A stretch of 64,000 nucleotides of DNA from NCBI GenBank assembly GCA_046566485.1, contig JBKHWO010000045.1, positions 3,664-67,663 on the forward strand, read 5' to 3'. The notes under the pieces are model-generated. The model worked only from the letters and a program-made list of their open reading frames with translations. It was not told the origin of the DNA and did no database searches. Made by a program: the position numbers and the translations under genes. Positions within the stretch are counted from its first letter, which is position 1, and every line of letters begins with the position of its first letter. Below are positions 1 to 64,000 of this stretch, piece after piece. The DNA comes from Alphaproteobacteria bacterium. GTDB lineage: Bacteria; Pseudomonadota; Alphaproteobacteria; Sphingomonadales; Sphingomonadaceae.

Positions 1-99
1 GCGTTTTTCTGGGCGCTGCGCCGGGGCCAGTTCGAAGACCTCGACGGCGCGGCCAACCGGATTCTCTATGACGAAGAAGACGAGGGACCGCACGGATGA
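1..99 (+). CDS. ccoS: cbb3-type cytochrome oxidase maturation protein CcoS/FixS, 3' part (truncated by window start)
   Basis: Frame 1 reads AFFWALRRGQFEDLDGAANRILYDEEDEGPHG*, containing the FixS-type W...GQF.DLD..A.RIL motif. TGA at 97-99 overlaps the next ATG. Not in the ORF track. Confidence 0.85.
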   Translation, partial: AFFWALRRGQFEDLDGAANRILYDEEDEGPHG

Positions 100-326
100 T
101 TGGTGCGCAATTCGGCCTGGTCGCGCTGATTCCGGCGATGCTCAACCTGACCGTGGTGACCGGCGGCAACACCATAGCGGTGCAGATCTGCACCGGTGAC
201 GGGCAGGTCCATACCGTGCAGGTTCCGGTGGACGGCGGCTCCGGCGACAGCGGGACCAAAGGTCTGTGCTGCGCCAAGGGGTGCCATACCGGCGGCGGAC
301 GCAAGCGTCTGCTTGCCGATAATTGA
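96..326 (+). CDS. small hypothetical protein with hydrophobic N-terminus and Cys/His motif (ICTGDG...CCAKGCH), DUF2946-like
   Basis: ATGA-coupled to ccoS; 76 aa; conserved-looking Cys cluster. Confidence 0.6.
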   Translation: MIGAQFGLVALIPAMLNLTVVTGGNTIAVQICTGDGQVHTVQVPVDGGSGDSGTKGLCCAKGCHTGGGRKRLLADN

Positions 327-336
327 GCCCGCGCAA
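323..336 (+). promoter_or_regulatory. Fnr/FixK-type box upstream of hemN
   Basis: TTGAG-CCCG-CGCAA matches TTGA-N6-(T/G)CAA, centred about 42 bp before the hemN ATG. Confidence 0.55.
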
Positions 337-371
337 TGTTTTGGCCTCTAACGACGGGCACATAGCGGACC

Positions 372-1685
372 ATGTGGAATTACTACCCCGAACTGCTTGA
401 AACGCCGGTGCCGCGTTACACCAGCTTTCCGACTGCGGCCGAATTCGGTCCCGGGATCGGGGCAGAGGACGTGGAGGCGGCGCTGCAGCGCGCGCGCGGC
501 GATGTTTCGCTCTATCTTCATGTCCCGTTCTGCGAAAAGATCTGCTGGTACTGCGGCTGCAATACCGGCGCTTCCAACAAGACCCAGCGACTGGCGAGCT
601 ATCTCGACGCGTTGCACCGCGAGATCGCGATCACCGGGGTGCGCCTGGGCCGCGAGGTCAAGGTCCGGCGCATCGCCTTTGGCGGCGGCAGTCCCAATGC
701 GATCAGCCCGACCGATTTCGTGCGGCTGGTCGATGCTCTGACCTTGCACATGCCGCTCTATGACCCGGCCTGGTCGATCGAGCTTGATCCGCGCACGCTG
801 ACGGCGGACTGGTGCCAGGTGATGGGCGTGGTCGGGGTGAGCTATGCCAGCATGGGGGTGCAAACCTTCGATCCCGCGCTGCAGGCCGCGATTGGCCGGG
901 TCCAGCCCGACACGGAGATCGCCCGCGCGGTCGACATGCTGCGCACCAATGGGATCCGCTCGCTCAACTTCGACTTGATGTACGGCCTGCCGGGGCAGAC
1001 CCTGGCCATGCTGGAACAGACCCTGGAGCGCACGATCAAACTGGGCGCGGACCGGATCGCGCTGTTCGGTTATGCCCATGTCCCGCACCTGATCCCGCGT
1101 CAGCGCCGGATCGACGGCTCCAATCTGCCCGATCAGGCCCAGCGTTTTGCGATGGCCGCATTTGGCTATCGCCTGCTCACCTCTGCCGGTTATGTTCCGG
1201 TGGGCTTCGACCATTTCGCCAAGCCCGGCGATCCCATGGCGGGTGCGGTGGAGCAAGGCACGCTGCGGCGTAATTTCCAGGGCTTCACCGACGATCAGGC
1301 GCAGACCCTGCTGGGCCTCGGCGCCTCGGCCATCGGCTGTTTTCCGGACCTGCTGGTCCAGAACGAGAAGAACGCCGGGCGTTATCGGATGCTGCTGTCG
1401 CAGGACCGCCTGCCGGCTGCCCATGGCATCCGCCGCAGCGCCGACGACCAGCGCCGCGGGGCGGTGATCGAAGCGCTGCTCTGTCACGGCAAAGCCTGCC
1501 TCGACGCCGACCTTGCCACCGAAGCGGCGACGCGGCTGGCCCCCTTTACCCAGCGCGGACTGGCCCGGCTCGACCAGGGCATGCTGACCATCGCCCCTGG
1601 CGGGCTGCCCTACGCCCGCACGATTGCGGCAAGCTTCGATCCCTATCGCCAGGATTCGGCGCGGCGCTTCAGTTCGGCGGTCTAA
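372..1685 (+). CDS. hemN: oxygen-independent coproporphyrinogen III oxidase (radical SAM)
   Basis: PRYTSFPTA start, LYLHVPFC, CxxxCxxC (CEKICWYC), RRNFQG motif; follows ccoS. Confidence 0.95.
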   Translation: MWNYYPELLETPVPRYTSFPTAAEFGPGIGAEDVEAALQRARGDVSLYLHVPFCEKICWYCGCNTGASNKTQRLASYLDALHREIAITGVRLGREVKVRRIAFGGGSPNAISPTDFVRLVDALTLHMPLYDPAWSIELDPRTLTADWCQVMGVVGVSYASMGVQTFDPALQAAIGRVQPDTEIARAVDMLRTNGIRSLNFDLMYGLPGQTLAMLEQTLERTIKLGADRIALFGYAHVPHLIPRQRRIDGSNLPDQAQRFAMAAFGYRLLTSAGYVPVGFDHFAKPGDPMAGAVEQGTLRRNFQGFTDDQAQTLLGLGASAIGCFPDLLVQNEKNAGRYRMLLSQDRLPAAHGIRRSADDQRRGAVIEALLCHGKACLDADLATEAATRLAPFTQRGLARLDQGMLTIAPGGLPYARTIAASFDPYRQDSARRFSSAV

Positions 1686-1717
1686 GCTGCCGGAGCGCGT
1701 TTGCTCCCCAACCACAT

Positions 1718-1752
1718 AAAAAAGGAGCGGCCGTCACGAGGGTGGCCGCTCC
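1718..1752 (-). terminator. rho-independent terminator, minus-strand polarity
   Basis: 9-bp stem GGAGCGGCC/GGCCGCTCC with A6 on its left, i.e. U6 tail on the minus strand. Confidence 0.65.
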
Positions 1753-1803
1753 AGTTGGGGAGAATTGCTGAGGACGGATTGGCAGACGGATGACTGCCGC
1801 TCC

Positions 1804-1817
1804 TTGACCGTGATCAA
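1804..1817. promoter_or_regulatory. Fnr/FixK box
   Basis: TTGAC-CGTG-ATCAA, one mismatch from TTGAT-N4-ATCAA. Confidence 0.65.
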
Positions 1818-1907
1818 ACACTGCAAAAATCCGCCACCACGACATGACGAAGATGGGCTTGCGTCTCTTAACCGCTCGGTTAAACGGGGCGGGAAGGAGA
1901 CTTTGCC

Positions 1908-2663
1908 ATGGACCTGTCGCTATCCGGCCGGATTGCTCTGATCACCGGCGCCTCATCTGGTTTTGGCGCCCATTTCGCCCGGCTGTTCGTGCGCGAGGGT
2001 GCGCGCGTGGTGATCGGCGCGCGCCGGGTCGACCGCATCGCGGCGCTGGCCGATGAGTTGGGGGATGCCGCTCTGGCCGTGCCAATGGACGTGACCGACG
2101 AAGCCTCGATCGTCGCGGCCTATGATGCGGCGGAGGCCAAGTTTGGCACTGTCGATACGGTCGTCGCCAATGCCGGGGTGTCCGCTGATGGGCGCTCGAC
2201 CGAAGTGACAGCGGCCGACCTGGCTGGTCTGGTGGCGACCAATTTCACCGGGGTCTACCTGACCGCGCGCGAAGGGGCGAAACGGATGATCGCGGCCGGG
2301 TTCAAGGACAGCGAACGCGGCCGGATCGTGCTGATCGGTTCGATCACCGCAGAACTGACCGCGCAGGGTGACGCGGCCTATGCCGCGAGCAAGGCCGGGG
2401 TCGCACACCTGGGCCGCCAGTTCGCGCGCGAATGGGTGCGCCAGGGGATCAACGTCAACACCATCCAGCCCGGCTATATCCAGACCGAGATCGCCGGGGA
2501 CTGGTTCCAGACCGAAGGTGGCCAGCGCCAGATCGCGGCGTTCCATCGCCGCCGGATGTGCCCGATCGAGGCGCTCGACGCGCCGCTGGTGTTCCTCTGC
2601 TCCAATGCCGCGCGCCATGTCACCGGCGCCACGCTGACGATTGATGACGGACAGGTGCTGTGA
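1908..2663 (+). CDS. SDR family oxidoreductase
   Basis: TGASSGFG NAD-binding motif, ANAG, YxxxK (YAASK); RBS AAGGAG. Confidence 0.92.
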   Translation: MDLSLSGRIALITGASSGFGAHFARLFVREGARVVIGARRVDRIAALADELGDAALAVPMDVTDEASIVAAYDAAEAKFGTVDTVVANAGVSADGRSTEVTAADLAGLVATNFTGVYLTAREGAKRMIAAGFKDSERGRIVLIGSITAELTAQGDAAYAASKAGVAHLGRQFAREWVRQGINVNTIQPGYIQTEIAGDWFQTEGGQRQIAAFHRRRMCPIEALDAPLVFLCSNAARHVTGATLTIDDGQVL

Positions 2664-4171
2664 TGAACGATAATACCCCCGTCATCATCGGCGTTGGCCA
2701 GTATTCCGAACGAGTGGGCGAACCCGGCTATGCCGAGATGAGCCACATGGACCTGGGCGGCGCGGCGCTGAAGGCGGCCTTTGCCGACGCCCAGGCGGCG
2801 CAGGACCTGGGCCCGGCGCTGGATACTCTGGCTGCGATCCGCCAGTTCGAGATTTCGGCGACGCGTTATTCCGCGCCGTTCGGCCACGCCAACAACACCC
2901 CGCGCGCCATTGCCAGCCGCGCCGGCGCCAATCCGGCCCGCGCGATCCTGGAAGTGGTCGGCGGGCAGGGGCCGCAGCGGCTGGTCGGCGAACTCGCCGC
3001 AGAGATTGCCGCGGGCCGCTCCAAGATGGCCGCCGTGGTTGGCTCCGAAGCGATTTCGACCATGCGCGCGCTGCTAAGCCGGGGTGAAAAACGCGACTGG
3101 TCGGAAGAGCACGCGGGCAGCCTGGAAGATCGCGGGCCGGGCTATGACGGCGTGGTCGATCGCACCTCGATCAAGCACGGGGTCGGTGCGCCAATTGCCG
3201 GCTATGCCCTGGCCGAGAACGTGCGGCGCGAGCGGCTGGGCCTGTCGCTCGACGCTTACCGGCTGGAGATCGGCAAGCTGTTTGCGCCTTTCACCCAGGT
3301 CGCCGCCGCCAACCCGCACAGCGCCGCGCCGACCGCGCGCAGTGCTGAGGAACTGGCCACCCTGACCGAGCGCAACCGCCTGGTCGCCGAACCCTATGGA
3401 CGGCTGGTCGTGGCCCGCGATCAGGTCAACCAGGGCGGGGCAATTGTCATCGCCAGCGTTAGCGAAGCGCGCCGTCTGGGCGTTCCGGAAAGCCGCTGGG
3501 TGCACATCCACGGCGTTGCCGACTGCGCCGAGCCGTCGATGCTCAGCCGCGGCAGTCTGGAGAAGAGTCCGGCGGCGGTTGCAGCAATCTCAACCGCACT
3601 TGAGGTTTCCGGAAAAGACTGGGAAAACCTAGGCGCGATCGATCTTTACTCGTGCTTTGCAATCCCGGTTTTCAACCTGCTCGACGCCTTCGGGCTCGAC
3701 CGCGACGACCCGCGTGGCTGGACTCTGACCGGGGGCTTGCCGTTCTTTGGCGGGGCCGGAAACAACTATTCCGCGCACGGAATCGCCGAGGCGGTGCAGC
3801 GCTGCCGCGCCGCTCCCGGCAGCTATGCGCTGGTCGGCGCCAACGGCGGGATCATGAGCAAATATGCCGCCGGGGTCTATTCGACCGAGGCTGCCGACTG
3901 GAGCGAAAGCCGCTGGCACAGCCTCGACAAGATCAAGCCGGAGTTCGAGGTCCTTGACCGCCATGAAGGCGAAGCCGTGGCCGAGAGCTTTACGATCCAG
4001 CCGGGCAAGGATGGCGAGACTGCGACCCTCGTCGCGCGGGTGGGCCATGCCCGGGTGCTGGCCAACAGCAATGATCCGGCGATCTGTGCCGAGCTGCGCG
4101 GCGGCAAGGTCCATGGGCGCCGGGTCGAGATCGAACCGGGCGAGGGCGAGGTTAACCGGTTCCGCTTCTAA
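2660..4171 (+). CDS. thiolase-like acetyl-CoA acetyltransferase family protein
   Basis: PVIIGVGQ start, DLYSCF, LTLTGGLPFFGGAGNNY, ANGG motifs; overlaps the SDR stop. Confidence 0.82.
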   Translation: MMNDNTPVIIGVGQYSERVGEPGYAEMSHMDLGGAALKAAFADAQAAQDLGPALDTLAAIRQFEISATRYSAPFGHANNTPRAIASRAGANPARAILEVVGGQGPQRLVGELAAEIAAGRSKMAAVVGSEAISTMRALLSRGEKRDWSEEHAGSLEDRGPGYDGVVDRTSIKHGVGAPIAGYALAENVRRERLGLSLDAYRLEIGKLFAPFTQVAAANPHSAAPTARSAEELATLTERNRLVAEPYGRLVVARDQVNQGGAIVIASVSEARRLGVPESRWVHIHGVADCAEPSMLSRGSLEKSPAAVAAISTALEVSGKDWENLGAIDLYSCFAIPVFNLLDAFGLDRDDPRGWTLTGGLPFFGGAGNNYSAHGIAEAVQRCRAAPGSYALVGANGGIMSKYAAGVYSTEAADWSESRWHSLDKIKPEFEVLDRHEGEAVAESFTIQPGKDGETATLVARVGHARVLANSNDPAICAELRGGKVHGRRVEIEPGEGEVNRFRF

Positions 4172-4173
4172 AC

Positions 4174-4259
4174 CGTCACCCCGGACTTGATCCGGGGTCC
4201 AGACTTCTCCGGCGCCCTTGTGTAAGGCGGACCGCGCCCCGGCCTTTGTAGGGGTGACA
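4174..4259. repeat. CGTC-tagged REP-like doublet (degenerate)
   Basis: CGTCACCCCGGACTTGATCCGGGGTCC ... CCCCGGCCTTTGTAGGGGTGAC; ends GTCACCCC/GGGGTGAC are complementary. Confidence 0.7.
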
Positions 4260-4270
4260 GTCTTTCCCGA

Positions 4271-4397
4271 ACCGTTCGTGGCGAGGAGGGACCGAAATCG
4301 CAGATTGAGGGTCCGTCTCGAACCACCGCGTTCAGGGCTGTCCTTCGAGATGGCCCTTCTGCCTGCGGCTTCAGGGCCTCCTCAGGACGAACGGAGT
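4271..4397. repeat. inverted pair of CCGTTCGTCCTGAGGAG...TCTCGAAGG-type palindromic repeats
   Basis: CCGTTCGTGGCGAGGAGG..CCGTCTCGAACC on +, and CCGTTCGTCCTGAGGAGG..CCATCTCGAAGG on the minus strand. Confidence 0.65.
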
Positions 4398-4413
4398 TGG
4401 GGTCTGAGTCGCT

Positions 4414-6450
4414 CTACGTCCCCACCAGCGCGGTCAGCGTGTCCACGGTCAGTACCTGCGGCAATTGCCGGGGCGCGCCGCCGCCTGCCGGGTACCACAG
4501 GTAAAGCGGCACGCCTGCCGCGCCTTGCGCGGTGAGGTAGCGGGTGATCGCCGGGTCGCGCCGGGTCCAGTCGCCGCGCAGCACGACCACGCCCGCCTGC
4601 TTGAAGGCGGCGGCCGTTTCCGCGCGTTCGATCGCAGCATCTTCGTTGACCTTGCAGGTCAGGCACCAGTCGGCCGTCATATAGACGAACACCGGCTTGC
4701 CGCTCGCCCGGGCCGTGGTCAGCGCTTGCTCGCTGAATGGCGTGCTGGGCAGGATGGAACTGGTCTCGGCCGCGCCTTCACGGACCATGCCGGGGAGACC
4801 CGCCGCACCGAACAGCAGGACCGCGCCCAGCATCGCCCACCACCGCCCACCGGCAGCCCGGCCGTGATGCTGGCGGCGGCCGAGCAGGACCAGTAGCGCG
4901 ATGACGATCAGGGCGAGCAGTCCGGCGGAAAGAGCAAAACCTCCCCCGGCGAGGCGGCTCGCCAGCCACAGCAGGGCCAGTGCGGTCAGCCCCATCGGCA
5001 CGGCCATGGCCTTGCGGAACCACACCATCCACGCGCCCGGACGCGGCAGCATGGCGCGCAGGCGCGGGACATAGGCGATGGCCAGGAACGGCAGGGCGAG
5101 GCCCAGGCCCAACATGGCGAACAGCGCCAGTGCTTCGGGCACCGGCAGCAGCAAGGCTGCGCCCATCGCGGCGGCCATGAACGGTCCGGTACAGGGCGTG
5201 GCGGCAAAGGCGGCGAGCAGCCCGGTGGCAAAAGCGCCTTGCGGCGATCCGGCACTGGCAAAGCCGGGCACGGCGAATTCGAACAGTCCAAGCAGGTTCG
5301 CAGTAATCGCCACCGCGAGCAGCAGGAGGCCGACAACGACCAGCGGCTCCTGCAACTGGAACGCCCAGCCAACTTCCTGCCCTGCGGCGCGCAAGGCCAG
5401 CAGCAGGACGCCCAGCGCCAGGCAGGCGAGAACGACACCGGCGGTATAGGCCAGCCCTTCGGCCCGGGCATGGCGCTCGCTTTCGCCGGCGCGGGCCAGG
5501 CTCAGCGCTTTCAGCGAAAGGATCGGGAAGACGCAAGGCATGACGTTGAGCAGCAGGCCCCCGGCGAGTGCCGAGAGCAGCAGCACCCACAGCGCGGGGG
5601 TTGCCGCGCTACCAGTGGACAGCGGGGTTCCGCCTGCGGCCACGGCGCCGCGCTCTGCCTCCAGCGTCACGCCGTTGCCCGCCGCGTCAAAGCGCAGCAC
5701 AGCGCTCAGCCGCTGCGGGTCCAGCGGCTCGAACTTGGCACGCGGCAGTTCGACCACCAGCTTGTCGCCGTCACGGAAAAAGGCCTGCGGGGCGGCGTAG
5801 TCGACCACGCGGTGCTTGCCCAGAAACAGGTGCGGGCGCTCCAGCGCAACGGCGGCGGGCAGCGGGATCGCGATCCGCACCTTGCCGCCTTCGATGGCAA
5901 AAGTCGCCTTGGCACCCAGCGGAGCGGGCAGGGCGGCGCGCCATTGGTCAAAGCGGGGGTCAGGAGCGCCCGCCGTGCCAACCGTGACTTCGGCGGAAAG
6001 ATCAGCCTGTTCGGGCACGCAGACCTGATCGGTGCAGGCCAGCCAGTCGAGCCGGACGCGGACCGGCAGGCGCGTTCCGGGCGCGGCATTGGCTGGCAAG
6101 GCCAAGGTGGTCAGAACGGCATATTCATGTTCGTAGACATGGTTCATCAGGCCGCCGACGATCAGCGTTGCCGGAACCGGATAGGCCAGGTCTCCAGCCT
6201 TTGCTCCGGCGGGCAGGGTCCAGTTGGGGGAAAGCCCCAGTCCCGCATCGCCGGGATTGGACCAATAGCCGTGCCAGCCTTTGTCGGGCGTCATCACGAA
6301 GGCCAGTTGAACCGTCCCGCCCGGTGCGGCGGGCCCTTCGACCACCAGCGCGGCCTTGATATGGGTCGGCGCGGCCAGGGCCGGAGCAGCCAGCAAAAGC
6401 GCGCAAAGCTGCAACAGCAGTGTAACAAGGCGGCGGTAGCTGCGGGCCAC
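4414..6450 (-). CDS. dsbD: DsbD-family thiol:disulfide interchange protein (N-terminal DsbC-like domain, TM domain, thioredoxin domain)
   Basis: WHGYWSNPGDAG, LNVMPCVFPIL, ATPCTGPF, TADWCLTCKVN motifs. Confidence 0.88.
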   Translation of the reverse strand: MARSYRRLVTLLLQLCALLLAAPALAAPTHIKAALVVEGPAAPGGTVQLAFVMTPDKGWHGYWSNPGDAGLGLSPNWTLPAGAKAGDLAYPVPATLIVGGLMNHVYEHEYAVLTTLALPANAAPGTRLPVRVRLDWLACTDQVCVPEQADLSAEVTVGTAGAPDPRFDQWRAALPAPLGAKATFAIEGGKVRIAIPLPAAVALERPHLFLGKHRVVDYAAPQAFFRDGDKLVVELPRAKFEPLDPQRLSAVLRFDAAGNGVTLEAERGAVAAGGTPLSTGSAATPALWVLLLSALAGGLLLNVMPCVFPILSLKALSLARAGESERHARAEGLAYTAGVVLACLALGVLLLALRAAGQEVGWAFQLQEPLVVVGLLLLAVAITANLLGLFEFAVPGFASAGSPQGAFATGLLAAFAATPCTGPFMAAAMGAALLLPVPEALALFAMLGLGLALPFLAIAYVPRLRAMLPRPGAWMVWFRKAMAVPMGLTALALLWLASRLAGGGFALSAGLLALIVIALLVLLGRRQHHGRAAGGRWWAMLGAVLLFGAAGLPGMVREGAAETSSILPSTPFSEQALTTARASGKPVFVYMTADWCLTCKVNEDAAIERAETAAAFKQAGVVVLRGDWTRRDPAITRYLTAQGAAGVPLYLWYPAGGGAPRQLPQVLTVDTLTALVGT

Positions 6451-6545
6451 TTTCGGTTAACTCCTTTGTTCTGCCTCTTGCACTCAGCCCGGGGCAGGGG
6501 CAACAGGCTGTTCTTCGTAACCCGTACCTATTTTAGGGAAGTTCC

Positions 6546-8237
6546 ATGCGCCGCATCGTTGCCCCTCTTGCCGTTTCGCTTGCTCTTGCCCTGGCCGCTG
6601 GCGCTCCCGCCGCAGCCGAACCCGCGCAGAACCCGGCGCAGCCTGCGGCGGAAGTACCTGCTGCCGCCCCGGCCAATCCGCCGCGCCTGATCGTTGCGGT
6701 TTCGATCGACCAGTTCAGCGCCGATACCTTCGCCAAGTTCCGCCAGCACTACAGCGGCGGTTTCCTGCGTCTGACAAATGGCGTGGTATTCCCCTCGGGC
6801 TATCAGTCGCACGCCGCGACCGAAACTTGCCCCGGCCATTCGACCCTGCTGACCGGGGTTCATCCGGCGCGCAACGGGATCATCGCCAATTCCTGGTTCG
6901 AACCCGATGGCCCGCGCGGCACGACCTCGATCTATTGCGCCGAAGATGCGACCGACCCGGCCAGCTCAGCGCGCAATCCGGTTGTCTCGGCCCGCAATCT
7001 CAAGGTGCCGACGCTGGGTGAGATGATGAAAAACGTCAACGCCGCGACCCGCAACGTCGCGGTTTCGGCCAAGGACCGCGCCGTGATGATGATGGGCGGG
7101 CACAAGATCGACGCCGCCTGGTGGTGGAAGGGCGGGTCCTTCGTCAGTTTCAAGGATCGCGCGGCTACTCCCGCCGTCCAGGCCGTCAACACCAAGGCTG
7201 CGGCGACGATCAAGGCCGGGGCCAAGGCCCTGCCGATCCCGGTCTGGTGCCAGTCGTCCGACTATGCTGTCCCGGTTGGCAAGACCACGCTGGGCACCGG
7301 CCGGTTCGCGCTGGAAGCGGGCAAGGAAAACCAATTCCGCGTCTCGCCGCGGATGGATGCCGCCACGGTCGATCTGGCCATCGGCCTGGCCGAGGAAATG
7401 AAGCTGGGCAAGGGTCCGGCGACCGACCTGCTCTCGGTCTCGCTGTCCGCGACCGACTATGTCGGCCATGCCACCGGGGTTTCGGGATCGGAAATGTGCA
7501 TCCTGCAGAACCAGCTCGATCAGGATCTGGGCCGGCTGTTCAAGTACCTCGACGGCAAGGGGATCGATTACCTGGTCGTGCTGACTGCTGACCACGGCGG
7601 GCTCGACATGCCCGAGCGGATGGACCAGCAGGCCTATCCCAAGGCGCAGCGCGTCAACGTGGCACTGACCCCGGACAACCTGTCCAAGACCGTCGCGGCG
7701 AAGACCGGCATTGCGGTCGACGGACCGCTGGTCTTCGGCGATGCGCCGATGGGCGACCTCTATGTCAGCCGCAAGCTTGACGCGGCGCAGCGCGCCAAGG
7801 TGATCGCCGCGCTGGTCGAAACGCTGAAGGCCAGCCCGCAGGTCGCCGATGCCTTCACCGGCGAGGACCTGGCTGCCGTGCCGGTGCCCAGCGGCGATCC
7901 GCAGGACTGGACGCTGAAGCAGCGCGCCCGCGCTTCGTACCAGGCGGGTCGTTCGGGCGACGTGGTGCTGATCCTGGGGCGGACCGTGACTCCGATCCCC
8001 GAGCCGATGCCCGGTGCCTATGTCGCCACCCACGGCAGCGCGTTCGACTATGACCGCCGCGTGCCGATCCTGTTCTGGCGCAAGGGCCTGCGCTCGTTCG
8101 AGCAGCCGCAGCCGGTCGAGACGGTCGATATCGCGCCGACCCTGGCGGCGGTGCTGGGCATGAAGGTGCCGGACGGAACCTTCGACGGCCGCTGCCTCGA
8201 TCTTGATGGCGGGGCGGGGGACACCTGCGCCAAGTAG
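6546..8237 (+). CDS. secreted alkaline phosphatase-superfamily enzyme (PhoK/PafA-like, Thr nucleophile)
   Basis: Signal peptide; SIDQF, TETCPGHSTLLTG, DYVGH, TADHG, THGS motifs. Confidence 0.88.
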   Translation: MRRIVAPLAVSLALALAAGAPAAAEPAQNPAQPAAEVPAAAPANPPRLIVAVSIDQFSADTFAKFRQHYSGGFLRLTNGVVFPSGYQSHAATETCPGHSTLLTGVHPARNGIIANSWFEPDGPRGTTSIYCAEDATDPASSARNPVVSARNLKVPTLGEMMKNVNAATRNVAVSAKDRAVMMMGGHKIDAAWWWKGGSFVSFKDRAATPAVQAVNTKAAATIKAGAKALPIPVWCQSSDYAVPVGKTTLGTGRFALEAGKENQFRVSPRMDAATVDLAIGLAEEMKLGKGPATDLLSVSLSATDYVGHATGVSGSEMCILQNQLDQDLGRLFKYLDGKGIDYLVVLTADHGGLDMPERMDQQAYPKAQRVNVALTPDNLSKTVAAKTGIAVDGPLVFGDAPMGDLYVSRKLDAAQRAKVIAALVETLKASPQVADAFTGEDLAAVPVPSGDPQDWTLKQRARASYQAGRSGDVVLILGRTVTPIPEPMPGAYVATHGSAFDYDRRVPILFWRKGLRSFEQPQPVETVDIAPTLAAVLGMKVPDGTFDGRCLDLDGGAGDTCAK

Positions 8238-8357
8238 GCCCGCCTGACCTTTTGGGCCTTCGACAAGGCCCGGCAGAGCGGGTAACAGGGGCGAAGCGAT
8301 TCCTGACAACCTGCCGTGCCGAGCCTGGCGACGCACGGTGCATAGCTGGCAAGAGAG

Positions 8358-9572
8358 ATGACCGATAAACGCGATCTCGTGATCCTGGGCGGTGGGCTGG
8401 TGGGGATGACCCTGGCGCTCGCCGCGGCGAAGAAGGGCATCACCAGCCATGTGATCGACAAGGCTCTGCCCGAGGAACTGACCGCCGAAGGCGTGGATGG
8501 CCGCGCCTCGGCTATTTCGACCGCCAGCTGGAACCTGTTCTGCAACATCGGTCTGGAAGAGCGGCTGGCCCCGCTCGGCTGTCCGATTGAGGCAATTGCC
8601 GTGACCGACGGGATGAAGCCCGGGCGGATCGACTTCAAGCCGCAGCCGGGCGATGGCACGCTGGGCCGGATGTACGCCAATCGCGACATCCGCCTTGCCC
8701 TGTTTGATGCGGCGCGCGGGGAATCCGCGATTGCCTGGTCCAGCGGAGTCGAACCGGTGGAGCGGGAGCGCGGCGAGCATGGCGTGGCCGTGGAGCTGAG
8801 CGACGGCCGCACGGTCCAGGGTAGCTTGCTGGTCGGCGCGGAAGGGCGGCAGAGCCCGACGCGCAAGGAAGCGGGCCTCAATTCGGCGCGTTGGGACTAT
8901 AGCCACCGCGCTTTCGTCACGGGCATCACCCACGAAAAGCCGCATGGCGGGGTCGCTTGGGAGATCTTCTACCCGGCGGGGCCACTGGCCTTGCTGCCCC
9001 TGCTCGATCTGCCTGACGGACGCCACCGCAGCGCCGTGGTCTGGACCTTTGACGAAAAGGATGCCGCCGGGGTCGCCGCGCTGAGCGACGCGGTGTTCAT
9101 CGGCGAAATGGCCCAGCGGCTCGAAGGTATTTTCGGCAAGATCGAACTGAATGCCCCGCGGATGAGCTATCCGCTGAACTTCCACCACGCCCCGCGGATC
9201 GTCGAGCAGCGACTGGCTCTGGTCGGCGATGCGGCGCACGGGATGCACCCGATTGCCGGACAAGGGCTGAACCTGGGCCTGCGCGATGTCGGTGTGCTGG
9301 TCGAATGCCTGGCCGAGGGCATGCGGCTCGGTCTCGATCCGGGCGATGCCCAGGTGCTGGCGCGCTATGAACGCTGGCGCAGCCTGGACAACACCACGGT
9401 CATGGCCACGACCGATGCGATCGTCCGCTTGTTCGGCGTGCCTGGCCGTTTGCCCAGCCTGGTACGGCGCATTGGCATGGCCGGAGTCCAGCGTTCGGGC
9501 TGGCTCAAGCACTTCTTCATGGATGAAGCCCGCGGCATGTCAGGCGACCTGCCGCAATTGCTCCGCGCCTAG
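8358..9572 (+). CDS. UbiH/UbiF/VisC/COQ6-family FAD-dependent hydroxylase
   Basis: GGGLVG FAD motif, GAEGRQS, GDAAHGMHPIAGQGLNLG. Confidence 0.9.
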   Translation: MTDKRDLVILGGGLVGMTLALAAAKKGITSHVIDKALPEELTAEGVDGRASAISTASWNLFCNIGLEERLAPLGCPIEAIAVTDGMKPGRIDFKPQPGDGTLGRMYANRDIRLALFDAARGESAIAWSSGVEPVERERGEHGVAVELSDGRTVQGSLLVGAEGRQSPTRKEAGLNSARWDYSHRAFVTGITHEKPHGGVAWEIFYPAGPLALLPLLDLPDGRHRSAVVWTFDEKDAAGVAALSDAVFIGEMAQRLEGIFGKIELNAPRMSYPLNFHHAPRIVEQRLALVGDAAHGMHPIAGQGLNLGLRDVGVLVECLAEGMRLGLDPGDAQVLARYERWRSLDNTTVMATTDAIVRLFGVPGRLPSLVRRIGMAGVQRSGWLKHFFMDEARGMSGDLPQLLRA

Positions 9573-10465
9573 ATCGCGGGAACGGGTGCTGACGATGCGG
9601 GGCTGGGGCTGACGGCCGGGCCTGGTTGCCGCACCGCTTCGCCGGTTCCGCTTTTCAACTTTTCCGGTTCGGACAAGGCAGCCTGTTCGATCTGGTCCAG
9701 CGCCTGCATTGTCGCTGCGTATCGTTTTGCCTTGGCAATCCAGGTGTTTGCCGCAGCGCGGCCGGGCAGCCCCGCGACGAGCTCGGTCGCAGCGTCGATC
9801 TGCCCCGCGCGCAACTGCAGGTCCGCCTGGGCGAGGCGGGTCTCGGCGCTGCTGGTCCCCGGCGCAGTACGATGCACCACGAACAGGTCGGACATCTGAC
9901 GGCGGAATCGCGTCCAGGCTCCCTGATTGGCGCTTTTGCCGGTCAGCGCCGGCGCCAGCTGGTGCAGTTCGGCGCTGAGCTGCGTCAGAGTCGTGGGCTG
10001 CTGCGCGCCCGAGATGATCGCCGCGATCGCCTGGGGCCGGGCCGTGGCAAAGCGGAGTCGCAACTGTTCTTCAAGATAGCCCAGCGGCATTCCGCGTTCG
10101 ATCGCGCGCCGCGTCGCTTGGGCGACCAGCAGTGCTTCGGCTCGCGCAGTATTGCCCTCTGCTGCAGCGGCTTGCAGATCGATGCGGGCAAGACGGCGTT
10201 CCAGCTCGGCGACTTGCCGTTCCAGCACCATATTGACCTGCGGCAATTGCTGGCCGGTCGCGCTCGGGGGATTGTCCGGTTCGCTGCTGCGGAAAATGGC
10301 ATTGTCCGTACCGATCAGCGGCACGGCGATCCGTCCTTCCCAAGCAAGCCAACCGATCAAGGCGGCGGCACCAAGCAGGGCCAGCACGGTCCCGCCCAGC
10401 ATGACGCGCAAAAAGCCAGAACGGCGCGGCATTGGGTCGAGTGAGGAATAAGGATCTGCGGACAT
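9569..10465 (-). CDS. Mic60/mitofilin-like inner membrane protein (start may be ATG 10432)
   Basis: Single N-terminal TM, coiled-coil region, C-terminal helical domain; lies directly downstream of hemC-hemD, the known alphaproteobacterial Mic60 context. Confidence 0.6.
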   Translation of the reverse strand: MSADPYSSLDPMPRRSGFLRVMLGGTVLALLGAAALIGWLAWEGRIAVPLIGTDNAIFRSSEPDNPPSATGQQLPQVNMVLERQVAELERRLARIDLQAAAAEGNTARAEALLVAQATRRAIERGMPLGYLEEQLRLRFATARPQAIAAIISGAQQPTTLTQLSAELHQLAPALTGKSANQGAWTRFRRQMSDLFVVHRTAPGTSSAETRLAQADLQLRAGQIDAATELVAGLPGRAAANTWIAKAKRYAATMQALDQIEQAALSEPEKLKSGTGEAVRQPGPAVSPSPASSAPVPAI

Positions 10466-10492
10466 TCGGTCCCTTGCCAGCTGTTGCAGAGG

Positions 10493-11197
10493 TCAGCGCG
10501 CCCCCGGCAGAGGGTCTTGGCACATTTGCCGCGCCAAAGCCAGCAAGGCGGAGTCTTCCGGATAGGGCGCCGCGGCTACCTCGCCCCAGCCATCGCCGGC
10601 TGCAACGGCAATGCGGGGCGACAGCGCCGCGACGCGCAATGTCGCGCGGCGAATGCCGTGCTGCACGCACTGGGCCGCAAGATGCCGTGCGGCCTCGGCG
10701 GAATGGAGCAGGACAATCGCGGGCTGGCGCAGCAGGGCGACCAGTTCCGCAGGCATGTCGCGCGGCAAGCTGGCATAGACCACGCGTTCGTCCATGGTGA
10801 CGCCCTTGGGCAGGGTCAGCGGCACGCGCTCCTCCCCGGCAAGCCGCAGCAGGCGGCGATGCCCGGGGGCCAGTTGGTCGACCGCGCCCTGCAGGTTCGC
10901 GTTGCCGGTGGCGACGACCTTGAAACCGGCTGCCGCTGCCGCATCGGAGGTTGCTTCGCCCACGGCATAGACCGGCAGGGATTTAAGTGGGGAAAGACCG
11001 TGCCCGCCATGATGCAGGACCATCGCACTGCCGATCAGCAGGGCGTCAAAAGCATTGGGCGGGACCGCCTCCCAGCTGCGCGGTGCGACTTCAAACAGGG
11101 GATAACCGTGGACTTCGACCCCGTGCATCTGCCGCGCCTTGGCCAGGCTGGCGCTGCAACCGGGCTCGGGGCGGATGACGACCAAGGGTACGGCCAT
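10493..11197 (-). CDS. hemD: uroporphyrinogen-III synthase
   Basis: VIRPEPG, YAVGEAT, LHSAEAA motifs; downstream of hemC. Confidence 0.88.
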   Translation of the reverse strand: MAVPLVVIRPEPGCSASLAKARQMHGVEVHGYPLFEVAPRSWEAVPPNAFDALLIGSAMVLHHGGHGLSPLKSLPVYAVGEATSDAAAAAGFKVVATGNANLQGAVDQLAPGHRRLLRLAGEERVPLTLPKGVTMDERVVYASLPRDMPAELVALLRQPAIVLLHSAEAARHLAAQCVQHGIRRATLRVAALSPRIAVAAGDGWGEVAAAPYPEDSALLALARQMCQDPLPGAR

Positions 11198-11215
11198 GAA
11201 GTCTGGCTCCTGTTC

Positions 11216-12139
11216 CTACCGTGGCGGCGGGTCGAAGTGTTCGCGGATGGCAGGGCCAGCCTTGCTAAGTAGTTCTCCTGCAAGTCGGGCCGGTCCGTCA
11301 AGGTCGTCGAGCGCAAAGCGGGCGGTTTCTTCCACTCTTTCCGCGCCATCCGGCGAAAGCAGGGCAGCCCGGATCGTCAGGCTGTTGCCCGCCTCCTGGG
11401 TCAGCACGGCAATCGGGCTGTGGCAATTGCCGCCCAGCGCTGCCAGCAGGGCGCGCTCGGCAATCACGGCGCGGTGGCTGGGGCCATGGTCGATGGCAGA
11501 GAGCAGCGCGCGGGTGCGATCATCGGCGGCGCGCGCCTCTATCGCAATGGCGCCCTGGCCGGGAGCGGGAAGCCAGTCTTGCGGATCGAGCGGTGTGCCG
11601 AAATGCGCCATGCCGAGCCGGTTGAGCCCGGCCAGGGCGAGCAGGGTGACATCGGCTTCGCCCGCCTCCAGCTTGGCCAGCCGGGTCTGGACATTGCCGC
11701 GAATGCCGACCACGCGGCAGTCGGGCCGGGCGTGAAGCGCCTGCGCGGCGCGGCGCGGGGCGCTGGTGCCGATCCGGGTACCGGGGGGCAGTTCGGCCAA
11801 GCTGGCCGCGCCGACCAGCACGTCGCGCACGTCCTCGCGCGGGAGGATAGCGGCAATCGCGATTTCGCTCGGGCGGATCGTTTCGACGTCCTTCAGCGAG
11901 TGGACCGCAAAGTCGATTTCCCCGGCCAGCAGCCAGGCATCCAGCTCCTTGGTCCACAGCGCCTTGCCGCCGATTTCGGCCAGCGGGCGGTCCAGCACCT
12001 TGTCGCCGCTGGCGGTGACGGGAACGATCTCTACCGCAAGCCCGGGATGGGCAGCGCACAGGCGGTCGCGGGCTTCGTGCGCCTGGGCCATGGCAAGCGG
12101 CGAGGCACGGGTACCGAGTTTCAGGGGACGGTCAGGCAT
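11216..12139 (-). CDS. hemC: hydroxymethylbilane synthase (porphobilinogen deaminase)
   Basis: GTRASPLA, GGKALWTKE, VHSLKD, RGNVQTRL, LGGNCHSP. Confidence 0.97.
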   Translation of the reverse strand: MPDRPLKLGTRASPLAMAQAHEARDRLCAAHPGLAVEIVPVTASGDKVLDRPLAEIGGKALWTKELDAWLLAGEIDFAVHSLKDVETIRPSEIAIAAILPREDVRDVLVGAASLAELPPGTRIGTSAPRRAAQALHARPDCRVVGIRGNVQTRLAKLEAGEADVTLLALAGLNRLGMAHFGTPLDPQDWLPAPGQGAIAIEARAADDRTRALLSAIDHGPSHRAVIAERALLAALGGNCHSPIAVLTQEAGNSLTIRAALLSPDGAERVEETARFALDDLDGPARLAGELLSKAGPAIREHFDPPPR

Positions 12140-12182
12140 GGCCGCTTGTCCTATTGCGCAATCTCTCTAAGGGAAAGTGGGC

Positions 12183-13229
12183 ATGGGGATTGTCCTCGGA
12201 ATTGAATCATCCTGTGATGAAACGGCAGCCGCGCTGGTGGACAGCGAACGGCGCGTTATCGCGCAGCGTATCGCCTCGCAGGACGAAGCCCACCGCCCCT
12301 ATGGCGGGGTCGTGCCGGAAATCGCCGCCCGCGCCCATGCCGAGCGGGTGACGCCCTTGGTCGCCGCAACCCTGGCCGATGCGGGCATGACTCTGGCCGA
12401 TGTCGATGCGATTGCGGCGACCGCCGGGCCGGGCCTGATCGGCGGGGTGATGGTCGGACTGGTCAGCGCCAAGGCGCTTGCCATGGCCAGCGGCAAGCCG
12501 CTGATTGCGGTCAATCACTTGGAAGGACACGCCCTGTCGCCGCGCCTGGCCGATAGCGCGCTGCAATTCCCCTATCTGCTGCTGCTCGTCTCGGGCGGGC
12601 ATTGCCAGTTGCTGCTGGTCGAAGGCGTCGGGCGGTACAAGCGCCTGGGCACGACCATTGACGATGCGCTGGGCGAAGCTTTCGACAAGACGGCAAAGAT
12701 CCTGGGCCTCGGTTTTCCGGGCGGTCCAGCGGTCGAGCGACTGGCGCGCGAAGGGGATGCGCGCAAGGTCCCGCTGCCGCGCCCCTTGCTGGGCAGCAAT
12801 GAGCCGCATTTCTCCTTCGCCGGGCTGAAAAGCGCGGTGCTGCGCGCCAAGGAAGCGATGAGCGGCGCAGCGCAGGGCGCCTATGGCGAGGCCGACATTG
12901 CCGCCTCGTTCCAGCAGGCGGCGATCGACTGCGTGATCGACCGCAGCCGCAAGGCTTTGCAGGCTACGACTGGCGCGACCGCGCTGGTGGTTGCGGGCGG
13001 GGTGGCCGCGAACCAGGCAGTGCGCGGTGCGTTGGAGGCTTTGGCGGCAGAATTTTCGCTGCCGTTCGTGGCGCCGCCCTTGGCGCTGTGTACGGACAAT
13101 GCGGCAATGATTGCCTGGGCCGGGGTGGAACGGCTGGGGCAGTCCGATCCGCTCGATTTCGCCGCGCGGCCGCGCTGGCCGCTCGATCCTGATGCGGCTC
13201 CGGTGCGCGGAGCAGGGGTAAAGGCATGA
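12183..13229 (+). CDS. tsaD: tRNA t6A threonylcarbamoyltransferase
   Basis: [42 protein letters not shown]. Confidence 0.97.
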
Positions 13230-14221
13230 GTTCGGCAATCGGCGTGATCGGGGCTGGAGCGTGGGGCACGGCGCTGGCTCAGGCGATGGCCAGCAATGGC
13301 AGCGAAGTCCTGATCTGGGCGCGCGAAAGCGAGCTGGTGGAGGAAATCAACCGCCACCACAGCAACAGCCTGTTCCTGCCCAGCGCCAGCCTGGCCCCGT
13401 CGATCCGCGCCACGGGCAATCTGGCCGATCTGGCCGCGCTGCCGGTCCTGCTGGTCGTCACCCCGGCGCAGCATCTTGCCCGGGTGCTGGGTGACTTGCC
13501 CGATGGCGCTCGCGATCTGGTGCTGTGTTCCAAGGGGATCGAGGCCGGAACCGGCCGGCTGATGGCCGATGTAGCGGCAGAGGCTGCGCCCGCCGCGCAA
13601 ATCGCGGTCCTGTCCGGGCCGACTTTCGCTCACGAAGTGGCGGCAGGATTGCCGACAGCGGTGACTCTGGCCTGTGGCGGCGGCGCTGCGCAGTGGCAGC
13701 GGCTGGCTCCGGCCCTGTCGCGGCCGATGCTGCGGCTCTACTACTCCGATGACGTGACCGGCGCGGAAATCGGCGGCGCGGTGAAGAACGTGCTGGCGAT
13801 TGCCTGCGGCGTGGTCGATGGCCTGGGCCTGGGGCAGAACGCCCGCGCCGCGCTGATCGCGCGCGGCTATGCCGAAATGGTCCGCTTTGGTCTGGCTTTG
13901 GGCGGGCGCGCAGAGACACTGGCGGGGCTGTGCGGGCTGGGCGATCTGGTCCTGACCTGCTCCTCCACTTCGAGCCGCAACTTCTCGCTCGGCAAGGCGC
14001 TGGGCGAAGGGCAATCGGCGGATCAGGCGCTGCACGGCAAGTCCAGCGTGGCCGAAGGCGCGCATACGGCTCCGGTCCTGGCCGATCTGGCCCGCCAGCG
14101 CGGCATCGACATGCCGATTGTCGATGCGGTCTGCCGTCTGCTCGCCGGTGAAGCTCCGGCAACCAGCGTGGTCAGCGACCTGCTCTCCCGTCCGCTTCGG
14201 GCCGAAGGCGTCGAAGCATGA
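13226..14221 (+). CDS. gpsA: NAD(P)H-dependent glycerol-3-phosphate dehydrogenase
   Basis: [38 protein letters not shown]. Confidence 0.96.
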
Positions 14222-15699
14222 GCGAGGAACGCACCGAACAGCAGGACATCCAGGCGCTGGCCAAGGGCGGGCGGACCAATATCCTTGGCTTCGTGCTGCG
14301 GCTGGCGGGCAATATCCCGTTCCTGTTCATCGCCGGGCGGCTTTATGGCGCCGAAGCCCTGGGCCGGTTTGCCTTTGCCGTCGCCGTGGTCGAACTGGCG
14401 GTGCAGCTTTGCACGCTGGGGCAAAAGCGCGGCCTGGCACAGGAGCTGGCGCGGGAGGACGCGAATCCGGCCAATGTCGTGGGCGATGGCATGCTACTCA
14501 GCGGAACCCTGGCAGCAGTGGTTGCCGCGGTCTTCTATCTTTTCCCGGTGTTGGTCTTTCCCAATGCGCATTTCAATGCGGTGGACCGCCTGATCCCGCT
14601 GATCATGGTGCCGATGGTGCTGACCGACATTGCCCTGTCGGCCCAGGCGTACCGGTTCGACGTTGCCACGACTGTCCGCGCGCGCGCGCTGGTTGAGCCG
14701 TGGACCCGCTCGATCCTTGCCGGGGTGCTGTGGTTCTTCATCCCGTCGAGCGGCCTGATCATCGCCTATATCGCCTCGATCTTTGCCACGGCGGTGGCGG
14801 CACTGTGGCCGGTCTATCGCACCTATGGCCTGCCCCGCGCGTGGCGGCCGCACCCGCTCCGGCTGGGCAAGCTGGCGCTGGGCAACCTCCCGCTCGCGGT
14901 CGCCGACGCGGTCGAATGGGGCACGCGGCGGCTCGACCTGGCGATCCTTGGCATTTTCGCCGGACCAAAGGCGGTGGGGGTCTATTACGTCGCGCAGCAG
15001 ATCGCCTCGCTGCCGCAGAAGTTCAAGACCAGTTTCGAGCCGGTGCTGGGTCCGGTGATCACCCGCAATCTCAAGGACCGGAACTATGCCGCGATATCGC
15101 AGCAGGTTTGCCAGGTCGGCTTCTGGATCACCGCGGCGCAGGTCGCCGTCGCGCTGGCCTTGGGCCTGCCCGGCGAAGGGGTGATGGGCCTGACCGGCCC
15201 GGCTTTCGTCGGCGGGACGGGGGCACTCGCGTTCCTGCTTGCGGCAGAGGTGGTTGCCTCGGCCGCCGTGGTGAGCGAAGCGGCGCTGATCTATGTGAAG
15301 CGCATGGTCAATCTGTGGCTCTCGCTCGCCACCGTGGCGGTCCAGGTGGTCGCCTCGGTCGGCCTGATCCTGCTGGCCAAGCGGATGGGGCTGGGGGAAC
15401 TATACTGGGCAGCGGCCGTTGCTGCGGGATTGATGATCGCGCTGGGCTTTGCCTCGCTGGCCAAGTCGCGCGTGCTGTCCCGTTTCCTGGGGCACCCGGC
15501 CAATCCGTGGCGCTGGTCGGTGGTCTGGGCTGCGGCTCCGGCAGTGGTGGTCGGCTGGTTCGTCACCCGCTATCTGCCCGAATGGCTGGAACTGGCGCTT
15601 GGCATTCCGGCTATTCTGGCTGCCTATTGCTGGGTAATCTGGGTCAAGGGCTTCGGGCCTGAGGACCGCGTGCTGTTCCGCCGCAATGTCGGCGCATGA
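14218..15699 (+). CDS. MOP-superfamily polysaccharide/oligosaccharide flippase
   Basis: About 12-14 hydrophobic segments; LYGAEALGRF and VGVYYVAQQI motifs typical of Wzx/MATE-like exporters. Confidence 0.72.
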   Translation: MSEERTEQQDIQALAKGGRTNILGFVLRLAGNIPFLFIAGRLYGAEALGRFAFAVAVVELAVQLCTLGQKRGLAQELAREDANPANVVGDGMLLSGTLAAVVAAVFYLFPVLVFPNAHFNAVDRLIPLIMVPMVLTDIALSAQAYRFDVATTVRARALVEPWTRSILAGVLWFFIPSSGLIIAYIASIFATAVAALWPVYRTYGLPRAWRPHPLRLGKLALGNLPLAVADAVEWGTRRLDLAILGIFAGPKAVGVYYVAQQIASLPQKFKTSFEPVLGPVITRNLKDRNYAAISQQVCQVGFWITAAQVAVALALGLPGEGVMGLTGPAFVGGTGALAFLLAAEVVASAAVVSEAALIYVKRMVNLWLSLATVAVQVVASVGLILLAKRMGLGELYWAAAVAAGLMIALGFASLAKSRVLSRFLGHPANPWRWSVVWAAAPAVVVGWFVTRYLPEWLELALGIPAILAAYCWVIWVKGFGPEDRVLFRRNVGA

Positions 15700-15721
15700 T
15701 TGGAACGAAGGATATGGTGCG

Positions 15722-16420
15722 ATGATGCAGACGATCGAAGCGAACTGGGTCGCCTTTGCCGTGGCATTGCTGGCCGTTCTGGTGGTCGGCTGGCTGCTGC
15801 TGGCCCGCGCCCGGAGCAAGCCTACGCGGCGCGAGTACAAGCCCGACGTGCTCGATCAGGGCGCGGCTTCGGTCCAGCGCAACCAGGCGCTGATTGACGC
15901 GGCGCCCGCCGCCCAGGTTACCCCGCCGCCGCAAGGCGCGACGATGGGCGGGATCGGCGAAGCCGTGGCGATCGGGGCGCAAGACGTGGTCGAAGAAGCC
16001 GCGACCCAGCCGGTTCCCGAAAGCCCGCCCGAAATCCAGCCCGCGCCGCCCCCGCCGCCCGCGCCTGCGCCGCAGCCCGAAGTGGTTCCTTCGCCCGAGC
16101 CGCAGCCGGAAATCGTCCCCTCGGTCGAGCCGATCCCCGCGCCCAGCCCGCCGACTGCCGCGCCCGCAGGCGACGTGCTGCTGGCCGACGACCTGTCGCG
16201 GATCAAGGGCCTGGGGCCCAAGCTGCAAAAGCTGCTCCCCACCCTGGGCCTCTCCACCTTTGCCCAGATCGCCGCGCTGACCGATTCGGACCTGGCCGAA
16301 CTCGATACCAAGCTGGGCGCCTTCGCCGGCCGTCCGGCAAAGGACAACTGGGTCGAACAGGCGAAATACCTCGCCGCCGGGGACACCGCCGGGTTCGAAG
16401 CGCGCTTCGGCAAGGTCTGA
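15722..16420 (+). CDS. membrane-anchored Pro-rich protein with C-terminal helix-hairpin-helix domain
   Basis: N-terminal TM, PAP/PEP-rich linker, DDLSRIKGLGPK ... WVEQAKYLA. Confidence 0.7.
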   Translation: MMQTIEANWVAFAVALLAVLVVGWLLLARARSKPTRREYKPDVLDQGAASVQRNQALIDAAPAAQVTPPPQGATMGGIGEAVAIGAQDVVEEAATQPVPESPPEIQPAPPPPPAPAPQPEVVPSPEPQPEIVPSVEPIPAPSPPTAAPAGDVLLADDLSRIKGLGPKLQKLLPTLGLSTFAQIAALTDSDLAELDTKLGAFAGRPAKDNWVEQAKYLAAGDTAGFEARFGKV

Positions 16421-16432
16421 TTTAGACCGGCC

Positions 16433-18619
16433 CTAGCGCCCCCACTTCTTCTGGGTCTTGCCGTAACGCGTCTTGCGCGTGCCCGGCTTGCCTTCGTTGC
16501 TGCGGCCCACGCGCGGAGCCTTGTGTTCGGCGTCGGGCAGGCCCAGCTCGGTCGCCTCCAGGCGGCGGATTTCGTCGCGCAGGCGGCCGGCTTCCTCGAA
16601 TTCCAGGTCGGCGGCGGCGGCGCGCATCCGGCCTTCCAGCTCCTCGATATAGGCGCGCAGGTTGTGGCCGACGAGGTTGTTGCGCTCGTCGTCCTCGATA
16701 TCGACCACCACCCCGTCGCGGCTGGCCGCATCGGCGACGATATCGTGGATGTTGCGCTTAATCGTTTCGGGGGTGATCCCGTGTAGCTCGTTATAGGCGC
16801 GCTGCTTTTCGCGGCGGCGGTCGGTTTCCGCCATGGCGCGTTCCATCGATCCGGTGATCCGGTCGGCATAGAGGATCACGCGGCCATCGACATTGCGCGC
16901 GGCGCGGCCAATGGTCTGGATCAGCGACGTTTCGCTGCGCAGGAAGCCTTCCTTGTCCGCGTCCAGGATGCAGACCAGCCCGCATTCCGGAATGTCCAGC
17001 CCTTCGCGCAGCAGGTTGATCCCGACCAGCACGTCATAAACCCCCAGCCGCAGGTCGCGGATCAGCTCGATACGCTCCAGCGTTTCGACGTCGGAGTGCA
17101 TGTAGCGCACGCGCAGGCCCGCCTCGTGCATGAATTCGGTCAGGTCCTCGGCCATGCGCTTGGTCAGCGTGGTGACCAGCGTGCGGTAGCCCTTGGCCGC
17201 GGTCTGGCGGCATTCCTCGATGCAGTCCTGGACCTGGTCCTCGACCGGACGGATCAGCACCGGCGGATCGATCAGCCCGGTCGGGCGGATCACCTGTTCG
17301 GCAAAGACCCCGCCGGACTGCTCCATTTCCCACGATCCGGGCGTGGCCGAAACCGCCACGGTCTGCGGCCGCATCGCGTCCCACTCGTTGAACCGCAAGG
17401 GACGGTTGTCGATGCAGCTCGGCAGGCGAAAGCCATATTCGGCGAGGGTAATCTTGCGGCGGTGGTCGCCCTTGGACATCGCCCCGATCTGCGGGATCGT
17501 CTGGTGGCTTTCATCGACGAACAGCAGGGCATTGTCCGGCAGGTATTCGAACAGCGTCGGCGGCGGTTCGCCCGGCAGGCGCCCGGTGAGGAAGCGCGAA
17601 TAGTTCTCGATCCCCGCACAGCTGCCCGTGGCGGCGATCATTTCCAGGTCGAAATTGGTCCGCTGCTCCAGCCGCTGCGCTTCCAGCAGCTTGCCCTCGG
17701 CGTTCAGCTCCTTCAGCCGCTCGGCCAGTTCAAAGCGGATCGCCTCGGCCGCCTGCTTCATCGTCGGGCCGGGCGTGACATAGTGCGAATTGGCATAGAC
17801 CCGCACCGAATTGAGGCTGGCCCCCTTCTTGCCGGTCAGCGGATCGAATTCGGCAATCTCCTCGATCTCGTCGCCAAAGAACGAGACGCGCCAGGCCATG
17901 TCCTCGTAGTGGCTGGGGAACACTTCCAGGTTGTCGCCCCGCACGCGGAAGGTGCCGCGCTGGAACGCGGCGTCGTTGCGCTTGTATTGCAGGGCGACCA
18001 GCTTGCGGATGATCTCGCGCTGGTCCTCGCTCGCCCCCTTTTTCAGGTCGAAGATCATCGCCGAATAGGTTTCGACCGAGCCGATGCCATAGAGGCACGA
18101 GACCGACGCGACGATGATCACGTCATCGCGTTCGAGCAGCGAGCGGGTGGCGGCATGGCGCATCCGGTCGATCGCCTCGTTCACCGAGCTTTCCTTCTCG
18201 ATGTAGGTATCGCTGCGCGGCACATAGGCCTCGGGCTGGTAATAGTCGTAGTAGGAGACGAAGTATTCCACCGCGTTGTCGGGGAAAAAGCTCTTCATCT
18301 CGCCATAGAGCTGCGCCGCGAGGATCTTGTTCGGCGCCAGGATCAGCGCGGGCCGCTGCGTCGCCTCGATCACCTGGGCCATGGTGAAGGTCTTGCCGGA
18401 GCCGGTAACCCCCAGCAGCACCTGCGTCGCCTCGCCATTGCGGATGCCCTCCACCAGCTCGGCAATCGCGGTCGGCTGGTCCCCGGCGGGGGAATAGTCT
18501 GACACGATCTTGAACGGCCGCTGCTCCAGCGCCTTCTCCGGCCGCGCCGGCTTGTGCGGAACAAAGGCGTCCGTGGTGTCGGGTTCGTCGAGGCCCCGGC
18601 GGATGATGAGTTCAGCCAT
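16433..18619 (-). CDS. uvrB: excinuclease ABC subunit B
   Basis: [51 protein letters not shown]-terminal UVR motif. Confidence 0.98.
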
Positions 18620-18757
18620 GGGCTGGGATATGGGGGTTTGCGGTTTGTTCCGCAATGGGGGTGGGACAGGAATGAAAAAGCCGATATGTTATTGACATAT
18701 CAGGGAAAGCAGCCCCAAACTCCAAGAGCGTGAGGTTTTTCTCGGTGGGGTTGAGGT

Positions 18758-19624
18758 ATGACGGACATCAAGCTCAAGTTCGAGGGTAAATTGTCCGACA
18801 ATCACGTGCTCAACTTCTACGATGCTGCGCGTGCAATGACTGGGTTTCAGCGATCGTTGGCGCTAACAACCCATCTAGTAATGCATGGTGAGATTATTAC
18901 TCAGGCACCAGCGTTAAAAGAAGCTGACATTCTTGTATCAACACCATCTCCCGGGTCGTGGGAAATTATTGCAAGTATTGTAGGTGCTGCTTGGGTCGCT
19001 GGCACTGCTAGTAAGGACACGCCGCCAGGGCACATGCTTTATTCTATTTATGACTACATAATATCTAGTACGCTTGGATTTCACGTCGATTACGAGAAAA
19101 GCCTGTTCCAGTCATATCGCGAAAGCTTAACCGAAAAAGGAATCACGCCTGAGAAACTTGAAAGTCTCATGGAGAAAACTGAATCCAGCATAGGTGATAT
19201 GCACCGTCCTATAGTTGCTTCGCAGAGTGCAACTTCCGCGAAACTATTCCGGTTAAGTAGATCTGGAGTCGATCAAATCGGTCCTGATATGACAAGTCTG
19301 AGCTACGATTACATCGCACGTACGATCCGGCGAGATGAATTGATCGAACACCAAGGGCTAGTTTCGAGATACAACGTTAATACATACAAGGGCAGAATAT
19401 TCTTGCCCGATGAACAGCGCCCTATTCCATTCGAACTCGATGAGGTCGCAAAGAATAGAGAAAGCGTACAGATTATCACTTCAAGTCTTCGAACAAATGC
19501 CACAAGCCGAAGGGAGAGTGAGGGTTTAATTGCGCTTTATGGGCGAAGGTTGGAGTCTTCTACGGGGAGACTTAAGGCGCTGATCGTAAACAAGGTAGAA
19601 GAAGCGAAAAGCATCGTCCTGTAA
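18758..19624 (+). CDS. hypothetical protein, AT-rich (probably horizontally acquired)
   Basis: 288-aa ORF with RBS GAGG; many A/T-ending codons, unlike flanking genes. Confidence 0.75.
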   Translation: MTDIKLKFEGKLSDNHVLNFYDAARAMTGFQRSLALTTHLVMHGEIITQAPALKEADILVSTPSPGSWEIIASIVGAAWVAGTASKDTPPGHMLYSIYDYIISSTLGFHVDYEKSLFQSYRESLTEKGITPEKLESLMEKTESSIGDMHRPIVASQSATSAKLFRLSRSGVDQIGPDMTSLSYDYIARTIRRDELIEHQGLVSRYNVNTYKGRIFLPDEQRPIPFELDEVAKNRESVQIITSSLRTNATSRRESEGLIALYGRRLESSTGRLKALIVNKVEEAKSIVL

Positions 19625-19747
19625 CCGTTTATGGTTCGCATATTTTGAGTATCTCCCGATTGTTGCCTGCTAACAAGGGCTTTACCACGCTCGACAGCCC
19701 CCCTCTCACACGCCAGACTTCCTACCAAACAAGCGGGAGAGTGAACA

Positions 19748-20524
19748 ATGGGCATGGAACTCAGCCGGTCAGTCGCGGGCAAGGTGGTGCTGGTTACCGG
19801 CGCGGGCAGTGGCATGGGGCGGGCGACGGCGGAGGTTTTTGCGGCCGAGGGCGCCAACGTCGCTCTGACCGACCTCTCCGCCGAAGCAGTGGAAGCCATC
19901 GCCGCGGACCTGCGCGCCGCGGGCCATTCGGCGCGGAGCTGGGCGCTTGACGTATCGGATGCCGCAGCGATCCGCGCCGTGGTGCCAGAGGTCGCGGCTG
20001 CGTTCGGCGGGCTCGACGCGCTGGTCAACAATGCGGGGATCTCTTCGTTCTGTCCGATCGATGATGACGAGCACTATGACCTTGTCTGGGACCGTGCCGT
20101 GGCGGTCCTGCTCACCGCGCACCAGCGGATGATCCGCGCGGCGCTGCCGTTTCTGCGCCAGTCCGCCAGTCCGCGCGTGGTCAACATTGCCAGCACCGAG
20201 GCGTTGGGGGCGACGTCGCGCAACAGCCCCTATGCCGCGGCCAAGGCCGGGGTGACGGGCCTGACCCGCGCGCTGGCGGTGGAGCTGGGCAAGGAGGGGA
20301 TCACGGTCAACGCGATCTGCCCGGGGCCGATTGCCACGGGCATGACCGAGAAGGTCAGCGATGCCGACAAGGCGGTCTATGCCCAGCGCCGCACCGCGCT
20401 GCGCCGCTATGGCCAGCCCGAGGAAGTGGCGCACATGACGCTGAGCCTGTGCCTGCCTGCGGCCAGCTATGTCACCGGGGTGACGATCCCGGTCGATGGC
20501 GGGCTGATGGCGCGCAATGCGTGA
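19748..20524 (+). CDS. SDR family oxidoreductase
   Basis: [23 protein letters not shown]. Confidence 0.92.
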
Positions 20525-20557
20525 TTGAGGGCCTGACTGGGGCGCCGTGCCGGGGCG

Positions 20558-21292
20558 TTAGGCTGGATAGACCCCGGATAGGACGGTGTCGAAGTGGGCG
20601 CGTACGGTGTGGTTGCATTGGCAGGCCATGGCCCCCAGGCGGGCCTCGTCGGTTACGGTGATCTCGCCGCGGCGGGTGGTGATCACGCCGGCGATGCGGA
20701 AGCGCGAGAGGACGCGGGCGACATAGCTGCGCCCCACGCCAAGCAGCTCGGCCAGCTGGTCCTGGGTCAGGTGGACCTGCTGGCAGTTCGAGCGCTGCTG
20801 CGCGGCGGTCAGCCAGCGGGCGGTGCGCTGTTCGATGTCGTGCGCGGCGTTGCACGCGGCGGTCTGGAAGATCTGGGCGAGGAAGCAGTCGGCATAGCGG
20901 TCAAACAGCCGGGCGACGCCGGGGTGGCTGGACTTGACCCGTTCAAGGTCAGCCAGGGCAATGCGCAGGAACGGACCGCCTTGAAGCACGCTGGCGCGGG
21001 CGAATGCGGGCAGGGGGCCGTGGCTGACCATCCCGCCGAGCGCGCCCTCGCGCCCGACCATCGCGGTTTCCAGCGCTTCGCCGTCTTCCATCACGACATA
21101 GAACCCGGCCAGCGCGCTGTAGCAGGGAAAGTGGCAATGGCTGATGTGGTCGCCCGGTTCGTAAAGGATGAACCCGCTCGGCAGTTCGTTGCGGGTCAGC
21201 AGCGGGGCCAGCGCCGCGCGGTCTTCGGAAGCCAGGGCGGCCAGCAGGTTGTTGGCGACAAGACGCGCGGGCATGGGCTCGGTACCGCTCAC
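20558..21292 (-). CDS. Crp/Fnr-family transcriptional regulator
   Basis: cNMP-binding-like domain (VGREG), HDIEQRTARWL, HTH LTQDQLAELLGVGRSYV; GTG start with GAGGA RBS. Confidence 0.88.
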   Translation of the reverse strand: MSGTEPMPARLVANNLLAALASEDRAALAPLLTRNELPSGFILYEPGDHISHCHFPCYSALAGFYVVMEDGEALETAMVGREGALGGMVSHGPLPAFARASVLQGGPFLRIALADLERVKSSHPGVARLFDRYADCFLAQIFQTAACNAAHDIEQRTARWLTAAQQRSNCQQVHLTQDQLAELLGVGRSYVARVLSRFRIAGVITTRRGEITVTDEARLGAMACQCNHTVRAHFDTVLSGVYPA

Positions 21293-21366
21293 TAGAGAGT
21301 CCTCTTCAGCCCGCAGCCGACGCTGTGTCCACAAATAGACAGACAACGGAGAGAACCTTAGGTATT

Positions 21367-21392
21367 AACGCAGATCGGCTCCAATTGGTTCC
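21367..21392 (-). promoter_or_regulatory. sigma-EcfG (general stress response) promoter for the Crp/Fnr gene
   Basis: Minus strand GGAAC-caattggagccgatctg (17 nt)-CGTT, matching the consensus GGAAC-N17-CGTT. Confidence 0.72.
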
Positions 21393-21407
21393 GGACGGGA
21401 GAATTGG

Positions 21408-21770
21408 ATGACGAAGACGAAAATGCGTACGGCACTGGTGGTGGAAGAAAGTCCGCTGATCGCGATGAACGTGGAGCAGACTCTGCTGCGCTGCGGGTTC
21501 GCTGCGGTCCATGTCGCCTGCTCGCCCGATGCGGCGACCGATATGGCGGGAACAGCGGAGCTGGATTTCGCGCTGCTCTCGGTCGAACCGGGCGGCGTCC
21601 ATGGCAGCGTGCTGGCGCCGCTGCTGGCTAGGCGCAGCGTGCCCTTTGCCTTTATCTGCGACCTGTCAGACGGAAGCGACGTGCCCCCCGCCTGGAGGGG
21701 CACGCCGTACCTGGCAAAACCTTACACCGAAGCGGAGCTTGCCCAGCTGATCGCCGCGGTCGGGTCCTGA
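21408..21770 (+). CDS. stand-alone atypical response regulator receiver domain
   Basis: LVVEES, DFALLSV (Ser at the phospho-Asp position), PFAF, LAKPY. Confidence 0.75.
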   Translation: MTKTKMRTALVVEESPLIAMNVEQTLLRCGFAAVHVACSPDAATDMAGTAELDFALLSVEPGGVHGSVLAPLLARRSVPFAFICDLSDGSDVPPAWRGTPYLAKPYTEAELAQLIAAVGS

Positions 21771-21778
21771 GCCGAAGC

Positions 21779-22909
21779 TCAGGCCGGAAGGGTAAGGGCT
21801 TCGTAGCGCTCCAGATGCCAGTCGGCCGGGCCGAACTGGTTCTCGATCATGGTGCTGCGCTTGAAGTAGTGGCCGATCGCCAGTTCCATGGTGATGCCGA
21901 TGCCGCCATGGGTCTGGATCGCGTTCTGGCCGACCGCCTTGATGCTGCGGGCAACCTTGGCCTTGACCTGGCTGACCGCGGCCTTGCGCTGCTCGGCCGG
22001 AAGACCCAGCTTGAGCGTGCCCATCAGGCTCATCGAGGCGATCTGTTCGACGTCGACCAGCATGTCGGCCATGCGGTGTTGCAGCGCCTGGAACTTGCCG
22101 ATCGGCTGGCCGAACTGCTTGCGCTGCTTGGTATAGTCAACCGTGCCTTCCAGCAGCTTGCGGGCGATCCCGGTGCCTTCGGCGCAGACTGCGACAGTGG
22201 CTTCGTCGACCACCCGCTCGATCAGGTCGATCCCGCCGGGCAGCAGGGCTTCGCCCGGAATGCTGACGTTCTCGAAGTAGACTTCGGCACCGCGGAAGCC
22301 ATCGACCATCGCATAGTCGCGCATGGTGATGCCGGCGGCCTTGGCGTCGACCAGGAACAGCTCAACCCCGGCGCGTTCACGGCGGCTGCCGCCGGTGCGG
22401 GCGGTGACCAGCAGGTGCGTCGCCCACGGCGCGGCATAGACGGCGGCCTTGTGGCCGTTCAGGACATAGCCCGAACCGTCTGCCTTGGCGGTGGTCCCGA
22501 TGTCGGCCAGGTTATAGCGGCCCTGCGGTTCGCCATAGGCAAAGGCGGTGATGCAATCGCCGCTGATGATCTGCGGGATCACTTCGGCGGCAACTGCGCC
22601 GCCGACGGCCTGGAGCGCGCCGCCGCCGATCACCACGGTCTGCAGCCAGGGCTCGATCGCGATGACCTTGCCCAGTTCTTCCATCATGATCGCGTTTTCC
22701 AGGAAGCCGCCGCCCATGCCGCCGTATTCCTCGGCAAAGGGGGCGCTGGTCAGGCCCAGCTCGCTGGAGAGCGCGCGCCAGATGCCGGGATCGCGCCCTT
22801 CCGGGCTGGTCAGCATCTTCTTGCGGGTTTCAAAGTCGTAGGTATCGGCCAAGAACCGCGCGAGGGTATCGCGCAGCATGTCCTGCGTTTCAGTATAGCT
22901 CAGGTCCAT
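21779..22909 (-). CDS. acyl-CoA dehydrogenase, small subunit (PimD-like)
   Basis: RKQFGQPIGKFQALQHR, QTHGGIG; tandem with a second ACAD. Confidence 0.9.
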   Translation of the reverse strand: MDLSYTETQDMLRDTLARFLADTYDFETRKKMLTSPEGRDPGIWRALSSELGLTSAPFAEEYGGMGGGFLENAIMMEELGKVIAIEPWLQTVVIGGGALQAVGGAVAAEVIPQIISGDCITAFAYGEPQGRYNLADIGTTAKADGSGYVLNGHKAAVYAAPWATHLLVTARTGGSRRERAGVELFLVDAKAAGITMRDYAMVDGFRGAEVYFENVSIPGEALLPGGIDLIERVVDEATVAVCAEGTGIARKLLEGTVDYTKQRKQFGQPIGKFQALQHRMADMLVDVEQIASMSLMGTLKLGLPAEQRKAAVSQVKAKVARSIKAVGQNAIQTHGGIGITMELAIGHYFKRSTMIENQFGPADWHLERYEALTLPA

Positions 22910-22921
22910 GTGTTCAATTCC

Positions 22922-24115
22922 TCAGAGGCCGAGAACCATCTTGGCGATGATGTTGCGCTGGATCTCGTTCGACCCGCCATAGATCGTGGTCTTGCGGGTG
23001 TTGTAGTACATCGGCGCGGCGCGGTTGGCCCATTCCGGACCCACGGCGTGCTGGTTGTCACCCTCGCCAAAGCTGCGCGAATAGGGAGCGCCGTAATGGC
23101 CGGCCATTTCCAGGGTCAGTTCGGTCAGGCGCTGCTGAATCTCCGAACCCTTGATCTTCAGCACCGAGCTTTCCGGCCCCGGACCATGGCCCGCGGCCAT
23201 GCCCGACAGAGTGCGCAGTTCGGTGAATTCCAGCGCGGCCAGGTCCATTTCCAGTTCGGCCACCTTGCGGCGGAAGAACGGATTGGCGAGCAGGGCCTTT
23301 TCGCCGTCCATTTCGGTGCTGGCGATCTGACGGATGCGTTCGACCCCGCGCTTGGAGCTGGCGACACCGGCGATGCCGACGCGTTCGTGGGCAAGCAGGA
23401 ACTTGGCGCAGGTCCAGCCCTTGTTCTCTTCGTAGACGCGGTTTTCGACCGGTACCTTGACGTTGTCGAGGAACACTTCGTTGACTTCGTGTTCGCCGCC
23501 CAGGGTAATGATTGGGCGCACTTCGATGCCGGGCGACTTCATGTCGATCAGCAGGAACGAGATGCCTTCCTGCTGCTTGGCGTCAGGCTCGGTGCGGACC
23601 AGGAAGAAGCCCCAGTCAGCGTGCTGGGCCATGGTGGTCCAGGTCTTTTGCCCGTTGACGATGTAGTGATCGCCTTCGCGCACCGCGCGGGTGCGCAGTG
23701 AGGCCAGGTCCGAACCCGAACCCGGCTCGGAATAACCCTGGCACCACCAGTCCTCGCCCGACAGGATGCGGGGCAGGAACTTGGCCTTCTGCTCGGGCGT
23801 GCCGAAGGTATAGATCACCGGGCCGACCATGGTCAGACCGAAGGGCATCAGGCGAATGCAGTCGGCGCGCGCGGTTTCTTCGGAGAAGATGTAGCGCTGC
23901 GTGATCGACCAGCCAGTGCCGCCGTATTCCACCGGCCAGGCCGGGGCGACCCAGCCCTTCTTGTAGAGAACGCGGTGCCAGGAGAGGAAATCCTCCTTGC
24001 TCAGTTCATCCCCTTCATCCTGCTTGCCACGCAGCTCCTTGGGGTAATTTTCGGCGATGAAGGTCCGCACTTCTTCGCGGAAGGCGATTTCTTCGGGGCT
24101 GAATTCTAGGTCCAT
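22922..24115 (-). CDS. acyl-CoA dehydrogenase, large subunit (PimC-like)
   Basis: WCQGYSEPGSGSDLASL, NGQKTWT, IYGGSNEIQRNII. Confidence 0.92.
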   Translation of the reverse strand: MDLEFSPEEIAFREEVRTFIAENYPKELRGKQDEGDELSKEDFLSWHRVLYKKGWVAPAWPVEYGGTGWSITQRYIFSEETARADCIRLMPFGLTMVGPVIYTFGTPEQKAKFLPRILSGEDWWCQGYSEPGSGSDLASLRTRAVREGDHYIVNGQKTWTTMAQHADWGFFLVRTEPDAKQQEGISFLLIDMKSPGIEVRPIITLGGEHEVNEVFLDNVKVPVENRVYEENKGWTCAKFLLAHERVGIAGVASSKRGVERIRQIASTEMDGEKALLANPFFRRKVAELEMDLAALEFTELRTLSGMAAGHGPGPESSVLKIKGSEIQQRLTELTLEMAGHYGAPYSRSFGEGDNQHAVGPEWANRAAPMYYNTRKTTIYGGSNEIQRNIIAKMVLGL

Positions 24116-24490
24116 TGCCTCTCTCCGATGACGGTTTACGGAACGTGTTTGGCCCGGTTTTCCGGCCTTCGCAAGGGGGAGGGCAACCTGTCCGGAGAGG
24201 CATGGGGCGACAAGTGCAGCCTGCCGTTACGGCAAGGCGGATCACGGCGCTGTTGCCAGGGTTCGCAGGTCAGATGGAAAGCCGTCGTTTGGCCGATCAT
24301 CAGCCTTCGTTTGACCCGGCGGCTGTGCGGTTGGCGCGCGACTCGCCCCCCGGTGGCATAAGCCAGAATAGGCGGAAGGGGCCAGTCCCAGAGGCCGGAT
24401 ACGCATCGTCAGGTAAACAGCGGGCTTGCCCTTGTGCGCCCCATTAACGCCGCATAGAGAGCGGGCATATTTCCAGGGAGGCGATGCGCC

Positions 24491-25276
24491 ATGGCAGTGG
24501 TTTACGAGTTCAATCGCGCGATCTTGCGGCGGCCCGGTACCAGCGTGGTCAAGGGGCTGCGTGCCGGGGGCGGGCCCGATCCCAAACTGGACGACGTGCT
24601 GCGCGAACACGCCGGATACGAGCGCGCTCTGGCCGAGGCTGGACTGACCCTGACCGTGCTCGATCCGCTCGAGGAATTCCCCGACGCCATTTTCGTTGAG
24701 GACCCGGCGCTGGTGTTCAGCGAAGGGGCCATCGTCCTGCGCCCCGGGGCACCAAGCCGCGAGGCGGAGGGTGACTATCTGCGGCCCACCCTGAGCGCAT
24801 TGTTCGACCGCGTGCTGGAACTCCCCACCGGCCATGCCGATGGCGGTGACGTGCTGGTCCTGCCGGACAGGGTGCTGATCGGCCTGTCCGCGCGAACTGA
24901 CCGGGCGGGTGCCGATGCGCTGGTCGCGCTTTTGGCGGAGCTGGGCTATCGCGGCGAAGTGGCCGCGACGCCGCAGGAAGTCCTGCACCTCAAGACAGCC
25001 AGCTCGTTGCTCGATGAAGAAACCGTCCTTTCCACCCGCGCCCTCGCCGCCACCGGCATCTTTGCCGGCTACCGGGTGATCGAAGTACCCGAGGGCGAGG
25101 AAGGCGCAGCCAACGTCCTGCGGGTCAATGACCGGGTGATTGCCGGGGCTGGGCACCCGGGTGTGTTGGATGCGCTCGACAAGCATGGACTGAATGTGGT
25201 TGCGCTGCCCAACAGCGCGATTGCCGCAATCGATGCCGGGTTCACTTGCATGTCGCTGCGTTGGCGGGCGGTCTAA
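24491..25276 (+). CDS. dimethylarginine dimethylaminohydrolase / amidinotransferase family
   Basis: PDAIFVED, DGGD, LHLKT, GFTCMS (catalytic Asp/His/Cys present). Confidence 0.9.
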   Translation: MAVVYEFNRAILRRPGTSVVKGLRAGGGPDPKLDDVLREHAGYERALAEAGLTLTVLDPLEEFPDAIFVEDPALVFSEGAIVLRPGAPSREAEGDYLRPTLSALFDRVLELPTGHADGGDVLVLPDRVLIGLSARTDRAGADALVALLAELGYRGEVAATPQEVLHLKTASSLLDEETVLSTRALAATGIFAGYRVIEVPEGEEGAANVLRVNDRVIAGAGHPGVLDALDKHGLNVVALPNSAIAAIDAGFTCMSLRWRAV

Positions 25277-25343
25277 CCAGCGGGAACCAATCGCCGCGAC
25301 AAGCATAGTCTGAAGGGCTGACCTTTGGGAAAGGAGGCCCTGG

Positions 25344-26084
25344 ATGACCTACTGCGTCGGAATGCTGCTCGATCGCGGGCTCGCCTTGATGAGCGACACC
25401 CGGACCAATTCGGGCGTCGATAATATCTCCACCTTCCGCAAGATGCATTGCTGGTCCGTCCCGGGCGAGCGCATCGTGGTGATTATGACCGCAGGGAACC
25501 TCGCGACGACGCAAGGGGTGATCAGCCAGATTGAGGAACGCGACAAGCCGCACGCCGAGCGGCACAATGTCCTGCTGCAGGCCAGCACCATGTTTCAGGT
25601 CGCCAATACGGTCGGCAAGCTGCTGCGCGAGACCATCGCCACCATCGACGAGCGCAACGGCGAAGACGGTTCGGGCACCTTTTCCGCCTCGATGATCGTT
25701 GCCGGCCAGATCAACGGTGGGCGGCATCGGCTGTTCCTGATCTATCCCGAAGGCAATTTCATCGAGGCGAGCTTTGACACCCCTTTTTTCCAGATCGGCG
25801 AGACCAAATATGGCCGCCCGATCATCATCCGCGGGTATGATCGCGATATGGCTTTCGAAAATGCTGTGAAGCTGTTGATGGTCAGCTTTGATTCGACCAT
25901 CAAGGCTAACCTGTCGGTCGGCTTGCCGCTGGATCTTCTGCTGATCGAACGCGACCGCTTTGAACCGATGCACCAACGCCGGATCGTGGCGCAGGATGCG
26001 TACTACCAGGCCCTGTCGGAGCAGTGGAGCGATGCTCTGCGCAAGGCCTTCTACTCGCTTCCCGACTACAGCCTGGACAGCTGA
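25344..26084 (+). CDS. Anbu proteasome-type Ntn peptidase
   Basis: MTYCVG start (Thr after Met removal), SDTRTN.GVDNISTF.K, AGNLATTQ, QIGETKYG.P, SNLSVG-like ANLSVGLP. Confidence 0.9.
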   Translation: MTYCVGMLLDRGLALMSDTRTNSGVDNISTFRKMHCWSVPGERIVVIMTAGNLATTQGVISQIEERDKPHAERHNVLLQASTMFQVANTVGKLLRETIATIDERNGEDGSGTFSASMIVAGQINGGRHRLFLIYPEGNFIEASFDTPFFQIGETKYGRPIIIRGYDRDMAFENAVKLLMVSFDSTIKANLSVGLPLDLLLIERDRFEPMHQRRIVAQDAYYQALSEQWSDALRKAFYSLPDYSLDS

Positions 26085-26762
26085 CTATCTGCAGAACGCG
26101 CTGCTGCTGAGTTCCAGATGGAGATGGTCGGAATGTGCCGCGTTGTAGGCCGGCCCCAGAACCGTGCCAAACCGCTTGCAGGCGCTGGCCTGGATCGTGG
26201 CAAAGAACTTCCGCACCTTGGGTGACGGGTCGTGCCAGTTGCCTGAAACGGTGATGCGGCGGCCGTCCGCCAGGACAAAACCGGACACGTCGATCGCCTG
26301 GGCCACGGCATGGGCGCTGCGACGTTCGGACCCGGCGACGTTGCGGCAGCTGTAGCTGCCCATCGTCTCGATCCGGACGATCGGGCTGCCGAGGATCTGC
26401 TGCGCGGCGCGGTCGGCACCAAAGCGCGCCCAGGCCGCAAAGGTTTCGGCAAGCGGGCAGGTCACCGGGCCAAGGTTGCTGAGCGCCAGCCGCGCATCGT
26501 CGCTTTTCAGCGCGGAAAGCTGGACCGTGCCGAGCGTTGAACAGCCCGCGCCGTAATACTTGTCGGGCAGGGGCGAGAATGCCGCCTGGCGTGCTCCGAG
26601 GTCCGCCAGGCAGGCCCGGATGTCCGGGCGCGGGGTCAGGATACTGGTCGATTGGCGGACCTTGGCGCGCTGGGGCGCATCGGGCGGCACGGCGCTACAC
26701 CCGCCCAGGATCAGGGCCAGAGACGCTGCGAACAGGGCAATGCGCATGTCCATCGATTCCAT
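26085..26762 (-). CDS. extensin-like family lipoprotein
   Basis: LGGC lipobox, MGSYSCR, SAHA.A.AIDVSGF, GPAYNAAH.DHLH. Confidence 0.85.
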   Translation of the reverse strand: MESMDMRIALFAASLALILGGCSAVPPDAPQRAKVRQSTSILTPRPDIRACLADLGARQAAFSPLPDKYYGAGCSTLGTVQLSALKSDDARLALSNLGPVTCPLAETFAAWARFGADRAAQQILGSPIVRIETMGSYSCRNVAGSERRSAHAVAQAIDVSGFVLADGRRITVSGNWHDPSPKVRKFFATIQASACKRFGTVLGPAYNAAHSDHLHLELSSSAFCR

Positions 26763-26859
26763 GTACCTGTGCGGCGACCAGCGAGCCACCGCCCGAACAT
26801 CTAGCATAAATTCGTATCCGGAACACCGGATTTGCTTGACTCGCGGCGGGCCATCCCAC

Positions 26860-26900
26860 AGGGCGGCGGCGGGCCACGCGGTCCCAACGCCGCGCGTGCT
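26860..26900 (+). ncRNA. possible serC leader hairpin
   Basis: CACGCGG-TCCCAACG-CCGCGCGTG hairpin just ahead of the serC RBS. A serC leader RNA family is known in alphaproteobacteria, but the match is unverified. Confidence 0.3.
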
Positions 26901-26919
26901 CTCTGTGAGGAGAGTCTAC

Positions 26920-28050
26920 ATGACTGATACTGTGAAGCCTGCGGCCAAGCCCGCACGCCCGTTCTTTTCTTCCGGTCCCTGCGCCAAGCCGCCGGGCTAT
27001 TCCCCCGAAAAACTCGCCACCGAATCGTTGGGCCGTTCGCACCGCGCCAAGATCGGCAAGACGCGTCTGCAGTACTGCATCGACCTGATGCGCGAAGTGC
27101 TGGGCCTGCCGGATACGCATCGCATCGGCATCGTCCCCGGTTCGGATACCGGCGCGTTCGAAATGGCCATGTGGACCATGCTGGGCGCCCGCCCGGTTAC
27201 CACGCTGGCCTGGGAATCGTTCGGCGAAGGCTGGGTCACGGACGCGGCCAAGCAGCTCAAGCTCGATCCCACCGTGCTGCGCGCGGATTACGGCCAGCTG
27301 CCGGATCTGTCGCAGATTGACTGGTCGAACGACGTGCTCTTCACCTGGAACGGCACCACCTCTGGCGTGCGCGTGCCCAATGCCGATTTCATCCCCGAGA
27401 CTCGCGAAGGCCTGTCCTTCGCTGACGCCACCTCGGCTGTCTTTGCTTACGACATCGACTGGGCGAAGATCGACGTCGCTACCTTCTCCTGGCAGAAGGT
27501 GCTGGGCGGCGAGGGCGGTCACGGTGTCCTGATCCTTGGACCGCGGGCTGTCGAACGGCTCGAAACCTATACCCCGGCCTGGCCGCTGCCCAAGGTGTTC
27601 CGCCTGGTTTCCAAGGGCAAGCTGGCCGAAGGCGTGTTCAAGGGGGAAACGATCAACACCCCGTCGATGCTGGCCGTCGAAGATGCCATCTTTGCGCTCG
27701 AATGGGCCAAGGGTCTGGGCGGGCTGAACGGCCTGCAGGCGCGCTCCAATGCCAATGCTGCGGCGCTGAACAAGATCGTTGCGGAACGCGCGTGGCTGTC
27801 GCACCTCTGCGCAGACGAAGCCACCCGCTCGAAGACTTCGGTCTGCCTTTCGGTCGAAGGGGCTGATGAAGCCTTTATCAAGGCCATGGCCGGCTTGCTG
27901 GAAAAGGAAGGCGCGGCTTACGATATCGCCGGTTACCGCGATGCCCCTCCGGGTCTGCGGATCTGGTGCGGCGCGACCGTCAATGCCGAAGACATTGAAG
28001 CGCTCGGCCCGTGGCTCGACTGGGCCTACGCCAGCACCAAGGCTGCCTGA
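26920..28050 (+). CDS. serC: phosphoserine aminotransferase
   Basis: FSSGPCAK, GRSHR, WNGTTSGV, FSWQKVLGGEG (PLP Lys), INTPS; upstream of serA. Confidence 0.95.
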   Translation: MTDTVKPAAKPARPFFSSGPCAKPPGYSPEKLATESLGRSHRAKIGKTRLQYCIDLMREVLGLPDTHRIGIVPGSDTGAFEMAMWTMLGARPVTTLAWESFGEGWVTDAAKQLKLDPTVLRADYGQLPDLSQIDWSNDVLFTWNGTTSGVRVPNADFIPETREGLSFADATSAVFAYDIDWAKIDVATFSWQKVLGGEGGHGVLILGPRAVERLETYTPAWPLPKVFRLVSKGKLAEGVFKGETINTPSMLAVEDAIFALEWAKGLGGLNGLQARSNANAAALNKIVAERAWLSHLCADEATRSKTSVCLSVEGADEAFIKAMAGLLEKEGAAYDIAGYRDAPPGLRIWCGATVNAEDIEALGPWLDWAYASTKAA

Positions 28051-28065
28051 CTTAAGCACGAAGTC

Positions 28066-28156
28066 CGTCACCCTGAACTTGTTTCAGGGTCCATTTCTCC
28101 GTCCAAACCATCGCTTTTGATTGCGCGATGGATGCTGAAACAAGTTCAGCATGACG
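28066..28156. repeat. CGTC-tagged REP-like doublet (AT-rich variant)
   Basis: CGTCACCCTGAACTTGTTTCAGGGTCCAT ... ATGGATGCTGAAACAAGTTCAGCATGACG inverted pair. Confidence 0.8.
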
Positions 28157-28177
28157 ATGTTGTGATTGGATGATTTT

Positions 28178-29761
28178 ATGACCAAGCCCCGCGTACTCAT
28201 TTCCGACAAGATGGACCCCAACGCCGCCCGCATTTTTGAAGAACGCGGCTGCGATGTGGATGTCATCACCGGCGAAACCCCCGAACAATTGATCGCCCGC
28301 ATCGGCGACTATGATGGCCTGGCCATCCGTTCCTCGACCAAGGTGACCAAGGAAGTGCTCGCCGCCGCCACCAACCTCAAGGTTGTTGGCCGCGCCGGGA
28401 TCGGGGTCGACAACGTCGATATTCCGGCTGCCTCGGCCCAGGGCGTGGTGGTGATGAACACCCCGTTCGGCAACTCGATCACCACGGCGGAACACGCCAT
28501 CGCCCTGATGTTCGCTCTGGCCCGCCAGATTCCGGAAGCCAATGCCCAGACCCAGGCCGGCAAGTGGCCCAAGAACGACTTCATGGGCGTTGAAGTGACC
28601 GGCAAGACCCTGGGCCTGATCGGCGCGGGCAACATCGGCTCGATCGTCGCCAGCCGCGCGCTGGGCCTGAAGATGAAGGTCGTGGCGTTCGACCCGTTCC
28701 TGACCCCGGAACGCGCGGTGGAAATGGGCGTCGAAAAGGCCGATCTCGACACGCTGCTGGCCAAGGCGGATTTCATCACGCTGCACACCCCGCTGACCGA
28801 CCAGACCCGCAACATCCTGTCGAAGGAAAACCTGGCCAAGACCAAGAAGGGCGTGCGGATCATCAACTGCGCCCGCGGCGGCCTGATCGACGAAGCGGCG
28901 CTGAAGGAAGCGATGGATTCCGGCCATGTCGCCGGGGCCGCGCTCGACGTGTTCCAGACCGAACCGGCCAAGGAATCGCCGCTGTTCGGCACGCCCAACT
29001 TCATCTGTACCCCGCACCTGGGCGCTTCGACCAACGAAGCCCAGGTCAACGTGGCGCTGCAGGTGGCCGAGCAGATGGCCGACTATCTGGTCAACGGCGG
29101 CGTCACCAATGCGCTCAACGTGCCCAGCCTCTCGGCTGAAGAAGCCCCGAAGCTCAAGCCCTACATGGCGCTTGCCGAACAGCTTGGTTCGATGGTCGGC
29201 CAGCTGACCACCGGCGCGATCCCGCGCATCTCGATCCATGCCGAAGGCGCAGCGGCCGAACTCAACATCAAGCCGATCGTCGCTGCCGTTCTGGCCGGGT
29301 TCCTGCGCGTCCAGTCGGACACGGTGAACATGGTCAACGCGCCGTTCCTGGCTAAGGAACGCGGCATGGAAGTGCGCGAGGTCAAGACCGAGAAGGCCGG
29401 TGACTACCACACCCTGATCCGCGTTTCGGTGAAGACCGATGCGGGTGAGCGGTCGGTCGCCGGAACCCTGTTCTCGAACAGCGAACCGCGCCTGGTCGAA
29501 CTGTTCGGCATCAAGGTCGAAGCCGAACTCGCCGGCCACATGATGTACATCGTGAACGAAGACGCACCGGGCTTCATCGGCCGCGTCGGCACCCTGCTGG
29601 GCGAAAATTCGATCAACATCGGCACTTTCAACCTGGGCCGCCGCGAGGCGGGCGGGGAAGCCGTGCTGCTGCTGAGCGTCGACAGCCCGGTCAATGCCGG
29701 CCTGATCGAACAGGTCCGCAAGCTGCCGGGCGTCAAGCGCGCGATGGCTCTGGCGTTCTGA
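28178..29761 (+). CDS. serA: D-3-phosphoglycerate dehydrogenase
   Basis: GRAGIGVDN, NTPFGN, GAGNIG, CARGG, PHLGAST, C-terminal ACT domain. Confidence 0.97.
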   Translation: MTKPRVLISDKMDPNAARIFEERGCDVDVITGETPEQLIARIGDYDGLAIRSSTKVTKEVLAAATNLKVVGRAGIGVDNVDIPAASAQGVVVMNTPFGNSITTAEHAIALMFALARQIPEANAQTQAGKWPKNDFMGVEVTGKTLGLIGAGNIGSIVASRALGLKMKVVAFDPFLTPERAVEMGVEKADLDTLLAKADFITLHTPLTDQTRNILSKENLAKTKKGVRIINCARGGLIDEAALKEAMDSGHVAGAALDVFQTEPAKESPLFGTPNFICTPHLGASTNEAQVNVALQVAEQMADYLVNGGVTNALNVPSLSAEEAPKLKPYMALAEQLGSMVGQLTTGAIPRISIHAEGAAAELNIKPIVAAVLAGFLRVQSDTVNMVNAPFLAKERGMEVREVKTEKAGDYHTLIRVSVKTDAGERSVAGTLFSNSEPRLVELFGIKVEAELAGHMMYIVNEDAPGFIGRVGTLLGENSINIGTFNLGRREAGGEAVLLLSVDSPVNAGLIEQVRKLPGVKRAMALAF

Positions 29762-29766
29762 TTTGG

Positions 29767-29850
29767 CGTCGTCCCGGGCTTGACCCGGGACCGCTTGCCG
29801 CTAGGCACGAAGCCCGACGGCCAGCGATCCCGGCTTTCGCCGGGATGACG
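29767..29850 (-). repeat. 84-bp CGTC REP doublet
   Basis: Reverse complement reads CGTCATCCCGGCGAAAGCCGGGATC...GGTCCCGGGTCAAGCCCGGGACGACG. Confidence 0.85.
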
Positions 29851-29869
29851 GCTGATTGATAGGCAGACG

Positions 29870-30988
29870 ATGCAAGACAACGACCGCGACCTGTTGCCCG
29901 AAGGCCTGCAAGACCGGCTGCCCGCTGCGGCGGCCGCCGCGGCGCGGGTCACCCGCGCCGTGATCGACGTGCTCGACTCTCACGGCTATGACCGGGTCCA
30001 GCCGCCCAGCATCGAGTTTGAAAAGTCGATGGCCAGCCGCATGGCCGGGGTGCAGCCGCGGCGCATGTTCCGCTTTGTCGACCCGGCTTCGCTGCGCACG
30101 CTCGCGCTGCGCAGCGACATCACCGTGCAGGTCGGCCGGATTGCCGCGACAGCGCTGGCCGATCAGGCGCGGCCGCTGCGGCTGTGCTATGCCGGGCAAG
30201 TAGTGACCATCAAGGGCGACGGGCTTGATCCGACCCGCGAACGGCTCCAGCTTGGTGCCGAACTGATCGGCAGCGACAGCGTCGCCGCTGCGGGCGAAAT
30301 CGTCGCCGCCGCGATCGAAGCGCTGACCGCTGCAGGGGCTACTGGCCTGTCGGTGGATTTCACCCTGCCCGATCTGGTCGACACGCTGGCGGCGAAGGCC
30401 TTGCCGCTGGATGCGGACAAGATCGAAGCGGTCCGGCGCGAGCTGGATGCGAAGGACGCGGGCGGTCTGGTCGATGCCGGGGGCGAAGCCTATCTGCCGC
30501 TGCTGACGGCGATTGGTCCGTTCGACACCGCGATCGAGCGACTGGCAGCGATTGACGCGGGCGGCGCGCTGGCTTCGCGCATTGCCGCGCTGCGCGAACT
30601 CGCCGCGCGGCTTGCGGGCAAGGCCCGGCTGACGCTTGATCCCAGCGAGCGGCATGGCTTTGAATACCAGTCGTGGTTCGGCTTCACGATCTATGCCGAA
30701 GGGGTTTCGGGGGCCTTGGGCCGGGGCGGTTCCTATCGCATCCTTGGCCTGGACGAGCCGGCCATCGGCTTTTCGCTCTATCCCGATGGCCTGATCGATG
30801 TCCTCGCGGCGCGCGAAGCAAAGCGCGACACCCTGTTCCTGCCGCTGGGGCATGACGCCATGCATGCAGAGCGCCTGCGCGCCATTGGCTGGCGCACCGT
30901 CGCCGCGCTGGGCGAAGCCTGCGAACCGGGCGCGCTGTGCTGCACGCACCGGTTGCAAGATGGCGAGGCCGTCCGCATCGCGGACTAG
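29870..30988 (+). CDS. hisZ: ATP phosphoribosyltransferase regulatory subunit
   Basis: LPEGLQD, LRSDITVQVGRIA, RLCYAG, QLGAEL, GRGGSY; near purA. Confidence 0.9.
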   Translation: MQDNDRDLLPEGLQDRLPAAAAAAARVTRAVIDVLDSHGYDRVQPPSIEFEKSMASRMAGVQPRRMFRFVDPASLRTLALRSDITVQVGRIAATALADQARPLRLCYAGQVVTIKGDGLDPTRERLQLGAELIGSDSVAAAGEIVAAAIEALTAAGATGLSVDFTLPDLVDTLAAKALPLDADKIEAVRRELDAKDAGGLVDAGGEAYLPLLTAIGPFDTAIERLAAIDAGGALASRIAALRELAARLAGKARLTLDPSERHGFEYQSWFGFTIYAEGVSGALGRGGSYRILGLDEPAIGFSLYPDGLIDVLAAREAKRDTLFLPLGHDAMHAERLRAIGWRTVAALGEACEPGALCCTHRLQDGEAVRIAD

Positions 30989-30997
30989 ACCCGCCGC

Positions 30998-31456
30998 TTA
31001 CTGGTCGAACGTGCTGTCCCCGATCCGGGCCAGCTGGTCGGCCAGCTGCTCGCCCTGGCGGATTTCGGTCATCGCCCGCTGGATCACCGCCCGGGTCTGC
31101 GAATCCAGATCAGTTTCCTCCAGCGCGGTTTCGAACTTTTCTGCCAGATAGTTCTCCCCTTCCTGGACGCGCTCGATCGCCGCGCGGTCGCCGGACTGGA
31201 ACAGTTCGGTCACTTTCAGCCAGACCTGGTGCAGGCTGCCGGCCATGGTGCCCTTGGTCATCAGTTCGCCGCCCTGGCGGACCAGTTCCTGATTGAGCAT
31301 GTCGAGCGTCGAGCGGCGCCGCTCCATCTGGTTGGCAAAAGCGGATTTGACCGCCTGCGATGTCGCCGCGTCGCTGGCGTTCTTGTAGCCGTCGAGCGAA
31401 TCGTAAACCGTGTCGATCAGGGTTTCGAGAACCGTGCGGCTGGTCGTTTCGGACAT
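30998..31456 (-). CDS. PA2169 family four-helix-bundle (ferritin-like, DUF2383) protein
   Basis: LETLIDTVYDSLDGY, GSLHQVW, EGENYL..KF; RBS GGAG. Confidence 0.82.
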   Translation of the reverse strand: MSETTSRTVLETLIDTVYDSLDGYKNASDAATSQAVKSAFANQMERRRSTLDMLNQELVRQGGELMTKGTMAGSLHQVWLKVTELFQSGDRAAIERVQEGENYLAEKFETALEETDLDSQTRAVIQRAMTEIRQGEQLADQLARIGDSTFDQ

Positions 31457-31506
31457 GGGGAAATCTCCTGGAGGGCGGGGCAGGGGCGCCGCTTCAACTC
31501 CAAGGA

Positions 31507-31532
31507 AACTGCCGGTCGGCACTGCCGGTTCC
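31507..31532 (-). promoter_or_regulatory. candidate sigma-EcfG promoter
   Basis: Minus strand GGAAC-N17-AGTT upstream of the PA2169-family gene. Confidence 0.5.
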
Positions 31533-31762
31533 GCCATGGTCGACGCAGTTGATCGCGCCGCCGGGCCGCTTTGCCCGGCGCAGCGCATCCGCTGTGTACA
31601 GTTCGTCGCACATTCTCCGCCGCGCGCCTTGACTCGGCCCGCCCGTCCGCACTAGGGGCCGCTCCGCACAGCGGGCCCCTGTCGGCCCAATAGTCCATCC
31701 CCTGCGCCGAGTCCTGTCGAAGGGCGCTTGCGGATAACCCGGCAGGGGTAGGACTGTATCCA

Positions 31763-33055
31763 ATGGCCAACGTTACCGTGATCGGCGCCCAGTGGGGCGA
31801 TGAAGGCAAGGGCAAGATCGTCGACTGGCTGGCCAGTCGCGCCGACGCCGTGGTCCGGTTTCAGGGCGGCCACAATGCCGGTCATACGCTGGTCGTGGGC
31901 GATCAGGTCTACAAGCTGTCGCTGCTTCCTTCGGGGATCGTCACCGGCACCTTGTCGGTGATCGGCAACGGGGTGGTGCTTGATCCGTGGCACTTCCGCG
32001 ATGAAGTGGCCAAGCTCAAGGGGCAGGAGGTCGATGTGAACCCGCAGAACCTGCAGGTGGCAGAGAATGCCCCGCTGATCCTGCCGTTCCACCGCGATCT
32101 CGACGCGCTGCGCGAAGATGCCAGCGGCGCGGGCAAGATCGGCACGACCCGCCGCGGGATCGGCCCGGCCTATGAGGACAAGGTCGGCCGCCGCTCGATC
32201 CGGGTCTGCGATCTGGCGCACCTCGCTGACCTTGGCCCGCAGCTTGACCGGATCTGCGCGCATCACGATGCGCTGCGGGTCGGGTTTGGCCAGCCGCCGA
32301 TCGACCGGGATCGCCTGTTGGGGGACCTGTCCGAGATCGCATCCTTCATCCTGCCCTATGCCAAGCCGGTCTGGCGGACGCTCAACGAAGCGAAGAAGGC
32401 GGGCAAGCGCATCCTGTTTGAAGGCGCGCAGGGCGTGCTGCTCGACGTCGACCACGGCACCTATCCCTTCGTGACCAGCTCCAACACGGTCAGCGGCACC
32501 GCAGCCAGCGGTTCCGGCCTGGGCCCCAGCGCCGCCGGGTTCGTGCTGGGCATCGTCAAGGCCTATACCACCCGCGTCGGATCGGGTCCGTTCCCGACCG
32601 AGCTGGAGGATGAAACCGGCCAGCGCCTAGGCGAGCGTGGCCACGAATTCGGCACGGTGACCGGACGCAAGCGCCGCTGCGGCTGGTTCGACGCGGTGCT
32701 GACCCGGCAAAGCTGCGCGATCAGCGGCGTCACCGGAATTGCCCTGACCAAGCTTGACGTGCTCGATGACTTTGAAACAGTGAAGATCTGTGTCGGCTAC
32801 AAGCTGCGCGGCACGGACATGGACTATTTCCCTGCCCATGCCGCTGATCAGGCTGCGGTGGAGCCGGTCTACGAAGAAATGAAAGGCTGGAAGGGGCAGA
32901 CCACGGCAGGCGCGCGCAGCTGGGCCGATTTGCCTGCCCAGGCGATCAAGTACATCCAGCGTGTCCAGGAACTGATCGAAACGCCCGTGGCCTTGGTCAG
33001 CACCTCGCCCGAACGCGAGGATACCATCCTGGTCCGCGATCCCTTTGCCGATTGA
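31763..33055 (+). CDS. purA: adenylosuccinate synthase
   Basis: [42 protein letters not shown]. Confidence 0.98.
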
Positions 33056-33173
33056 TCCGCACGGCGGCGCATCGACAAACAAGCGCGCAGCTGAACTTGG
33101 ATTAAATATCTAAATTTATTGACTTAATCTTCACATTTTCTACCTCTGTTCTTGGGTGAGCAGGAGGTGCAAC

Positions 33174-34166
33174 ATGGCTACAGACAATCTGTTCTACGGA
33201 TCGCCAGAGGATTCGGAGGGACGATTGGCTGTGGTTTCGATCTTCGCCGACCGTCCGCACGTCCGTGCCGTGATGCGTGATGATGCGGAAGCCCTCGGTT
33301 TCCAGGTCAGCCGGGTGGAGAGCCTGGAGCGCCTGCGCCACGATCGCGAGCTATCGCTGGGACAGATCGTGCTGTGCGATTGTTCGGAAAATGATCCGGC
33401 GCAGCTCGCCAGCCTAGCGGAGCTCGACATGACCGCGGCGCGTCAGGCGTGCCAGCTGATTGTTTCGACCTCGGTGGTTGCGCTCGACGCGGTGTTCGCT
33501 TGTCTTGACCAGTCGGAAGTCCAGATTCTGGTTGACCCGAGTCCGGCCGAGCGCAGCTTGGCGCTAGGCCGAACCATGCTCCGTCATCCGCAGCTGCGGG
33601 TCCGGGAACTGAGCGAAGAAAACCGCCTCTTGCTGCTCCGCCTGTCCGAGCAGGTCAACCAGATGGCGGCGCGGATCGACAAGCTGCTCCCGCCGCTCAC
33701 GGACGACGGGGAGCATGAGCATGATAGTCCGTTCTGGTTGGAAAGTCCGCGCCGGCCTTATTCCGGTCCACCCGAGGTGGATGGCAACAGACGATTGCAG
33801 CGCAGCGCGCGTCCGCCAGCGCCCGACCCCCGCTTGGTGCGCCGGGTTATCCGCCAGCGCCAGCTGCGTGGCAAATTCTTTGATCCGCAGCTTTTTGCCG
33901 ATCCGGCCTGGGACATCCTGCTGGATCTGACCGCGGCCCGTGCGGAGCATCTCCGAGTCTCGGTGACCAGCCTGTGCATTGCCTCGGGCGTGCCCCCAAC
34001 CACGGCGCTGCGCTGGATCGGGCAATTGACCGAAGCGGGTCTGCTTGTCCGGGTCGAGGACGAATCCGACCGCCGCCGTGCCTTCATTGCGCTGACGGAC
34101 AAGGCGGCGGACGACATGGCCCGGTTCTTTGCCGAGTTGGGCCGAGAGGCCGGGCGGCAGGTCTAG
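33174..34166 (+). CDS. winged-HTH (MarR-like) regulator with degenerate N-terminal receiver-like domain
   Basis: C-terminal FADPAWDILLDL...SLCIASGVPPTTALRWI...DRRR; RBS GGAGG. Confidence 0.8.
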   Translation: MATDNLFYGSPEDSEGRLAVVSIFADRPHVRAVMRDDAEALGFQVSRVESLERLRHDRELSLGQIVLCDCSENDPAQLASLAELDMTAARQACQLIVSTSVVALDAVFACLDQSEVQILVDPSPAERSLALGRTMLRHPQLRVRELSEENRLLLLRLSEQVNQMAARIDKLLPPLTDDGEHEHDSPFWLESPRRPYSGPPEVDGNRRLQRSARPPAPDPRLVRRVIRQRQLRGKFFDPQLFADPAWDILLDLTAARAEHLRVSVTSLCIASGVPPTTALRWIGQLTEAGLLVRVEDESDRRRAFIALTDKAADDMARFFAELGREAGRQV

Positions 34167-34711
34167 GCTGTTTTCTGGTCTCGGGCAAAACACCAGGAGG
34201 AAACGAACCAGAGCACCGCAAAGAAGGTTAGTATGCCCCATTCGACTGCATGGCCCGGCATCAGGAAAAGTGCGGCAATGCCCGTGCCGTATTGCCCGAT
34301 ACCCAGTGCTGTCGTCAGCCATTTCATCATGCCAGGCCGGAACCGGGCGAACCCGCCGATGACCATCGCGGCGATTATCATGATCACGAAGAAACTGTTG
34401 ACGAAGTCGTCGTCGCCGATGATCCCGACTGCGGCGTTTGACCAGAGGGTTAGAAACGTCGTCATGCCTGCCACGACATAACCGATCCTTTGGCCGCCTG
34501 GGCGGGCGAGACGCACCGCTAGTTCGACCACCGTTCCAAGGAACCCAAGGAGCATAGCTGCAAACACAAAGTCGCTGGCGGTCCAGTTGACCTCGGCGGT
34601 GAACTTCATCGCGAATGCTGGAAGCAAGAGAATTGCCAGAAGGCTGCCCCAGCCAGCAATACGCCAGCCATTCAGGAATGAGGGCCGGGTTGAAGAAGCG
34701 TCGGTGTTCAT
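34163..34711 (-). CDS. small multi-pass membrane protein
   Basis: VNWTASDFVFAA and LWSNAAVGIIG motifs; about 6 TM segments. Confidence 0.7.
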   Translation of the reverse strand: MNTDASSTRPSFLNGWRIAGWGSLLAILLLPAFAMKFTAEVNWTASDFVFAAMLLGFLGTVVELAVRLARPGGQRIGYVVAGMTTFLTLWSNAAVGIIGDDDFVNSFFVIMIIAAMVIGGFARFRPGMMKWLTTALGIGQYGTGIAALFLMPGHAVEWGILTFFAVLWFVSSWCFARDQKTA

Positions 34712-34850
34712 TTGACAGGACTCCAGAGCAGGATTTGCGTCCGTGAAAGTGACCGGATCGCCGCTCAAAGGCATGAGCAATTCATGAGGAATGCCTGAAA
34801 AACGGTTCATGGCTTGCCCGATGAACCGGAGAGACGCAAAACGGGTGGCA

Positions 34851-35864
34851 ATGGGCACCAGTACTTCCATCCTACGGTTCGACTCCTTCGAACTCGACCC
34901 GGCAAACCGGCAACTCCTGCGCCATGGCGTTCCGGTCGAGCTTGGCAGCCGCTATTTCGACGCGCTCATGCTGCTGGCCGAGCGGCAGGGGGAGCTGGTA
35001 ACGAAAGACGAGTTCATGGGGGCGGTCTGGCAAGGTATTCCGGTGACAGACGAAGCACTGACGCAATGTATCCGGACATTGCGCCGGACCCTGGACGATG
35101 ACGCGAGCAATCCGCGCTTCATCCAGACTGTTCCGAAGCATGGCTATCGCTTCATCGGTTCGACCAGCGCGACAGAGCACGCGATGATTTCCCGCCGAAA
35201 TGCGCGGGTGGCTGGCCTTTGCACAATTGCCGGATTGCTTTCGGGCATGGTTGCCGGCCTGTTCTATGGGATCATTGCCGGCACTGGCGGCGCGGGCCAG
35301 GTGCTGATTCTGGCAGCGATGACGGGAATGCTGGGCTTGCTTGCAGGTGCCGGCCTCGGCACAAGTATGGCCGCGGCCATGCATTGGCGTGGCCGGGTGG
35401 ACTACTGGACAGTGATCGGCGCGATGATCGGCGGCTTCGCTGTTGGGTCGATTGGCAATCTTTTAAGCCGCGAAGGGGTGGGTCTGCTTTCAGGGGTTTC
35501 GGTTCTGGGGGTAACCGGGCCGTTCGAAGGCTTGGTTCTGGGGTGCGCCGTCGGTTTTGCCGGCCGGGCCGCGTTCACAGCCTGGCATCGGCGTACGAGC
35601 GTTGCCGCGGCTCTAACTGTGGCCGTCGTTGCGGGCGGCCTTATCCATGTTTCAAACGGGACATTGCTGGCCGGTTCGTTGTGGGCCCTGCAGCAAGCCC
35701 TTCCGGGGACCCAACTGGCCATCGAGCAGTTCGGAGGTCTGATCGGAGAGCCCGGGTTCACCTCAACCACCAAGCTCATCAGCGCGATTGTCGAAGCGGT
35801 GATTTTCGTTCTCGCAATGACGACAGCTTTGCTGATTTGCGCAAGTGATAGCGAAAAGGGCTGA
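34851..35864 (+). CDS. CadC/ToxR-like wHTH regulator fused to a multi-TM domain
   Basis: [47 protein letters not shown], then about 6 TM helices. Confidence 0.82.
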
Positions 35865-35960
35865 AACAGTATCGTCCGCCGCCCGTGGAGCCAATCGAGC
35901 GATCAAACTTCCCGTTGACGTGTCTCCAAAAGCGGCATAATCGCGCCATTCCCTGGTCAG

Positions 35961-36036
35961 GGGCGCTTAGCTCAGTTGGTAGAGCATCTCGTTTACACCG
36001 AGAGGGTCAGCGGTTCGAGCCCGTTAGCGCCCACCA
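35961..36036 (+). tRNA. tRNA-Val (anticodon TAC)
   Basis: Acceptor GGGCGCT/AGCGCCC, D-loop AGTTGGTA, anticodon arm TCTCG-TTTACAC-CGAGA, GTTCGA T-loop, encoded CCA; 76 nt. Confidence 0.97.
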
Positions 36037-36612
36037 TTACCTGGCTTCGGCAATCAGCCTCATCGTCTCGGCATCGCCCCATTCCTTGGGTCCGGCCACG
36101 CGCCAGACCTCGCGGCCAGCGGAATCGTACATGACCGTGACCGGCAAGGTTTCGGCGCCGAACTGGAACGCCAGGTCGTTCTTGGGGTCGAGCCACGGTT
36201 CCAGCCGCGACACGCCGCGCTGCCTCAGGAATTCACCGGCTTTTTCCGGCTGTCCCGAATCCTGGTTAACCGCCAGGACCTTGACCTTGCCGTCCAGCGT
36301 GGCGGCCAGTTTGTCGAGCGCGGGCAGTTCGGCGACGCAGGGAGCGCACCAGGTGGCCCACAGGTTGACCAGCACCGGCTTGCCATTCAGGCTTTGCAGG
36401 TCAAGCTTCTTTCCAGCCGGGTCGGCCAGGACGAAGTCGGGCAGCTCGCTGCCCTTGCGCGAACGGTCGACCACGCCGCTTGCCGCAGCGGCAGGCGTGG
36501 CAGCAGAAGTTGCTGCTTGCGGTTGCGCCTCCTGCCCGCTTTGCCTATCGCACCCGGCAAGCACCAGGGCAGATCCAAGGATAGCGGCGTTGAGCAAGCG
36601 GGAAGACAGCAC
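36037..36612 (-). CDS. TlpA-family thioredoxin-like lipoprotein
   Basis: LAGC lipobox, [18 protein letters not shown]; GTG start at 36612. Confidence 0.88.
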
Positions 36613-36628
36613 GGGCGGCTCCAATTCG

Positions 36629-38002
36629 ATGTGGGGCGGACGGTTTGCCGAAGGGCCCGCCGCGATCATGCGCGAGATAAATGCCTCGATCCCCTTCGAC
36701 AAGGCACTGTGGCGGCAGGACATCGCCGCGTCAAAGGCCCATGTGGACATGTTGGCAGCCCAGGGAATCGTTACGGCGGAGGATGCCGCGCTGATCGCGG
36801 GCGGGCTCGACCAGGTCGCCGCCGAGTACGAAGCGAACGGGGTTCCGGAGAACTGGGACCTGGAAGACATCCACATGACCACGGAAAGCCGCCTGGCCGA
36901 ACTGATCGGTCCGGCGGCCGGACGCCTGCACACCGCGCGCAGCCGGAACGACCAGGTGGCGACCGATTTCCGCCTGTGGGTGCGCGATGCGATGGACGCC
37001 GCCGATGCGGGGCTCAAGGCGCTGCAGGTCGCGCTGGTATCGCGCGCAGGCGAGCATGCCGGCTCAATCATGCCCGGCTTCACCCATTTGCAGACCGCGC
37101 AGCCGGTGACACTGGGCCATCACCTGATGGCCTATTATGAAATGGCCGCGCGCGATCGTTCGCGCTTTGCCGATGCGCGGGCGCGGCTTAACCAGTCGCC
37201 GCTGGGCGCGGCGGCGCTGGCTGGCACCGGCTTTCCGATCGACCGCCACCGCACGGCGCAAGCGCTCGGGTTTGCCGAGCCGACTCGCAACAGCCTGGAT
37301 TCGGTGTCCGACCGCGACTTTGCGCTCGATTACCTGATGGCGGCGGCGCAGACCGCGCTGCACCTGTCGCGCCTGGCCGAAGAGTTCATCATCTGGGCCA
37401 GCCAGCCGTTCGGCTTTGTCGTCCTGCCCGACAGCCTGTCGACCGGCAGCTCGATCATGCCGCAGAAGAAGAATCCTGATGCGGCCGAACTGGTGCGCGG
37501 CCATTCGGGCCGGATCGTCGGCTGCCTGACCAGCCTGATGATCACGATGAAGGGCCTGCCGCTGGCCTATTCCAAGGACATGCAGGACGATAAGCCGCCG
37601 GTGTTCGAAGCGGCCAGCCTGCTGACCCTGTGCCTCGCCGCGATGACCGGCATGGTCGAAGGCGCAAAGTTCCGGACCGAGCGGATGCGCGCGGCCGCTG
37701 AACTGGGCTATGCCACGGCGACGGACCTGGCCGACTGGCTGGTCCGTCAGGCCAACATCCCGTTCCGCGAGGCGCACCACATCACCGGGGCCGCGGTCAA
37801 GCTGGCCGAAAGCAAGGGGCTCGCGCTGGACCAGCTGAGCCTGGACGATCTCCAGGCGATCGACGCGCGGATCGATGCGCGGGTCTATGACGCGCTTTCG
37901 GTCGAAGCTTCGGTTGCGGCACGGGCCAGCTATGGCGGAACCGCGCCGGATCAGGTAAAGGCGCGGGTGGCCGAAGCGCGCGTGGCGCTGGGTCTGGAGT
38001 AA
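36629..38002 (+). CDS. argH: argininosuccinate lyase
   Basis: [42 protein letters not shown]. Confidence 0.97.
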
Positions 38003-38008
38003 CGAACG

Positions 38009-38254
38009 ATGCGCCGCCTTGCCGCGACAGCCCTGATCCTGGTGCTCGCCGGTTGCGGTGCTTCGGCGCCGCTCAAGCCGGCGGCGGGCAAGCAGCTGCC
38101 GGTTGCGCCCTATGGGCGCGAAGGCCGGCAAAGCGCCGAAACCCTGTTGAAACCGACGGCCCAGGCCGCGCCGGAGCGCAGCGTCGAACTGCGAAAACGT
38201 TCCGAGAAACGTTTGCAAGACCCGTTCGACCTGCCCCCTTCCGACGAAGAGTAA
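38009..38254 (+). CDS. small lipoprotein
   Basis: LAGC lipobox; the argH-lipoprotein-lysA arrangement is common in alphaproteobacteria. Confidence 0.75.
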   Translation: MRRLAATALILVLAGCGASAPLKPAAGKQLPVAPYGREGRQSAETLLKPTAQAAPERSVELRKRSEKRLQDPFDLPPSDEE

Positions 38255-38260
38255 ATCTCC

Positions 38261-39523
38261 ATGAATCATTTTGAATACCGTGGCGGCATCCTGCATGTCG
38301 AAGACCTGCCGCTGACCGCCATTGCCGAAGCCGTTGGCACCCCGGTCTACGTCTATTCGCGCGCGACCCTGGAACGCCATGCCCGCGTGTTCCGCGAGGC
38401 GCTCTCGATCCTGCCGCGCGTCCACATCGCCTTTGCGATCAAGGCCAATCCCAACCTGGCCGTGCTGCGCGTGATGAAGCGCGAAGGACTGGGCGCCGAC
38501 GTCGTCTCGGGCGGGGAAATGGCGCGCGCCCTGGCGGCGGGAATGCCGGCCGAAGACATCGTCTTTTCGGGCGTAGGCAAGCAGCACCACGAAATGATCG
38601 CCGGGCTTGAAGCCGGGATCGGCCAGTTCAACCTCGAGAGTGAGGAAGAAGGCGTCGAACTGGCGGCAATCGCGGCGGAGCGCGGGCTGACTGCGCGCTG
38701 CGCCTTGCGGGTCAATCCCGACGTCGATGCGCGGACCCATGCCAAGATTTCGACCGGCAAGGCCGAGAACAAGTTTGGCGTGCCGATTGACCGCGCCTGC
38801 GAAATCTATTCCCGCCTCGCGGTGCTGCCCGGCATGGAAATGCGCGGCGTCGCCGTGCACATCGGCAGCCAGCTGAGCCAGCTCGAACCGTTCGAGGAAG
38901 CGTTCGGCAAGGTCGGCGATCTGGTGGCCGAACTGCGCACCCACGGCCAGAGTGTCACCCACGTCGACCTCGGCGGTGGGCTGGGCGTGCCTTACAAGGC
39001 GGGCGAAGTGTTCCCCACCCCGCAGGCCTATGCCGAGATGGTTGCCCGCGTCACCAAGGACTGGGACGTCACCTTGATGTTCGAGCCGGGCCGCGTGATC
39101 TGCGGCAATGCCGGGGTGCTGCTGACCAAGGTGGTCCGGGTCAAGCGCAGCTCCAACCAGGTGCCGTTCGTGATCGTCGATGCGGCGATGAACGATCTGG
39201 CCCGTCCGGCGATGTACGGTGCGTGGCACGATTTCGACGCGGTGAAGCCGACGGGCGAAAAGATGACCGCGCACATCGTCGGCCCGATCTGCGAAACCGG
39301 CGATACCTTTGCCATGGACCGTCAGATCGATGCGATCCAGACCGGCGACCTCGCGGTATTCCGCACCGCCGGGGCTTACGGTGCGACCATGGCCAGTTCC
39401 TACAACAGCCGCGGTTTCGTCGCCGAAGTCATGGTCGATGGGGACAAGTGGGCCGTCGTCGCCGACCGCATCCTGCCCGAAGCGATCACTGCGGCAGAGC
39501 GCGTGCCGGACTTCCTGGACTGA
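38261..39523 (+). CDS. lysA: diaminopimelate decarboxylase
   Basis: FAIKAN (PLP Lys), LRVNPD, HIGSQ, DLGGG, EPGR, GPICETGD, GAYG. Confidence 0.96.
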   Translation: MNHFEYRGGILHVEDLPLTAIAEAVGTPVYVYSRATLERHARVFREALSILPRVHIAFAIKANPNLAVLRVMKREGLGADVVSGGEMARALAAGMPAEDIVFSGVGKQHHEMIAGLEAGIGQFNLESEEEGVELAAIAAERGLTARCALRVNPDVDARTHAKISTGKAENKFGVPIDRACEIYSRLAVLPGMEMRGVAVHIGSQLSQLEPFEEAFGKVGDLVAELRTHGQSVTHVDLGGGLGVPYKAGEVFPTPQAYAEMVARVTKDWDVTLMFEPGRVICGNAGVLLTKVVRVKRSSNQVPFVIVDAAMNDLARPAMYGAWHDFDAVKPTGEKMTAHIVGPICETGDTFAMDRQIDAIQTGDLAVFRTAGAYGATMASSYNSRGFVAEVMVDGDKWAVVADRILPEAITAAERVPDFLD

Positions 39524-39527
39524 CCCG

Positions 39528-40289
39528 ATGCATTCGCTGCCGCTGCTCCACCGCCTGACCGGAACCCCGGTGATCCTGCTGGGCGAGGGCGAGGCGGGAG
39601 TGGCCAAGCGGCGCTTGCTGGAACGTGCCGGGGCGCAGATCGTCGGCGAGGATGATGCTTCGGCGCGCCTCGCCTTCATCGCGCTGGACGAGCCGGAGGA
39701 AGCTGCAGCGCGGCTGAAAGCGCGGGGCCTGCTGCTCAACGTCACCGACCGCCCGGAGCTGTGCGACTTCACCGTGCCGAGCATTCTGGAGCGCGGGCCG
39801 GTGCTGATCGCGGTGGGGACGGGCGGCGCCTCCGCCGGTCTGGCCAAGGCGCTGCGCTTGCGGCTGGAAGCTCTGCTGCCAGCCTCGCTGGGACCACTGG
39901 CCGAAGGGCTTCAGGCGGCGCGCTCCGCGCTGCGTCAGCGGTTTCCGCTTGGCGCTGAGCGCCGCCGCGCGCTCGACCTTGCCCTGGCCGAAGGCGGGGC
40001 GCTCGATCCCCTCCGCGCCGAAAGTGCCGCGCGGCTGCCCGATTGGCTCGAAGGCGCGGCTGCGGGCGGTGAAGGCCGGGTTGAATTTACCGTCGCCAGC
40101 GACGATCCCGACGACCTGACCCTGCGCCAGGCGCGCTGGCTCGGCGCGGCCGATCTGGTTGTCTACGAAGCCGGGGTGAGCAGCGAGATCCTCTCTCGCG
40201 CGCGCGCCGATGCCAGCCGCGCCGAATTGCCGCGCGGCGCGAAAGTCCCCTCTGGCGAAGGGCTGATCGTCGTTATTCGGCGGGGCTGA
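39528..40289 (+). CDS. siroheme synthase N-terminal part (precorrin-2 dehydrogenase/ferrochelatase, CysG-like)
   Basis: LLGEGEAG..KRRLL, NVTDRPELCDF, AVGTGG.S, DDLTLR. Confidence 0.85.
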   Translation: MHSLPLLHRLTGTPVILLGEGEAGVAKRRLLERAGAQIVGEDDASARLAFIALDEPEEAAARLKARGLLLNVTDRPELCDFTVPSILERGPVLIAVGTGGASAGLAKALRLRLEALLPASLGPLAEGLQAARSALRQRFPLGAERRRALDLALAEGGALDPLRAESAARLPDWLEGAAAGGEGRVEFTVASDDPDDLTLRQARWLGAADLVVYEAGVSSEILSRARADASRAELPRGAKVPSGEGLIVVIRRG

Positions 40290-40671
40290 GCAGGATTTTC
40301 ATCTGTGCCAGGGCAATCGGCTTGCTCCGGTCATCCTGCCAGCATTCGGCATTGACCAGCGCGACGCGGCGTCCGGCGCGGGTGACACTGCCCACGGCGA
40401 AGGTGCGTTGTTCGGTGCCGCCGCGCATGAATTCCACCTGCACGTTAACTGGTTTCAAGCGCATAGTTTCGCCGCGCCGCTCCATTTCGGCGCGCAGCGC
40501 GGCCATGCAGGCCATTTCCATCAGCCCGCTCATTGCTCCGCCGTGGAGAAAACCGGGACGCCCGGCGACACGTTCGGAATAGTCGAAGAACAGGACGGGG
40601 CTGCCAGCCTCGTCATGGTCGACGGCGATGCCCAGGGCATCGGCATAAGGGGGCAGGTCGTTGCCGGTCAC
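40273..40671 (-). CDS. PaaI-family thioesterase
   Basis: GRPGFLHGGAMSGLME hot-dog motif; GTG start coupled to the upstream stop. Confidence 0.82.
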   Translation of the reverse strand: MTGNDLPPYADALGIAVDHDEAGSPVLFFDYSERVAGRPGFLHGGAMSGLMEMACMAALRAEMERRGETMRLKPVNVQVEFMRGGTEQRTFAVGSVTRAGRRVALVNAECWQDDRSKPIALAQMKILLSPAE

Positions 40672-41135
40672 AGGTAGGTTCCGTGGGTTGCCATGAAGGT
40701 CCCGGTGACATGGGCCACCGGATCGTCCGGGTCGCCATCGTGGGCAATGCCGCGGATAAAGCTGATCGTGCGGGTTAGCTTGTAGCATTCGCCGCGTCCG
40801 GTCACGGTGCGTCCGGGCACCGCGGCGCGCATGTAATCGACTCTTAGGTCAAGCGTGGCGTGGGGGACGAAGCGCTTGCATAGGGTCCAGACCGACATCG
40901 ACGTCGCATTGTCCATCAGGCTGATGATCGGGCCCGAGGCCAGCACCCCGGTCTCGGCCACGCCGACCAGCTCTTCGCGCCACGGCAGGGTGAGTTCGAC
41001 CCAGTCCGGGCCGTGGGCATGATAGGCGATCCCCAGCCAGCCACCATGGCCGTGCCGAGTCGTCAGCTTGGAGGCACGGGCCGGATCAAACACGAAGTCC
41101 GGTGGCAGATCGTGCAGGTTCTTGGGCTTGTCCAT
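40668..41135 (-). CDS. PaaI-family thioesterase
   Basis: LASGPIISLMDN, ATLDLRVDYMR, VAHVTGTFM. Confidence 0.85.
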   Translation of the reverse strand: MDKPKNLHDLPPDFVFDPARASKLTTRHGHGGWLGIAYHAHGPDWVELTLPWREELVGVAETGVLASGPIISLMDNATSMSVWTLCKRFVPHATLDLRVDYMRAAVPGRTVTGRGECYKLTRTISFIRGIAHDGDPDDPVAHVTGTFMATHGTYL

Positions 41136-41257
41136 GGCAGTTCCTCTGCTGCCCACCGGGCGCCATTACAATCTTTTAATTTCAAAAATGCGTGCGGATG
41201 GTCCGGATAGGGCGGGTCTGAAGGGTATGGTGCCCTTCCGGCTTGAAGGAAAACATC

Positions 41258-41407
41258 ATGAACCTGCCCACCATCGATATTTCCACTTTGCCTGATCTCG
41301 ACAAGCTGACCGGTGTGTTCGGAAGCCTTGCCCAGCCGCTGCAGGCTGCTTCGTCGGATGATACGATCGTGATCATCATGGCCTTCCTTTACGAAGTGCT
41401 TAAGTAA
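41258..41407 (+). CDS. 49-aa small protein / candidate precursor peptide (absent from ORF track)
   Basis: RBS GAAGGAAAAC, then MNLPTIDISTLPDLDKLTGVFGSLAQPLQAASSDDTIVIIMAFLYEVLK*; 16 bp before the next ATG. Confidence 0.7.
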   Translation: MNLPTIDISTLPDLDKLTGVFGSLAQPLQAASSDDTIVIIMAFLYEVLK

Positions 41408-41423
41408 GGCGCCGGGGCTGCGA

Positions 41424-42401
41424 ATGCATATCCGGCCAGAACTGGCAGCGCTGCGGAGCAACGATGCTCCGCAGCGATCCGCGCAGCAGGCCTTGGCTGA
41501 TATCGCCCACGCCTGGCGCCTGACCGGCGACGGGGCCACGGTCGAAGCCGAACTGGTCCGCTTTCACCGCGGCGAGCGGCTGGAGAGGTTGCCCCTGCTG
41601 GGCGCGTTGTTCGCTCCGCAGAGCGATCGGGTCCGGGCCTTTCTCGACGGACTGTTGCAGCCCCTGCTGGCCCAGATCGGTTTGGAACCCCTGGGCCAAT
41701 CGCCGCTGCGCTATTCCACCAGCGATGCCGCGACCGGCATTGTCCTGGCCCGCTGCGCGACCAGCGCGCTGATTCTGCATTATACCAGCGGGCCTGGCTT
41801 CTCGCGCCAGCCAGCAGCACAGACCGCGGGTTTTCTTCCCGCCGAGACGTGGGAGCGCGTGCTCGCCGGTTCAGCCGAAGCGACCCGGGTGCGCCTTGCC
41901 GGTACCGCGTCCGACCGGGCAGATCTGCGGCTGGCGGCCGTCCGGCTGCAGGCTGGTGATGTGCGCCACCGCCATGGCCGCGACGAGGCGCTGGTGCTGC
42001 GGGCCGTGCCGACCAGTCTGGTCCAGTTGCGTCTGCAGCGACGCAGCGACGAGGCGCAACCCGTCCGCCATTATCGGCTGAGCGATGGGCAATTGGTCCA
42101 CCAGGCGGCAGGCACCCCGCGCGATAGCCGGTTGGAACTGAGCGCCGCCTTGCTGGGCCGGATGAAGCGCCGCGATGCGGCCCCGGTGCTTGCCGCCATG
42201 GTTAAGGAGAGTGGATCGGATGCACTGCGTTGGCAAATCCTGCGCGAATGCCTTGCCCTCGATACCGCTACGGGGTTTCGTGCGCTCTGTTCGATTTGTG
42301 ATCGCGCCGCCGATCCCTTGAACCAGCACGCGGCTACCTTGCGCGCCACCCTGCTGGCCCGGCACCCGTCGTTGAAGGATTTGATGCCATGCCCCGCGTG
42401 A
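41424..42401 (+). CDS. hypothetical protein: degenerate cupin-like region plus HEAT-like C-terminus
   Basis: 325 aa; RLQAGD...SLVQLRL and DA...L....SD.LRW segments align by eye with the downstream gene. Confidence 0.75.
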   Translation: MHIRPELAALRSNDAPQRSAQQALADIAHAWRLTGDGATVEAELVRFHRGERLERLPLLGALFAPQSDRVRAFLDGLLQPLLAQIGLEPLGQSPLRYSTSDAATGIVLARCATSALILHYTSGPGFSRQPAAQTAGFLPAETWERVLAGSAEATRVRLAGTASDRADLRLAAVRLQAGDVRHRHGRDEALVLRAVPTSLVQLRLQRRSDEAQPVRHYRLSDGQLVHQAAGTPRDSRLELSAALLGRMKRRDAAPVLAAMVKESGSDALRWQILRECLALDTATGFRALCSICDRAADPLNQHAATLRATLLARHPSLKDLMPCPA

Positions 42402-43291
42402 TCGATCTGACCGATTCGCACCGTGCCTCGCTGGATGAATGCGTCGATGCGCTGGCAGCCACGGGATTCGACCCCGGCGAAGAGGAAAGCCTGCACCATG
42501 CCGCGCTGTGGCTCCGCCGGCTGGGCAACGATCAGGATTTTCTGGGGGACATCCTGATTGACGAACTGGGCCGTCGCCACCGCGAGGATGTGCTCGACAA
42601 CAGCTATGGCCCGCAGGTGGTGATGCTGGCGCCGCCGCGCGGCGACTTCTTCATCCGCGCCAATATCTGGCCGTCCGAGCAGGACCACATGGTCCGCGCC
42701 AGTGGCGGCAGCTCGTTCGTGCTGGACCTGCCGCACGATCACAACTTCAATTTCCTGACCCTGGGCTACTTCGGGCCGGGCTATTGGAGTGACTATTACG
42801 AGTACGACTATGCCGAAGTCGCCGGCTTTCGTGGCGAGCCGGTTCCATCGCTACGCTTTGTCGAACGGTCGCGGCTCGAACCGGGCAAACTGATGCTCTA
42901 CCGCGCCCATCTGGACGTCCATGCCCAGCTTCCGGCTGACTCGCTCTCGGTCTCGCTCAACCTCATGCACACCACGGGCGCGCAGGGCTGGCTCGATCAG
43001 TATCGCTTTGACCTGGAGCAGGGCACCGTTGCGGGTATCCTTTCGCCGGGGCCAAGCGATGCGCTGCTGCGGGTTGCGGTCGGATTGGGCAGCGCGGAGG
43101 CCTTGGACCTGGCCCACCGCTTTGCGCGGCACCACCCCAGCGATCGGTTGCGCCTGGCTTGTTGGGACGCGCTGGCGGCCGAAGCGACCGGTCCTGGCGC
43201 GCGCGATGCGCTGTGGCGCGAAGCCGAGCGGTCAGGCAGCCGGCTGGTTGCGATGGAGGCCCGGATGCGCCGCGCCGAAATCGCGGCTTAG
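42389..43291 (+). CDS. cupin (cysteine-dioxygenase-like) metalloenzyme with HEAT-like C-terminus
   Basis: RANIWP, PHDHNFNFLT (H116, H118), LEPG...DVH (H178); overlaps the upstream gene by 13 bp. Confidence 0.75.
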   Translation: MPRVIDLTDSHRASLDECVDALAATGFDPGEEESLHHAALWLRRLGNDQDFLGDILIDELGRRHREDVLDNSYGPQVVMLAPPRGDFFIRANIWPSEQDHMVRASGGSSFVLDLPHDHNFNFLTLGYFGPGYWSDYYEYDYAEVAGFRGEPVPSLRFVERSRLEPGKLMLYRAHLDVHAQLPADSLSVSLNLMHTTGAQGWLDQYRFDLEQGTVAGILSPGPSDALLRVAVGLGSAEALDLAHRFARHHPSDRLRLACWDALAAEATGPGARDALWREAERSGSRLVAMEARMRRAEIAA

Positions 43292-43773
43292 GCGAAACCC
43301 CCGGCAAGGGCATCGATCGCCGCTTGCAGGATCACGGCAGCGGCCGCGGAATCGATCCGTTCGGCGCGTTTGGACCTGCTCATGTCCTGGCCGATCAGGT
43401 CGCGCTCGGCGCTGGCGGTTGACCAGCGTTCGTCCCACAGCAGCACTGGCAGGTTCAGGGCCGCCGCCAGGTTGCGGGCATAGGCGCGGCTCGACTGGCT
43501 GCGCGGTCCTTCGCTGCCGTCCATGTTGAGCGGGAGGCCGATGACCACGCCCTTGATCGAGCGTTCGCGGACCAGCGCGGCCAGCGCTTCGCGGTCAGCC
43601 CCAAACTTGCCACGCTTCAACGTCTTGCCGGGCGAGGCAAAGCGCCAGCCCGCGTCGCAGAAAGCCGTGCCGATGGTCTGGGTGCCCAGATCCAGCCCAA
43701 GCAAGGCCCCGCCCTGGGGCAGGGCATCGCGGTATTCCAGCGCAGACGCGGTGATCAGCGCGCCGTCTGCCAT
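43288..43773 (-). CDS. ruvX: Holliday junction resolvase RuvX / pre-16S rRNA nuclease YqgF
   Basis: GLDLGTQTIG, GLPLNMDGSEG, WDERWST, DSAAAAVILQ. Confidence 0.93.
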   Translation of the reverse strand: MADGALITASALEYRDALPQGGALLGLDLGTQTIGTAFCDAGWRFASPGKTLKRGKFGADREALAALVRERSIKGVVIGLPLNMDGSEGPRSQSSRAYARNLAAALNLPVLLWDERWSTASAERDLIGQDMSRSKRAERIDSAAAAVILQAAIDALAGGFA

Positions 43774-44876
43774 GCCGACCGCCACGCTGCCACGCGCCTT
43801 GCAAAGTCCTGCCGCAGCGCCTGCCAGTACAGCGCATAGTCATAGACGTGATAATTGCCGCCGGGGAGGACGAACGGACCCATGTCCGGCCCCTCACCGA
43901 TGCGCAGCGTCCCGTCCGCGGCGCAGGCCGCACCGACCAGGGCAGGGGTAAAGCGGGCCTGTTCAAACTTTGCATCAGGCACGATGCTGCCGGGGTTGCG
44001 CGCCGCCGGAACGCTGCCGCCGACGGTCCCGGTCAGCGGATTTGAGCAGAGATAGCGTGCCTGCCCATTTGCTTCGGACTTTCCGGCAAACCGTTCGTAA
44101 GCGCCGCGCATCATCGCCGTGTCGGCGTTGTCGGTGAAGGACAGATAGCTCACCACGCAGCCCGGCTGGTCGGGGCTGGCGCAAGCGGGCAAGCCCATCG
44201 CCGGCAGATCGCGGCGGGTATCGACCAACCAACCGATGATATAGGCTGCGGCAATCCGCTTGGACAGCGGCGTTCCAGCGACTTTGTCGGCGAGCAAGCG
44301 CTTGAGGATGAAGCTGCCCTGGCTGTGGCCAGCCAGCACGATCGGACGGTCCGCCGGCTGCGCGGCGATGAATGCGTCGAAGGCGCGGGCTACATCGCGA
44401 TAAGCCACCTCGTGTGCTTGCCGGGCTTCGGGTGCATCGGTGACGAAAGCGCCAAAAGTGGCTTGACGATAGCGCGGTGCCCAGACCTCGCTCGCCCCGC
44501 CGAAGACACTGGCATTGGCGCGCACCATCACTCCGCCAATTCGCCGCGCATCGGGGTCGTCGAGCGGGCCGTTCCAGTGGCTCTTTTCCAGATAGCTGGT
44601 CGGGTGGACAAAGAAGACTGCGGCATCGACCGGCGCGGCGGGTGCCGCTCCCGCGGGAAGCCAGCGTGCGGGGTTTTCCCCGGCCATGCCGGGCCGCGCG
44701 AACCACAGGTCCGGGTTGCCATAGGCGTTCGCGGCGAGTTCCTGTTGCGGTTCAAACTTACCGCCTGGGGTAAAACTCCACCGGGTCAGTTGCTCGGGAT
44801 AGAAGGCCAGCGCCAAGCGTCCCGCGATGAAAATGAGAATGCAAAAAGCGACGAAATAGAGGAATTTGCGGGCCAT
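43755..44876 (-). CDS. DUF3089 family alpha/beta hydrolase
   Basis: FFVHPTSY, APRYRQ, GHSQG nucleophile, YHVYDY. Confidence 0.85.
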   Translation of the reverse strand: MARKFLYFVAFCILIFIAGRLALAFYPEQLTRWSFTPGGKFEPQQELAANAYGNPDLWFARPGMAGENPARWLPAGAAPAAPVDAAVFFVHPTSYLEKSHWNGPLDDPDARRIGGVMVRANASVFGGASEVWAPRYRQATFGAFVTDAPEARQAHEVAYRDVARAFDAFIAAQPADRPIVLAGHSQGSFILKRLLADKVAGTPLSKRIAAAYIIGWLVDTRRDLPAMGLPACASPDQPGCVVSYLSFTDNADTAMMRGAYERFAGKSEANGQARYLCSNPLTGTVGGSVPAARNPGSIVPDAKFEQARFTPALVGAACAADGTLRIGEGPDMGPFVLPGGNYHVYDYALYWQALRQDFARRVAAWRSAWQTAR

Positions 44877-44879
44877 GGT

Positions 44880-45965
44880 TCAGGCGCTTTCGTTGCGTTG
44901 GGACTGGCGCTCAAGCGCGACCTTGATCATCGCCACCAGGGGATCGGCCAGGATCAGGCCGAGCAGGCCGAACAGTGCGCCCATGATCAGCTGTGCGCCC
45001 AGGACCAGGGCCGGGGCAAGGTCGGCGGTCTTCTTGGCGACCATCGGCACGATGATGTTCCCGTCGACCACCTGCACCACGACATAGACGATGATGCAGT
45101 AGATCCCCATGTCGACCCCGCCGGAGAACCCGACCAGGACCATCAGCGCCCCGGAAATCGGCGCGCCGATGTTGGGCAGGAAAGCGAGCAGGCCGGTCAG
45201 CAGACCAAGCAGCCCGGCCATCGGCACGCCATAGATTGCCAGCAGCAGCCAGGTTGCCACCCCTTCGACCACCATGCCCAGCAGCCGCCCGGCAAGCAGG
45301 CGGCGCAGGGTGCGGCCCATGATCATGGCGGTGGTTTCGAAGTTTTCGCGCTCGCCCACCGGCAAGAGCCAGCCAAAGCCGCGGCGGTAGAGATGCGGTT
45401 CCGCTGCGAAGTAGATCGCCATCACCGCAATCAGGAAGGCCGTGGTGAAACCGCCGATCACCCCGCCGACCGCGCTGGTGATCTGGCCGACGCCGCCCAC
45501 GACCTTTTCGAACAGGTTCTCGAACGAAGCGGTCTTGAACCCCATGCCATGCGATTCCAGCCAGCCGAGCAGGCGCAGGGCCTGGGCTTCGACCGTGCCG
45601 GACAGCTGCGCGGCCTGGGCGGCGATCTGGCTACCGGCAAACATCGCGGTCCAGGTCAGGAAGGCCAGGGTCAGCAGCAGGACCAGCGTGACCCGCCAGG
45701 CGCGGCCGATCGGCAAGACGCGGCCCAGCAGGCGGGCACCGCCGTCGATCATCGCGGCAAAGACCATGCCGCCGAAAATGACCAGCAGCGGTTGGGCCAG
45801 GAAGATCACCAGTGCAAACAGCGCCGCCATGCCCAGCCATACCGCCGCACGCTTGGCTTCGGTACGGATCAGGGCATCCGAAATGTCGGTTGGGCCAATG
45901 CTGCGGATCGGCTCGGCCTTGGGCTTGGCGGGACGGGCAGGCTTGGCAGGTGTCTTGGCCATCAT
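44880..45965 (-). CDS. AI-2E family transporter
   Basis: Multi-TM; AFLPNIG, DGNIIVP, GLILADPL. Confidence 0.85.
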   Translation of the reverse strand: MMAKTPAKPARPAKPKAEPIRSIGPTDISDALIRTEAKRAAVWLGMAALFALVIFLAQPLLVIFGGMVFAAMIDGGARLLGRVLPIGRAWRVTLVLLLTLAFLTWTAMFAGSQIAAQAAQLSGTVEAQALRLLGWLESHGMGFKTASFENLFEKVVGGVGQITSAVGGVIGGFTTAFLIAVMAIYFAAEPHLYRRGFGWLLPVGERENFETTAMIMGRTLRRLLAGRLLGMVVEGVATWLLLAIYGVPMAGLLGLLTGLLAFLPNIGAPISGALMVLVGFSGGVDMGIYCIIVYVVVQVVDGNIIVPMVAKKTADLAPALVLGAQLIMGALFGLLGLILADPLVAMIKVALERQSQRNESA

Positions 45966-46879
45966 TTGTCCTTGGACAGGTGAACCGGACGCAAGCTGGT
46001 CCAGGAACGATTCGAACGCAAGGCATTGAACCAGCTGAGTGGATTCCACGTCTGGCTGCCATCCAGCGAGAAGGTGACGAATTCCGCCCGTCCGCCAACA
46101 TCAGACAGCGGCACCGGGCCGCCTAGTCCTTCCAGCAGGATCGGCACCCGGCTGTCGGCGGAATGGTTGCGGTTGTCGCCCATCAGGAACACGTGCCCGG
46201 CCGGCACGGTGATCTCGGGATAGTTGTCCACGGTCGTATCGCTGCGGTCTTTGAACACCAGATAGGTGGCGCCGTTGGGCAATGTTTCGCGCAGGGTCGG
46301 GATCTCGAACACTTCGCGCCCCGAAGGGAGCCGCGTGCGGAAAGCGGCAAAGTCAGCATAGCAGTGATAAGGCGCGCCGCGATCGGTGCAGGCCAGCTGC
46401 GGATCGCCAGGAATCTGCAGGGGCGGCTCGACCTGCTGCGGTACGGCCTTGCCGTTGAGGACGATCTGGCCGTTGATCACCGCGATCCGGTCCCCCGGTA
46501 GCGCGACCACCCGCTTGATCAGGTCATCGTTGCGATTGCGCGGGACCGCGATCACGATGTCGCCATAGTGCGGGGTTCCTGGCAGGAACCGCCAGGTCCC
46601 GCGCGGCAGGACATGAAAACTGGCCGAGGCCCAGTTCCAGCCATAGGGGAATTTGGAGACGATCAGGCGGTCACCGACCAGCAGGTTGGGCATCATCGAG
46701 ATCGACGGGATATAGAACGGCTTGGCGATGAAGCTGTGGAACGCCAGGACCGCCAGCAGCATCGTGACCAGGCCGCGGACCTCGCCGACCCAGTCGACCC
46801 GGTCGCTGTCGGGTTTGGCGGCTGGTCCGTCGGTTGTAGATGCAGGTAGGGGCGTTCGGTCAGGAGTAGTTTCAGTCAC
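45962..46879 (-). CDS. lepB: signal peptidase I
   Basis: [33 protein letters not shown]. Confidence 0.95.
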
Positions 46880-47277
46880 AGTTTGCGAGCCTCGACGATG
46901 ACAAAGGCCTGCGCCCATGGGTGATCGTCCGTTAATGTCAAATGCACCACGGCTTCGTGGCCGGGCGGGGTGATTGCGGCAAGGCGCGCTGCGGCGCCGC
47001 CGGTCAGCTGCAGGGTCGGCGCGCCAGAGCGGGCGTTGACCACACCGATGTCCTTCATGAACACCCCGGCCTTGAACCCGGTACCGACAGCCTTGGAGAA
47101 CGCTTCCTTAGCGGCGAACCGTTTGGCCAGGGTCCCGGCCTTGGTGAAGGGGCGTGAATTGCCCTTGGCGCGTTCCACTTCGGTGAAGACGCGCTGTTCG
47201 AACCGTTCACCCCAGCGGTTCAGCGAATTCTGGATCCGCTCGATGTTGCACAGATCGGAACCGATCGCGATGATCAT
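46876..47277 (-). CDS. acpS: holo-ACP synthase
   Basis: [27 protein letters not shown]. Confidence 0.95.
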
Positions 47278-47280
47278 CCG

Positions 47281-47441
47281 ATCCTCCCCGCTTTTGCGAA
47301 GCAAAAATGGGGAGGGGGACCGTCGCGAAGCGAGGGTGGAGGGGCGATTGCGCGGCCATAGCCGCTTCGCGGCGCCCCTCCGTCAGCCGCCTTCGGCGCC
47401 TGCCACCTCCCCATTTGCGCGGACGCACAAGCAGGGAGGAT
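47281..47441. repeat. 161-bp palindromic intergenic element (CIR/RIME-like MITE)
   Basis: Terminal IR ATCCTCCC/GGGAGGAT; two diverged inverted modules CCTCCCC..GGGGAGG..GGAGGGG. Confidence 0.78.
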
Positions 47442-47458
47442 CTTGACCTTGCCTTGCC

Positions 47459-48187
47459 TCACCGCGCGGCGTCCATCAGTTCGCGCATGCGCAGGACGGC
47501 GGCTTCCAGCCCGCAGAAGATTGCTTCGCCAATCAGGTAATGCCCGATGTTCAGTTCGGCGAGCTGCGGGATCGCGGCGACCGGCTGGACATTATCATAG
47601 GTCAGGCCGTGGCCCGCGTGCGGCTCGATCCCGTTCTTCGCGGCAAGCGCGGCCATGTCCGTCAGTCGGCGCAGTTCAGTGGTGCGGGCATCGCCGCTTG
47701 CATGGGCATATTCGCCGGTGTGCAATTCCACGACCGGGGCACCAAGCCGCATCGCCGCCTCAATCTGGCGCTCGTCAGGGGCAATGAACAGGCTGACCCG
47801 GATCCCGGCATCGGCCAGGCGCTGGACCAGCGGATAGAGCCGGTTGTGCTGGCCCGCCGCATCCAGCCCGCCCTCGGTGGTTCGCTCTTCGCGCCGCTCG
47901 GGCACGATGCAGGCGGCATGCGGTTTGTGGCGCAGGGCGATGGCCAGCATCTCGTCGGTTGCGGCCATTTCCAGATTGAGCGGCAAATCGGTTGCCGCCT
48001 GGATCCGGGCCAGGTCCTCGTCGCGGATGTGGCGGCGATCCTCACGCAGGTGCGCGGTGATCCCGTCGCCCCCGCAGGCCGCAACGATTTGTGCGGCGCG
48101 AACCGGATCGGGATGGTCCCCTCCGCGCGCATTGCGGATCGTCGCAACGTGATCGATGTTGACGCCCAGGCGCAGCTTGTTGGTCAT
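47459..48187 (-). CDS. pdxJ: pyridoxine 5'-phosphate synthase
   Basis: [43 protein letters not shown]. Confidence 0.97.
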
Positions 48188-48771
48188 TACGGCTTGGCCC
48201 TGCTCCCCGGCTTGACCGCTTCGGTCGCGGCCAGTTCCGGCGGCAGTTCGTCCGGGGCATAGGTTGGGAAGTTGAGCGCGATCAGCGGGAAGAACGGTAC
48301 GCCCATGTCGACCATGCCGCCCGAACGGTCGACCAGCGAGGCCGCGGCAATCACTTCGCCGCCCGCTGCGGCAATCGCCTGCATCGCTTCCTTGCCCGAC
48401 AGGCCGGTCGTGACGACATCCTCCACCATCAGCACCTTTTCCCCTGGTTCCAGCGCGAAGCCGCGGCGCAGTTCAAAAGTGCCGGTCGGGCGTTCGACAA
48501 ACATTGCCTCGACACCCAGCGCACGGCCCATTTCGTGCCCGATGATCACGCCGCCCATCGCTGGTGAGACAACCTTGGTGATGTCCTTGCGCAGCTCACG
48601 CGGGATTCGCGCGGCCAGTGCGGCCGCCAGTCGGCTCGCCCGCATCGGGTCCATCAGGACCCGCGCGCATTGTAGATAATGTGTGCTGTGCCGTCCCGAA
48701 GACAGCAGGAAATGGCCTTCCAGCAAGGCTTTGCTGGCCCGGAATTCGGCGAGGACCTCGTCATCCTGCAT
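48187..48771 (-). CDS. pyrE: orotate phosphoribosyltransferase
   Basis: [24 protein letters not shown] motif. Confidence 0.95.
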
Positions 48772-48967
48772 TGGTATCTTTGCCTTTCTTGCTGATTCGG
48801 GGTGCGCGCTGCTTAGCTGGCAATGCGCTTTGTCAAAAATTCCCCTAGAGGCGCTTGAGGTGCCTCGCAAGCGCGCGTATAGGCCCCGTGAATCCGAAAC
48901 TCCCATGGGGGCGGGAAGGGGCATTTCAGGGCTTCAACCGGCCGGGAAAGCAAGAGCAAGAGGAACG

Positions 48968-50032
48968 ATGACAATCGGCAAGACTGCCCGCCACGCGGGA
49001 CGCGCGATCCAGGCAATCGGAATGTCGCTGGCACTGCTGGCGGCACCCGCACTGCACGCGGCTGCTCCGGCAGCGGCTCCGGCTTCGGAAGCGGCTGACG
49101 CTGCTGCCGCCACGGCGACTGACGCTGCTGCTGCGGCGCCGGCGATGGCCACTGCGGCCCCGGCCGCTGCTCCGGCGGTCGATCCCAACGATCCCAAGTT
49201 CAAGGTTGCTCCGGGCAAATATGTCCCGATGAAGCCGACCGAAGGCAAGGGCATGCCGGTTCCCGGCGGGATTATGTTCCAGGATCAGTATTCGGACACG
49301 GGCAAGCAGGCGCTGCACATGCACCAGGTGTTCCTGCTGCCGGTGATCATCGGCATTTCGCTGCTGGTCTTCTTCCTGCTGCTGTTCGTGGTGGCGCGGT
49401 TCAACCGCCGGGCCAACCCGGTGCCGTCGAAGACCGCGCACAACACCGCGCTGGAAGTGGCCTGGACCGGGATCCCGATCCTGATCCTGGTCGGCATCGC
49501 GGTGCCGTCGGTGGCGCTGATCAACAAGCAGTACACTCCGGCTCCGGAAAAGGCCCTGACCATCAAGGCCACCGGCAACCAGTGGTACTGGACCTACAAG
49601 TATCCGGATAACGGTGACATCGAAGTCATTTCGAACATGCTGCCGCCGGAAAAGGCAATCGCCAACGGCGAACCGGCCCAGCTGGCGGTGGACAACCGCA
49701 TGGTGGTTCCGGTTGGTGAACCGATCCGCTTCCAGACCACCGGCGCAGACGTAATCCACTCGTTCGCCGTGCCGTCGCTGTGGTTCAAGATCGACGCGGT
49801 TCCGGGCAAGCTGAACGAGCGTCAGCTGATCATCAACGAGCCGGGCGTCTATTACGGCCAGTGTTCGGAACTGTGCGGTGCGCGCCATGGTTACATGCCC
49901 ATCGCCGTCGAAGCGCTGCCGCGTGATGAATTCAACCGCTGGGTCCTGGAGCAGGGCGGCAAGATTGATGGCATGCCCGATGCCCCGGCTGCGGCCGCGG
50001 CTCCGGCTCCTGCCGCCAAGCCCGCCGCCTGA
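48968..50032 (+). CDS. ctaC: cytochrome c oxidase subunit II
   Basis: HNTALEVAWT, GNQWYW, DVIHSF, CSELCG..HGYM CuA motif. Confidence 0.96.
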   Translation: MTIGKTARHAGRAIQAIGMSLALLAAPALHAAAPAAAPASEAADAAAATATDAAAAAPAMATAAPAAAPAVDPNDPKFKVAPGKYVPMKPTEGKGMPVPGGIMFQDQYSDTGKQALHMHQVFLLPVIIGISLLVFFLLLFVVARFNRRANPVPSKTAHNTALEVAWTGIPILILVGIAVPSVALINKQYTPAPEKALTIKATGNQWYWTYKYPDNGDIEVISNMLPPEKAIANGEPAQLAVDNRMVVPVGEPIRFQTTGADVIHSFAVPSLWFKIDAVPGKLNERQLIINEPGVYYGQCSELCGARHGYMPIAVEALPRDEFNRWVLEQGGKIDGMPDAPAAAAAPAPAAKPAA

Positions 50033-50068
50033 GCGCTCTAGAGATTATCGAACAGAAGGTTCGCAGAT

Positions 50069-51754
50069 ATGGCAACTACAGCTGACCAGTTCCAGGCTCA
50101 CGCAGATCACGCTGAGCATGGTCACGATCACAAGCCGGGCTTCTTTGCCCGCTGGTTCATGTCCACCAACCACAAGGACATCGGGACGCTTTACCTGATC
50201 TTCGCGATCTTCGCCGGCATCATCGGCGGCGCGATCTCGGGCATCATGCGTCTCGAACTCGCCCATCCGGGCATCCAGTACCTTGCTACGGTTGCCGCGC
50301 TGCTGGGTGAACCCTCGGCCAGCTTCGACGCCCAGCTTCACCTGTGGAACGTGCTGATCACCGCCCACGGCCTGATCATGGTGTTTTTCCTGGTCATGCC
50401 GGCGATCATCGGCGGCTTTGGCAACTGGTTCGTACCGATCATGATCGGTGCGCCGGACATGGCCTTCCCGCGGATGAACAACATCTCGTTCTGGCTGACC
50501 GTTTCAGGCTTCATCTCGCTGATGCTCTCGGCCGTGGTCCCGGGCGATGCGACCGGCAATGGCGCCGGCATCGGCTGGACTGCCTATGCTCCGCTGTCGA
50601 CTTCGGGCTCAAAGGGCCCGGCGACCGACTTCGCGATCTTCGCGCTGCACCTCGCCGGTGCCGCCTCGATCATGGGCGCGATCAACTTCATCACCACGAT
50701 CTTCAACATGCGGGCGCCGGGCATGACCCTGCACCGTATGCCGCTGTTCGTCTGGTCGGTGCTGGTCACCGCGTTCCTGCTGCTGCTGGCCCTGCCGGTT
50801 CTGGCCGCTGCGATCACCATGCTGATCACCGACCGCAACTTTGGCACCACCTTCTATGATGCCCGCGGCGGCGGCGATCCGGTGCTCTACCAGCACCTCT
50901 TCTGGTTCTTCGGCCACCCCGAAGTGTACATCATGATCCTGCCGGCCTTCGGCATCATCAGCCAGATCGTTTCGACCTTCTCGAAGAAGCCGGTGTTCGG
51001 CTACCTCGGCATGGCCTATGCCATGGTCGCGATCGGTGTGGTCGGGTTCGTCGTCTGGGCGCACCACATGTACACCAGCGGCATGAGCGTGAACACCAAG
51101 CTGTACTTCACCCTGGCGACCATGGTGATCGCGGTGCCGACCGGCATCAAGATCTTCAGCTGGATCGCCACGATGTGGGGCGGCAGTCTTGAATTCCGCA
51201 GCCCGCTGATTTGGGCCTTGGGCTTCATCTTCCTGTTCACCGTAGGCGGCGTGACCGGCGTTGTGCTCGCCAATGGCGGCATCGACGATAACCTGCACGA
51301 CACCTATTATGTTGTGGCGCACTTCCACTACGTGCTCAGCCTGGGTGCTGTCACCGGGCTCTTCGCCGGGTTCTATTACTGGTTCCCCAAGATGAGCGGC
51401 CGCTGGCACTCGGAAGTCCTGTCGTACCTTCACTTCGCCGTGTTCTTCGTCGGCGTGAACATGATCTTCTTCCCGCAGCACTTCCTGGGGATGCAGGGCA
51501 TGCCGCGTCGTTACCCGGACTACGCACCGGCCTACGAATACTGGAATACGCTGTCGTCGTGGGGCTATGCCGTGACGCTGGCCTCGGTCGGCATCTGGTT
51601 CCTCAACATCCTCTACGCCTTCACTCTCGGCAAGAAGGCTGAAGGCAATTACTGGGGCGAAGGGGCAACGACGCTGGAATGGACGCTGTCCAGCCCGCCG
51701 CCGTTCCACCAGTTCGAAACCCTGCCGGTGATCGACGACAAGGATCATCACTGA
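50069..51754 (+). CDS. ctaD: cytochrome c oxidase subunit I (aa3-type)
   Basis: [31 protein letters not shown]. Confidence 0.98.
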
Positions 51755-51781
51755 TCCATCGTCGTCCGGACTGGACAGAGA

Positions 51782-51816
51782 GCGCCCCGACCAGCAAGGT
51801 CGGGGCGTTTTCTTTT
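51782..51816 (+). terminator. rho-independent terminator after ctaD
   Basis: GCCCCGACC/GGTCGGGGC stem followed by GTTTTCTTTT. Confidence 0.7.
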
Positions 51817-51830
51817 GGGAGAGAGTGACC

Positions 51831-52790
51831 ATGCCGGAATTCCGCATGATCGATACGGGCGAAGTGGCCCTGCGCTGCGCCATCGAGGGCAGCGGCCCGC
51901 TTGCCATCATGGTCCACGGCTTTCCGGAAAGCTGGTATTCGTGGCGCCACCAGATCGGACCCGTAGCCCAGGCCGGGTTCACCGCCTGCGCGATCGACGT
52001 GCGCGGCTATGGCGGCTCGGACAAGCCGCAGGCGGTCGAGGCCTATACCCTGGAACGGATTGCGGGCGACCTGATCGGTCTGGCGAACGTGCTTTCGCCA
52101 AAGGACCCGGTGGTGTTGATCGGCCACGACTGGGGCGCGCCGATCGTCTGGAACACGGCCTTTACCAACACCGACCGCGTGCGCGCCGTGGCGGGTCTGT
52201 CGGTCCCCTTTGCCGGGGCGCCGCTGCGTCCCTTTACCGACGTGTTTCGCGAACACTTCACCAGCAAGGGCCGGTTCTTCTATCAGGAATATTTCCAGGA
52301 GCCTGGCGTTGCCGAGGCCGAGGCCGAGGCCGATCCGCGCCACTTCGTCGAGAAGATGATGTATTCGATCTCGGGCGATGTGGCGCCGGGGAACTATTGG
52401 GACAAGCCCGCTGGCGCGACCTTCCTGCAGGACCTGCCCGAGCCGCAGCCCGTGCCGTGGCTGAGCGCAGCGGATCTCGATTACTACGAATCCGAGTTCA
52501 AGGCCTCGGGCTTTCGCGGCCCGCTCAATCGCTATCGCAACCATGAACGCGATTACGAATGGCTGAAGCCGATGCAGGGCAAGCCGCTGGAACAGCCCTG
52601 CCTGTTCATCGGCGGCAGCCGCGATCCCGCCACCACGCTGTTCGGCGCCGTGGAGGACCCGGTGGCGATGATGCGGATGTTCGCACCCAAAGTGGAGGGG
52701 CATGTCTTGGACGGCGTTGGCCATTGGACCCAGCAGGAGCGGCCCGACGAAGTGAACGTCTTGCTCATCGATTGGTTGAAGCGGCTCTAA
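51831..52790 (+). CDS. epoxide hydrolase-like alpha/beta hydrolase
   Basis: HGFPE, GHDWGA, YQEYFQ lid Tyr, NRYRN, GHWTQQE. Confidence 0.9.
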   Translation: MPEFRMIDTGEVALRCAIEGSGPLAIMVHGFPESWYSWRHQIGPVAQAGFTACAIDVRGYGGSDKPQAVEAYTLERIAGDLIGLANVLSPKDPVVLIGHDWGAPIVWNTAFTNTDRVRAVAGLSVPFAGAPLRPFTDVFREHFTSKGRFFYQEYFQEPGVAEAEAEADPRHFVEKMMYSISGDVAPGNYWDKPAGATFLQDLPEPQPVPWLSAADLDYYESEFKASGFRGPLNRYRNHERDYEWLKPMQGKPLEQPCLFIGGSRDPATTLFGAVEDPVAMMRMFAPKVEGHVLDGVGHWTQQERPDEVNVLLIDWLKRL

Positions 52791-52814
52791 GCCGCGCCTA
52801 TAGCGCGCACAGCC

Positions 52815-53726
52815 ATGACCACAGCATCAGCCCAGCCGATTCCCCTGCCCGCCGACTGGCGCGATTTCCTGTCGCTGACCAAGCCGCGGGTGATGAGTCT
52901 GGTGATCTTCACCGGACTGTGCGGGATGCTCGCCGCGCCGGTCGCGGTCGATCCGATCATCGGCTTCGTTGCGATCCTGTGCATCGCGGTGGGGGCTGGT
53001 GGTTCTGCCGCGCTCAACCAGTGGTGGGAAGCCGATCTGGACGCAAAGATGAAGCGGACTGCGGCGCGGCCGCTGCCCGCCGGCCGGATGGAACGCACCT
53101 CGGCGCGCGACTTTGGCGTGGCACTGTCGATCGGTTCGGTGCTGGTGATGGGCCTGGCGGTGGGCTGGCTGGCCGCGCTGATCCTGGCTTTTTCGATCTT
53201 CTACTATGCGGTGATCTATACGATCTGGCTCAAGCCGCGCACGCCGCAGAACATCGTGATCGGCGGCGGGGCAGGGGCCTTTCCGCCGATGATCGGGTGG
53301 ATCGCTGCGACCGGCGAAGTGACCTTGATGCCGGTCCTGCTGTTCGCAATCATCTTCTTCTGGACGCCGCCGCACTTTTGGGCACTCGCCCTGTTCGTCG
53401 AGACCGACTATGCCAAGGCCGGTATTCCGATGATGCCGGTCGTGGCCGGGCACAAGTCCACGCGGCGGCAAATTCTGGTTTACGCGGTGTTGATGCTGCC
53501 GATCAGCATGGCGCCGTTCTGGCTGGAAGTTGCAGGGTGGCTCTATGGGGCGAGCGCGCTGTTGCTGTCTGCCGTGTTCCTGCTCTTGTCGTTGCGCGTC
53601 GCGGTGTTCCGCGGCGCGGCGGGGGATGACGACATGCGGCCCGAAAAGCGGCTGTTCGCTTATTCGGTGCTCTATCTCTTTGCCTTGTTCGCCATGTTGG
53701 TGGCGGACCGTTACCTGGTTGGATGA
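52815..53726 (+). CDS. ctaB: heme o synthase (protoheme IX farnesyltransferase)
   Basis: LTKPRV, D.KMKRT..RPLP, NIVIGG, WTPPHF. Confidence 0.95.
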
Positions 53727-53863
53727 CACGCATGGACCCGAATTCCCCCGATCCGATGGAACAGCGCAAGCGCATCATTGCCGGGCGCAACCGTGCCCTG
53801 GGCCTGGTCCTGCTCGGGCTGGTCGTGCTGTTCTTCGCCATCACCATCGCAAAAATGGGTTGA
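53723..53863 (+). CDS. small single-TM protein between ctaB and ctaG (CoxF-like)
   Basis: [46 protein letters not shown]; ATGA-coupled to ctaB; not in the ORF track. Confidence 0.75.
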
Positions 53864-53866
53864 GCC

Positions 53867-54475
53867 ATGGCCAGCGCACCTTCTGTTGACAATCGTAACC
53901 GCCGGACCGGCCTGATTGCCGCAGCCGGGGCCCTTGCCATGCTGGGCATGGGCTATGCCGCCGTTCCGCTGTACCGCTTGTTCTGTCAGGTGACCGGCTT
54001 CGGCGGGACCACCCAGCGGGTCAGTGAAGCGGACGCCGCCAAGGTCCAGGTCGGCGCGACCCAGATCTCGGTCCGGTTCGACAGCAATACCGATCCGGAC
54101 CTGCCATGGAAGTTCATGCCTTCGCAAGTGACGCAGGAAATGGCCATCGGGACGCGCAAGATGGCGTTCTACACGGCGGAAAACCTTTCGGGTAAGCCAA
54201 TCACGGGTGTGGCCTCGTTCAACGTCCAGCCTGAACTGGCTGGCAAATACTTTCACAAGGTCCACTGCTTCTGCTTCAACCAGCAGACGCTGAAGCCCGG
54301 GGAAAAGGTCGAAATGCCGGTGCAATACTATGTCGACCCGGCGATCCTGAAGGACCCGGAAGCGGCCGGGATCCGGCAGATCACACTCAGTTATACCTTC
54401 CACACCTCCGCCGATCAGAGCGCGGCTGTTAAAGTCGCCGCAAATGGGCTGGACCCGCTGCGTGCGGCGCGATAA
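53867..54475 (+). CDS. ctaG: cytochrome c oxidase assembly protein Cox11
   Basis: YAAVPLYRLFCQVTGFGG, KVHCFCF, ITLSYTF. Confidence 0.95.
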   Translation: MASAPSVDNRNRRTGLIAAAGALAMLGMGYAAVPLYRLFCQVTGFGGTTQRVSEADAAKVQVGATQISVRFDSNTDPDLPWKFMPSQVTQEMAIGTRKMAFYTAENLSGKPITGVASFNVQPELAGKYFHKVHCFCFNQQTLKPGEKVEMPVQYYVDPAILKDPEAAGIRQITLSYTFHTSADQSAAVKVAANGLDPLRAAR

Positions 54476-54541
54476 GGGCGATCAGAATCCAGGGGGGCGG
54501 CGTGCCGCCCGGCACAAGGCTTTATAGGGAACCGAAGCACC

Positions 54542-55372
54542 ATGGCCGGTAGCAAGAACCACGATTTTCATATCCTCGATCCGGACTATCTGCCGTTCAT
54601 GGCTTCGATGTCCGCGGTGCTGATGACCAGCGGCGGCGTGATGGCCATGCATCCGGACTGGGCCGGAACCAGTGGCAAATATGTCCTTCTGCTGGGCTTC
54701 ATGGGCGTTATCGCCTCGATGTTCCTGTGGTGGACCAAGGTTGTCCGTGAAGCGAAAGAGGGTCACCACACCCCGGTCGTGCAGCTGCACCTGCGCTATG
54801 GCATGATCACCTTCATCGCTTCGGAAGTGATGTTTTTCGTTGGCTGGTTCTGGGCCTTCTTCGACTTTTCGCTGTTTCCCAGCGCCTTGTCGGAAGTGAC
54901 CGGCGGGCAGTTCCCGTCCAAGGCTATCGAAGCGGTGATGAATCCGTTCGACCTGCCGCTGCTCAACACGCTGATCCTGCTGTGCTCGGGCACCACGGTG
55001 ACCTGGGCCCATCACAGCCTGATCCACGGCGACCGCGATGGCCTGAAAAAGGGCCTGTGGGCGACGATCCTGCTCGGCGCGCTGTTCAGCGCGATCCAGG
55101 CTTACGAATATGCCCACGCGCCGTTCGATTTCGGCGGCAACACCTACAGCTCGGCGTTCTATATGGCGACCGGCTTCCACGGCTTTCACGTGCTGGTCGG
55201 CACGATCTTCCTGATCGTCTGCCTCAAGCGTGCTTACAACGGTGACTTCACCCCCAAGCAGCACTTCGGCTTCGAAGCGGCCGCCTGGTACTGGCACTTC
55301 GTCGACGTGGTGTGGCTGTTCCTGTTCGTCGCGGTCTATGTCTGGGGCGGCTGGGGCTACCCGGTCCACTGA
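54542..55372 (+). CDS. ctaE: cytochrome c oxidase subunit III
   Basis: FIASEVMFF, TVTWAHH, TGFHGFHV, WYWHFVDVVW. Confidence 0.96.
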   Translation: MAGSKNHDFHILDPDYLPFMASMSAVLMTSGGVMAMHPDWAGTSGKYVLLLGFMGVIASMFLWWTKVVREAKEGHHTPVVQLHLRYGMITFIASEVMFFVGWFWAFFDFSLFPSALSEVTGGQFPSKAIEAVMNPFDLPLLNTLILLCSGTTVTWAHHSLIHGDRDGLKKGLWATILLGALFSAIQAYEYAHAPFDFGGNTYSSAFYMATGFHGFHVLVGTIFLIVCLKRAYNGDFTPKQHFGFEAAAWYWHFVDVVWLFLFVAVYVWGGWGYPVH

Positions 55373-55374
55373 TC

Positions 55375-55770
55375 ATGGCGGGCGACTCGCCTGACACGAA
55401 AGGGCAGCCCGGCCTTGCCGCGGCTGCCCTTTTCGGTCTGTGCCCGCGCTGCGGGGAAAAGACCCTGTTTGACGGGGCTGCCAGATTTGCGCCGCGGTGC
55501 AGCCATTGCGGGCTTGACTATGGCACGTTCAATGTCGGGGATGGACCGGCTACGTTCCTGACCATGGTCATCGGCGCGCTGGTGGTCGGACTGGCGTTCT
55601 GGGTCGAAGTTCGCTTTCACCCGCCGCTGTGGGTGCATGCGGTGCTGTGGATTCCGTTCGTCACCCTCACCACGCTCTGGGGCCTGCGGGTTACCAAGGC
55701 CGCCTTGCTCTATACCGAGCACCAGCGCCGCGCGCGCGAAGTGACCAACCGCGACCTGCGGCCCGACTGA
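55375..55770 (+). CDS. DUF983 family protein
   Basis: CPRCG...C.HCG Zn-ribbon, GDGPA, two TM helices. Confidence 0.82.
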   Translation: MAGDSPDTKGQPGLAAAALFGLCPRCGEKTLFDGAARFAPRCSHCGLDYGTFNVGDGPATFLTMVIGALVVGLAFWVEVRFHPPLWVHAVLWIPFVTLTTLWGLRVTKAALLYTEHQRRAREVTNRDLRPD

Positions 55771-56369
55771 TGACGCGGCGCCTGCCCCTGGTCCCGACCC
55801 TGCTGGTCCTTGTCGCCGTTGCCGTCATGATCCGGCTCGGCTTCTGGCAGATCGACCGGATGCACCAGAAGGACGCGCAGATTGCGAGCTATTCCGCCGC
55901 GATCCGCGAAACGGCGGTGATCGATTCTCCGGCCTTCACCGGACTGGACGAAGGCCTGCTCTACCGCCGCGTCAGCTTCACCTGTCCCAAGGTGGCCGGA
56001 TGGCGGACCACCGCCGGGCGCAGCGCCGACAACCGCGACGGAATCATCCAGGTCGCGCGCTGCGAATGGAACGATGGCAGTACGACGCGGCCCCATGCGG
56101 TCGAGGTTGAGGCGGGCTGGTCGAACAATCCTGCTGCTCCGACCTGGGCTGGTGGACCGGTCACGGGTGTCTACGTCCCCGGCGGTATGCTGGGCTACAA
56201 AGTGGTGGCGGATCCGCCGCTGGGCGGTCTGGCGGGCAATGCGCGGCCCGATCCCAACGACCTGCCCAACAACCACTGGTCTTATGCCGTGCAATGGTTC
56301 CTCTTCGCGCTGACCGCGCTGGTGATCTACGGTCTGGCGCTGAGGAAGCGGGCCCAGGATCGCGCCTGA
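55770..56369 (+). CDS. SURF1/Shy1 family cytochrome oxidase biogenesis protein
   Basis: LGFWQIDR, NNHWSYAVQWFLFA. Confidence 0.88.
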   Translation: MTRRLPLVPTLLVLVAVAVMIRLGFWQIDRMHQKDAQIASYSAAIRETAVIDSPAFTGLDEGLLYRRVSFTCPKVAGWRTTAGRSADNRDGIIQVARCEWNDGSTTRPHAVEVEAGWSNNPAAPTWAGGPVTGVYVPGGMLGYKVVADPPLGGLAGNARPDPNDLPNNHWSYAVQWFLFALTALVIYGLALRKRAQDRA

Positions 56370-56409
56370 TCCTTGCCAGTTGCCGCCGCGAGGGCTAACG
56401 GCCCCCTCG

Positions 56410-57810
56410 ATGGACTATATCTCGACCCGTGGCAGCGCTCCGGCGCTCGATTTCGAAGGCGCGACGCTGGCAGGACTCGCCAGCGACGGCGGGCTCTATG
56501 TGCCGCGCGAATGGCCGCGTTTCACTGCGGATGAGATCGCGGCCATGGCGGGCCTGCCTTATGCCGAGCTGGCCGCGCGGGTCATGCACCCCTTCGTCGG
56601 CTCATCGCTGACCTATGAGCGGCTGCTGGAGCTGACCACCCAGGCCTATGGCCGGTTCGCGCACAAGGCGGTGACTCCGCTCAAGCAGCTTGACGAGCAG
56701 CAGTGGCTGCTTGAACTGTTCCACGGCCCGACCTTGGCGTTCAAGGACGTCGCGCTGCAACTGCTGGGCCTGCTGTTCGAGGAATTTCTGGGCCGGGGCG
56801 GCGATCCGCTGACCATCGTCGGGGCTACCTCGGGCGATACCGGATCGGCAGCGATCGATGCGGTTGCGGGGCGGTCGCGCGTCGACATCTTCATGCTTCA
56901 CCCCCACGGTCGGGTCAGCGACGTGCAGCGCCGCCAGATGACCACGGTGCTGGCCCCCAACGTCCACAACATCGCGATCGAAGGGACCTTTGACGATGCC
57001 CAGGCGATGGTGAAGCGGATGTTCAACGACAGCGCGATGACCTCGCGCTTCAGCATCGGCGCGGTCAATTCGATCAACTGGGCGCGGCTGATGGCGCAGG
57101 TGGTCTATTACTTCGCCGCCGCCCTGCAATTGGGCGCGCCGCAGCGCGCTGTTGCCTTCTCGGTGCCGACCGGCAATTTCGGCGACGTCTTTGCCGGCTA
57201 TGTCGCGGCGCAGATGGGCCTGCCGGTGGCGCGGCTGATCGTGGCGACCAACGTCAACGACATTCTCCACCGTGCGCTGTCGAGCGGGGACTATTCCGCC
57301 GGAACCGTTACCCCCACCGCGGCGCCGTCGATGGACATCCAGGTCTCATCGAATTTCGAGCGTCTGCTGTTCGATCTTGGCGGTCGCGATGGTCAGGCCA
57401 TGGCCGCGCAGATGGCCGGGTTTGAAAGCACGAAGGCGATGCAGCTGACCAACGCCCAGCGTGAAGGCGCGGCAAAGCTGTTCACTTCGGCGCGCGCCGA
57501 TGCCGACCAGATGGCCGAGGCGATTCGCTGGGCCCATGACAATTGCGGCGAATTGCTTGATCCGCATACCGCGATCGGGCTGCACGCGGCGCGCGTGTCT
57601 GGTCTTTCGCGCGAAGTGCCGGTGGTGACGCTGGCCACGGCGCATCCTGCCAAGTTCCGCGATGCGGTCGAACGCGCCACTGGTCAGCGGCCCGAGCTGC
57701 CCGCTCGGATCGGCGACCTGTTCGAGCGCGAAGAGCGCATGGTCGAGCTGCCGGGCGATTACGACACCATTGCCGATTACGTCGCCGGCCACGCGGTCGC
57801 GCGGGGGTAG
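56410..57810 (+). CDS. thrC: threonine synthase
   Basis: YISTRG, GLASDGGLYVP, FHGPTLAFKD, ATSGDTG, NSINWAR, VPTGNFG, TAHPAKF. Confidence 0.97.
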   Translation: MDYISTRGSAPALDFEGATLAGLASDGGLYVPREWPRFTADEIAAMAGLPYAELAARVMHPFVGSSLTYERLLELTTQAYGRFAHKAVTPLKQLDEQQWLLELFHGPTLAFKDVALQLLGLLFEEFLGRGGDPLTIVGATSGDTGSAAIDAVAGRSRVDIFMLHPHGRVSDVQRRQMTTVLAPNVHNIAIEGTFDDAQAMVKRMFNDSAMTSRFSIGAVNSINWARLMAQVVYYFAAALQLGAPQRAVAFSVPTGNFGDVFAGYVAAQMGLPVARLIVATNVNDILHRALSSGDYSAGTVTPTAAPSMDIQVSSNFERLLFDLGGRDGQAMAAQMAGFESTKAMQLTNAQREGAAKLFTSARADADQMAEAIRWAHDNCGELLDPHTAIGLHAARVSGLSREVPVVTLATAHPAKFRDAVERATGQRPELPARIGDLFEREERMVELPGDYDTIADYVAGHAVARG

Positions 57811-58788
57811 ATGGCACAGCTCCAGACCCAGCCACTCGTCCTCGCCGGGACCGGCTGGGACGACTACGGGCTTCTCGATTCCGGCCACGGACGCAAGCTG
57901 GAGCGGTATGGCGATTATCGCTTTGTCCGGCCCGAGCCGCAGGCGATGTGGACGCCGCGGCTGGCGGACTGGGACGCGCATGGTGAATTTGTCCCCGGTT
58001 CGGACGAGGACGGCGGTGGGCGCTGGCAGTATAACGGTCCAGTCCCGCGTGACGGCTGGCCGCTGGCGCGCGGCGATGTCCGCTTTACTGCACAGTGCAC
58101 GCCGTTCCGCCATCTCGGCTTCTTCCCCGACATGGCCCCGGTGTGGGACTGGATGGGCGAGCAATACCGTCGGGATCCGGGCCAGAGCCATTCCGTCATC
58201 CCCGCGAAAGCGGGGACCGCGGGCGGTTCGGCGGATAGGGTAGCGGTCCCCGGTCAAGCCGGGGACGACGGATTTAGCAGCCTGAACCTGTTCGGCTATA
58301 CCGGGGTCGGCACCCTGGCCCTGTCGCAATACGGCCCGGTCACGCACGTGGATGCCAGCAAGAAGTCGGTTGCCCAGGCCCGCGCCAATGCGGCGCTTTC
58401 CGGCATGGACCAGCGCCCGGTGCGCTGGATCATCGACGATGCAGCCAAGTTCACCGCGCGCGAAGTGCGGCGCGGACGGCGCTATGACGGGATCATCCTC
58501 GATCCGCCCAAGTTCGGCCGCGGGCCTGAAGGCGAAGTATGGCGGCTGGAGGAACATCTGCCCGGCCTGGTCGCCGATTGCCGCCAGTTGCTCGATCCGG
58601 AAAGCCGTTTCCTGTTCCTGACGGTCTATGCCGTGCGGATGAGTTCGCTGGCGCTGGCCGGTCTGCTGGATGAGGTTTTTTCGGGCCTCCCTGGCCGGAT
58701 CGAGCATGGCGACTTGGCCGTGCGCGAGGAAGGCGAGGGTGGACGCCTGCTCCCCACCGCGATCTTCGCGCGCTGGACCAACGACTGA
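57811..58788 (+). CDS. class I SAM-dependent methyltransferase (RlmI/RlmK-like) carrying an in-frame REP insertion
   Basis: KLERYG, FRHLGFFP, LNLFGYTG, DGIILDPPKFGRG; extra SVIPAKAG...VPGQAGDD segment. Confidence 0.88.
   Translation: MAQLQTQPLVLAGTGWDDYGLLDSGHGRKLERYGDYRFVRPEPQAMWTPRLADWDAHGEFVPGSDEDGGGRWQYNGPVPRDGWPLARGDVRFTAQCTPFRHLGFFPDMAPVWDWMGEQYRRDPGQSHSVIPAKAGTAGGSADRVAVPGQAGDDGFSSLNLFGYTGVGTLALSQYGPVTHVDASKKSVAQARANAALSGMDQRPVRWIIDDAAKFTAREVRRGRRYDGIILDPPKFGRGPEGEVWRLEEHLPGLVADCRQLLDPESRFLFLTVYAVRMSSLALAGLLDEVFSGLPGRIEHGDLAVREEGEGGRLLPTAIFARWTND
58194..58270 (+). repeat. 77-bp CGTC REP doublet inside a coding sequence
   Basis: CGTCATCCCCGCGAAAGCGGGGACC...GGTCCCCGGTCAAGCCGGGGACGACG, the same family as 29767, 59536 and 61821. 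Confidence 0.88.
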
Positions 58789-58808
58789 ATTTGAAGAAGG
58801 GCACTGCG

Positions 58809-59180
58809 ATGGCCGAGAGCCTGATCCTTGAGGTTGGCAATTTTGAGCACGATGTCCTGACCGGCATCTATTCGGAAGAGACCGGCCGTCCGCAGCCGCT
58901 GCGCTTTACCATCACTGCGCGGCTCAAGCCCGCGCCGCGCTATCAGCCGGACACCCCGCTGGAGGCGAGCAAGAACTACATGGACCTCAAGTTCGCAGCC
59001 TCCGAGGCGCTGCCGCAAGGGGTGCATTTCAAGCTGATCGAGGCCGTGGCCGATCACATCTGCGACACTCTGTTCGTCCAGGACGAGCGCGTGCTGGAAG
59101 TGACGGTCAAGATCGCCAAGCTGGCGATCAGCGAGAACGGCGAGGAAATCGGCATTACCCTGACGCGGGAACGGCGCTGA
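58809..59180 (+). CDS. folB: dihydroneopterin aldolase
   Basis: GIYSEE...QPL, NYMD, LIEAVA, V.VKI.K pattern. Confidence 0.8.
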   Translation: MAESLILEVGNFEHDVLTGIYSEETGRPQPLRFTITARLKPAPRYQPDTPLEASKNYMDLKFAASEALPQGVHFKLIEAVADHICDTLFVQDERVLEVTVKIAKLAISENGEEIGITLTRERR

Positions 59181-59497
59181 TGCAGCGGCTCGACGTGTCC
59201 GGCCTGCCCGGCGTGCCGAGCGCGGCAGCGGCGGTGTTTTATGGCGAATGGCTGGGCCGCGCCCAGGCACTGCTGAGCGGCGGTTCCCTGGTGCTGGTCT
59301 TTCCCCCTGCCGGACATGAACATGCCGGGTGGCGGCTCAGTGCAGTGCAGACCCTGGCGCGCGAGAATGCCCCAGCTCGCATCAATGCGATTGCCAGCGA
59401 TGACGAAGCGGCCATTGCGGCTGCTCTGGCCTATCTCGCGGCGGCCGACGGCGTGACCGGGCAATATCTGCCGCTGGACAGCGTTGGGGCGGGTTGA
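59180..59497 (+). CDS. small protein resembling the C-terminal half of an SDR (Rossmann-fold fragment)
   Basis: LARENAPARINAIA and VTGQYLPLD motifs; coupled to folB. Confidence 0.65.
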   Translation: MQRLDVSGLPGVPSAAAAVFYGEWLGRAQALLSGGSLVLVFPPAGHEHAGWRLSAVQTLARENAPARINAIASDDEAAIAAALAYLAAADGVTGQYLPLDSVGAG

Positions 59498-59535
59498 CGA
59501 TTGGGGGGCTAAGGCTCTTCACCAGGACCATTATG

Positions 59536-59619
59536 CGTCATCCCCGTGTAGGCGGGGATCGCTGGCCGTTGGTCTGTAGCTAGTCAGGCCAACGGTCCCC
59601 GGTCAGGCCGGGGACGACG
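59536..59619 (+). repeat. 84-bp CGTC REP doublet
   Basis: CGTCATCCCCGTGTAGGCGGGGATC...GGTCCCCGGTCAGGCCGGGGACGACG. Confidence 0.85.
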
Positions 59620-59654
59620 CAGGTTTTCACCAGGTGGAAGCACCAGCCAGGAGC

Positions 59655-60176
59655 CTACCGCTCCAGCAAACCCTTCAGCGAATCGAGCACGCCGTCCTGC
59701 GCGGCGATGATGCCCAGGGCCTTTTGCCGGGTCACTTCGATCTGGCCCACATCGCGGCCTTCGGTGCGGGCATCGGCATAGATCGAATCGAGCTGCGCCA
59801 TGGCGACCATGGCCTCGGCCCGGGCGGATTCGAGTTCCGCGATAGCGATGGAAGCAACCGACCAGGCTTCGCTGCCCATCGCTGCCTTGCGCGCGGCGCT
59901 GGCCAGCGAACGGGCACGGGCTGTTTTTGCGGCGAAACGGCCGTCCGCTGCCGAAACTTGCGCCAGAAGTCCGTCCAGACGGTTCGCGGTCGCGGGATCG
60001 AGCGGGGGCGGGGCCGGGGGCGGCGGTGGCGGGGCGGGCGGCCAGGTCGCGGTGATCCGCTCGGCCGGACGCTTGGCCAACGAAGGGTAGGCTCCTTCTG
60101 GCGAAGTGCAGCCGCCAAGGGCCAGAGTTGCCGAAGCAAGCAAGAGCGGGGTAATGCGGCGAACCATAGTCTGCAT
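59655..60176 (-). CDS. hypothetical lipoprotein
   Basis: LGGC lipobox, YPSLAKRPAER, Pro-rich linker, helical C-terminus. Confidence 0.72.
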   Translation of the reverse strand: MQTMVRRITPLLLASATLALGGCTSPEGAYPSLAKRPAERITATWPPAPPPPPPAPPPLDPATANRLDGLLAQVSAADGRFAAKTARARSLASAARKAAMGSEAWSVASIAIAELESARAEAMVAMAQLDSIYADARTEGRDVGQIEVTRQKALGIIAAQDGVLDSLKGLLER

Positions 60177-60221
60177 CCCTTAGCACGGTTGGAAAAGCGC
60201 GCCAGAGCGACTCTTCTTGCG

Positions 60222-60248
60222 TTGACAGTGGGGGGACCTTTGGCTAGG
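60222..60248 (+). promoter_or_regulatory. sigma70-like promoter for rplU
   Basis: TTGACA followed about 16-17 nt later by GCTAGG. Confidence 0.45.
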
Positions 60249-60341
60249 GGCAGCCCTTCTTTGGCACCCCGGCTTCTGTCGGGGGCCGATCCGCTGCCCG
60301 AATCTCCGGGTGGTTTGATGAAATGAACGGATAAGGGCACC

Positions 60342-60734
60342 ATGTTCGCAGTTGTGCGCACGGGCGGCAAACAATACCGGGTTGCCGCCGGAGACAAGAT
60401 CGCGGTTGAAAAGCTGGCTGGTGAAGCCGGTGAAACCATCACCCTGGGCGACGTCCTGCTGGCTGGTGACGGCGGCGAAGTGAAGGATGCCAAGGGCGTC
60501 GTCGTTTCGGCCGAGATCATCGCTCAGGCGAAGTCGGAAAAGGTGATTGTTTTCAAGAAGCGTCGCCGCCACAACTATCGTCGCAAGAACGGCCATCGCC
60601 AGCAGATGACCCTGCTGCGCATCGTTGCCGTTGGGGCCGAAGGCAAGAAGGCTGCTCCCAAGAAGGAAGCTGCCGCTGCTGAACCCGCTAAGAAGGCGCC
60701 GGCCAAGAAGGCCAAGGCCGCTGACGCCGAATAA
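60342..60734 (+). CDS. rplU: 50S ribosomal protein L21
   Basis: [30 protein letters not shown]. Confidence 0.98.
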
Positions 60735-60753
60735 GATTCTGGAGTAGTTCGAC

Positions 60754-61020
60754 ATGGCACACAAGAAAGCAGGCGGCTCCTCGCGTAACGGTCGCGATTC
60801 GGTCGGTCGTCGCCTTGGCGTCAAGAAGTTCGGCGGCCAGGAAGTCGTCGGCGGCAACATCATCATTCGTCAGCGCGGGACCAAGGTGTACCCGGGCGCC
60901 AACGTTGGCATGGGCAAGGATCACACCCTGTTTGCGCTGACCGGTGGCCGCGTGCGTTTCCATGAAGGAAAGCTCGGCCGCAAGTACGTGTCTGTCGACA
61001 TGGCACAAGCCGCCGAATAA
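60754..61020 (+). CDS. rpmA: 50S ribosomal protein L27
   Basis: [29 protein letters not shown]. Confidence 0.98.
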
Positions 61021-61086
61021 CCGGATGGTCATGCAGGGCCATCCTTGATGGGATGGCCCCGCCGGGCTCACGAACCGGCAAATCGA

Positions 61087-61116
61087 GGGAGAGGGGCCAC
61101 CCCGTCTCCCTTTTTC
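61087..61116 (+). terminator. rho-independent terminator after rpmA
   Basis: GGGAGA(G)GGG/CCCCGTCTCCC stem followed by a T-run. Confidence 0.6.
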
Positions 61117-61242
61117 GTGTCTCCCTCAGTCACATCCGCACGATTGGACCGGTTAAGTGGTCCGTTTGGCGCGGGGCGTAATGGCAATGTCACACGGCGC
61201 GGCTAGACAGCATGCCGTGGGGCGAATGACGGAGGACATGCA

Positions 61243-61812
61243 ATGTTCATTCGCAGCGAAAGGCTGTTTTTGCGGCCCGGCTGGCCGGAAGACTGGCAGG
61301 AACTGCTGGGCCGGATCGATGACGAATCCGTGGCGCGCAATCTGGCGCAGGTTCCCTGGCCCTACACGGCCGAGGATGCCCGCCAGTTTGCCAGCCAGCC
61401 GCAGGATCCGCGCTGTCCGCATTTCCTGATTACTTTGCCGACCAGCGCCAAGCCGGCCGAAATCATCGGCTGCATCGGCCTGGCGCCGATCGATGGCGCG
61501 GTTGAGCTGGGGTACTGGATTACCCGCGCGCATTGGGGACACGGCTATGCCACCGAAGCGGCCCGCGGCGTTTTGCGGCTGGCGAAGGTGCTGGGGCACC
61601 GCGAAATCGTCGCCGGCCACTTCATCGACAATCTCGCTTCGGCAGCGGTACTGCGCAAGGTCGGCTTTGTGCCGACCGGCCGCGTGCGGAGCCGCTTCAG
61701 CCTGGCCCGCGGGTATGAGGCCCAGTCGGTTGAGCACCGCATCGACCTAGGCTGTTCCAGCGATTGCGACTGCGATGGCGACGACGGCGTAGCCGCCATG
61801 CGCGCCGCCTGA
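61243..61812 (+). CDS. RimJ/RimL-type GNAT acetyltransferase
   Basis: SERLFLRP, ELGYWI..WGHGYATEA, N.ASAAVLRKVGF. Confidence 0.9.
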   Translation: MFIRSERLFLRPGWPEDWQELLGRIDDESVARNLAQVPWPYTAEDARQFASQPQDPRCPHFLITLPTSAKPAEIIGCIGLAPIDGAVELGYWITRAHWGHGYATEAARGVLRLAKVLGHREIVAGHFIDNLASAAVLRKVGFVPTGRVRSRFSLARGYEAQSVEHRIDLGCSSDCDCDGDDGVAAMRAA

Positions 61813-61820
61813 ACGCACAA

Positions 61821-61904
61821 CGTCATCCCCGCGCAGGCGGGGATCGCGGGCGGTTCAGGTCGGGCCTAGCCGGCGAGCGGTCCCCGCTCGAGCCGGGGAC
61901 GACG
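61821..61904 (+). repeat. 84-bp CGTC REP doublet
   Basis: CGTCATCCCCGCGCAGGCGGGGATC...GGTCCCCGCTCGAGCCGGGGACGACG. Confidence 0.85.
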
Positions 61905-61931
61905 GGTGGGCTTTACCTATCCTGACCCTGT

Positions 61932-62100
61932 CCTTCGCCCTCGATGGGGGAAGGATCCGAAGACTTGGCGCCTTGGCGCCTAGTCGCAAGTGGATGGGGG
62001 TGGGGCAGCTGCGCTGGGCCGGGAAGGCACCCCCTCCCAAGCTTCGCTAGCAAACAGATTTGCAAGCTGCGCTATCCCTCCCCCATCGAGGGGGAGGGTG
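61932..62100. repeat. palindromic intergenic element (CIR/RIME-like)
   Basis: Inverted modules CCTTCGCCCTCGATGGGGGAAGG and CCCTCCCCCATCGAGGGGGAGGG, with internal GGGGGTG/CACCCC arms. Confidence 0.72.
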
Positions 62101-62109
62101 GAACTTTCC

Positions 62110-63024
62110 TCAGGCCCGGGCCAGGCGGGCGTCGGCGAATTCGCTTTCGGCCTTGCCAATCAGGTCGCGGTCATCGTGGTTCCACGGGTGGAAGCCCGGC
62201 ATGAAGTAGGCGAACCAGGTCGGCACGATCTTGCGCAGCACGCCCGGGGTGCCGAACAGGTACCAGGCCAGCCGGGCCTTGGTCTTCCATCCGGTGATCC
62301 CGTCCTGGGCCAGCAGGTCGAGCGTGTCGTTCCAGCGGTTGCGGATGAAGTTGATCGTGATCACCATCATCATCACGCTCTTCAGCTTCCATCGGCGCCA
62401 CTTGCTCCAGTCGCGGGTGGCGTGGAGGTAGGTGTCGAAGGCAACGCCCTTGTGCTCGATCTCTTCCATCGCGTGCCAGCGCCACATCGCCGCGGTTTCC
62501 GGCTCGGCGTTCTTGAAGTGGCGCGGATTGGCGAGGAATTCGTGGGCCATGATCGCGGTATAGTGTTCCAGCGCAATGGTCGCGGCCAGGTTCACGATCG
62601 GCGGGCGTTCCTTGATCATCGCCATGATCTGTTCCAGCCGCTGGTCGATCTTGTCGAGGTCATAGCCGGCATCGACCGCCGCCTTGTTGAACACCACGTG
62701 TTCGCGGGTGTGGTTGATTTCCTGTTTCACGAAGGCGCGGATTTCGGCTTCCAGCTTGGGCGGAGCGCCGTCGCGGAAGGCCTTGACCGCTTCGATGAAC
62801 ATCGCCTCGCCGCGCGGGAACGTGGCCGACAGGGCATTGTGCCAGGCGGTACCGATCGGATCGCCGCCCAGCCACCAGCGGCCCGGCTTCTGCTCGCGGC
62901 CAAAGCGCGCGTCGCGAACCGTGATCTCCAGATCGGTCGGGGTTGGTCCAAGGCGGGCAATGTCCGACTTGCCGAGGGGCGCGGCCGGTTCTACGTCGAG
63001 GGGGAATTTGGTGGGAGCGTTCAT
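62110..63024 (-). CDS. predicted metal-dependent hydrolase (ferritin-like/di-iron)
   Basis: FPRGE..F, QEINHTREH, ALEHYTA, WHAMEEIEHKGVAFD. Confidence 0.88.
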   Translation of the reverse strand: MNAPTKFPLDVEPAAPLGKSDIARLGPTPTDLEITVRDARFGREQKPGRWWLGGDPIGTAWHNALSATFPRGEAMFIEAVKAFRDGAPPKLEAEIRAFVKQEINHTREHVVFNKAAVDAGYDLDKIDQRLEQIMAMIKERPPIVNLAATIALEHYTAIMAHEFLANPRHFKNAEPETAAMWRWHAMEEIEHKGVAFDTYLHATRDWSKWRRWKLKSVMMMVITINFIRNRWNDTLDLLAQDGITGWKTKARLAWYLFGTPGVLRKIVPTWFAYFMPGFHPWNHDDRDLIGKAESEFADARLARA

Positions 63025-63052
63025 GACTCCCTAGATAAGGCAACTTACAACC

Positions 63053-63652
63053 ATGTCAATAAGGAAGCGCCTGACCCAGGAGGAGAGTCGCACCGTCGCG
63101 CTGGAAGCGGCGCGCGCGCTGCTGATCGAGCTGGGCCCGCAGGCCGTGACGCTGAAAGCCGTGGCGGCGCGAATCGGCCGTACCCACGCCAACCTGCTGC
63201 ATCACTTCGGCTCGGCGGCGGGCCTGCAAAAGGCGCTGGCCGAACACCTGGCCGTTACCATCTGCGCGACGATTGAGGATGCCGTGCTGGCAACCCGGGC
63301 CGGGCAGGGCACCCCGCGCGACGTGGTCGACCTGACCTTCGATGCCTTCGACAAGGAAGGCGGCGGTGCGCTGGCCACCTGGATGCTGATGAACGGCAAC
63401 GAGGACGCGCTCGACCCGCTGCTTGAGGCGATTCATGGTCTGGTCGACGACCTTGGCGAGCACGAAGGCGGCGACCGGATGCATGGCACCACTCACGCGC
63501 TGTGCCTGATGGCGCTGGGCGACGCGCTGATGGGCGGGCCGCTGGCGCAATCGCTGGGCCTGCCGCGCACCTCCGCGCGCGATACGGCAGAGCGCCTGCT
63601 GATCAGCGGCGCGGTCGCAGCCGGGGTGCTGAGCGGCGATCAGTCGCGCTGA
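63053..63652 (+). CDS. TetR/AcrR-family transcriptional regulator
   Basis: N-terminal HTH VTLKAVAARIG.TH.NLLHHFGS; divergent from the hydrolase. Confidence 0.9.
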   Translation: MSIRKRLTQEESRTVALEAARALLIELGPQAVTLKAVAARIGRTHANLLHHFGSAAGLQKALAEHLAVTICATIEDAVLATRAGQGTPRDVVDLTFDAFDKEGGGALATWMLMNGNEDALDPLLEAIHGLVDDLGEHEGGDRMHGTTHALCLMALGDALMGGPLAQSLGLPRTSARDTAERLLISGAVAAGVLSGDQSR

Positions 63653-64000
63653 AGCCAGCCGGGCAGCGCGGCGGCGGGAATATCCTCGACGCGGCGGTGA
63701 TCGACGGCCAGGCCGAGTTGCGGATAGCTGGCGCGCTGGCGGGCCGGGTCGCTGTCCTCCAGTGGGACGACGACCAGGCGGCGGTTGACCTTCTGCCGCC
63801 AGTTCATCCGCGCGGTGTTTTCCTGCCCGACATAGCAGCCCTTGGTAAAGGACACGCCGTTCAGTTCGGCGGCATTGCATTCCAGCCACAGCAGATCGCC
63901 CAGCTCCGCCGCGCCTTCACAGACCCCCAGGGCAAGGCGGTGGGCCAGCCATGCCGCATCGGCGCTGTCACCCTCCGGCGCGCCCAGCCAGCGCTGGCCG
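63640..64000 (-). CDS. ygfZ: YgfZ-like folate-binding Fe-S repair protein, 3' part (truncated by window end)
   Basis: GVSFTKGCYVGQE..AR signature. Confidence 0.88.
   Translation of the reverse strand, partial: GQRWLGAPEGDSADAAWLAHRLALGVCEGAAELGDLLWLECNAAELNGVSFTKGCYVGQENTARMNWRQKVNRRLVVVPLEDSDPARQRASYPQLGLAVDHRRVEDIPAAALPGWLQRD

Follow-up and report, generated by a model that had tools for sequence, protein, structure and literature searches.

The window analysed here is a 64,000-nucleotide stretch of DNA. Reading positions 40900-41800 and listing the open reading frames showed a + strand ORF at 41243-41407, with an in-frame ATG at 41258 from which a 49-aa peptide, MNLPTIDISTLPDLDKLTGVFGSLAQPLQAASSDDTIVIIMAFLYEVLK, is encoded up to a TAA stop at 41405-41407. 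This peptide gene is followed on the same strand by two longer ORFs, referred to here as ORF-A and ORF-B (A and B). The features are as follows.

41213-41245, + strand: stem-loop in the 5′-UTR. The core 7-bp stem is 41220-41226 paired with 41232-41238, the outer stem is 41213-41219 paired with 41239-41245, and the structure ends at the Shine-Dalgarno sequence.
41245-41250, + strand: Shine-Dalgarno sequence GAAGGA, 7 nt before the ATG.
41258-41407, + strand: small-peptide gene, 49 codons plus TAA.
41258-41326, + strand: residues 1-23, conserved N-terminal, leader-like block MNLPTIDISTLPDLDKLTGVFGS, which holds the family-wide motif P12-D-L14-x-x-x-T18-G19-x-x-G22-S23.
41327-41353, + strand: residues 24-32, variable spacer LAQPLQAAS.
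41354-41404, + strand: residues 33-49, C-terminal block SDDTIVIIMAFLYEVLK, in which S-D-D occupies the columns that hold GG-x-x-Cys in the main family branch, and M41 and Y45 are nearly invariant in this clade.
41424-42401, + strand: ORF-A, 325 aa, a paralogue of B (last cupin strands plus HEAT repeats) without the putative metal-binding histidines, the presumed non-catalytic partner.
42389-43291, + strand: ORF-B, 300 aa, predicted to contain an N-terminal helical part, a cupin barrel (about 77-217) and C-terminal HEAT repeats (about 220-300), with a putative 3-His metal site at H116, H118 and H178.

The peptide stop is 16 nt from the A start and B overlaps the end of A by 13 nt, an arrangement which we read as translational coupling. 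Upstream, on the other strand, lie two hotdog thioesterase paralogues, and ruvX/yqgF lies downstream and convergent. The − strand ORFs that overlap the region (41063-41539 and 41182-41379) are the usual long spurious frames of a 65% G+C genome. A promoter and terminator consensus scan found no sigma-70-like promoter, and no terminator or attenuator between the peptide and A.

The locus had been singled out by a sequence-only reading, which described a peptide of bipartite leader/core-like design with a repeated LP.(I/L)D element, an Ala/Ser/Gln spacer, a ribosome-binding site and an upstream hairpin. This observation was confirmed almost to the letter. GAAGGAAAAC lies at 41245-41254, so that AAGGA sits 7-8 nt before the ATG, and the inverted repeat GAAGGG/CCCTTC with loop TATGGTG lies at 41220-41238. 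Both LPx(I/L)D copies (LPTID and LPDLD) are present, but only the second is conserved outside the Novosphingobium clade; the first is clade-specific and not a general repeat design. The description of the ORF as unannotated applies only to the ORF track used in that reading, since homologues have been called on many public contigs as ‘hypothetical protein’.

Conservation of the frame in relatives and the ratio of non-synonymous to synonymous change had been proposed beforehand as tests of the ORF. A search of 5.8 billion proteins returned 19 relatives of 49-68 aa sharing 61-98% identity, the alignment of which has 18 invariant columns, mostly in the first 23 residues. A scan of one genome per species found 101 loci, of which 80 were kept; almost all are Novosphingobium, with a few other Sphingomonadaceae and Erythrobacteraceae, which places the window in Novosphingobium. 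The ORF was intact in 80 of 80 loci, at 48-59 codons, and 78 of them start with ATG at the same place. The alternative TTG start at 41243 is not supported, since the relatives start at the ATG and carry a purine-rich Shine-Dalgarno sequence (GGGGA/AGGGG) at the same distance. Variation sits at third codon positions (entropy 0.80/0.49/1.27 for positions 1/2/3). Between the window and its nearest relative (locus L001; L numbers denote individual loci), dN was 0.04 and dS 0.60, a dN/dS of 0.07. Selection is tripartite, with dN/dS of 0.095 for residues 1-24, 0.63 for the spacer (residues 25-35), which also shows high entropy at all codon positions, and 0.30 for the C-terminal block. The ORF is therefore a real, strongly conserved protein-coding gene. 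Direct evidence of expression is weak, as only low-depth metatranscriptome contigs of related strains cover the locus and say little about expression or the 5′ end.

We next examined the hairpin. The stem at 41213-41245 has a predicted stability of −17.1 kcal/mol, against −8.3 for shuffled sequences. In 77 relatives, a hairpin ending 7-25 nt before the ATG is on average 4.5 kcal/mol more stable than in shuffled sequence, and beats the shuffles in 92% of loci. RNAalifold, run on a structure-blind MAFFT alignment of 38 upstream regions, predicted exactly the same 7-bp stem, all seven pairs showing compensatory double changes. On that alignment 93.2% of cells pair, against 82.1% in shuffles (0 of 500 reach the observed value) and 41-57% when the partner is slid by 1-3 columns, and there are 32 double-change cells against 8 expected. 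G-U pairs are common while A-C pairs are rare, so the structure belongs to the + strand transcript, that is the peptide mRNA. The upstream gene being divergent, the stem is not its terminator. No Rfam family was matched, the only hit in 41000-41500 being a chance Prion_pknot match on the other strand (E 0.31). Because the stem stops just before the Shine-Dalgarno sequence, we infer that it may be a 5′-terminal stabiliser or a protein-binding element.

A structured 5′-UTR directly upstream of A, together with an anti-Shine-Dalgarno pairing found in the main family, could suggest that the ORF is only a regulatory upstream ORF controlling A and B, or a chance ORF, with a product without function of its own. 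However, this is contradicted by the strong amino-acid-level purifying selection over the first 24 codons, by the conservation of a motif across at least 600 protein clusters, by the existence of tandem paralogous copies (see below) and by the absence of a terminator or attenuator between the peptide and A. We consider this reading very unlikely.

The order peptide-A-B is kept in 77-79 of the 80 loci, A following the peptide in 79 of them, and the exceptions are informative. In L048 an IS3 element sits between the peptide and A, and in L002 a TnpB-like element interrupts B. L064 has lost both A and B, and its peptide carries changes at otherwise invariant sites (L14F, D15G, F21L and G22E).

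To get insight into A and B, we first compared them with family databases. Scans of the peptide, A, B and distant peptide types against Pfam, NCBIfam and PADLOC gave nothing beyond weak HEAT_2 matches (for A, at residues 240-305), with no PADLOC hit for the peptide, A or B at E <= 0.1. B belongs to a large family of 783 clusters at 50% identity, of which 616 have E <= 1e-10. While AlphaFold2 on the single B sequence reached a pLDDT of only 45.7, an alignment of 114 members gave a confident model (pLDDT 95.9, pTM 0.90), showing N-terminal helices, a cupin barrel and five C-terminal helices, which match HEAT-repeat proteins by sequence. Foldseek against the PDB placed thiol dioxygenases first, the top 20 hits being nearly all of this type (E 2e-8 to 5e-5, TM about 0.6 on target length): 3-mercaptopropionate dioxygenases of P. 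aeruginosa and A. vinelandii, mercaptosuccinate dioxygenase, CDO, ADO and plant cysteine oxidases (best matches including 4tlf, 6xb9 and 8vni). Nevertheless, the resemblance is by fold only. PDB sequence searches with B, A, the profiles of each and a cupin-only B profile gave only HEAT-repeat designs or nothing, the cupin-only profile finding no PDB sequence, and B has no match to the Pfam CDO or PCO_ADO families. Several NCBI records call B a ‘transposase’, which the model contradicts.

H116, H118 and H178, together with R90, W94 and Q180, are invariant in all 166 B proteins collected, and no Glu occupies the cupin motif-1 position. As judged from sequence alone, this HxH...H pattern resembles the His86/His88/His140 triad of CDO (PMC10989515). 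A conserved Tyr preceding PHDH throughout the family is Leu in the B of the window. We asked whether this Tyr tracks the presence of a Cys in the peptide; it is replaced only inside the Novosphingobium clade and stays Tyr in other Cys-less lineages (L083, L085, L091 and L121), so no independent correlation exists. Comparison of the A and B profiles by hhalign gave a probability of 94.7% (E 6e-8) over A171-317 and B157-302, with D-E-A-L in A where B has D-V-H-A-Q. A has no conserved histidine, and is therefore best read as a non-catalytic partner.

Beyond Novosphingobium, individual B homologues of 30-47% identity all showed the same organization of small ORF(s), then an A-like HEAT protein, then B, and so did an Alteromonas stellipolaris plasmid. 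A metagenome scan with a profile of distant B proteins (30-50% identity) gave 80 more loci. In all 45 of these with at least 1.4 kb of upstream sequence, an A-like ORF abuts B, and in 44 of the 45 a peptide HMM found homologues just upstream on the same strand, with no hit elsewhere among 26,129 ORF fragments. One to three peptide genes are present, two or three in tandem in several loci (L089, L094, L099, L101, L136 and L162).

All detected peptides align without large gaps to that of the window. The shared motif, the one feature common to all peptide types, is an aliphatic residue followed by P-(E/D)-L-x-T-x-(V/T)-(G/A)-x-x-G-S, whereas what follows differs by type. The main type carries K-Q-x-E-V-G-G-x-x-C-L-G plus an I/V/A/G-rich tail, its Cys being invariant in 120 of 120 top hits. 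An ‘alpha’ type carries L-E-P-V-T plus an I/V/A-rich tail and no Cys. The Novosphingobium type has a variable spacer, then S-D-D-T plus an I/V/M/F-rich tail. The profile search found at least 600 protein clusters, all ‘hypothetical protein’, from Sphingomonas, Allosphingosinicella, Sphingosinicella and metagenomes.

Neighbourhoods differ by lineage. Multi-peptide loci are flanked by HlyD and a MacB-type ATPase and permease upstream, and by an ABC ATPase and ABC-2 permease downstream (L088, L089, L094, L097 and L106/107). About ten loci have an ECF sigma factor gene and a 205-aa gene just upstream, while Sphingomonas-type loci have a TPR protein and an Fe/Mn superoxide dismutase (SOD) after B, among housekeeping genes. 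In contrast, the locus of the window has no transporter, protease or immunity gene, and the only protease-like neighbour seen was a weak TraB/PrgY match in L081.

The sequence-only reading proposed that the N-terminus is a recognition leader and the C-terminus either a modified core or a membrane anchor, and our results support this only in part. The leader-like N-terminus is supported, a modified core is plausible but chemically unproven, and the membrane anchor is not supported. Indeed, the hydrophobic run (T36-L48) is only 13 residues long, too short for a transmembrane helix, and is bounded by D34-D35 and E46 in a peptide of net charge about −4. This also bears on the possibility of an independent membrane-active peptide or toxin, such as a type I toxin or a leaderless bacteriocin, merely syntenic with A and B. 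Hydrophobic, I/V/A/G-rich C-terminal segments are found in all family members and ABC-2 ‘immunity-like’ transporters in some loci. However, besides the short run and the acidic character of the peptide, its most conserved part is the polar N-terminus, and it never occurred without A-B in the loci examined except in the one decaying copy (L064). This possibility is thus improbable. Lasso peptide, double-glycine bacteriocin, lipoprotein signal peptide and type I toxin readings were likewise rejected, the required enzymes or motifs being absent and the peptide acidic.

Taken together, these results establish a three-gene functional unit in which the peptide is the variable, multi-copy element and A and B are the constant ones. 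The conserved N-terminal motif, the neutral spacer, the diverse hydrophobic C-termini, the tandem copies and, in some lineages, the export-type and ABC-2 transporters are what one expects of a leader/core precursor and its tailoring complex. We therefore favour, with a probability of about 0.5, a model in which the peptide is the substrate of an A/B hetero-complex. In this view, the stem-loop, at or near the start of the mRNA, and the strong Shine-Dalgarno sequence would allow the peptide to be made in excess; its nearly invariant N-terminal 23 residues would dock on the complex, with A acting as recognition or scaffold subunit; and the spacer would let the S-D-D-T segment and the hydrophobic residues that follow reach the presumed mononuclear metal centre of B, where they would be oxidatively modified or coordinated. 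Since Asp-Asp stands here in place of the Cys of the main branch, the chemistry may differ between the two. What rests on the data is the coding status, the gene linkage, the family-wide motif, the predicted fold of B, the paralogy of A and B and the covariation of the RNA stem, whereas binding, the assignment of roles to each subunit, the identity of the metal and any modification or cleavage of the peptide are inferred.

Alternatively, the peptide may be an unmodified small subunit or regulator of A/B: an adaptor, an assembly factor or a pseudo-substrate capping the metal site through the Cys thiolate in the main branch and Asp carboxylates here. The true substrate of B would then be something else, for example a small thiol, or B would serve in O2 sensing. 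This main rival, which we consider less likely, is kept alive by the strict linkage and by the core-like, housekeeping context of a cassette that looks vertically inherited in Sphingomonadales, which is unusual for secondary-metabolite clusters. It also fits the lack of a protease or exporter in the locus of the window, the replacement of Cys by two possible metal ligands, and the ECF sigma factor and SOD neighbours in other lineages, which hint at a stress or redox module. In addition, the thiol-dioxygenase relatives ADO and PCO act as O2 sensors (PMC8503633). Conversely, tandem peptide genes with different C-terminal types and flanking MacB/HlyD and ABC-2 transporters fit exported products better than a fixed subunit, and the C-terminal parts are far more variable across the family than expected for a structural subunit.

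At its furthest, and only tentatively, the cassette could define a previously undescribed class of ribosomal peptide system, in which a thiol-dioxygenase-like 3-His cupin fused to HEAT repeats and its catalytically dead paralogue recognise the P-E/D-L-x-T-x-V/T-G-x-x-G-S leader and oxidatively process the following segment. This segment carries the invariant Cys in the main Sphingomonadales branch, which the Novosphingobium branch has switched to Asp-Asp. The outcome would be either an exported hydrophobic peptide or an O2/redox-responsive peptide switch. If the peptide is processed by A/B, a new enzyme type would be added to ribosomal peptide biosynthesis and a function given to a large, uncurated protein family (for the peptides, at least 600 clusters at 90% identity) currently labelled ‘hypothetical’ or, wrongly, ‘transposase’. 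If it is instead a regulatory pseudo-substrate, it would be a bacterial counterpart of peptide-directed thiol-dioxygenase oxygen sensing. The natural Cys to Asp-Asp switch offers a built-in experiment on what the metal centre does, and the three genes are small and soluble and occur in cultured Novosphingobium strains, for example Novosphingobium anseongense PS1R-30 (L030), N. aquiterrae (L043) and Novosphingobium sp. APW14 (L025), making the question directly testable. The Sphingomonas locus L175 is an example of a main-branch cassette with a Cys-containing peptide. Full-text literature searches found no description of this cassette.

Comparison with known systems places these observations in context. 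With double-glycine-leader and class II two-peptide bacteriocins, the family shares small peptides with polar leaders and hydrophobic, GxxxG-like C-terminal parts, pairs of different peptide types in one locus and, in the main branch, E-V-G-G before the hydrophobic part. However, the peptide of the window has no GG, no C39-peptidase ABC exporter was found among the neighbours scanned, and class II systems have no A/B-type proteins. Thiol dioxygenases (CDO, 3-mercaptopropionate dioxygenase, ADO and plant cysteine oxidases) are the closest structural matches of B, with N-terminal helices plus a cupin barrel and a similar HxH...H pattern, and ADO and PCO act on peptide or protein cysteines (PMC8503633), a Cys being invariant in the main peptide branch. 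B differs by the lack of a sequence-level match, by its extra HEAT domain and by its obligate paralogue. Moreover, the peptide of the window has no Cys, the obvious target of such an enzyme, although a small-molecule thiol cannot be excluded, and ADO and PCO need an N-terminal Cys, which none of these peptides has. The closest functional analogy is with RiPP systems in which a metallo-oxidase works with a non-catalytic partner, such as MNIO/DUF692 enzymes with partner proteins, cupin-like hydroxylases such as PbsQ of biphenomycin-like clusters also being known (PMC12257519). Here the predicted fold is a CDO-like cupin with a putative 3-His site, fused to HEAT repeats, instead of a TIM-barrel MNIO or a JmjC cupin, the partner is a paralogue of the enzyme, no PqqD-like RRE was detected in A or B, the locus of the window has no protease or exporter, and no product is known. 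As in these systems, nonetheless, a short precursor-like gene lies directly upstream of, and co-oriented with, an oxidase-like protein and a second protein that could bind the leader, the N-terminal motif is conserved while the C-terminal part varies, and other loci have tandem precursor copies and transporters.

The genes to which the following observations refer are, in window coordinates:
41258-41407, the peptide gene
42389-43291, ORF-B, within which 42722-42724 encodes Leu112
40273-40788 and 40668-41156 (both - strand), two tandem hotdog-fold (4HBT) thioesterase paralogues

The two thioesterase genes are transcribed divergently from the peptide gene. As listed, taking the longest ORFs, they overlap by about 120 nt, and one start codon is therefore probably located further downstream. 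The pair is conserved next to the cassette in 48-50 of the 80 related loci. The peptide gene itself has 52% G+C, against 65% for the window and 66-68% for A and B. The same was observed at third codon positions, where its GC3 is 0.68 compared to 0.76-0.79 for A and B.

Several NCBI/nr records name ORF-B and its homologues P0044, P0069, P0101, P0102, P0117 and P0138 (database proteins retrieved in our searches) 'transposase'. Since the confident model of this protein is a predicted CDO-like cupin plus HEAT repeats, this name is almost certainly an annotation error that has propagated. Similarly, one JGI record names the 49-aa peptide of cluster P0001, 98% identical to the window's peptide, 'DNA polymerase sigma', which is a spurious annotation.

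We further examined Leu112 of ORF-B, which occupies the position three residues before the PHDH motif. This position is a Tyr in at least 90% of the family and in all 93 non-Novosphingobium B proteins. Instead, it is Leu in the window, and L, I or W in 31 of 76 Novosphingobium B proteins. This replacement does not track the loss of the peptide Cys in other lineages.

Mobile elements have hit the cassette in two MAGs. In the related locus L048, an IS3-type OrfA/OrfB pair (6201-7372, - strand) sits between the peptide gene and A, while in L002 a TnpB/IS605-OrfB-like ORF (7429-8676, - strand) is inserted inside B, whose two halves lie at 7130-7522 and from about 9384. A third locus, L064, is the only one where the peptide gene remains (2020-2184) but A and B are absent, ruvX following directly. 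Its peptide carries substitutions at otherwise invariant positions (L14F, D15G, F21L and G22E), as if constraint were relaxed.

In the main, Sphingomonas-type branch, the 5' UTR about 45 nt upstream of the peptide ATG (loci L103, L117, L118, L123, L147, L152, L156 and others) reads TTTCCTC..TGTCGG-loop-CCGACA..GAGGGGA. This corresponds to an inner hairpin plus an outer pairing that would sequester the Shine-Dalgarno sequence, which suggests translational control. This is in contrast to the Novosphingobium stem-loop, which ends just before the Shine-Dalgarno sequence.

Two neighbour patterns recur around the cassette. In about ten loci, including L100 (2306-3564), L109, L115, L122 and L166, an ECF sigma factor gene plus a gene of 205 aa without a Pfam match lies just upstream of the peptide gene. 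In Sphingomonas-type loci, as in L103 (6029-7349), L173 and L175, genes for a TPR protein and an Fe/Mn superoxide dismutase lie just downstream of B. Finally, in one distant locus, L081, the gene after B (5891-6631) is the only protease-like candidate seen near any cassette. Its match is weak (E 0.006) and is to the TraB/PrgY/GumN family, which includes proteins that handle peptide pheromones.

What the first reader, a model, noticed from the sequence alone, without database searches (positions are those of the whole stretch)
58194..58270. REP element inserted in-frame in a methyltransferase, creating a new peptide loop
Seen: the same CGTC doublet found intergenically three times lies inside the ORF 57811-58788 without breaking the frame. 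It encodes VIPAKAGTAGGSADRVAVPGQAGDD between FPDMAPVWDWM and the SAM-binding motif LNLFGYTG. This copy is 7 bp shorter than the 84-bp intergenic copies. Known: Rickettsia palindromic elements insert into coding genes in a similar way. Inference: de novo protein sequence from selfish DNA in a surface loop next to the SAM site, possibly also an mRNA structure that pauses translation.
Basis: partly seen in the sequence, partly recalled or inferred. Interest (0 to 1): 0.7.

Follow-up and report, generated by a model that had tools for sequence, protein, structure and literature searches.

The report
REP repeat inside a methyltransferase linker
A 77-base selfish palindromic repeat (a CGTC-type REP doublet) sits in frame in the linker between the two domains of a conserved RNA-methyltransferase-like gene. 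It adds a floppy loop of about 30 residues to a gene that still looks functional; this kind of event is already documented, but here the same linker has been colonised by several different repeat families in related bacteria.

Summary
Window 58194-58270 is a 77-nt head-to-head doublet of CGTC-tagged REP hairpins, and three 84-85-nt intergenic copies lie in the same window. It is in frame inside ORF 57811-58788, a 325-aa homolog of PDB 2igt (RlmI-like class I SAM methyltransferase).

Orthologs across Sphingomonadales have a conserved 12-residue linker here (132 of 160 sampled loci). The window has 42 residues, so the insert is derived.

The gene stays under strong purifying selection (dN/dS 0.06-0.09). 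The allele occurs in at least 20 metagenome runs, and an RNA-seq contig reads through the insert. AlphaFold gives pLDDT below 50 for residues 123-153. The site is the inter-domain linker just before strand beta-1 and motif I.

This kind is already described. Di Nocera et al. 2013 define CGTC-1 REPs (equated with Rickettsia RPE-6) and list VIPAKAGI-type intragenic inserts, including dimers in Erythrobacter RNA-modification genes.

New here:
- At least three unrelated palindromic repeat families occupy this one linker in different Novosphingobium lineages.
- Decayed in-frame remnants exist.
- Filled and empty alleles occur in strains only 1-2% apart.
- The hairpin arms evolve far more slowly than synonymous sites.

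A function for the peptide or the RNA hairpin is untested. The best reading is a tolerated passenger.

The parts
57811..58788 (+). Host gene: a 325-aa two-domain class I SAM-dependent methyltransferase of the 2igt / RlmI-like family. Its ATG directly follows the thrC stop codon.
   Evidence: PDB 2igt matches at E 7.9e-76 in two blocks flanking the insert. Foldseek's top hit is 2igt, TM 0.78-0.81. PF10672 scores 26 bits, just under its cut-off of 27. The thrC-MTase-folB gene order is conserved.
58159..58284 (+). Expanded inter-domain linker: 42 codons (EQYRRDPGQSHS-VIPAKAGTAGGSADRVAVPGQAGDD-GFSSL) in place of the ancestral 12 codons (xQLxGxxDAxTL/M).
   Evidence: pLDDT is below 50 for residues 123-153, with helix 104-120 before and strand 157-160 after.
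58165..58193 (+). A 29-nt segment (TACCGTCGGGATCCGGGCCAGAGCCATTC) between the old linker start and the REP. It may be a decayed arm of an earlier CGTC element (compare CGTCGTCCCGGACTTGATCCGGGACC in L088); this is an inference.
   Evidence: It is the same length in L084 but 12 of 29 nt differ, about the neutral level.
58194..58217 (+). REP hairpin 1, CGTC-1 type: CGTC tag, 8-bp stem ATCCCCGC/GCGGGGAc, loop GAAA. It encodes VIPAKAG.
   Evidence: The family definition is in PMC3733652.
58218..58245 (+). Central spacer of the doublet, 7-8 nt shorter than in the intergenic copies. It has no stop codon in the reading frame used.
   Evidence: The alignment gap is and the stop counts per frame. Seven of 28 nt differ from L084.
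58246..58270 (-). REP hairpin 2, in inverted orientation, so the doublet is head-to-head: CGTC tag, stem GTCCCCGG/CCGGGGAC, 5-nt loop. It encodes (A)VPGQAGDD on the + strand.
   Evidence: It is identical in L084.
59536..59620 (+). Intergenic copy of the same doublet (85 nt), between convergent genes.
   Evidence: An orthologous copy is present in L081 and L084.
61821..61904 (+). Intergenic copy of the same doublet (84 nt), downstream of an acetyltransferase gene.
29766..29850 (-). Intergenic copy of the same doublet (85 nt), with compensatory stem changes.

Best explanation
**What it is.** A mobile or copy-prone palindromic repeat lies in frame in the linker that joins the N-terminal domain to the Rossmann (SAM-binding) domain of a 2igt/RlmI-like methyltransferase in a Novosphingobium-type bacterium. 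The repeat is a head-to-head doublet of CGTC-tagged REP hairpins, and the full unit is about 85 nt.

**Shown.**
- The ancestral 12-residue linker was replaced by a 42-residue one. The REP supplies 25-26 codons, and a spacer version shorter than in the intergenic copies is open in the frame used.
- The added peptide is predicted to be a disordered excursion at the domain boundary.
- The enzyme stays under strong purifying selection and is transcribed through the repeat.

**Inferred.**
- The insert is a tolerated passenger with little or no function as a peptide.
- The linker behaves like a small intergenic region inside a gene. It accepts palindromic repeats of several families, loses them again by in-frame deletions between repeat arms, and differs between closely related strains. 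That difference most likely arises from short-patch homologous recombination anchored in the invariant flanks (PVWDWMG and NLFGYTGVG).
- The hairpin arms themselves are held constant at the nucleotide level, by whatever keeps the REP family uniform: selection on DNA or RNA structure or recognition, or conversion between copies.
For: **Repeat identity and copy number:**

**CGTC-1 features and the catalogued VIPAKAGI peptide:** PMC3733652.

**The insert is derived.**
- The 12-aa linker is present in 75/80 and 57/80 loci across Sphingomonadales.
- PDB 2igt has only about 5 residues where the query has 35.

**The gene is intact and under constraint.**
- omega is 0.079 at dS 0.51 for window vs L084; both carry the insert.
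- The allele is present in at least 20 metagenome runs, and one DNA contig covers 57400-59050 with no differences.
- An RNA-seq contig covers 58168-58370 with no differences.
- No terminator-like site was found.

**Predicted disorder:** pLDDT is 27-41 over residues 123-153, between helix 104-120 and strand 157-160.

**Decay products.**
- In L081 the doublet is collapsed to CGTCAATCCCGACG (63 nt lost).
- In L083 there is a single chimeric hairpin (48 nt lost between TCCCCG direct repeats). Both are in frame.

**Other repeat families at the same site.**
- A CCTCCCCGG-ACGGGGAGG family, read in two frames.
- A CCCCTCCCCTTCAGGGGAGGGG family.
- CGTC doublets in another frame and in another arm combination.
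- Each family also has intergenic copies in other loci.

**Filled/empty pairs in near-identical backgrounds:** L084/L085, L087/L089, L090/L091. The intergenic REP sites of L084/L085 are equally non-homologous.

**Arm conservation (window vs L084).**
- 1 of 49 arm nucleotides differs, against 48 of 158 four-fold sites (P = 4e-7).
- 0 of 16 third codon positions in the arms differ (P = 0.003).
Against: - No protein-level evidence (proteomics) that the 42-residue linker is made, and no enzyme assay.
- The RNA evidence is an assembled contig from a metatranscriptome library, which could contain DNA.
- The insertion mechanism is unknown. No target-site duplication is visible, and 15-22 nt of the old linker are missing in every filled allele. 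A simple cut-and-paste insertion does not explain that.
- The recombination explanation for filled/empty pairs rests on three pairs of metagenome contigs.
- The slow evolution of the hairpin arms could mean the hairpins do something in this mRNA or DNA, so 'pure passenger' may be too strong.
Confidence: 0.85

Rival explanations
1. The repeat has been co-opted. As an RNA hairpin (about -50 kcal/mol) placed exactly at the domain boundary, it slows ribosomes or shapes mRNA decay. That would help the two domains fold in turn, or would tune the amount of enzyme.
For: - Strong, non-random fold: z = -4.0, and none of 200 shuffles fold as well.
- The arms are conserved far below the synonymous rate inside a coding region.
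- The position is exactly between the two domains.
- Palindromic repeats of different families recur at the same place.
Against: - Most orthologs (132 of 160 sampled loci) do without any insert.
- Close relatives carry collapsed remnants without hairpins while the gene stays intact.
- Arm conservation is also seen in intergenic copies and is a general property of the family.
- No expression or pausing data exist.
Confidence: 0.1
2. The added peptide has gained a function of its own, for example a flexible tether that changes substrate reach or a new interaction surface.
For: - In the loop, dN/dS is 0.44, below 1.
- A hydrophobic residue (F or L) follows nearly every kind of insert.
Against: - Unrelated peptides from different repeat families and reading frames occupy the site.
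- The loop is predicted to be disordered.
- The apparent constraint is explained by nucleotide-level conservation of the arms, since even third positions are frozen.
Confidence: 0.03
3. Artefact or pseudogene: the repeat was mis-assembled into the gene, or the gene is dead and the open frame is a coincidence.
For: REPs are a known source of assembly joins. Contigs from other loci do end inside the repeat (loose ends).
Against: - The same allele is found in at least 20 independent runs.
- Single contigs cross the repeat with no differences in both DNA and RNA libraries.
- Eight further protein clusters at 90-99% identity keep the 325-aa frame.
- omega is about 0.07.
Confidence: 0.02

Closest known systems
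CGTC-tagged REPs, family CGTC-1 (Di Nocera, De Gregorio & Rocco 2013, BMC Genomics 14:522, PMC3733652)
   Same: - Terminal CGTC tag.
- 8-bp G+C-rich stem starting with A-T, and a 4-nt loop (hairpin 1).
- Head-to-head dimers.
- Alphaproteobacterial host.
- Mostly downstream of genes or between convergent genes.
- Intragenic dimers that encode 20-30 residues. VIPAKAGI is listed for R. conorii and S. wittichii, and VVPAKAGT...IPASAGMT for E. litoralis glycyl-tRNA synthetase. RsmE and TruB are also hit.
   Different: - This host gene and genus are not in their tables.
- Hairpin 2 has a 5-nt loop and G-T instead of A-T at the base of the stem, which is closer to their CGTC-2 description.
- In that paper, only recB of two Xanthomonas species has REPs at about the same site. 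Here many lineages and several repeat families share one linker.
Rickettsia palindromic elements (RPE; Ogata et al. 2000, cited in PMC3733652)
   Same: Palindromic repeats inserted in frame in conserved, apparently functional genes, where they add a surface peptide. Di Nocera et al. equate RPE-6 with CGTC-1.
   Different: - The host is a free-living, high-G+C sphingomonad rather than a reduced intracellular genome.
- The element is a doublet of two short REPs, not the 100-150-nt RPE-1 type.
- I did not align the element with RPE-6 DNA.
REPINs (REP doublets forming hairpins, mobilised by RAYT transposases)
   Same: Two inverted REPs with a short spacer that can fold into one long hairpin. The doublet is dispersed as a unit with a conserved spacer.
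   Different: - REPINs as described carry GTAG-type heads and pair with a RAYT gene.
- This element has CGTC heads, for which the 2013 survey found no dedicated transposase.
- No transposase was looked for here.
PDB 2igt (Agrobacterium tumefaciens SAM-dependent methyltransferase) and RlmI/RlmO/RlmK 23S rRNA methyltransferases
   Same: Host protein fold and motifs: an N-terminal beta-rich domain plus a Rossmann domain, with NLFGYTG (motif I) and DPPKF.
   Different: - 2igt has a linker of about 5 residues where the window protein has 35.
- The substrate of this subfamily is unknown.
- Scores against the RlmI-type equivalog models are far below their cut-offs.

Membership tests
CGTC-tagged REP, CGTC-1 (PMC3733652) | Unpaired CGTC tetranucleotide at one end of a short stem-loop | tested here: met
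   CGTC precedes both hairpins, read on their own strands, in all four copies.
CGTC-tagged REP, CGTC-1 (PMC3733652) | 8-bp stem with complementary A-T residues in the first and second positions, and a 4-nt loop | tested here: met
   Hairpin 1 is AT-CCCCGC GAAA GCGGGG-Ac, and the intergenic copies end in AT. Hairpin 2 differs (GT start, 5-nt loop) and is nearer to CGTC-2.
CGTC-tagged REP, CGTC-1 (PMC3733652) | Multi-copy and dispersed, predominantly intergenic, organised as head-to-head dimers | tested here: met
   There are four doublets in 64 kb, three of them intergenic. Further copies lie in L081 and L084. The tags face outward, which is the head-to-head arrangement.
CGTC-tagged REP, CGTC-1 (PMC3733652) | Characteristic encoded peptide when intragenic (VIPAKAGI and frame variants) | tested here: met
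   The window encodes VIPAKAGT. The paper's Additional file 3 lists VIPAKAGI and VVPAKAGT.
REPIN / RAYT system | Inverted REP pair able to form one long hairpin | tested here: met
   The minimum-free-energy fold pairs the two ends: -50.1 kcal/mol, z = -4.0.
REPIN / RAYT system | GTAG-type head and an associated RAYT (Y1 transposase) gene in the genome | tested here: not met
   The head is CGTC, not GTAG. No search for a RAYT gene was made, and only 64 kb of the genome is available.
MITE (transposase-mobilised miniature element) | Terminal inverted repeats flanked by a target-site duplication | tested here: not met
   Inverted ends are present. No duplication is seen at any of the four copies or in related loci (the flanks are). 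Instead, 15-22 nt of the target are missing.
Rickettsia palindromic element (RPE-6) | Sequence relationship to RPE-6 and in-frame residence in conserved genes | tested here: inconclusive
   In-frame residence is met. The relationship rests on Di Nocera's equation of CGTC-1 with RPE-6 and on the shared VIPAKAG(I) peptide. No DNA alignment with RPE-6 was made.
Intrinsic terminator | G+C-rich hairpin followed by a T run | tested here: not met
   No terminator-like site lies in 57600-59800. An RNA contig reads through.
Class I SAM methyltransferase, 2igt / RlmI-like (host gene) | Rossmann fold with motif I (xNLFxYTG) and DPPKF, preceded by a beta-rich N-terminal domain | tested here: met
   2igt matches at E 7.9e-76, with both domains aligned. 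Foldseek gives TM 0.78-0.81. The motifs are invariant in 32 orthologs.
RlmI (23S rRNA m5C1962 methyltransferase) equivalog | Score above the NCBIfam equivalog cut-off; PUA domain | tested here: not met
   NF011707 scores 29 bits against a cut-off of 712, and NF053718 scores 40 against 575. The protein is about 100 residues shorter than RlmI, so the JGI name for it is not supported.

The most novel reading that the evidence does not exclude
**Reading.** The linker may be a true landing pad rather than a merely permissive spot. Once a palindromic repeat sits there, further repeats of the same or other families would be drawn to it and replace it (repeat-into-repeat targeting, or break repair templated on repeats). 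The hairpin arms would be kept by selection acting on DNA or RNA even inside a coding region.

**Why it would matter.** That would make this gene a natural reporter for how CGTC-type REPs move. No transposase is known for them.

**Observations that leave this open.**
- Alleles with unrelated repeats share the same flanks: CAATAC on the left and TTT/TTC-xCx-AGC-CTG on the right.
- The old linker core is always missing.
- The arms are frozen: 1 of 49 positions differs, against 30% at four-fold sites.
Probability: 0.2. Interest if true: 0.6.

Novelty: new member of a known kind. Interest (0 to 1): 0.35.

Why it matters
It is a clean, well-controlled natural example of selfish palindromic DNA becoming protein sequence. 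The empty, filled and decayed alleles are all at hand, and a solved structure of a homolog is available.

Three practical points follow:
- Such inserts push domain models below their cut-offs. Nearly all insert-bearing orthologs lack the precomputed PF10672 hit, and the window protein scores 26 bits against a cut-off of 27.
- Inter-domain linkers can behave like intergenic DNA in population comparisons.
- The many alleles of this one linker offer material for working out how CGTC-type REPs, which have no known transposase, are gained and lost.

Tried and rejected
1. **Palindromic target.** The empty site in L085 contains GCTGCGCGGGCGCAGC, so I asked whether the ancestral linker is a conserved hairpin that attracts repeats. 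In 75 empty-site loci, the 36-nt linker folds no better than other 36-nt windows of the same gene (median percentile 0.51; 8% of loci below 0.1). Rejected.

2. **Proteome-wide search for REP-encoded peptides.** A 54-aa query made of two copies of the REP peptide gave only 4 word-sharing candidates, and none scored. This says nothing about how common such inserts are.

3. **Known RNA family or terminator.**
   - Rfam gave only a sub-threshold CRISPR-repeat match, on an intergenic copy.
   - No terminator-like or promoter-like site was found around the gene.

4. **Target-site duplication.** None was seen at any copy.

5. **Counting independent insertions from the protein tree.** Filled alleles sit beside near-identical empty ones, so the tree reflects recombination or turnover, not insertion history. 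I counted families, orientations and frames instead.

6. **Genome-collection scan ranking.** The ranking favoured ungapped matches, so the 75/80 figure shows that the 12-residue linker is ancestral. It does not give the frequency of inserts.

7. **Literature searches for sphingomonad-specific or hot-spot reports.** They found nothing beyond PMC3733652.
Full report
**1. The observation**

Window 58194-58270 reads CGTCATCCCCGCGAAAGCGGGGAC, then a 28-nt spacer, then GTCCCCGGTCAAGCCGGGGACGACG.
- Both halves are short G+C-rich hairpins with a CGTC tag on the outside, so the unit is an inverted, head-to-head doublet.
- Repeat search and alignment find three more copies, at 59536-59620 (+), 61821-61904 (+) and 29766-29850 (-). 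They are 84-85 nt long.
- The 18-nt core has 4 matches in the window against 0.19 expected, and none of 100 shuffles reached 4.
- One copy carries a two-sided stem change (CCCGGCG/CGCCGGG), so pairing is kept.
- The three other copies lie between ORFs, two of them between convergent genes (gene calls in syntenic loci).
- The copy in question is 7-8 nt shorter because of a gap in the spacer.
- It lies in frame in ORF 57811-58788, where it encodes VIPAKAGTAGGSADRVAVPGQAGDD.

Two details need refining. Thirteen further residues (GEQYRRDPGQSHS) separate WDWM from the REP peptide. The total gain over empty orthologs is 30 residues (90 nt), not 77 nt.

**2. The host gene**

- The 325-aa product matches PDB 2igt, the Agrobacterium tumefaciens SAM-dependent methyltransferase, at E 7.9e-76. 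The match is in two blocks, query 7-116 and 151-323, which correspond to 2igt 33-145 and 151-328. About five residues of 2igt therefore stand where the query has 35.
- More distant hits are RlmI (3c0k), TTHA1280, SMU.776 and the C-terminal half of RlmL/K.
- An AlphaFold model (mean pLDDT 73.9) has 2igt as its best structural match, with TM 0.78-0.81.
- In the model, helix 104-120 is followed by residues 123-153 at pLDDT 27-41. Strand 157-160 (LNLF) and the glycine-rich motif I (GYTG) come next.

The insert therefore sits in the linker between the N-terminal beta-rich domain and the Rossmann domain, and it ends four residues before motif I.

The gene follows thrC without a gap and precedes folB. 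That order is kept in all related loci.

The name '23S rRNA (cytosine1962-C5)-methyltransferase' that some sources give to orthologs is not supported. The RlmI equivalog models score 29-40 bits against cut-offs of 575-712.

**3. Is it an insertion?**

- In one genome per species (GTDB collection), 75 of 80 orthologous loci from Novosphingobium, Erythrobacter, Qipengyuania, Porphyrobacter and others have exactly 12 residues between PVWxWMx and NLFGYTG. The pattern is xQLxGxxDAxTL/M.
- In JGI metagenomes the figure is 57 of 80.
- Among the 120 best protein hits, 67 have the 12-residue linker.

The short linker is ancestral and the 42-residue one is derived.

**4. Is the gene alive?**

- Outside the loop, dN/dS is 0.079 between the window and L084. 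Both carry the repeat, and dS is 0.51. All six comparisons give 0.06-0.09.
- Eight other protein clusters at 90-99% identity keep the 325-aa frame.
- The exact allele is found in at least 20 metagenome runs from water, sludge, soil, groundwater and landfill. One DNA contig covers 57400-59050 without a difference.
- In a freshwater RNA-seq library, a 203-nt contig covers 58168-58370 without a difference. It crosses the whole repeat with coding sequence on both sides, at a depth like that of the neighbouring genes. Assembled RNA libraries can contain DNA, so this is supportive but not conclusive.
- The repeat is not followed by a T run, and no terminator-like site is found.

The pseudogene and artefact readings are rejected.

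**5. What the repeat is**

Di Nocera, De Gregorio and Rocco (2013, PMC3733652) sorted REPs into GTAG- and CGTC-tagged super-families.
- CGTC repeats live mainly in Alphaproteobacteria.
- Family CGTC-1 has an 8-bp stem that starts with A-T pairs, and a 4-nt loop.
- The elements are mostly head-to-head dimers.
- No dedicated transposase is known.
- CGTC-1 of Rickettsia conorii equals RPE-6.

Hairpin 1 here (CGTC AT-CCCCGC GAAA GCGGGG-AT/c) fits CGTC-1 exactly. Hairpin 2 (GT start, 5-nt loop) is closer to their CGTC-2.

Their Additional file 3 lists intragenic CGTC-1 peptides:
- VIPAKAGI in six R. conorii genes and in S. wittichii.
- Dimers of 20-30 residues in Erythrobacter litoralis RsmE, TruB, DnaE2, glycyl-tRNA synthetase (VVPAKAGTSLGQSAKTNEIPASAGMT) and isoleucyl-tRNA synthetase.

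The kind of event is therefore already described, in the same bacterial order and in the same class of genes (RNA-modifying and RNA-binding enzymes). This gene and genus are not in their tables. I did not align the DNA myself.

**6. What goes beyond the known picture: one linker, many repeats**

Of the 120 closest orthologs, about 50 have a longer linker, and these fall into several classes.

| Class | Peptide signature | DNA or example locus |
|---|---|---|
| a | VIPAKAG...AVPGQAGDD | The window's doublet |
| b | RHPGxxRD...GPGxxPGRR | The same doublet read in another frame (P0093, P0116, L110) |
| c | RRPGLDPGP...AVPGQAGDD | Doublets with both arms of the hairpin-2 type; L088 is an almost perfect 95-nt palindrome at -85 kcal/mol |
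| d | LPGTGRGT...PPRAGEE, or PPRHGEGD...ATSPSRGG | An unrelated family, CCTCCCCGG-ACGGGGAGGGGGACC...GGTGGAGGGG, read in two frames |
| e | PLPFRGGAGGG...SPHPNPSPEGEG | A third family, CCCCTCCCCTTCAGGGGAGGGG...CCCCACCCCAACCCCTCCCC |

- All are strongly palindromic at the DNA level.
- Families (d) and (e) also occur outside genes in other loci: L011:5-144, L017:1433-1536 and L046:4433-4466. They are therefore genuine dispersed repeats.
- At least three unrelated families have entered this one linker, in several frames and arm combinations.
- Short leftovers, such as EQLGSPSPNAEGLSTL, EQLHRGEGGDASTL and half-elements in L094 and L119, show later loss.

In the window's own lineage there are two decay products.
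- L081 (304 aa) has the doublet collapsed to CGTCAATCCCGACG. Sixty-three nt are lost and both ends are kept.
- L083 (305 aa) has one chimeric hairpin, CGTCATCCCCGGTCAAGCCGGGGACGACG. Forty-eight nt are lost between the TCCCCG direct repeats of the two arms.
- Both deletions are in frame, as expected if only in-frame survivors are seen.

**7. Filled and empty alleles in near-identical strains**

With the loop masked, filled alleles sit next to empty ones on the protein tree. At the DNA level, three pairs differ by 0-2 mismatches per 60 nt over 1.7-2 kb, except in the linker:
- L084/L085 (CGTC doublet vs empty).
- L087/L089 (family d vs empty).
- L090/L091 (family d vs empty).

In every filled allele, 15-22 nt of the old linker core are missing. 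The flanking codons also differ. For example, the serine before TL is TCG in L087 but AGC in its near-identical empty partner L089. This is a replacement of the linker, not a simple interruption.

Over 6 kb, L084 and L085 are 1-2% apart, except at the linker and at two REP-bearing intergenic regions. Those regions are non-homologous between the two strains, and the flanking divergence around one of them is raised for a few hundred bases.

The linker thus behaves like an intergenic REP site. My reading is short-patch homologous recombination between strains, with crossovers in the invariant flanks. This is an inference, and in-place replacement of one repeat by another is not excluded. Alleles with unrelated repeats share the same left flank (CAATAC) and right flank (TTT/TTC-xCx-AGC-CTG), which neither simple model explains well.

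**8. The repeat arms are frozen**

| Segment (window vs L084) | Differences |
|---|---|
| Two hairpins | 1 of 49 nt |
| Spacer | 7 of 28 |
| 29-nt left segment | 12 of 29 |
| Right flank | 4 of 14 |
| Four-fold degenerate sites, rest of the gene | 48 of 158 (30%) |

- At that 30% rate, the chance of at most 1 difference in 49 is 4e-7.
- None of the 16 third codon positions inside the arms differs (P = 0.003).
- The spacer and flanks have diverged at about the neutral rate, and the two alleles share the same shortened spacer. The two copies therefore appear old, and the arms appear to be held constant at the nucleotide level.
- This could come from selection on structure or recognition, or from conversion by other copies. 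The present data cannot tell these apart. Intergenic copies show the same pattern.

**9. Why the in-gene copy is shorter**

The 85-nt copy at 59536 has a stop codon in each of the three forward frames. In the frame used by the gene, two of the three intergenic copies have a stop. The in-gene copies of the window and of L084 are open in that frame, and L084 is open in all three. The 7-8-nt loss and the base changes in the spacer are therefore what make read-through possible and bring the total gain to 90 nt. The order of these events is an inference.

**10. Mechanism and function**

*Shown.* A CGTC-type REP doublet is part of an intact, constrained, transcribed gene. The encoded segment lies at a domain boundary and is predicted to be disordered.

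*Inferred.* It is a tolerated passenger, and the linker is one of the few places in this protein where 20-45 extra residues do no harm. No other region of the alignment has large indels.

*Tested and rejected.* I asked whether the ancestral linker is a hairpin that attracts repeats. It is not: the median percentile among 36-nt windows of the same gene is 0.51.

*Open.* The idea that the RNA hairpin (-50 kcal/mol, z = -4.0) pauses ribosomes between the two domains remains possible. The frozen arms and the recurrent occupation are compatible with it. Against it, most orthologs lack any insert and hairpin-less remnants are tolerated. I give it about 0.1.

**11. Verdict**

It belongs to a kind already catalogued in 2013: intragenic CGTC-1 REP dimers, equated there with Rickettsia RPE-6. 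It is therefore a new member of a known kind.

The additional result may interest people who work on REPs:
- one inter-domain linker colonised by at least three repeat families;
- decay intermediates;
- strain-level presence/absence;
- nucleotide-level freezing of the arms.

CGTC elements have no known mobilising enzyme, so this material could help there. Interest 0.35.

Noticed in passing
window 28066-28156: A different CGTC head-to-head doublet (CGTC ACCCTGAAC TTG TTTCAGGGT ... ATGCTGAAACAAGTTCAGCAT GACG). It lies between ORFs 26560-28050 and 28166-29761. It looks like a second CGTC subfamily in the same genome, with A+T-richer stems.
   Followed up: partly
window 4174-4198: A single CGTC-tagged hairpin (CGTC ACCCCGGAC TTG ATCCGGGGT) that starts 3 nt after the stop codon of ORF 2660-4171. 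This is the typical position just downstream of a gene.
   Followed up: partly
L084:2861-3013 and 5187-5401 vs L085:5599-5734 and 7908-8000: The two strains are 1-2% apart over 6 kb, yet their intergenic regions at these places are completely non-homologous. L084 has CGTC doublets (two in tandem at 5192-5391), while L085 has other palindromic elements. REP-bearing spacers are replaced wholesale between close relatives.
   Followed up: partly
window 59536-59620: This intergenic doublet has TAG stop codons in all three forward frames (spacer GTTGGTCTGTAGCTAGTC plus a loop TAG), so it cannot be read through in that orientation. The other two intergenic copies have stops in only one or two forward frames.
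   Followed up: partly
window 58096-58160 (RNA run X25, record 9): The same RNA-seq library also holds a contig that matches up to 58160 and then continues TCAGCTGGACGGTCGCAGCGACGCGGCG. That is an empty-site allele (QLDGRSDAA) from a co-occurring strain, so both allele types are present in one community.
   Followed up: no
window 57808-57813: The thrC stop codon (TAG, 57808-57810) is directly followed by the methyltransferase ATG (57811). The two genes are likely co-transcribed and perhaps translationally coupled. This junction is kept in the related loci.
   Followed up: no
homolog table (orthologs of ORF 57811-58788): Nearly all orthologs with an insert lack the precomputed Pfam PF10672 hit, while most empty-site orthologs have it. 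The window protein scores 26 bits against a cut-off of 27. Repeat-derived loops can therefore knock proteins out of automatic domain annotation.
   Followed up: partly
window 61825-61848 (-): Hairpin 1 of an intergenic REP copy gives a sub-threshold Rfam match to a CRISPR direct-repeat model (RF01356, 25 bits against a cut-off of 35, E 0.31). It is most likely a chance resemblance between short palindromes.
   Followed up: no
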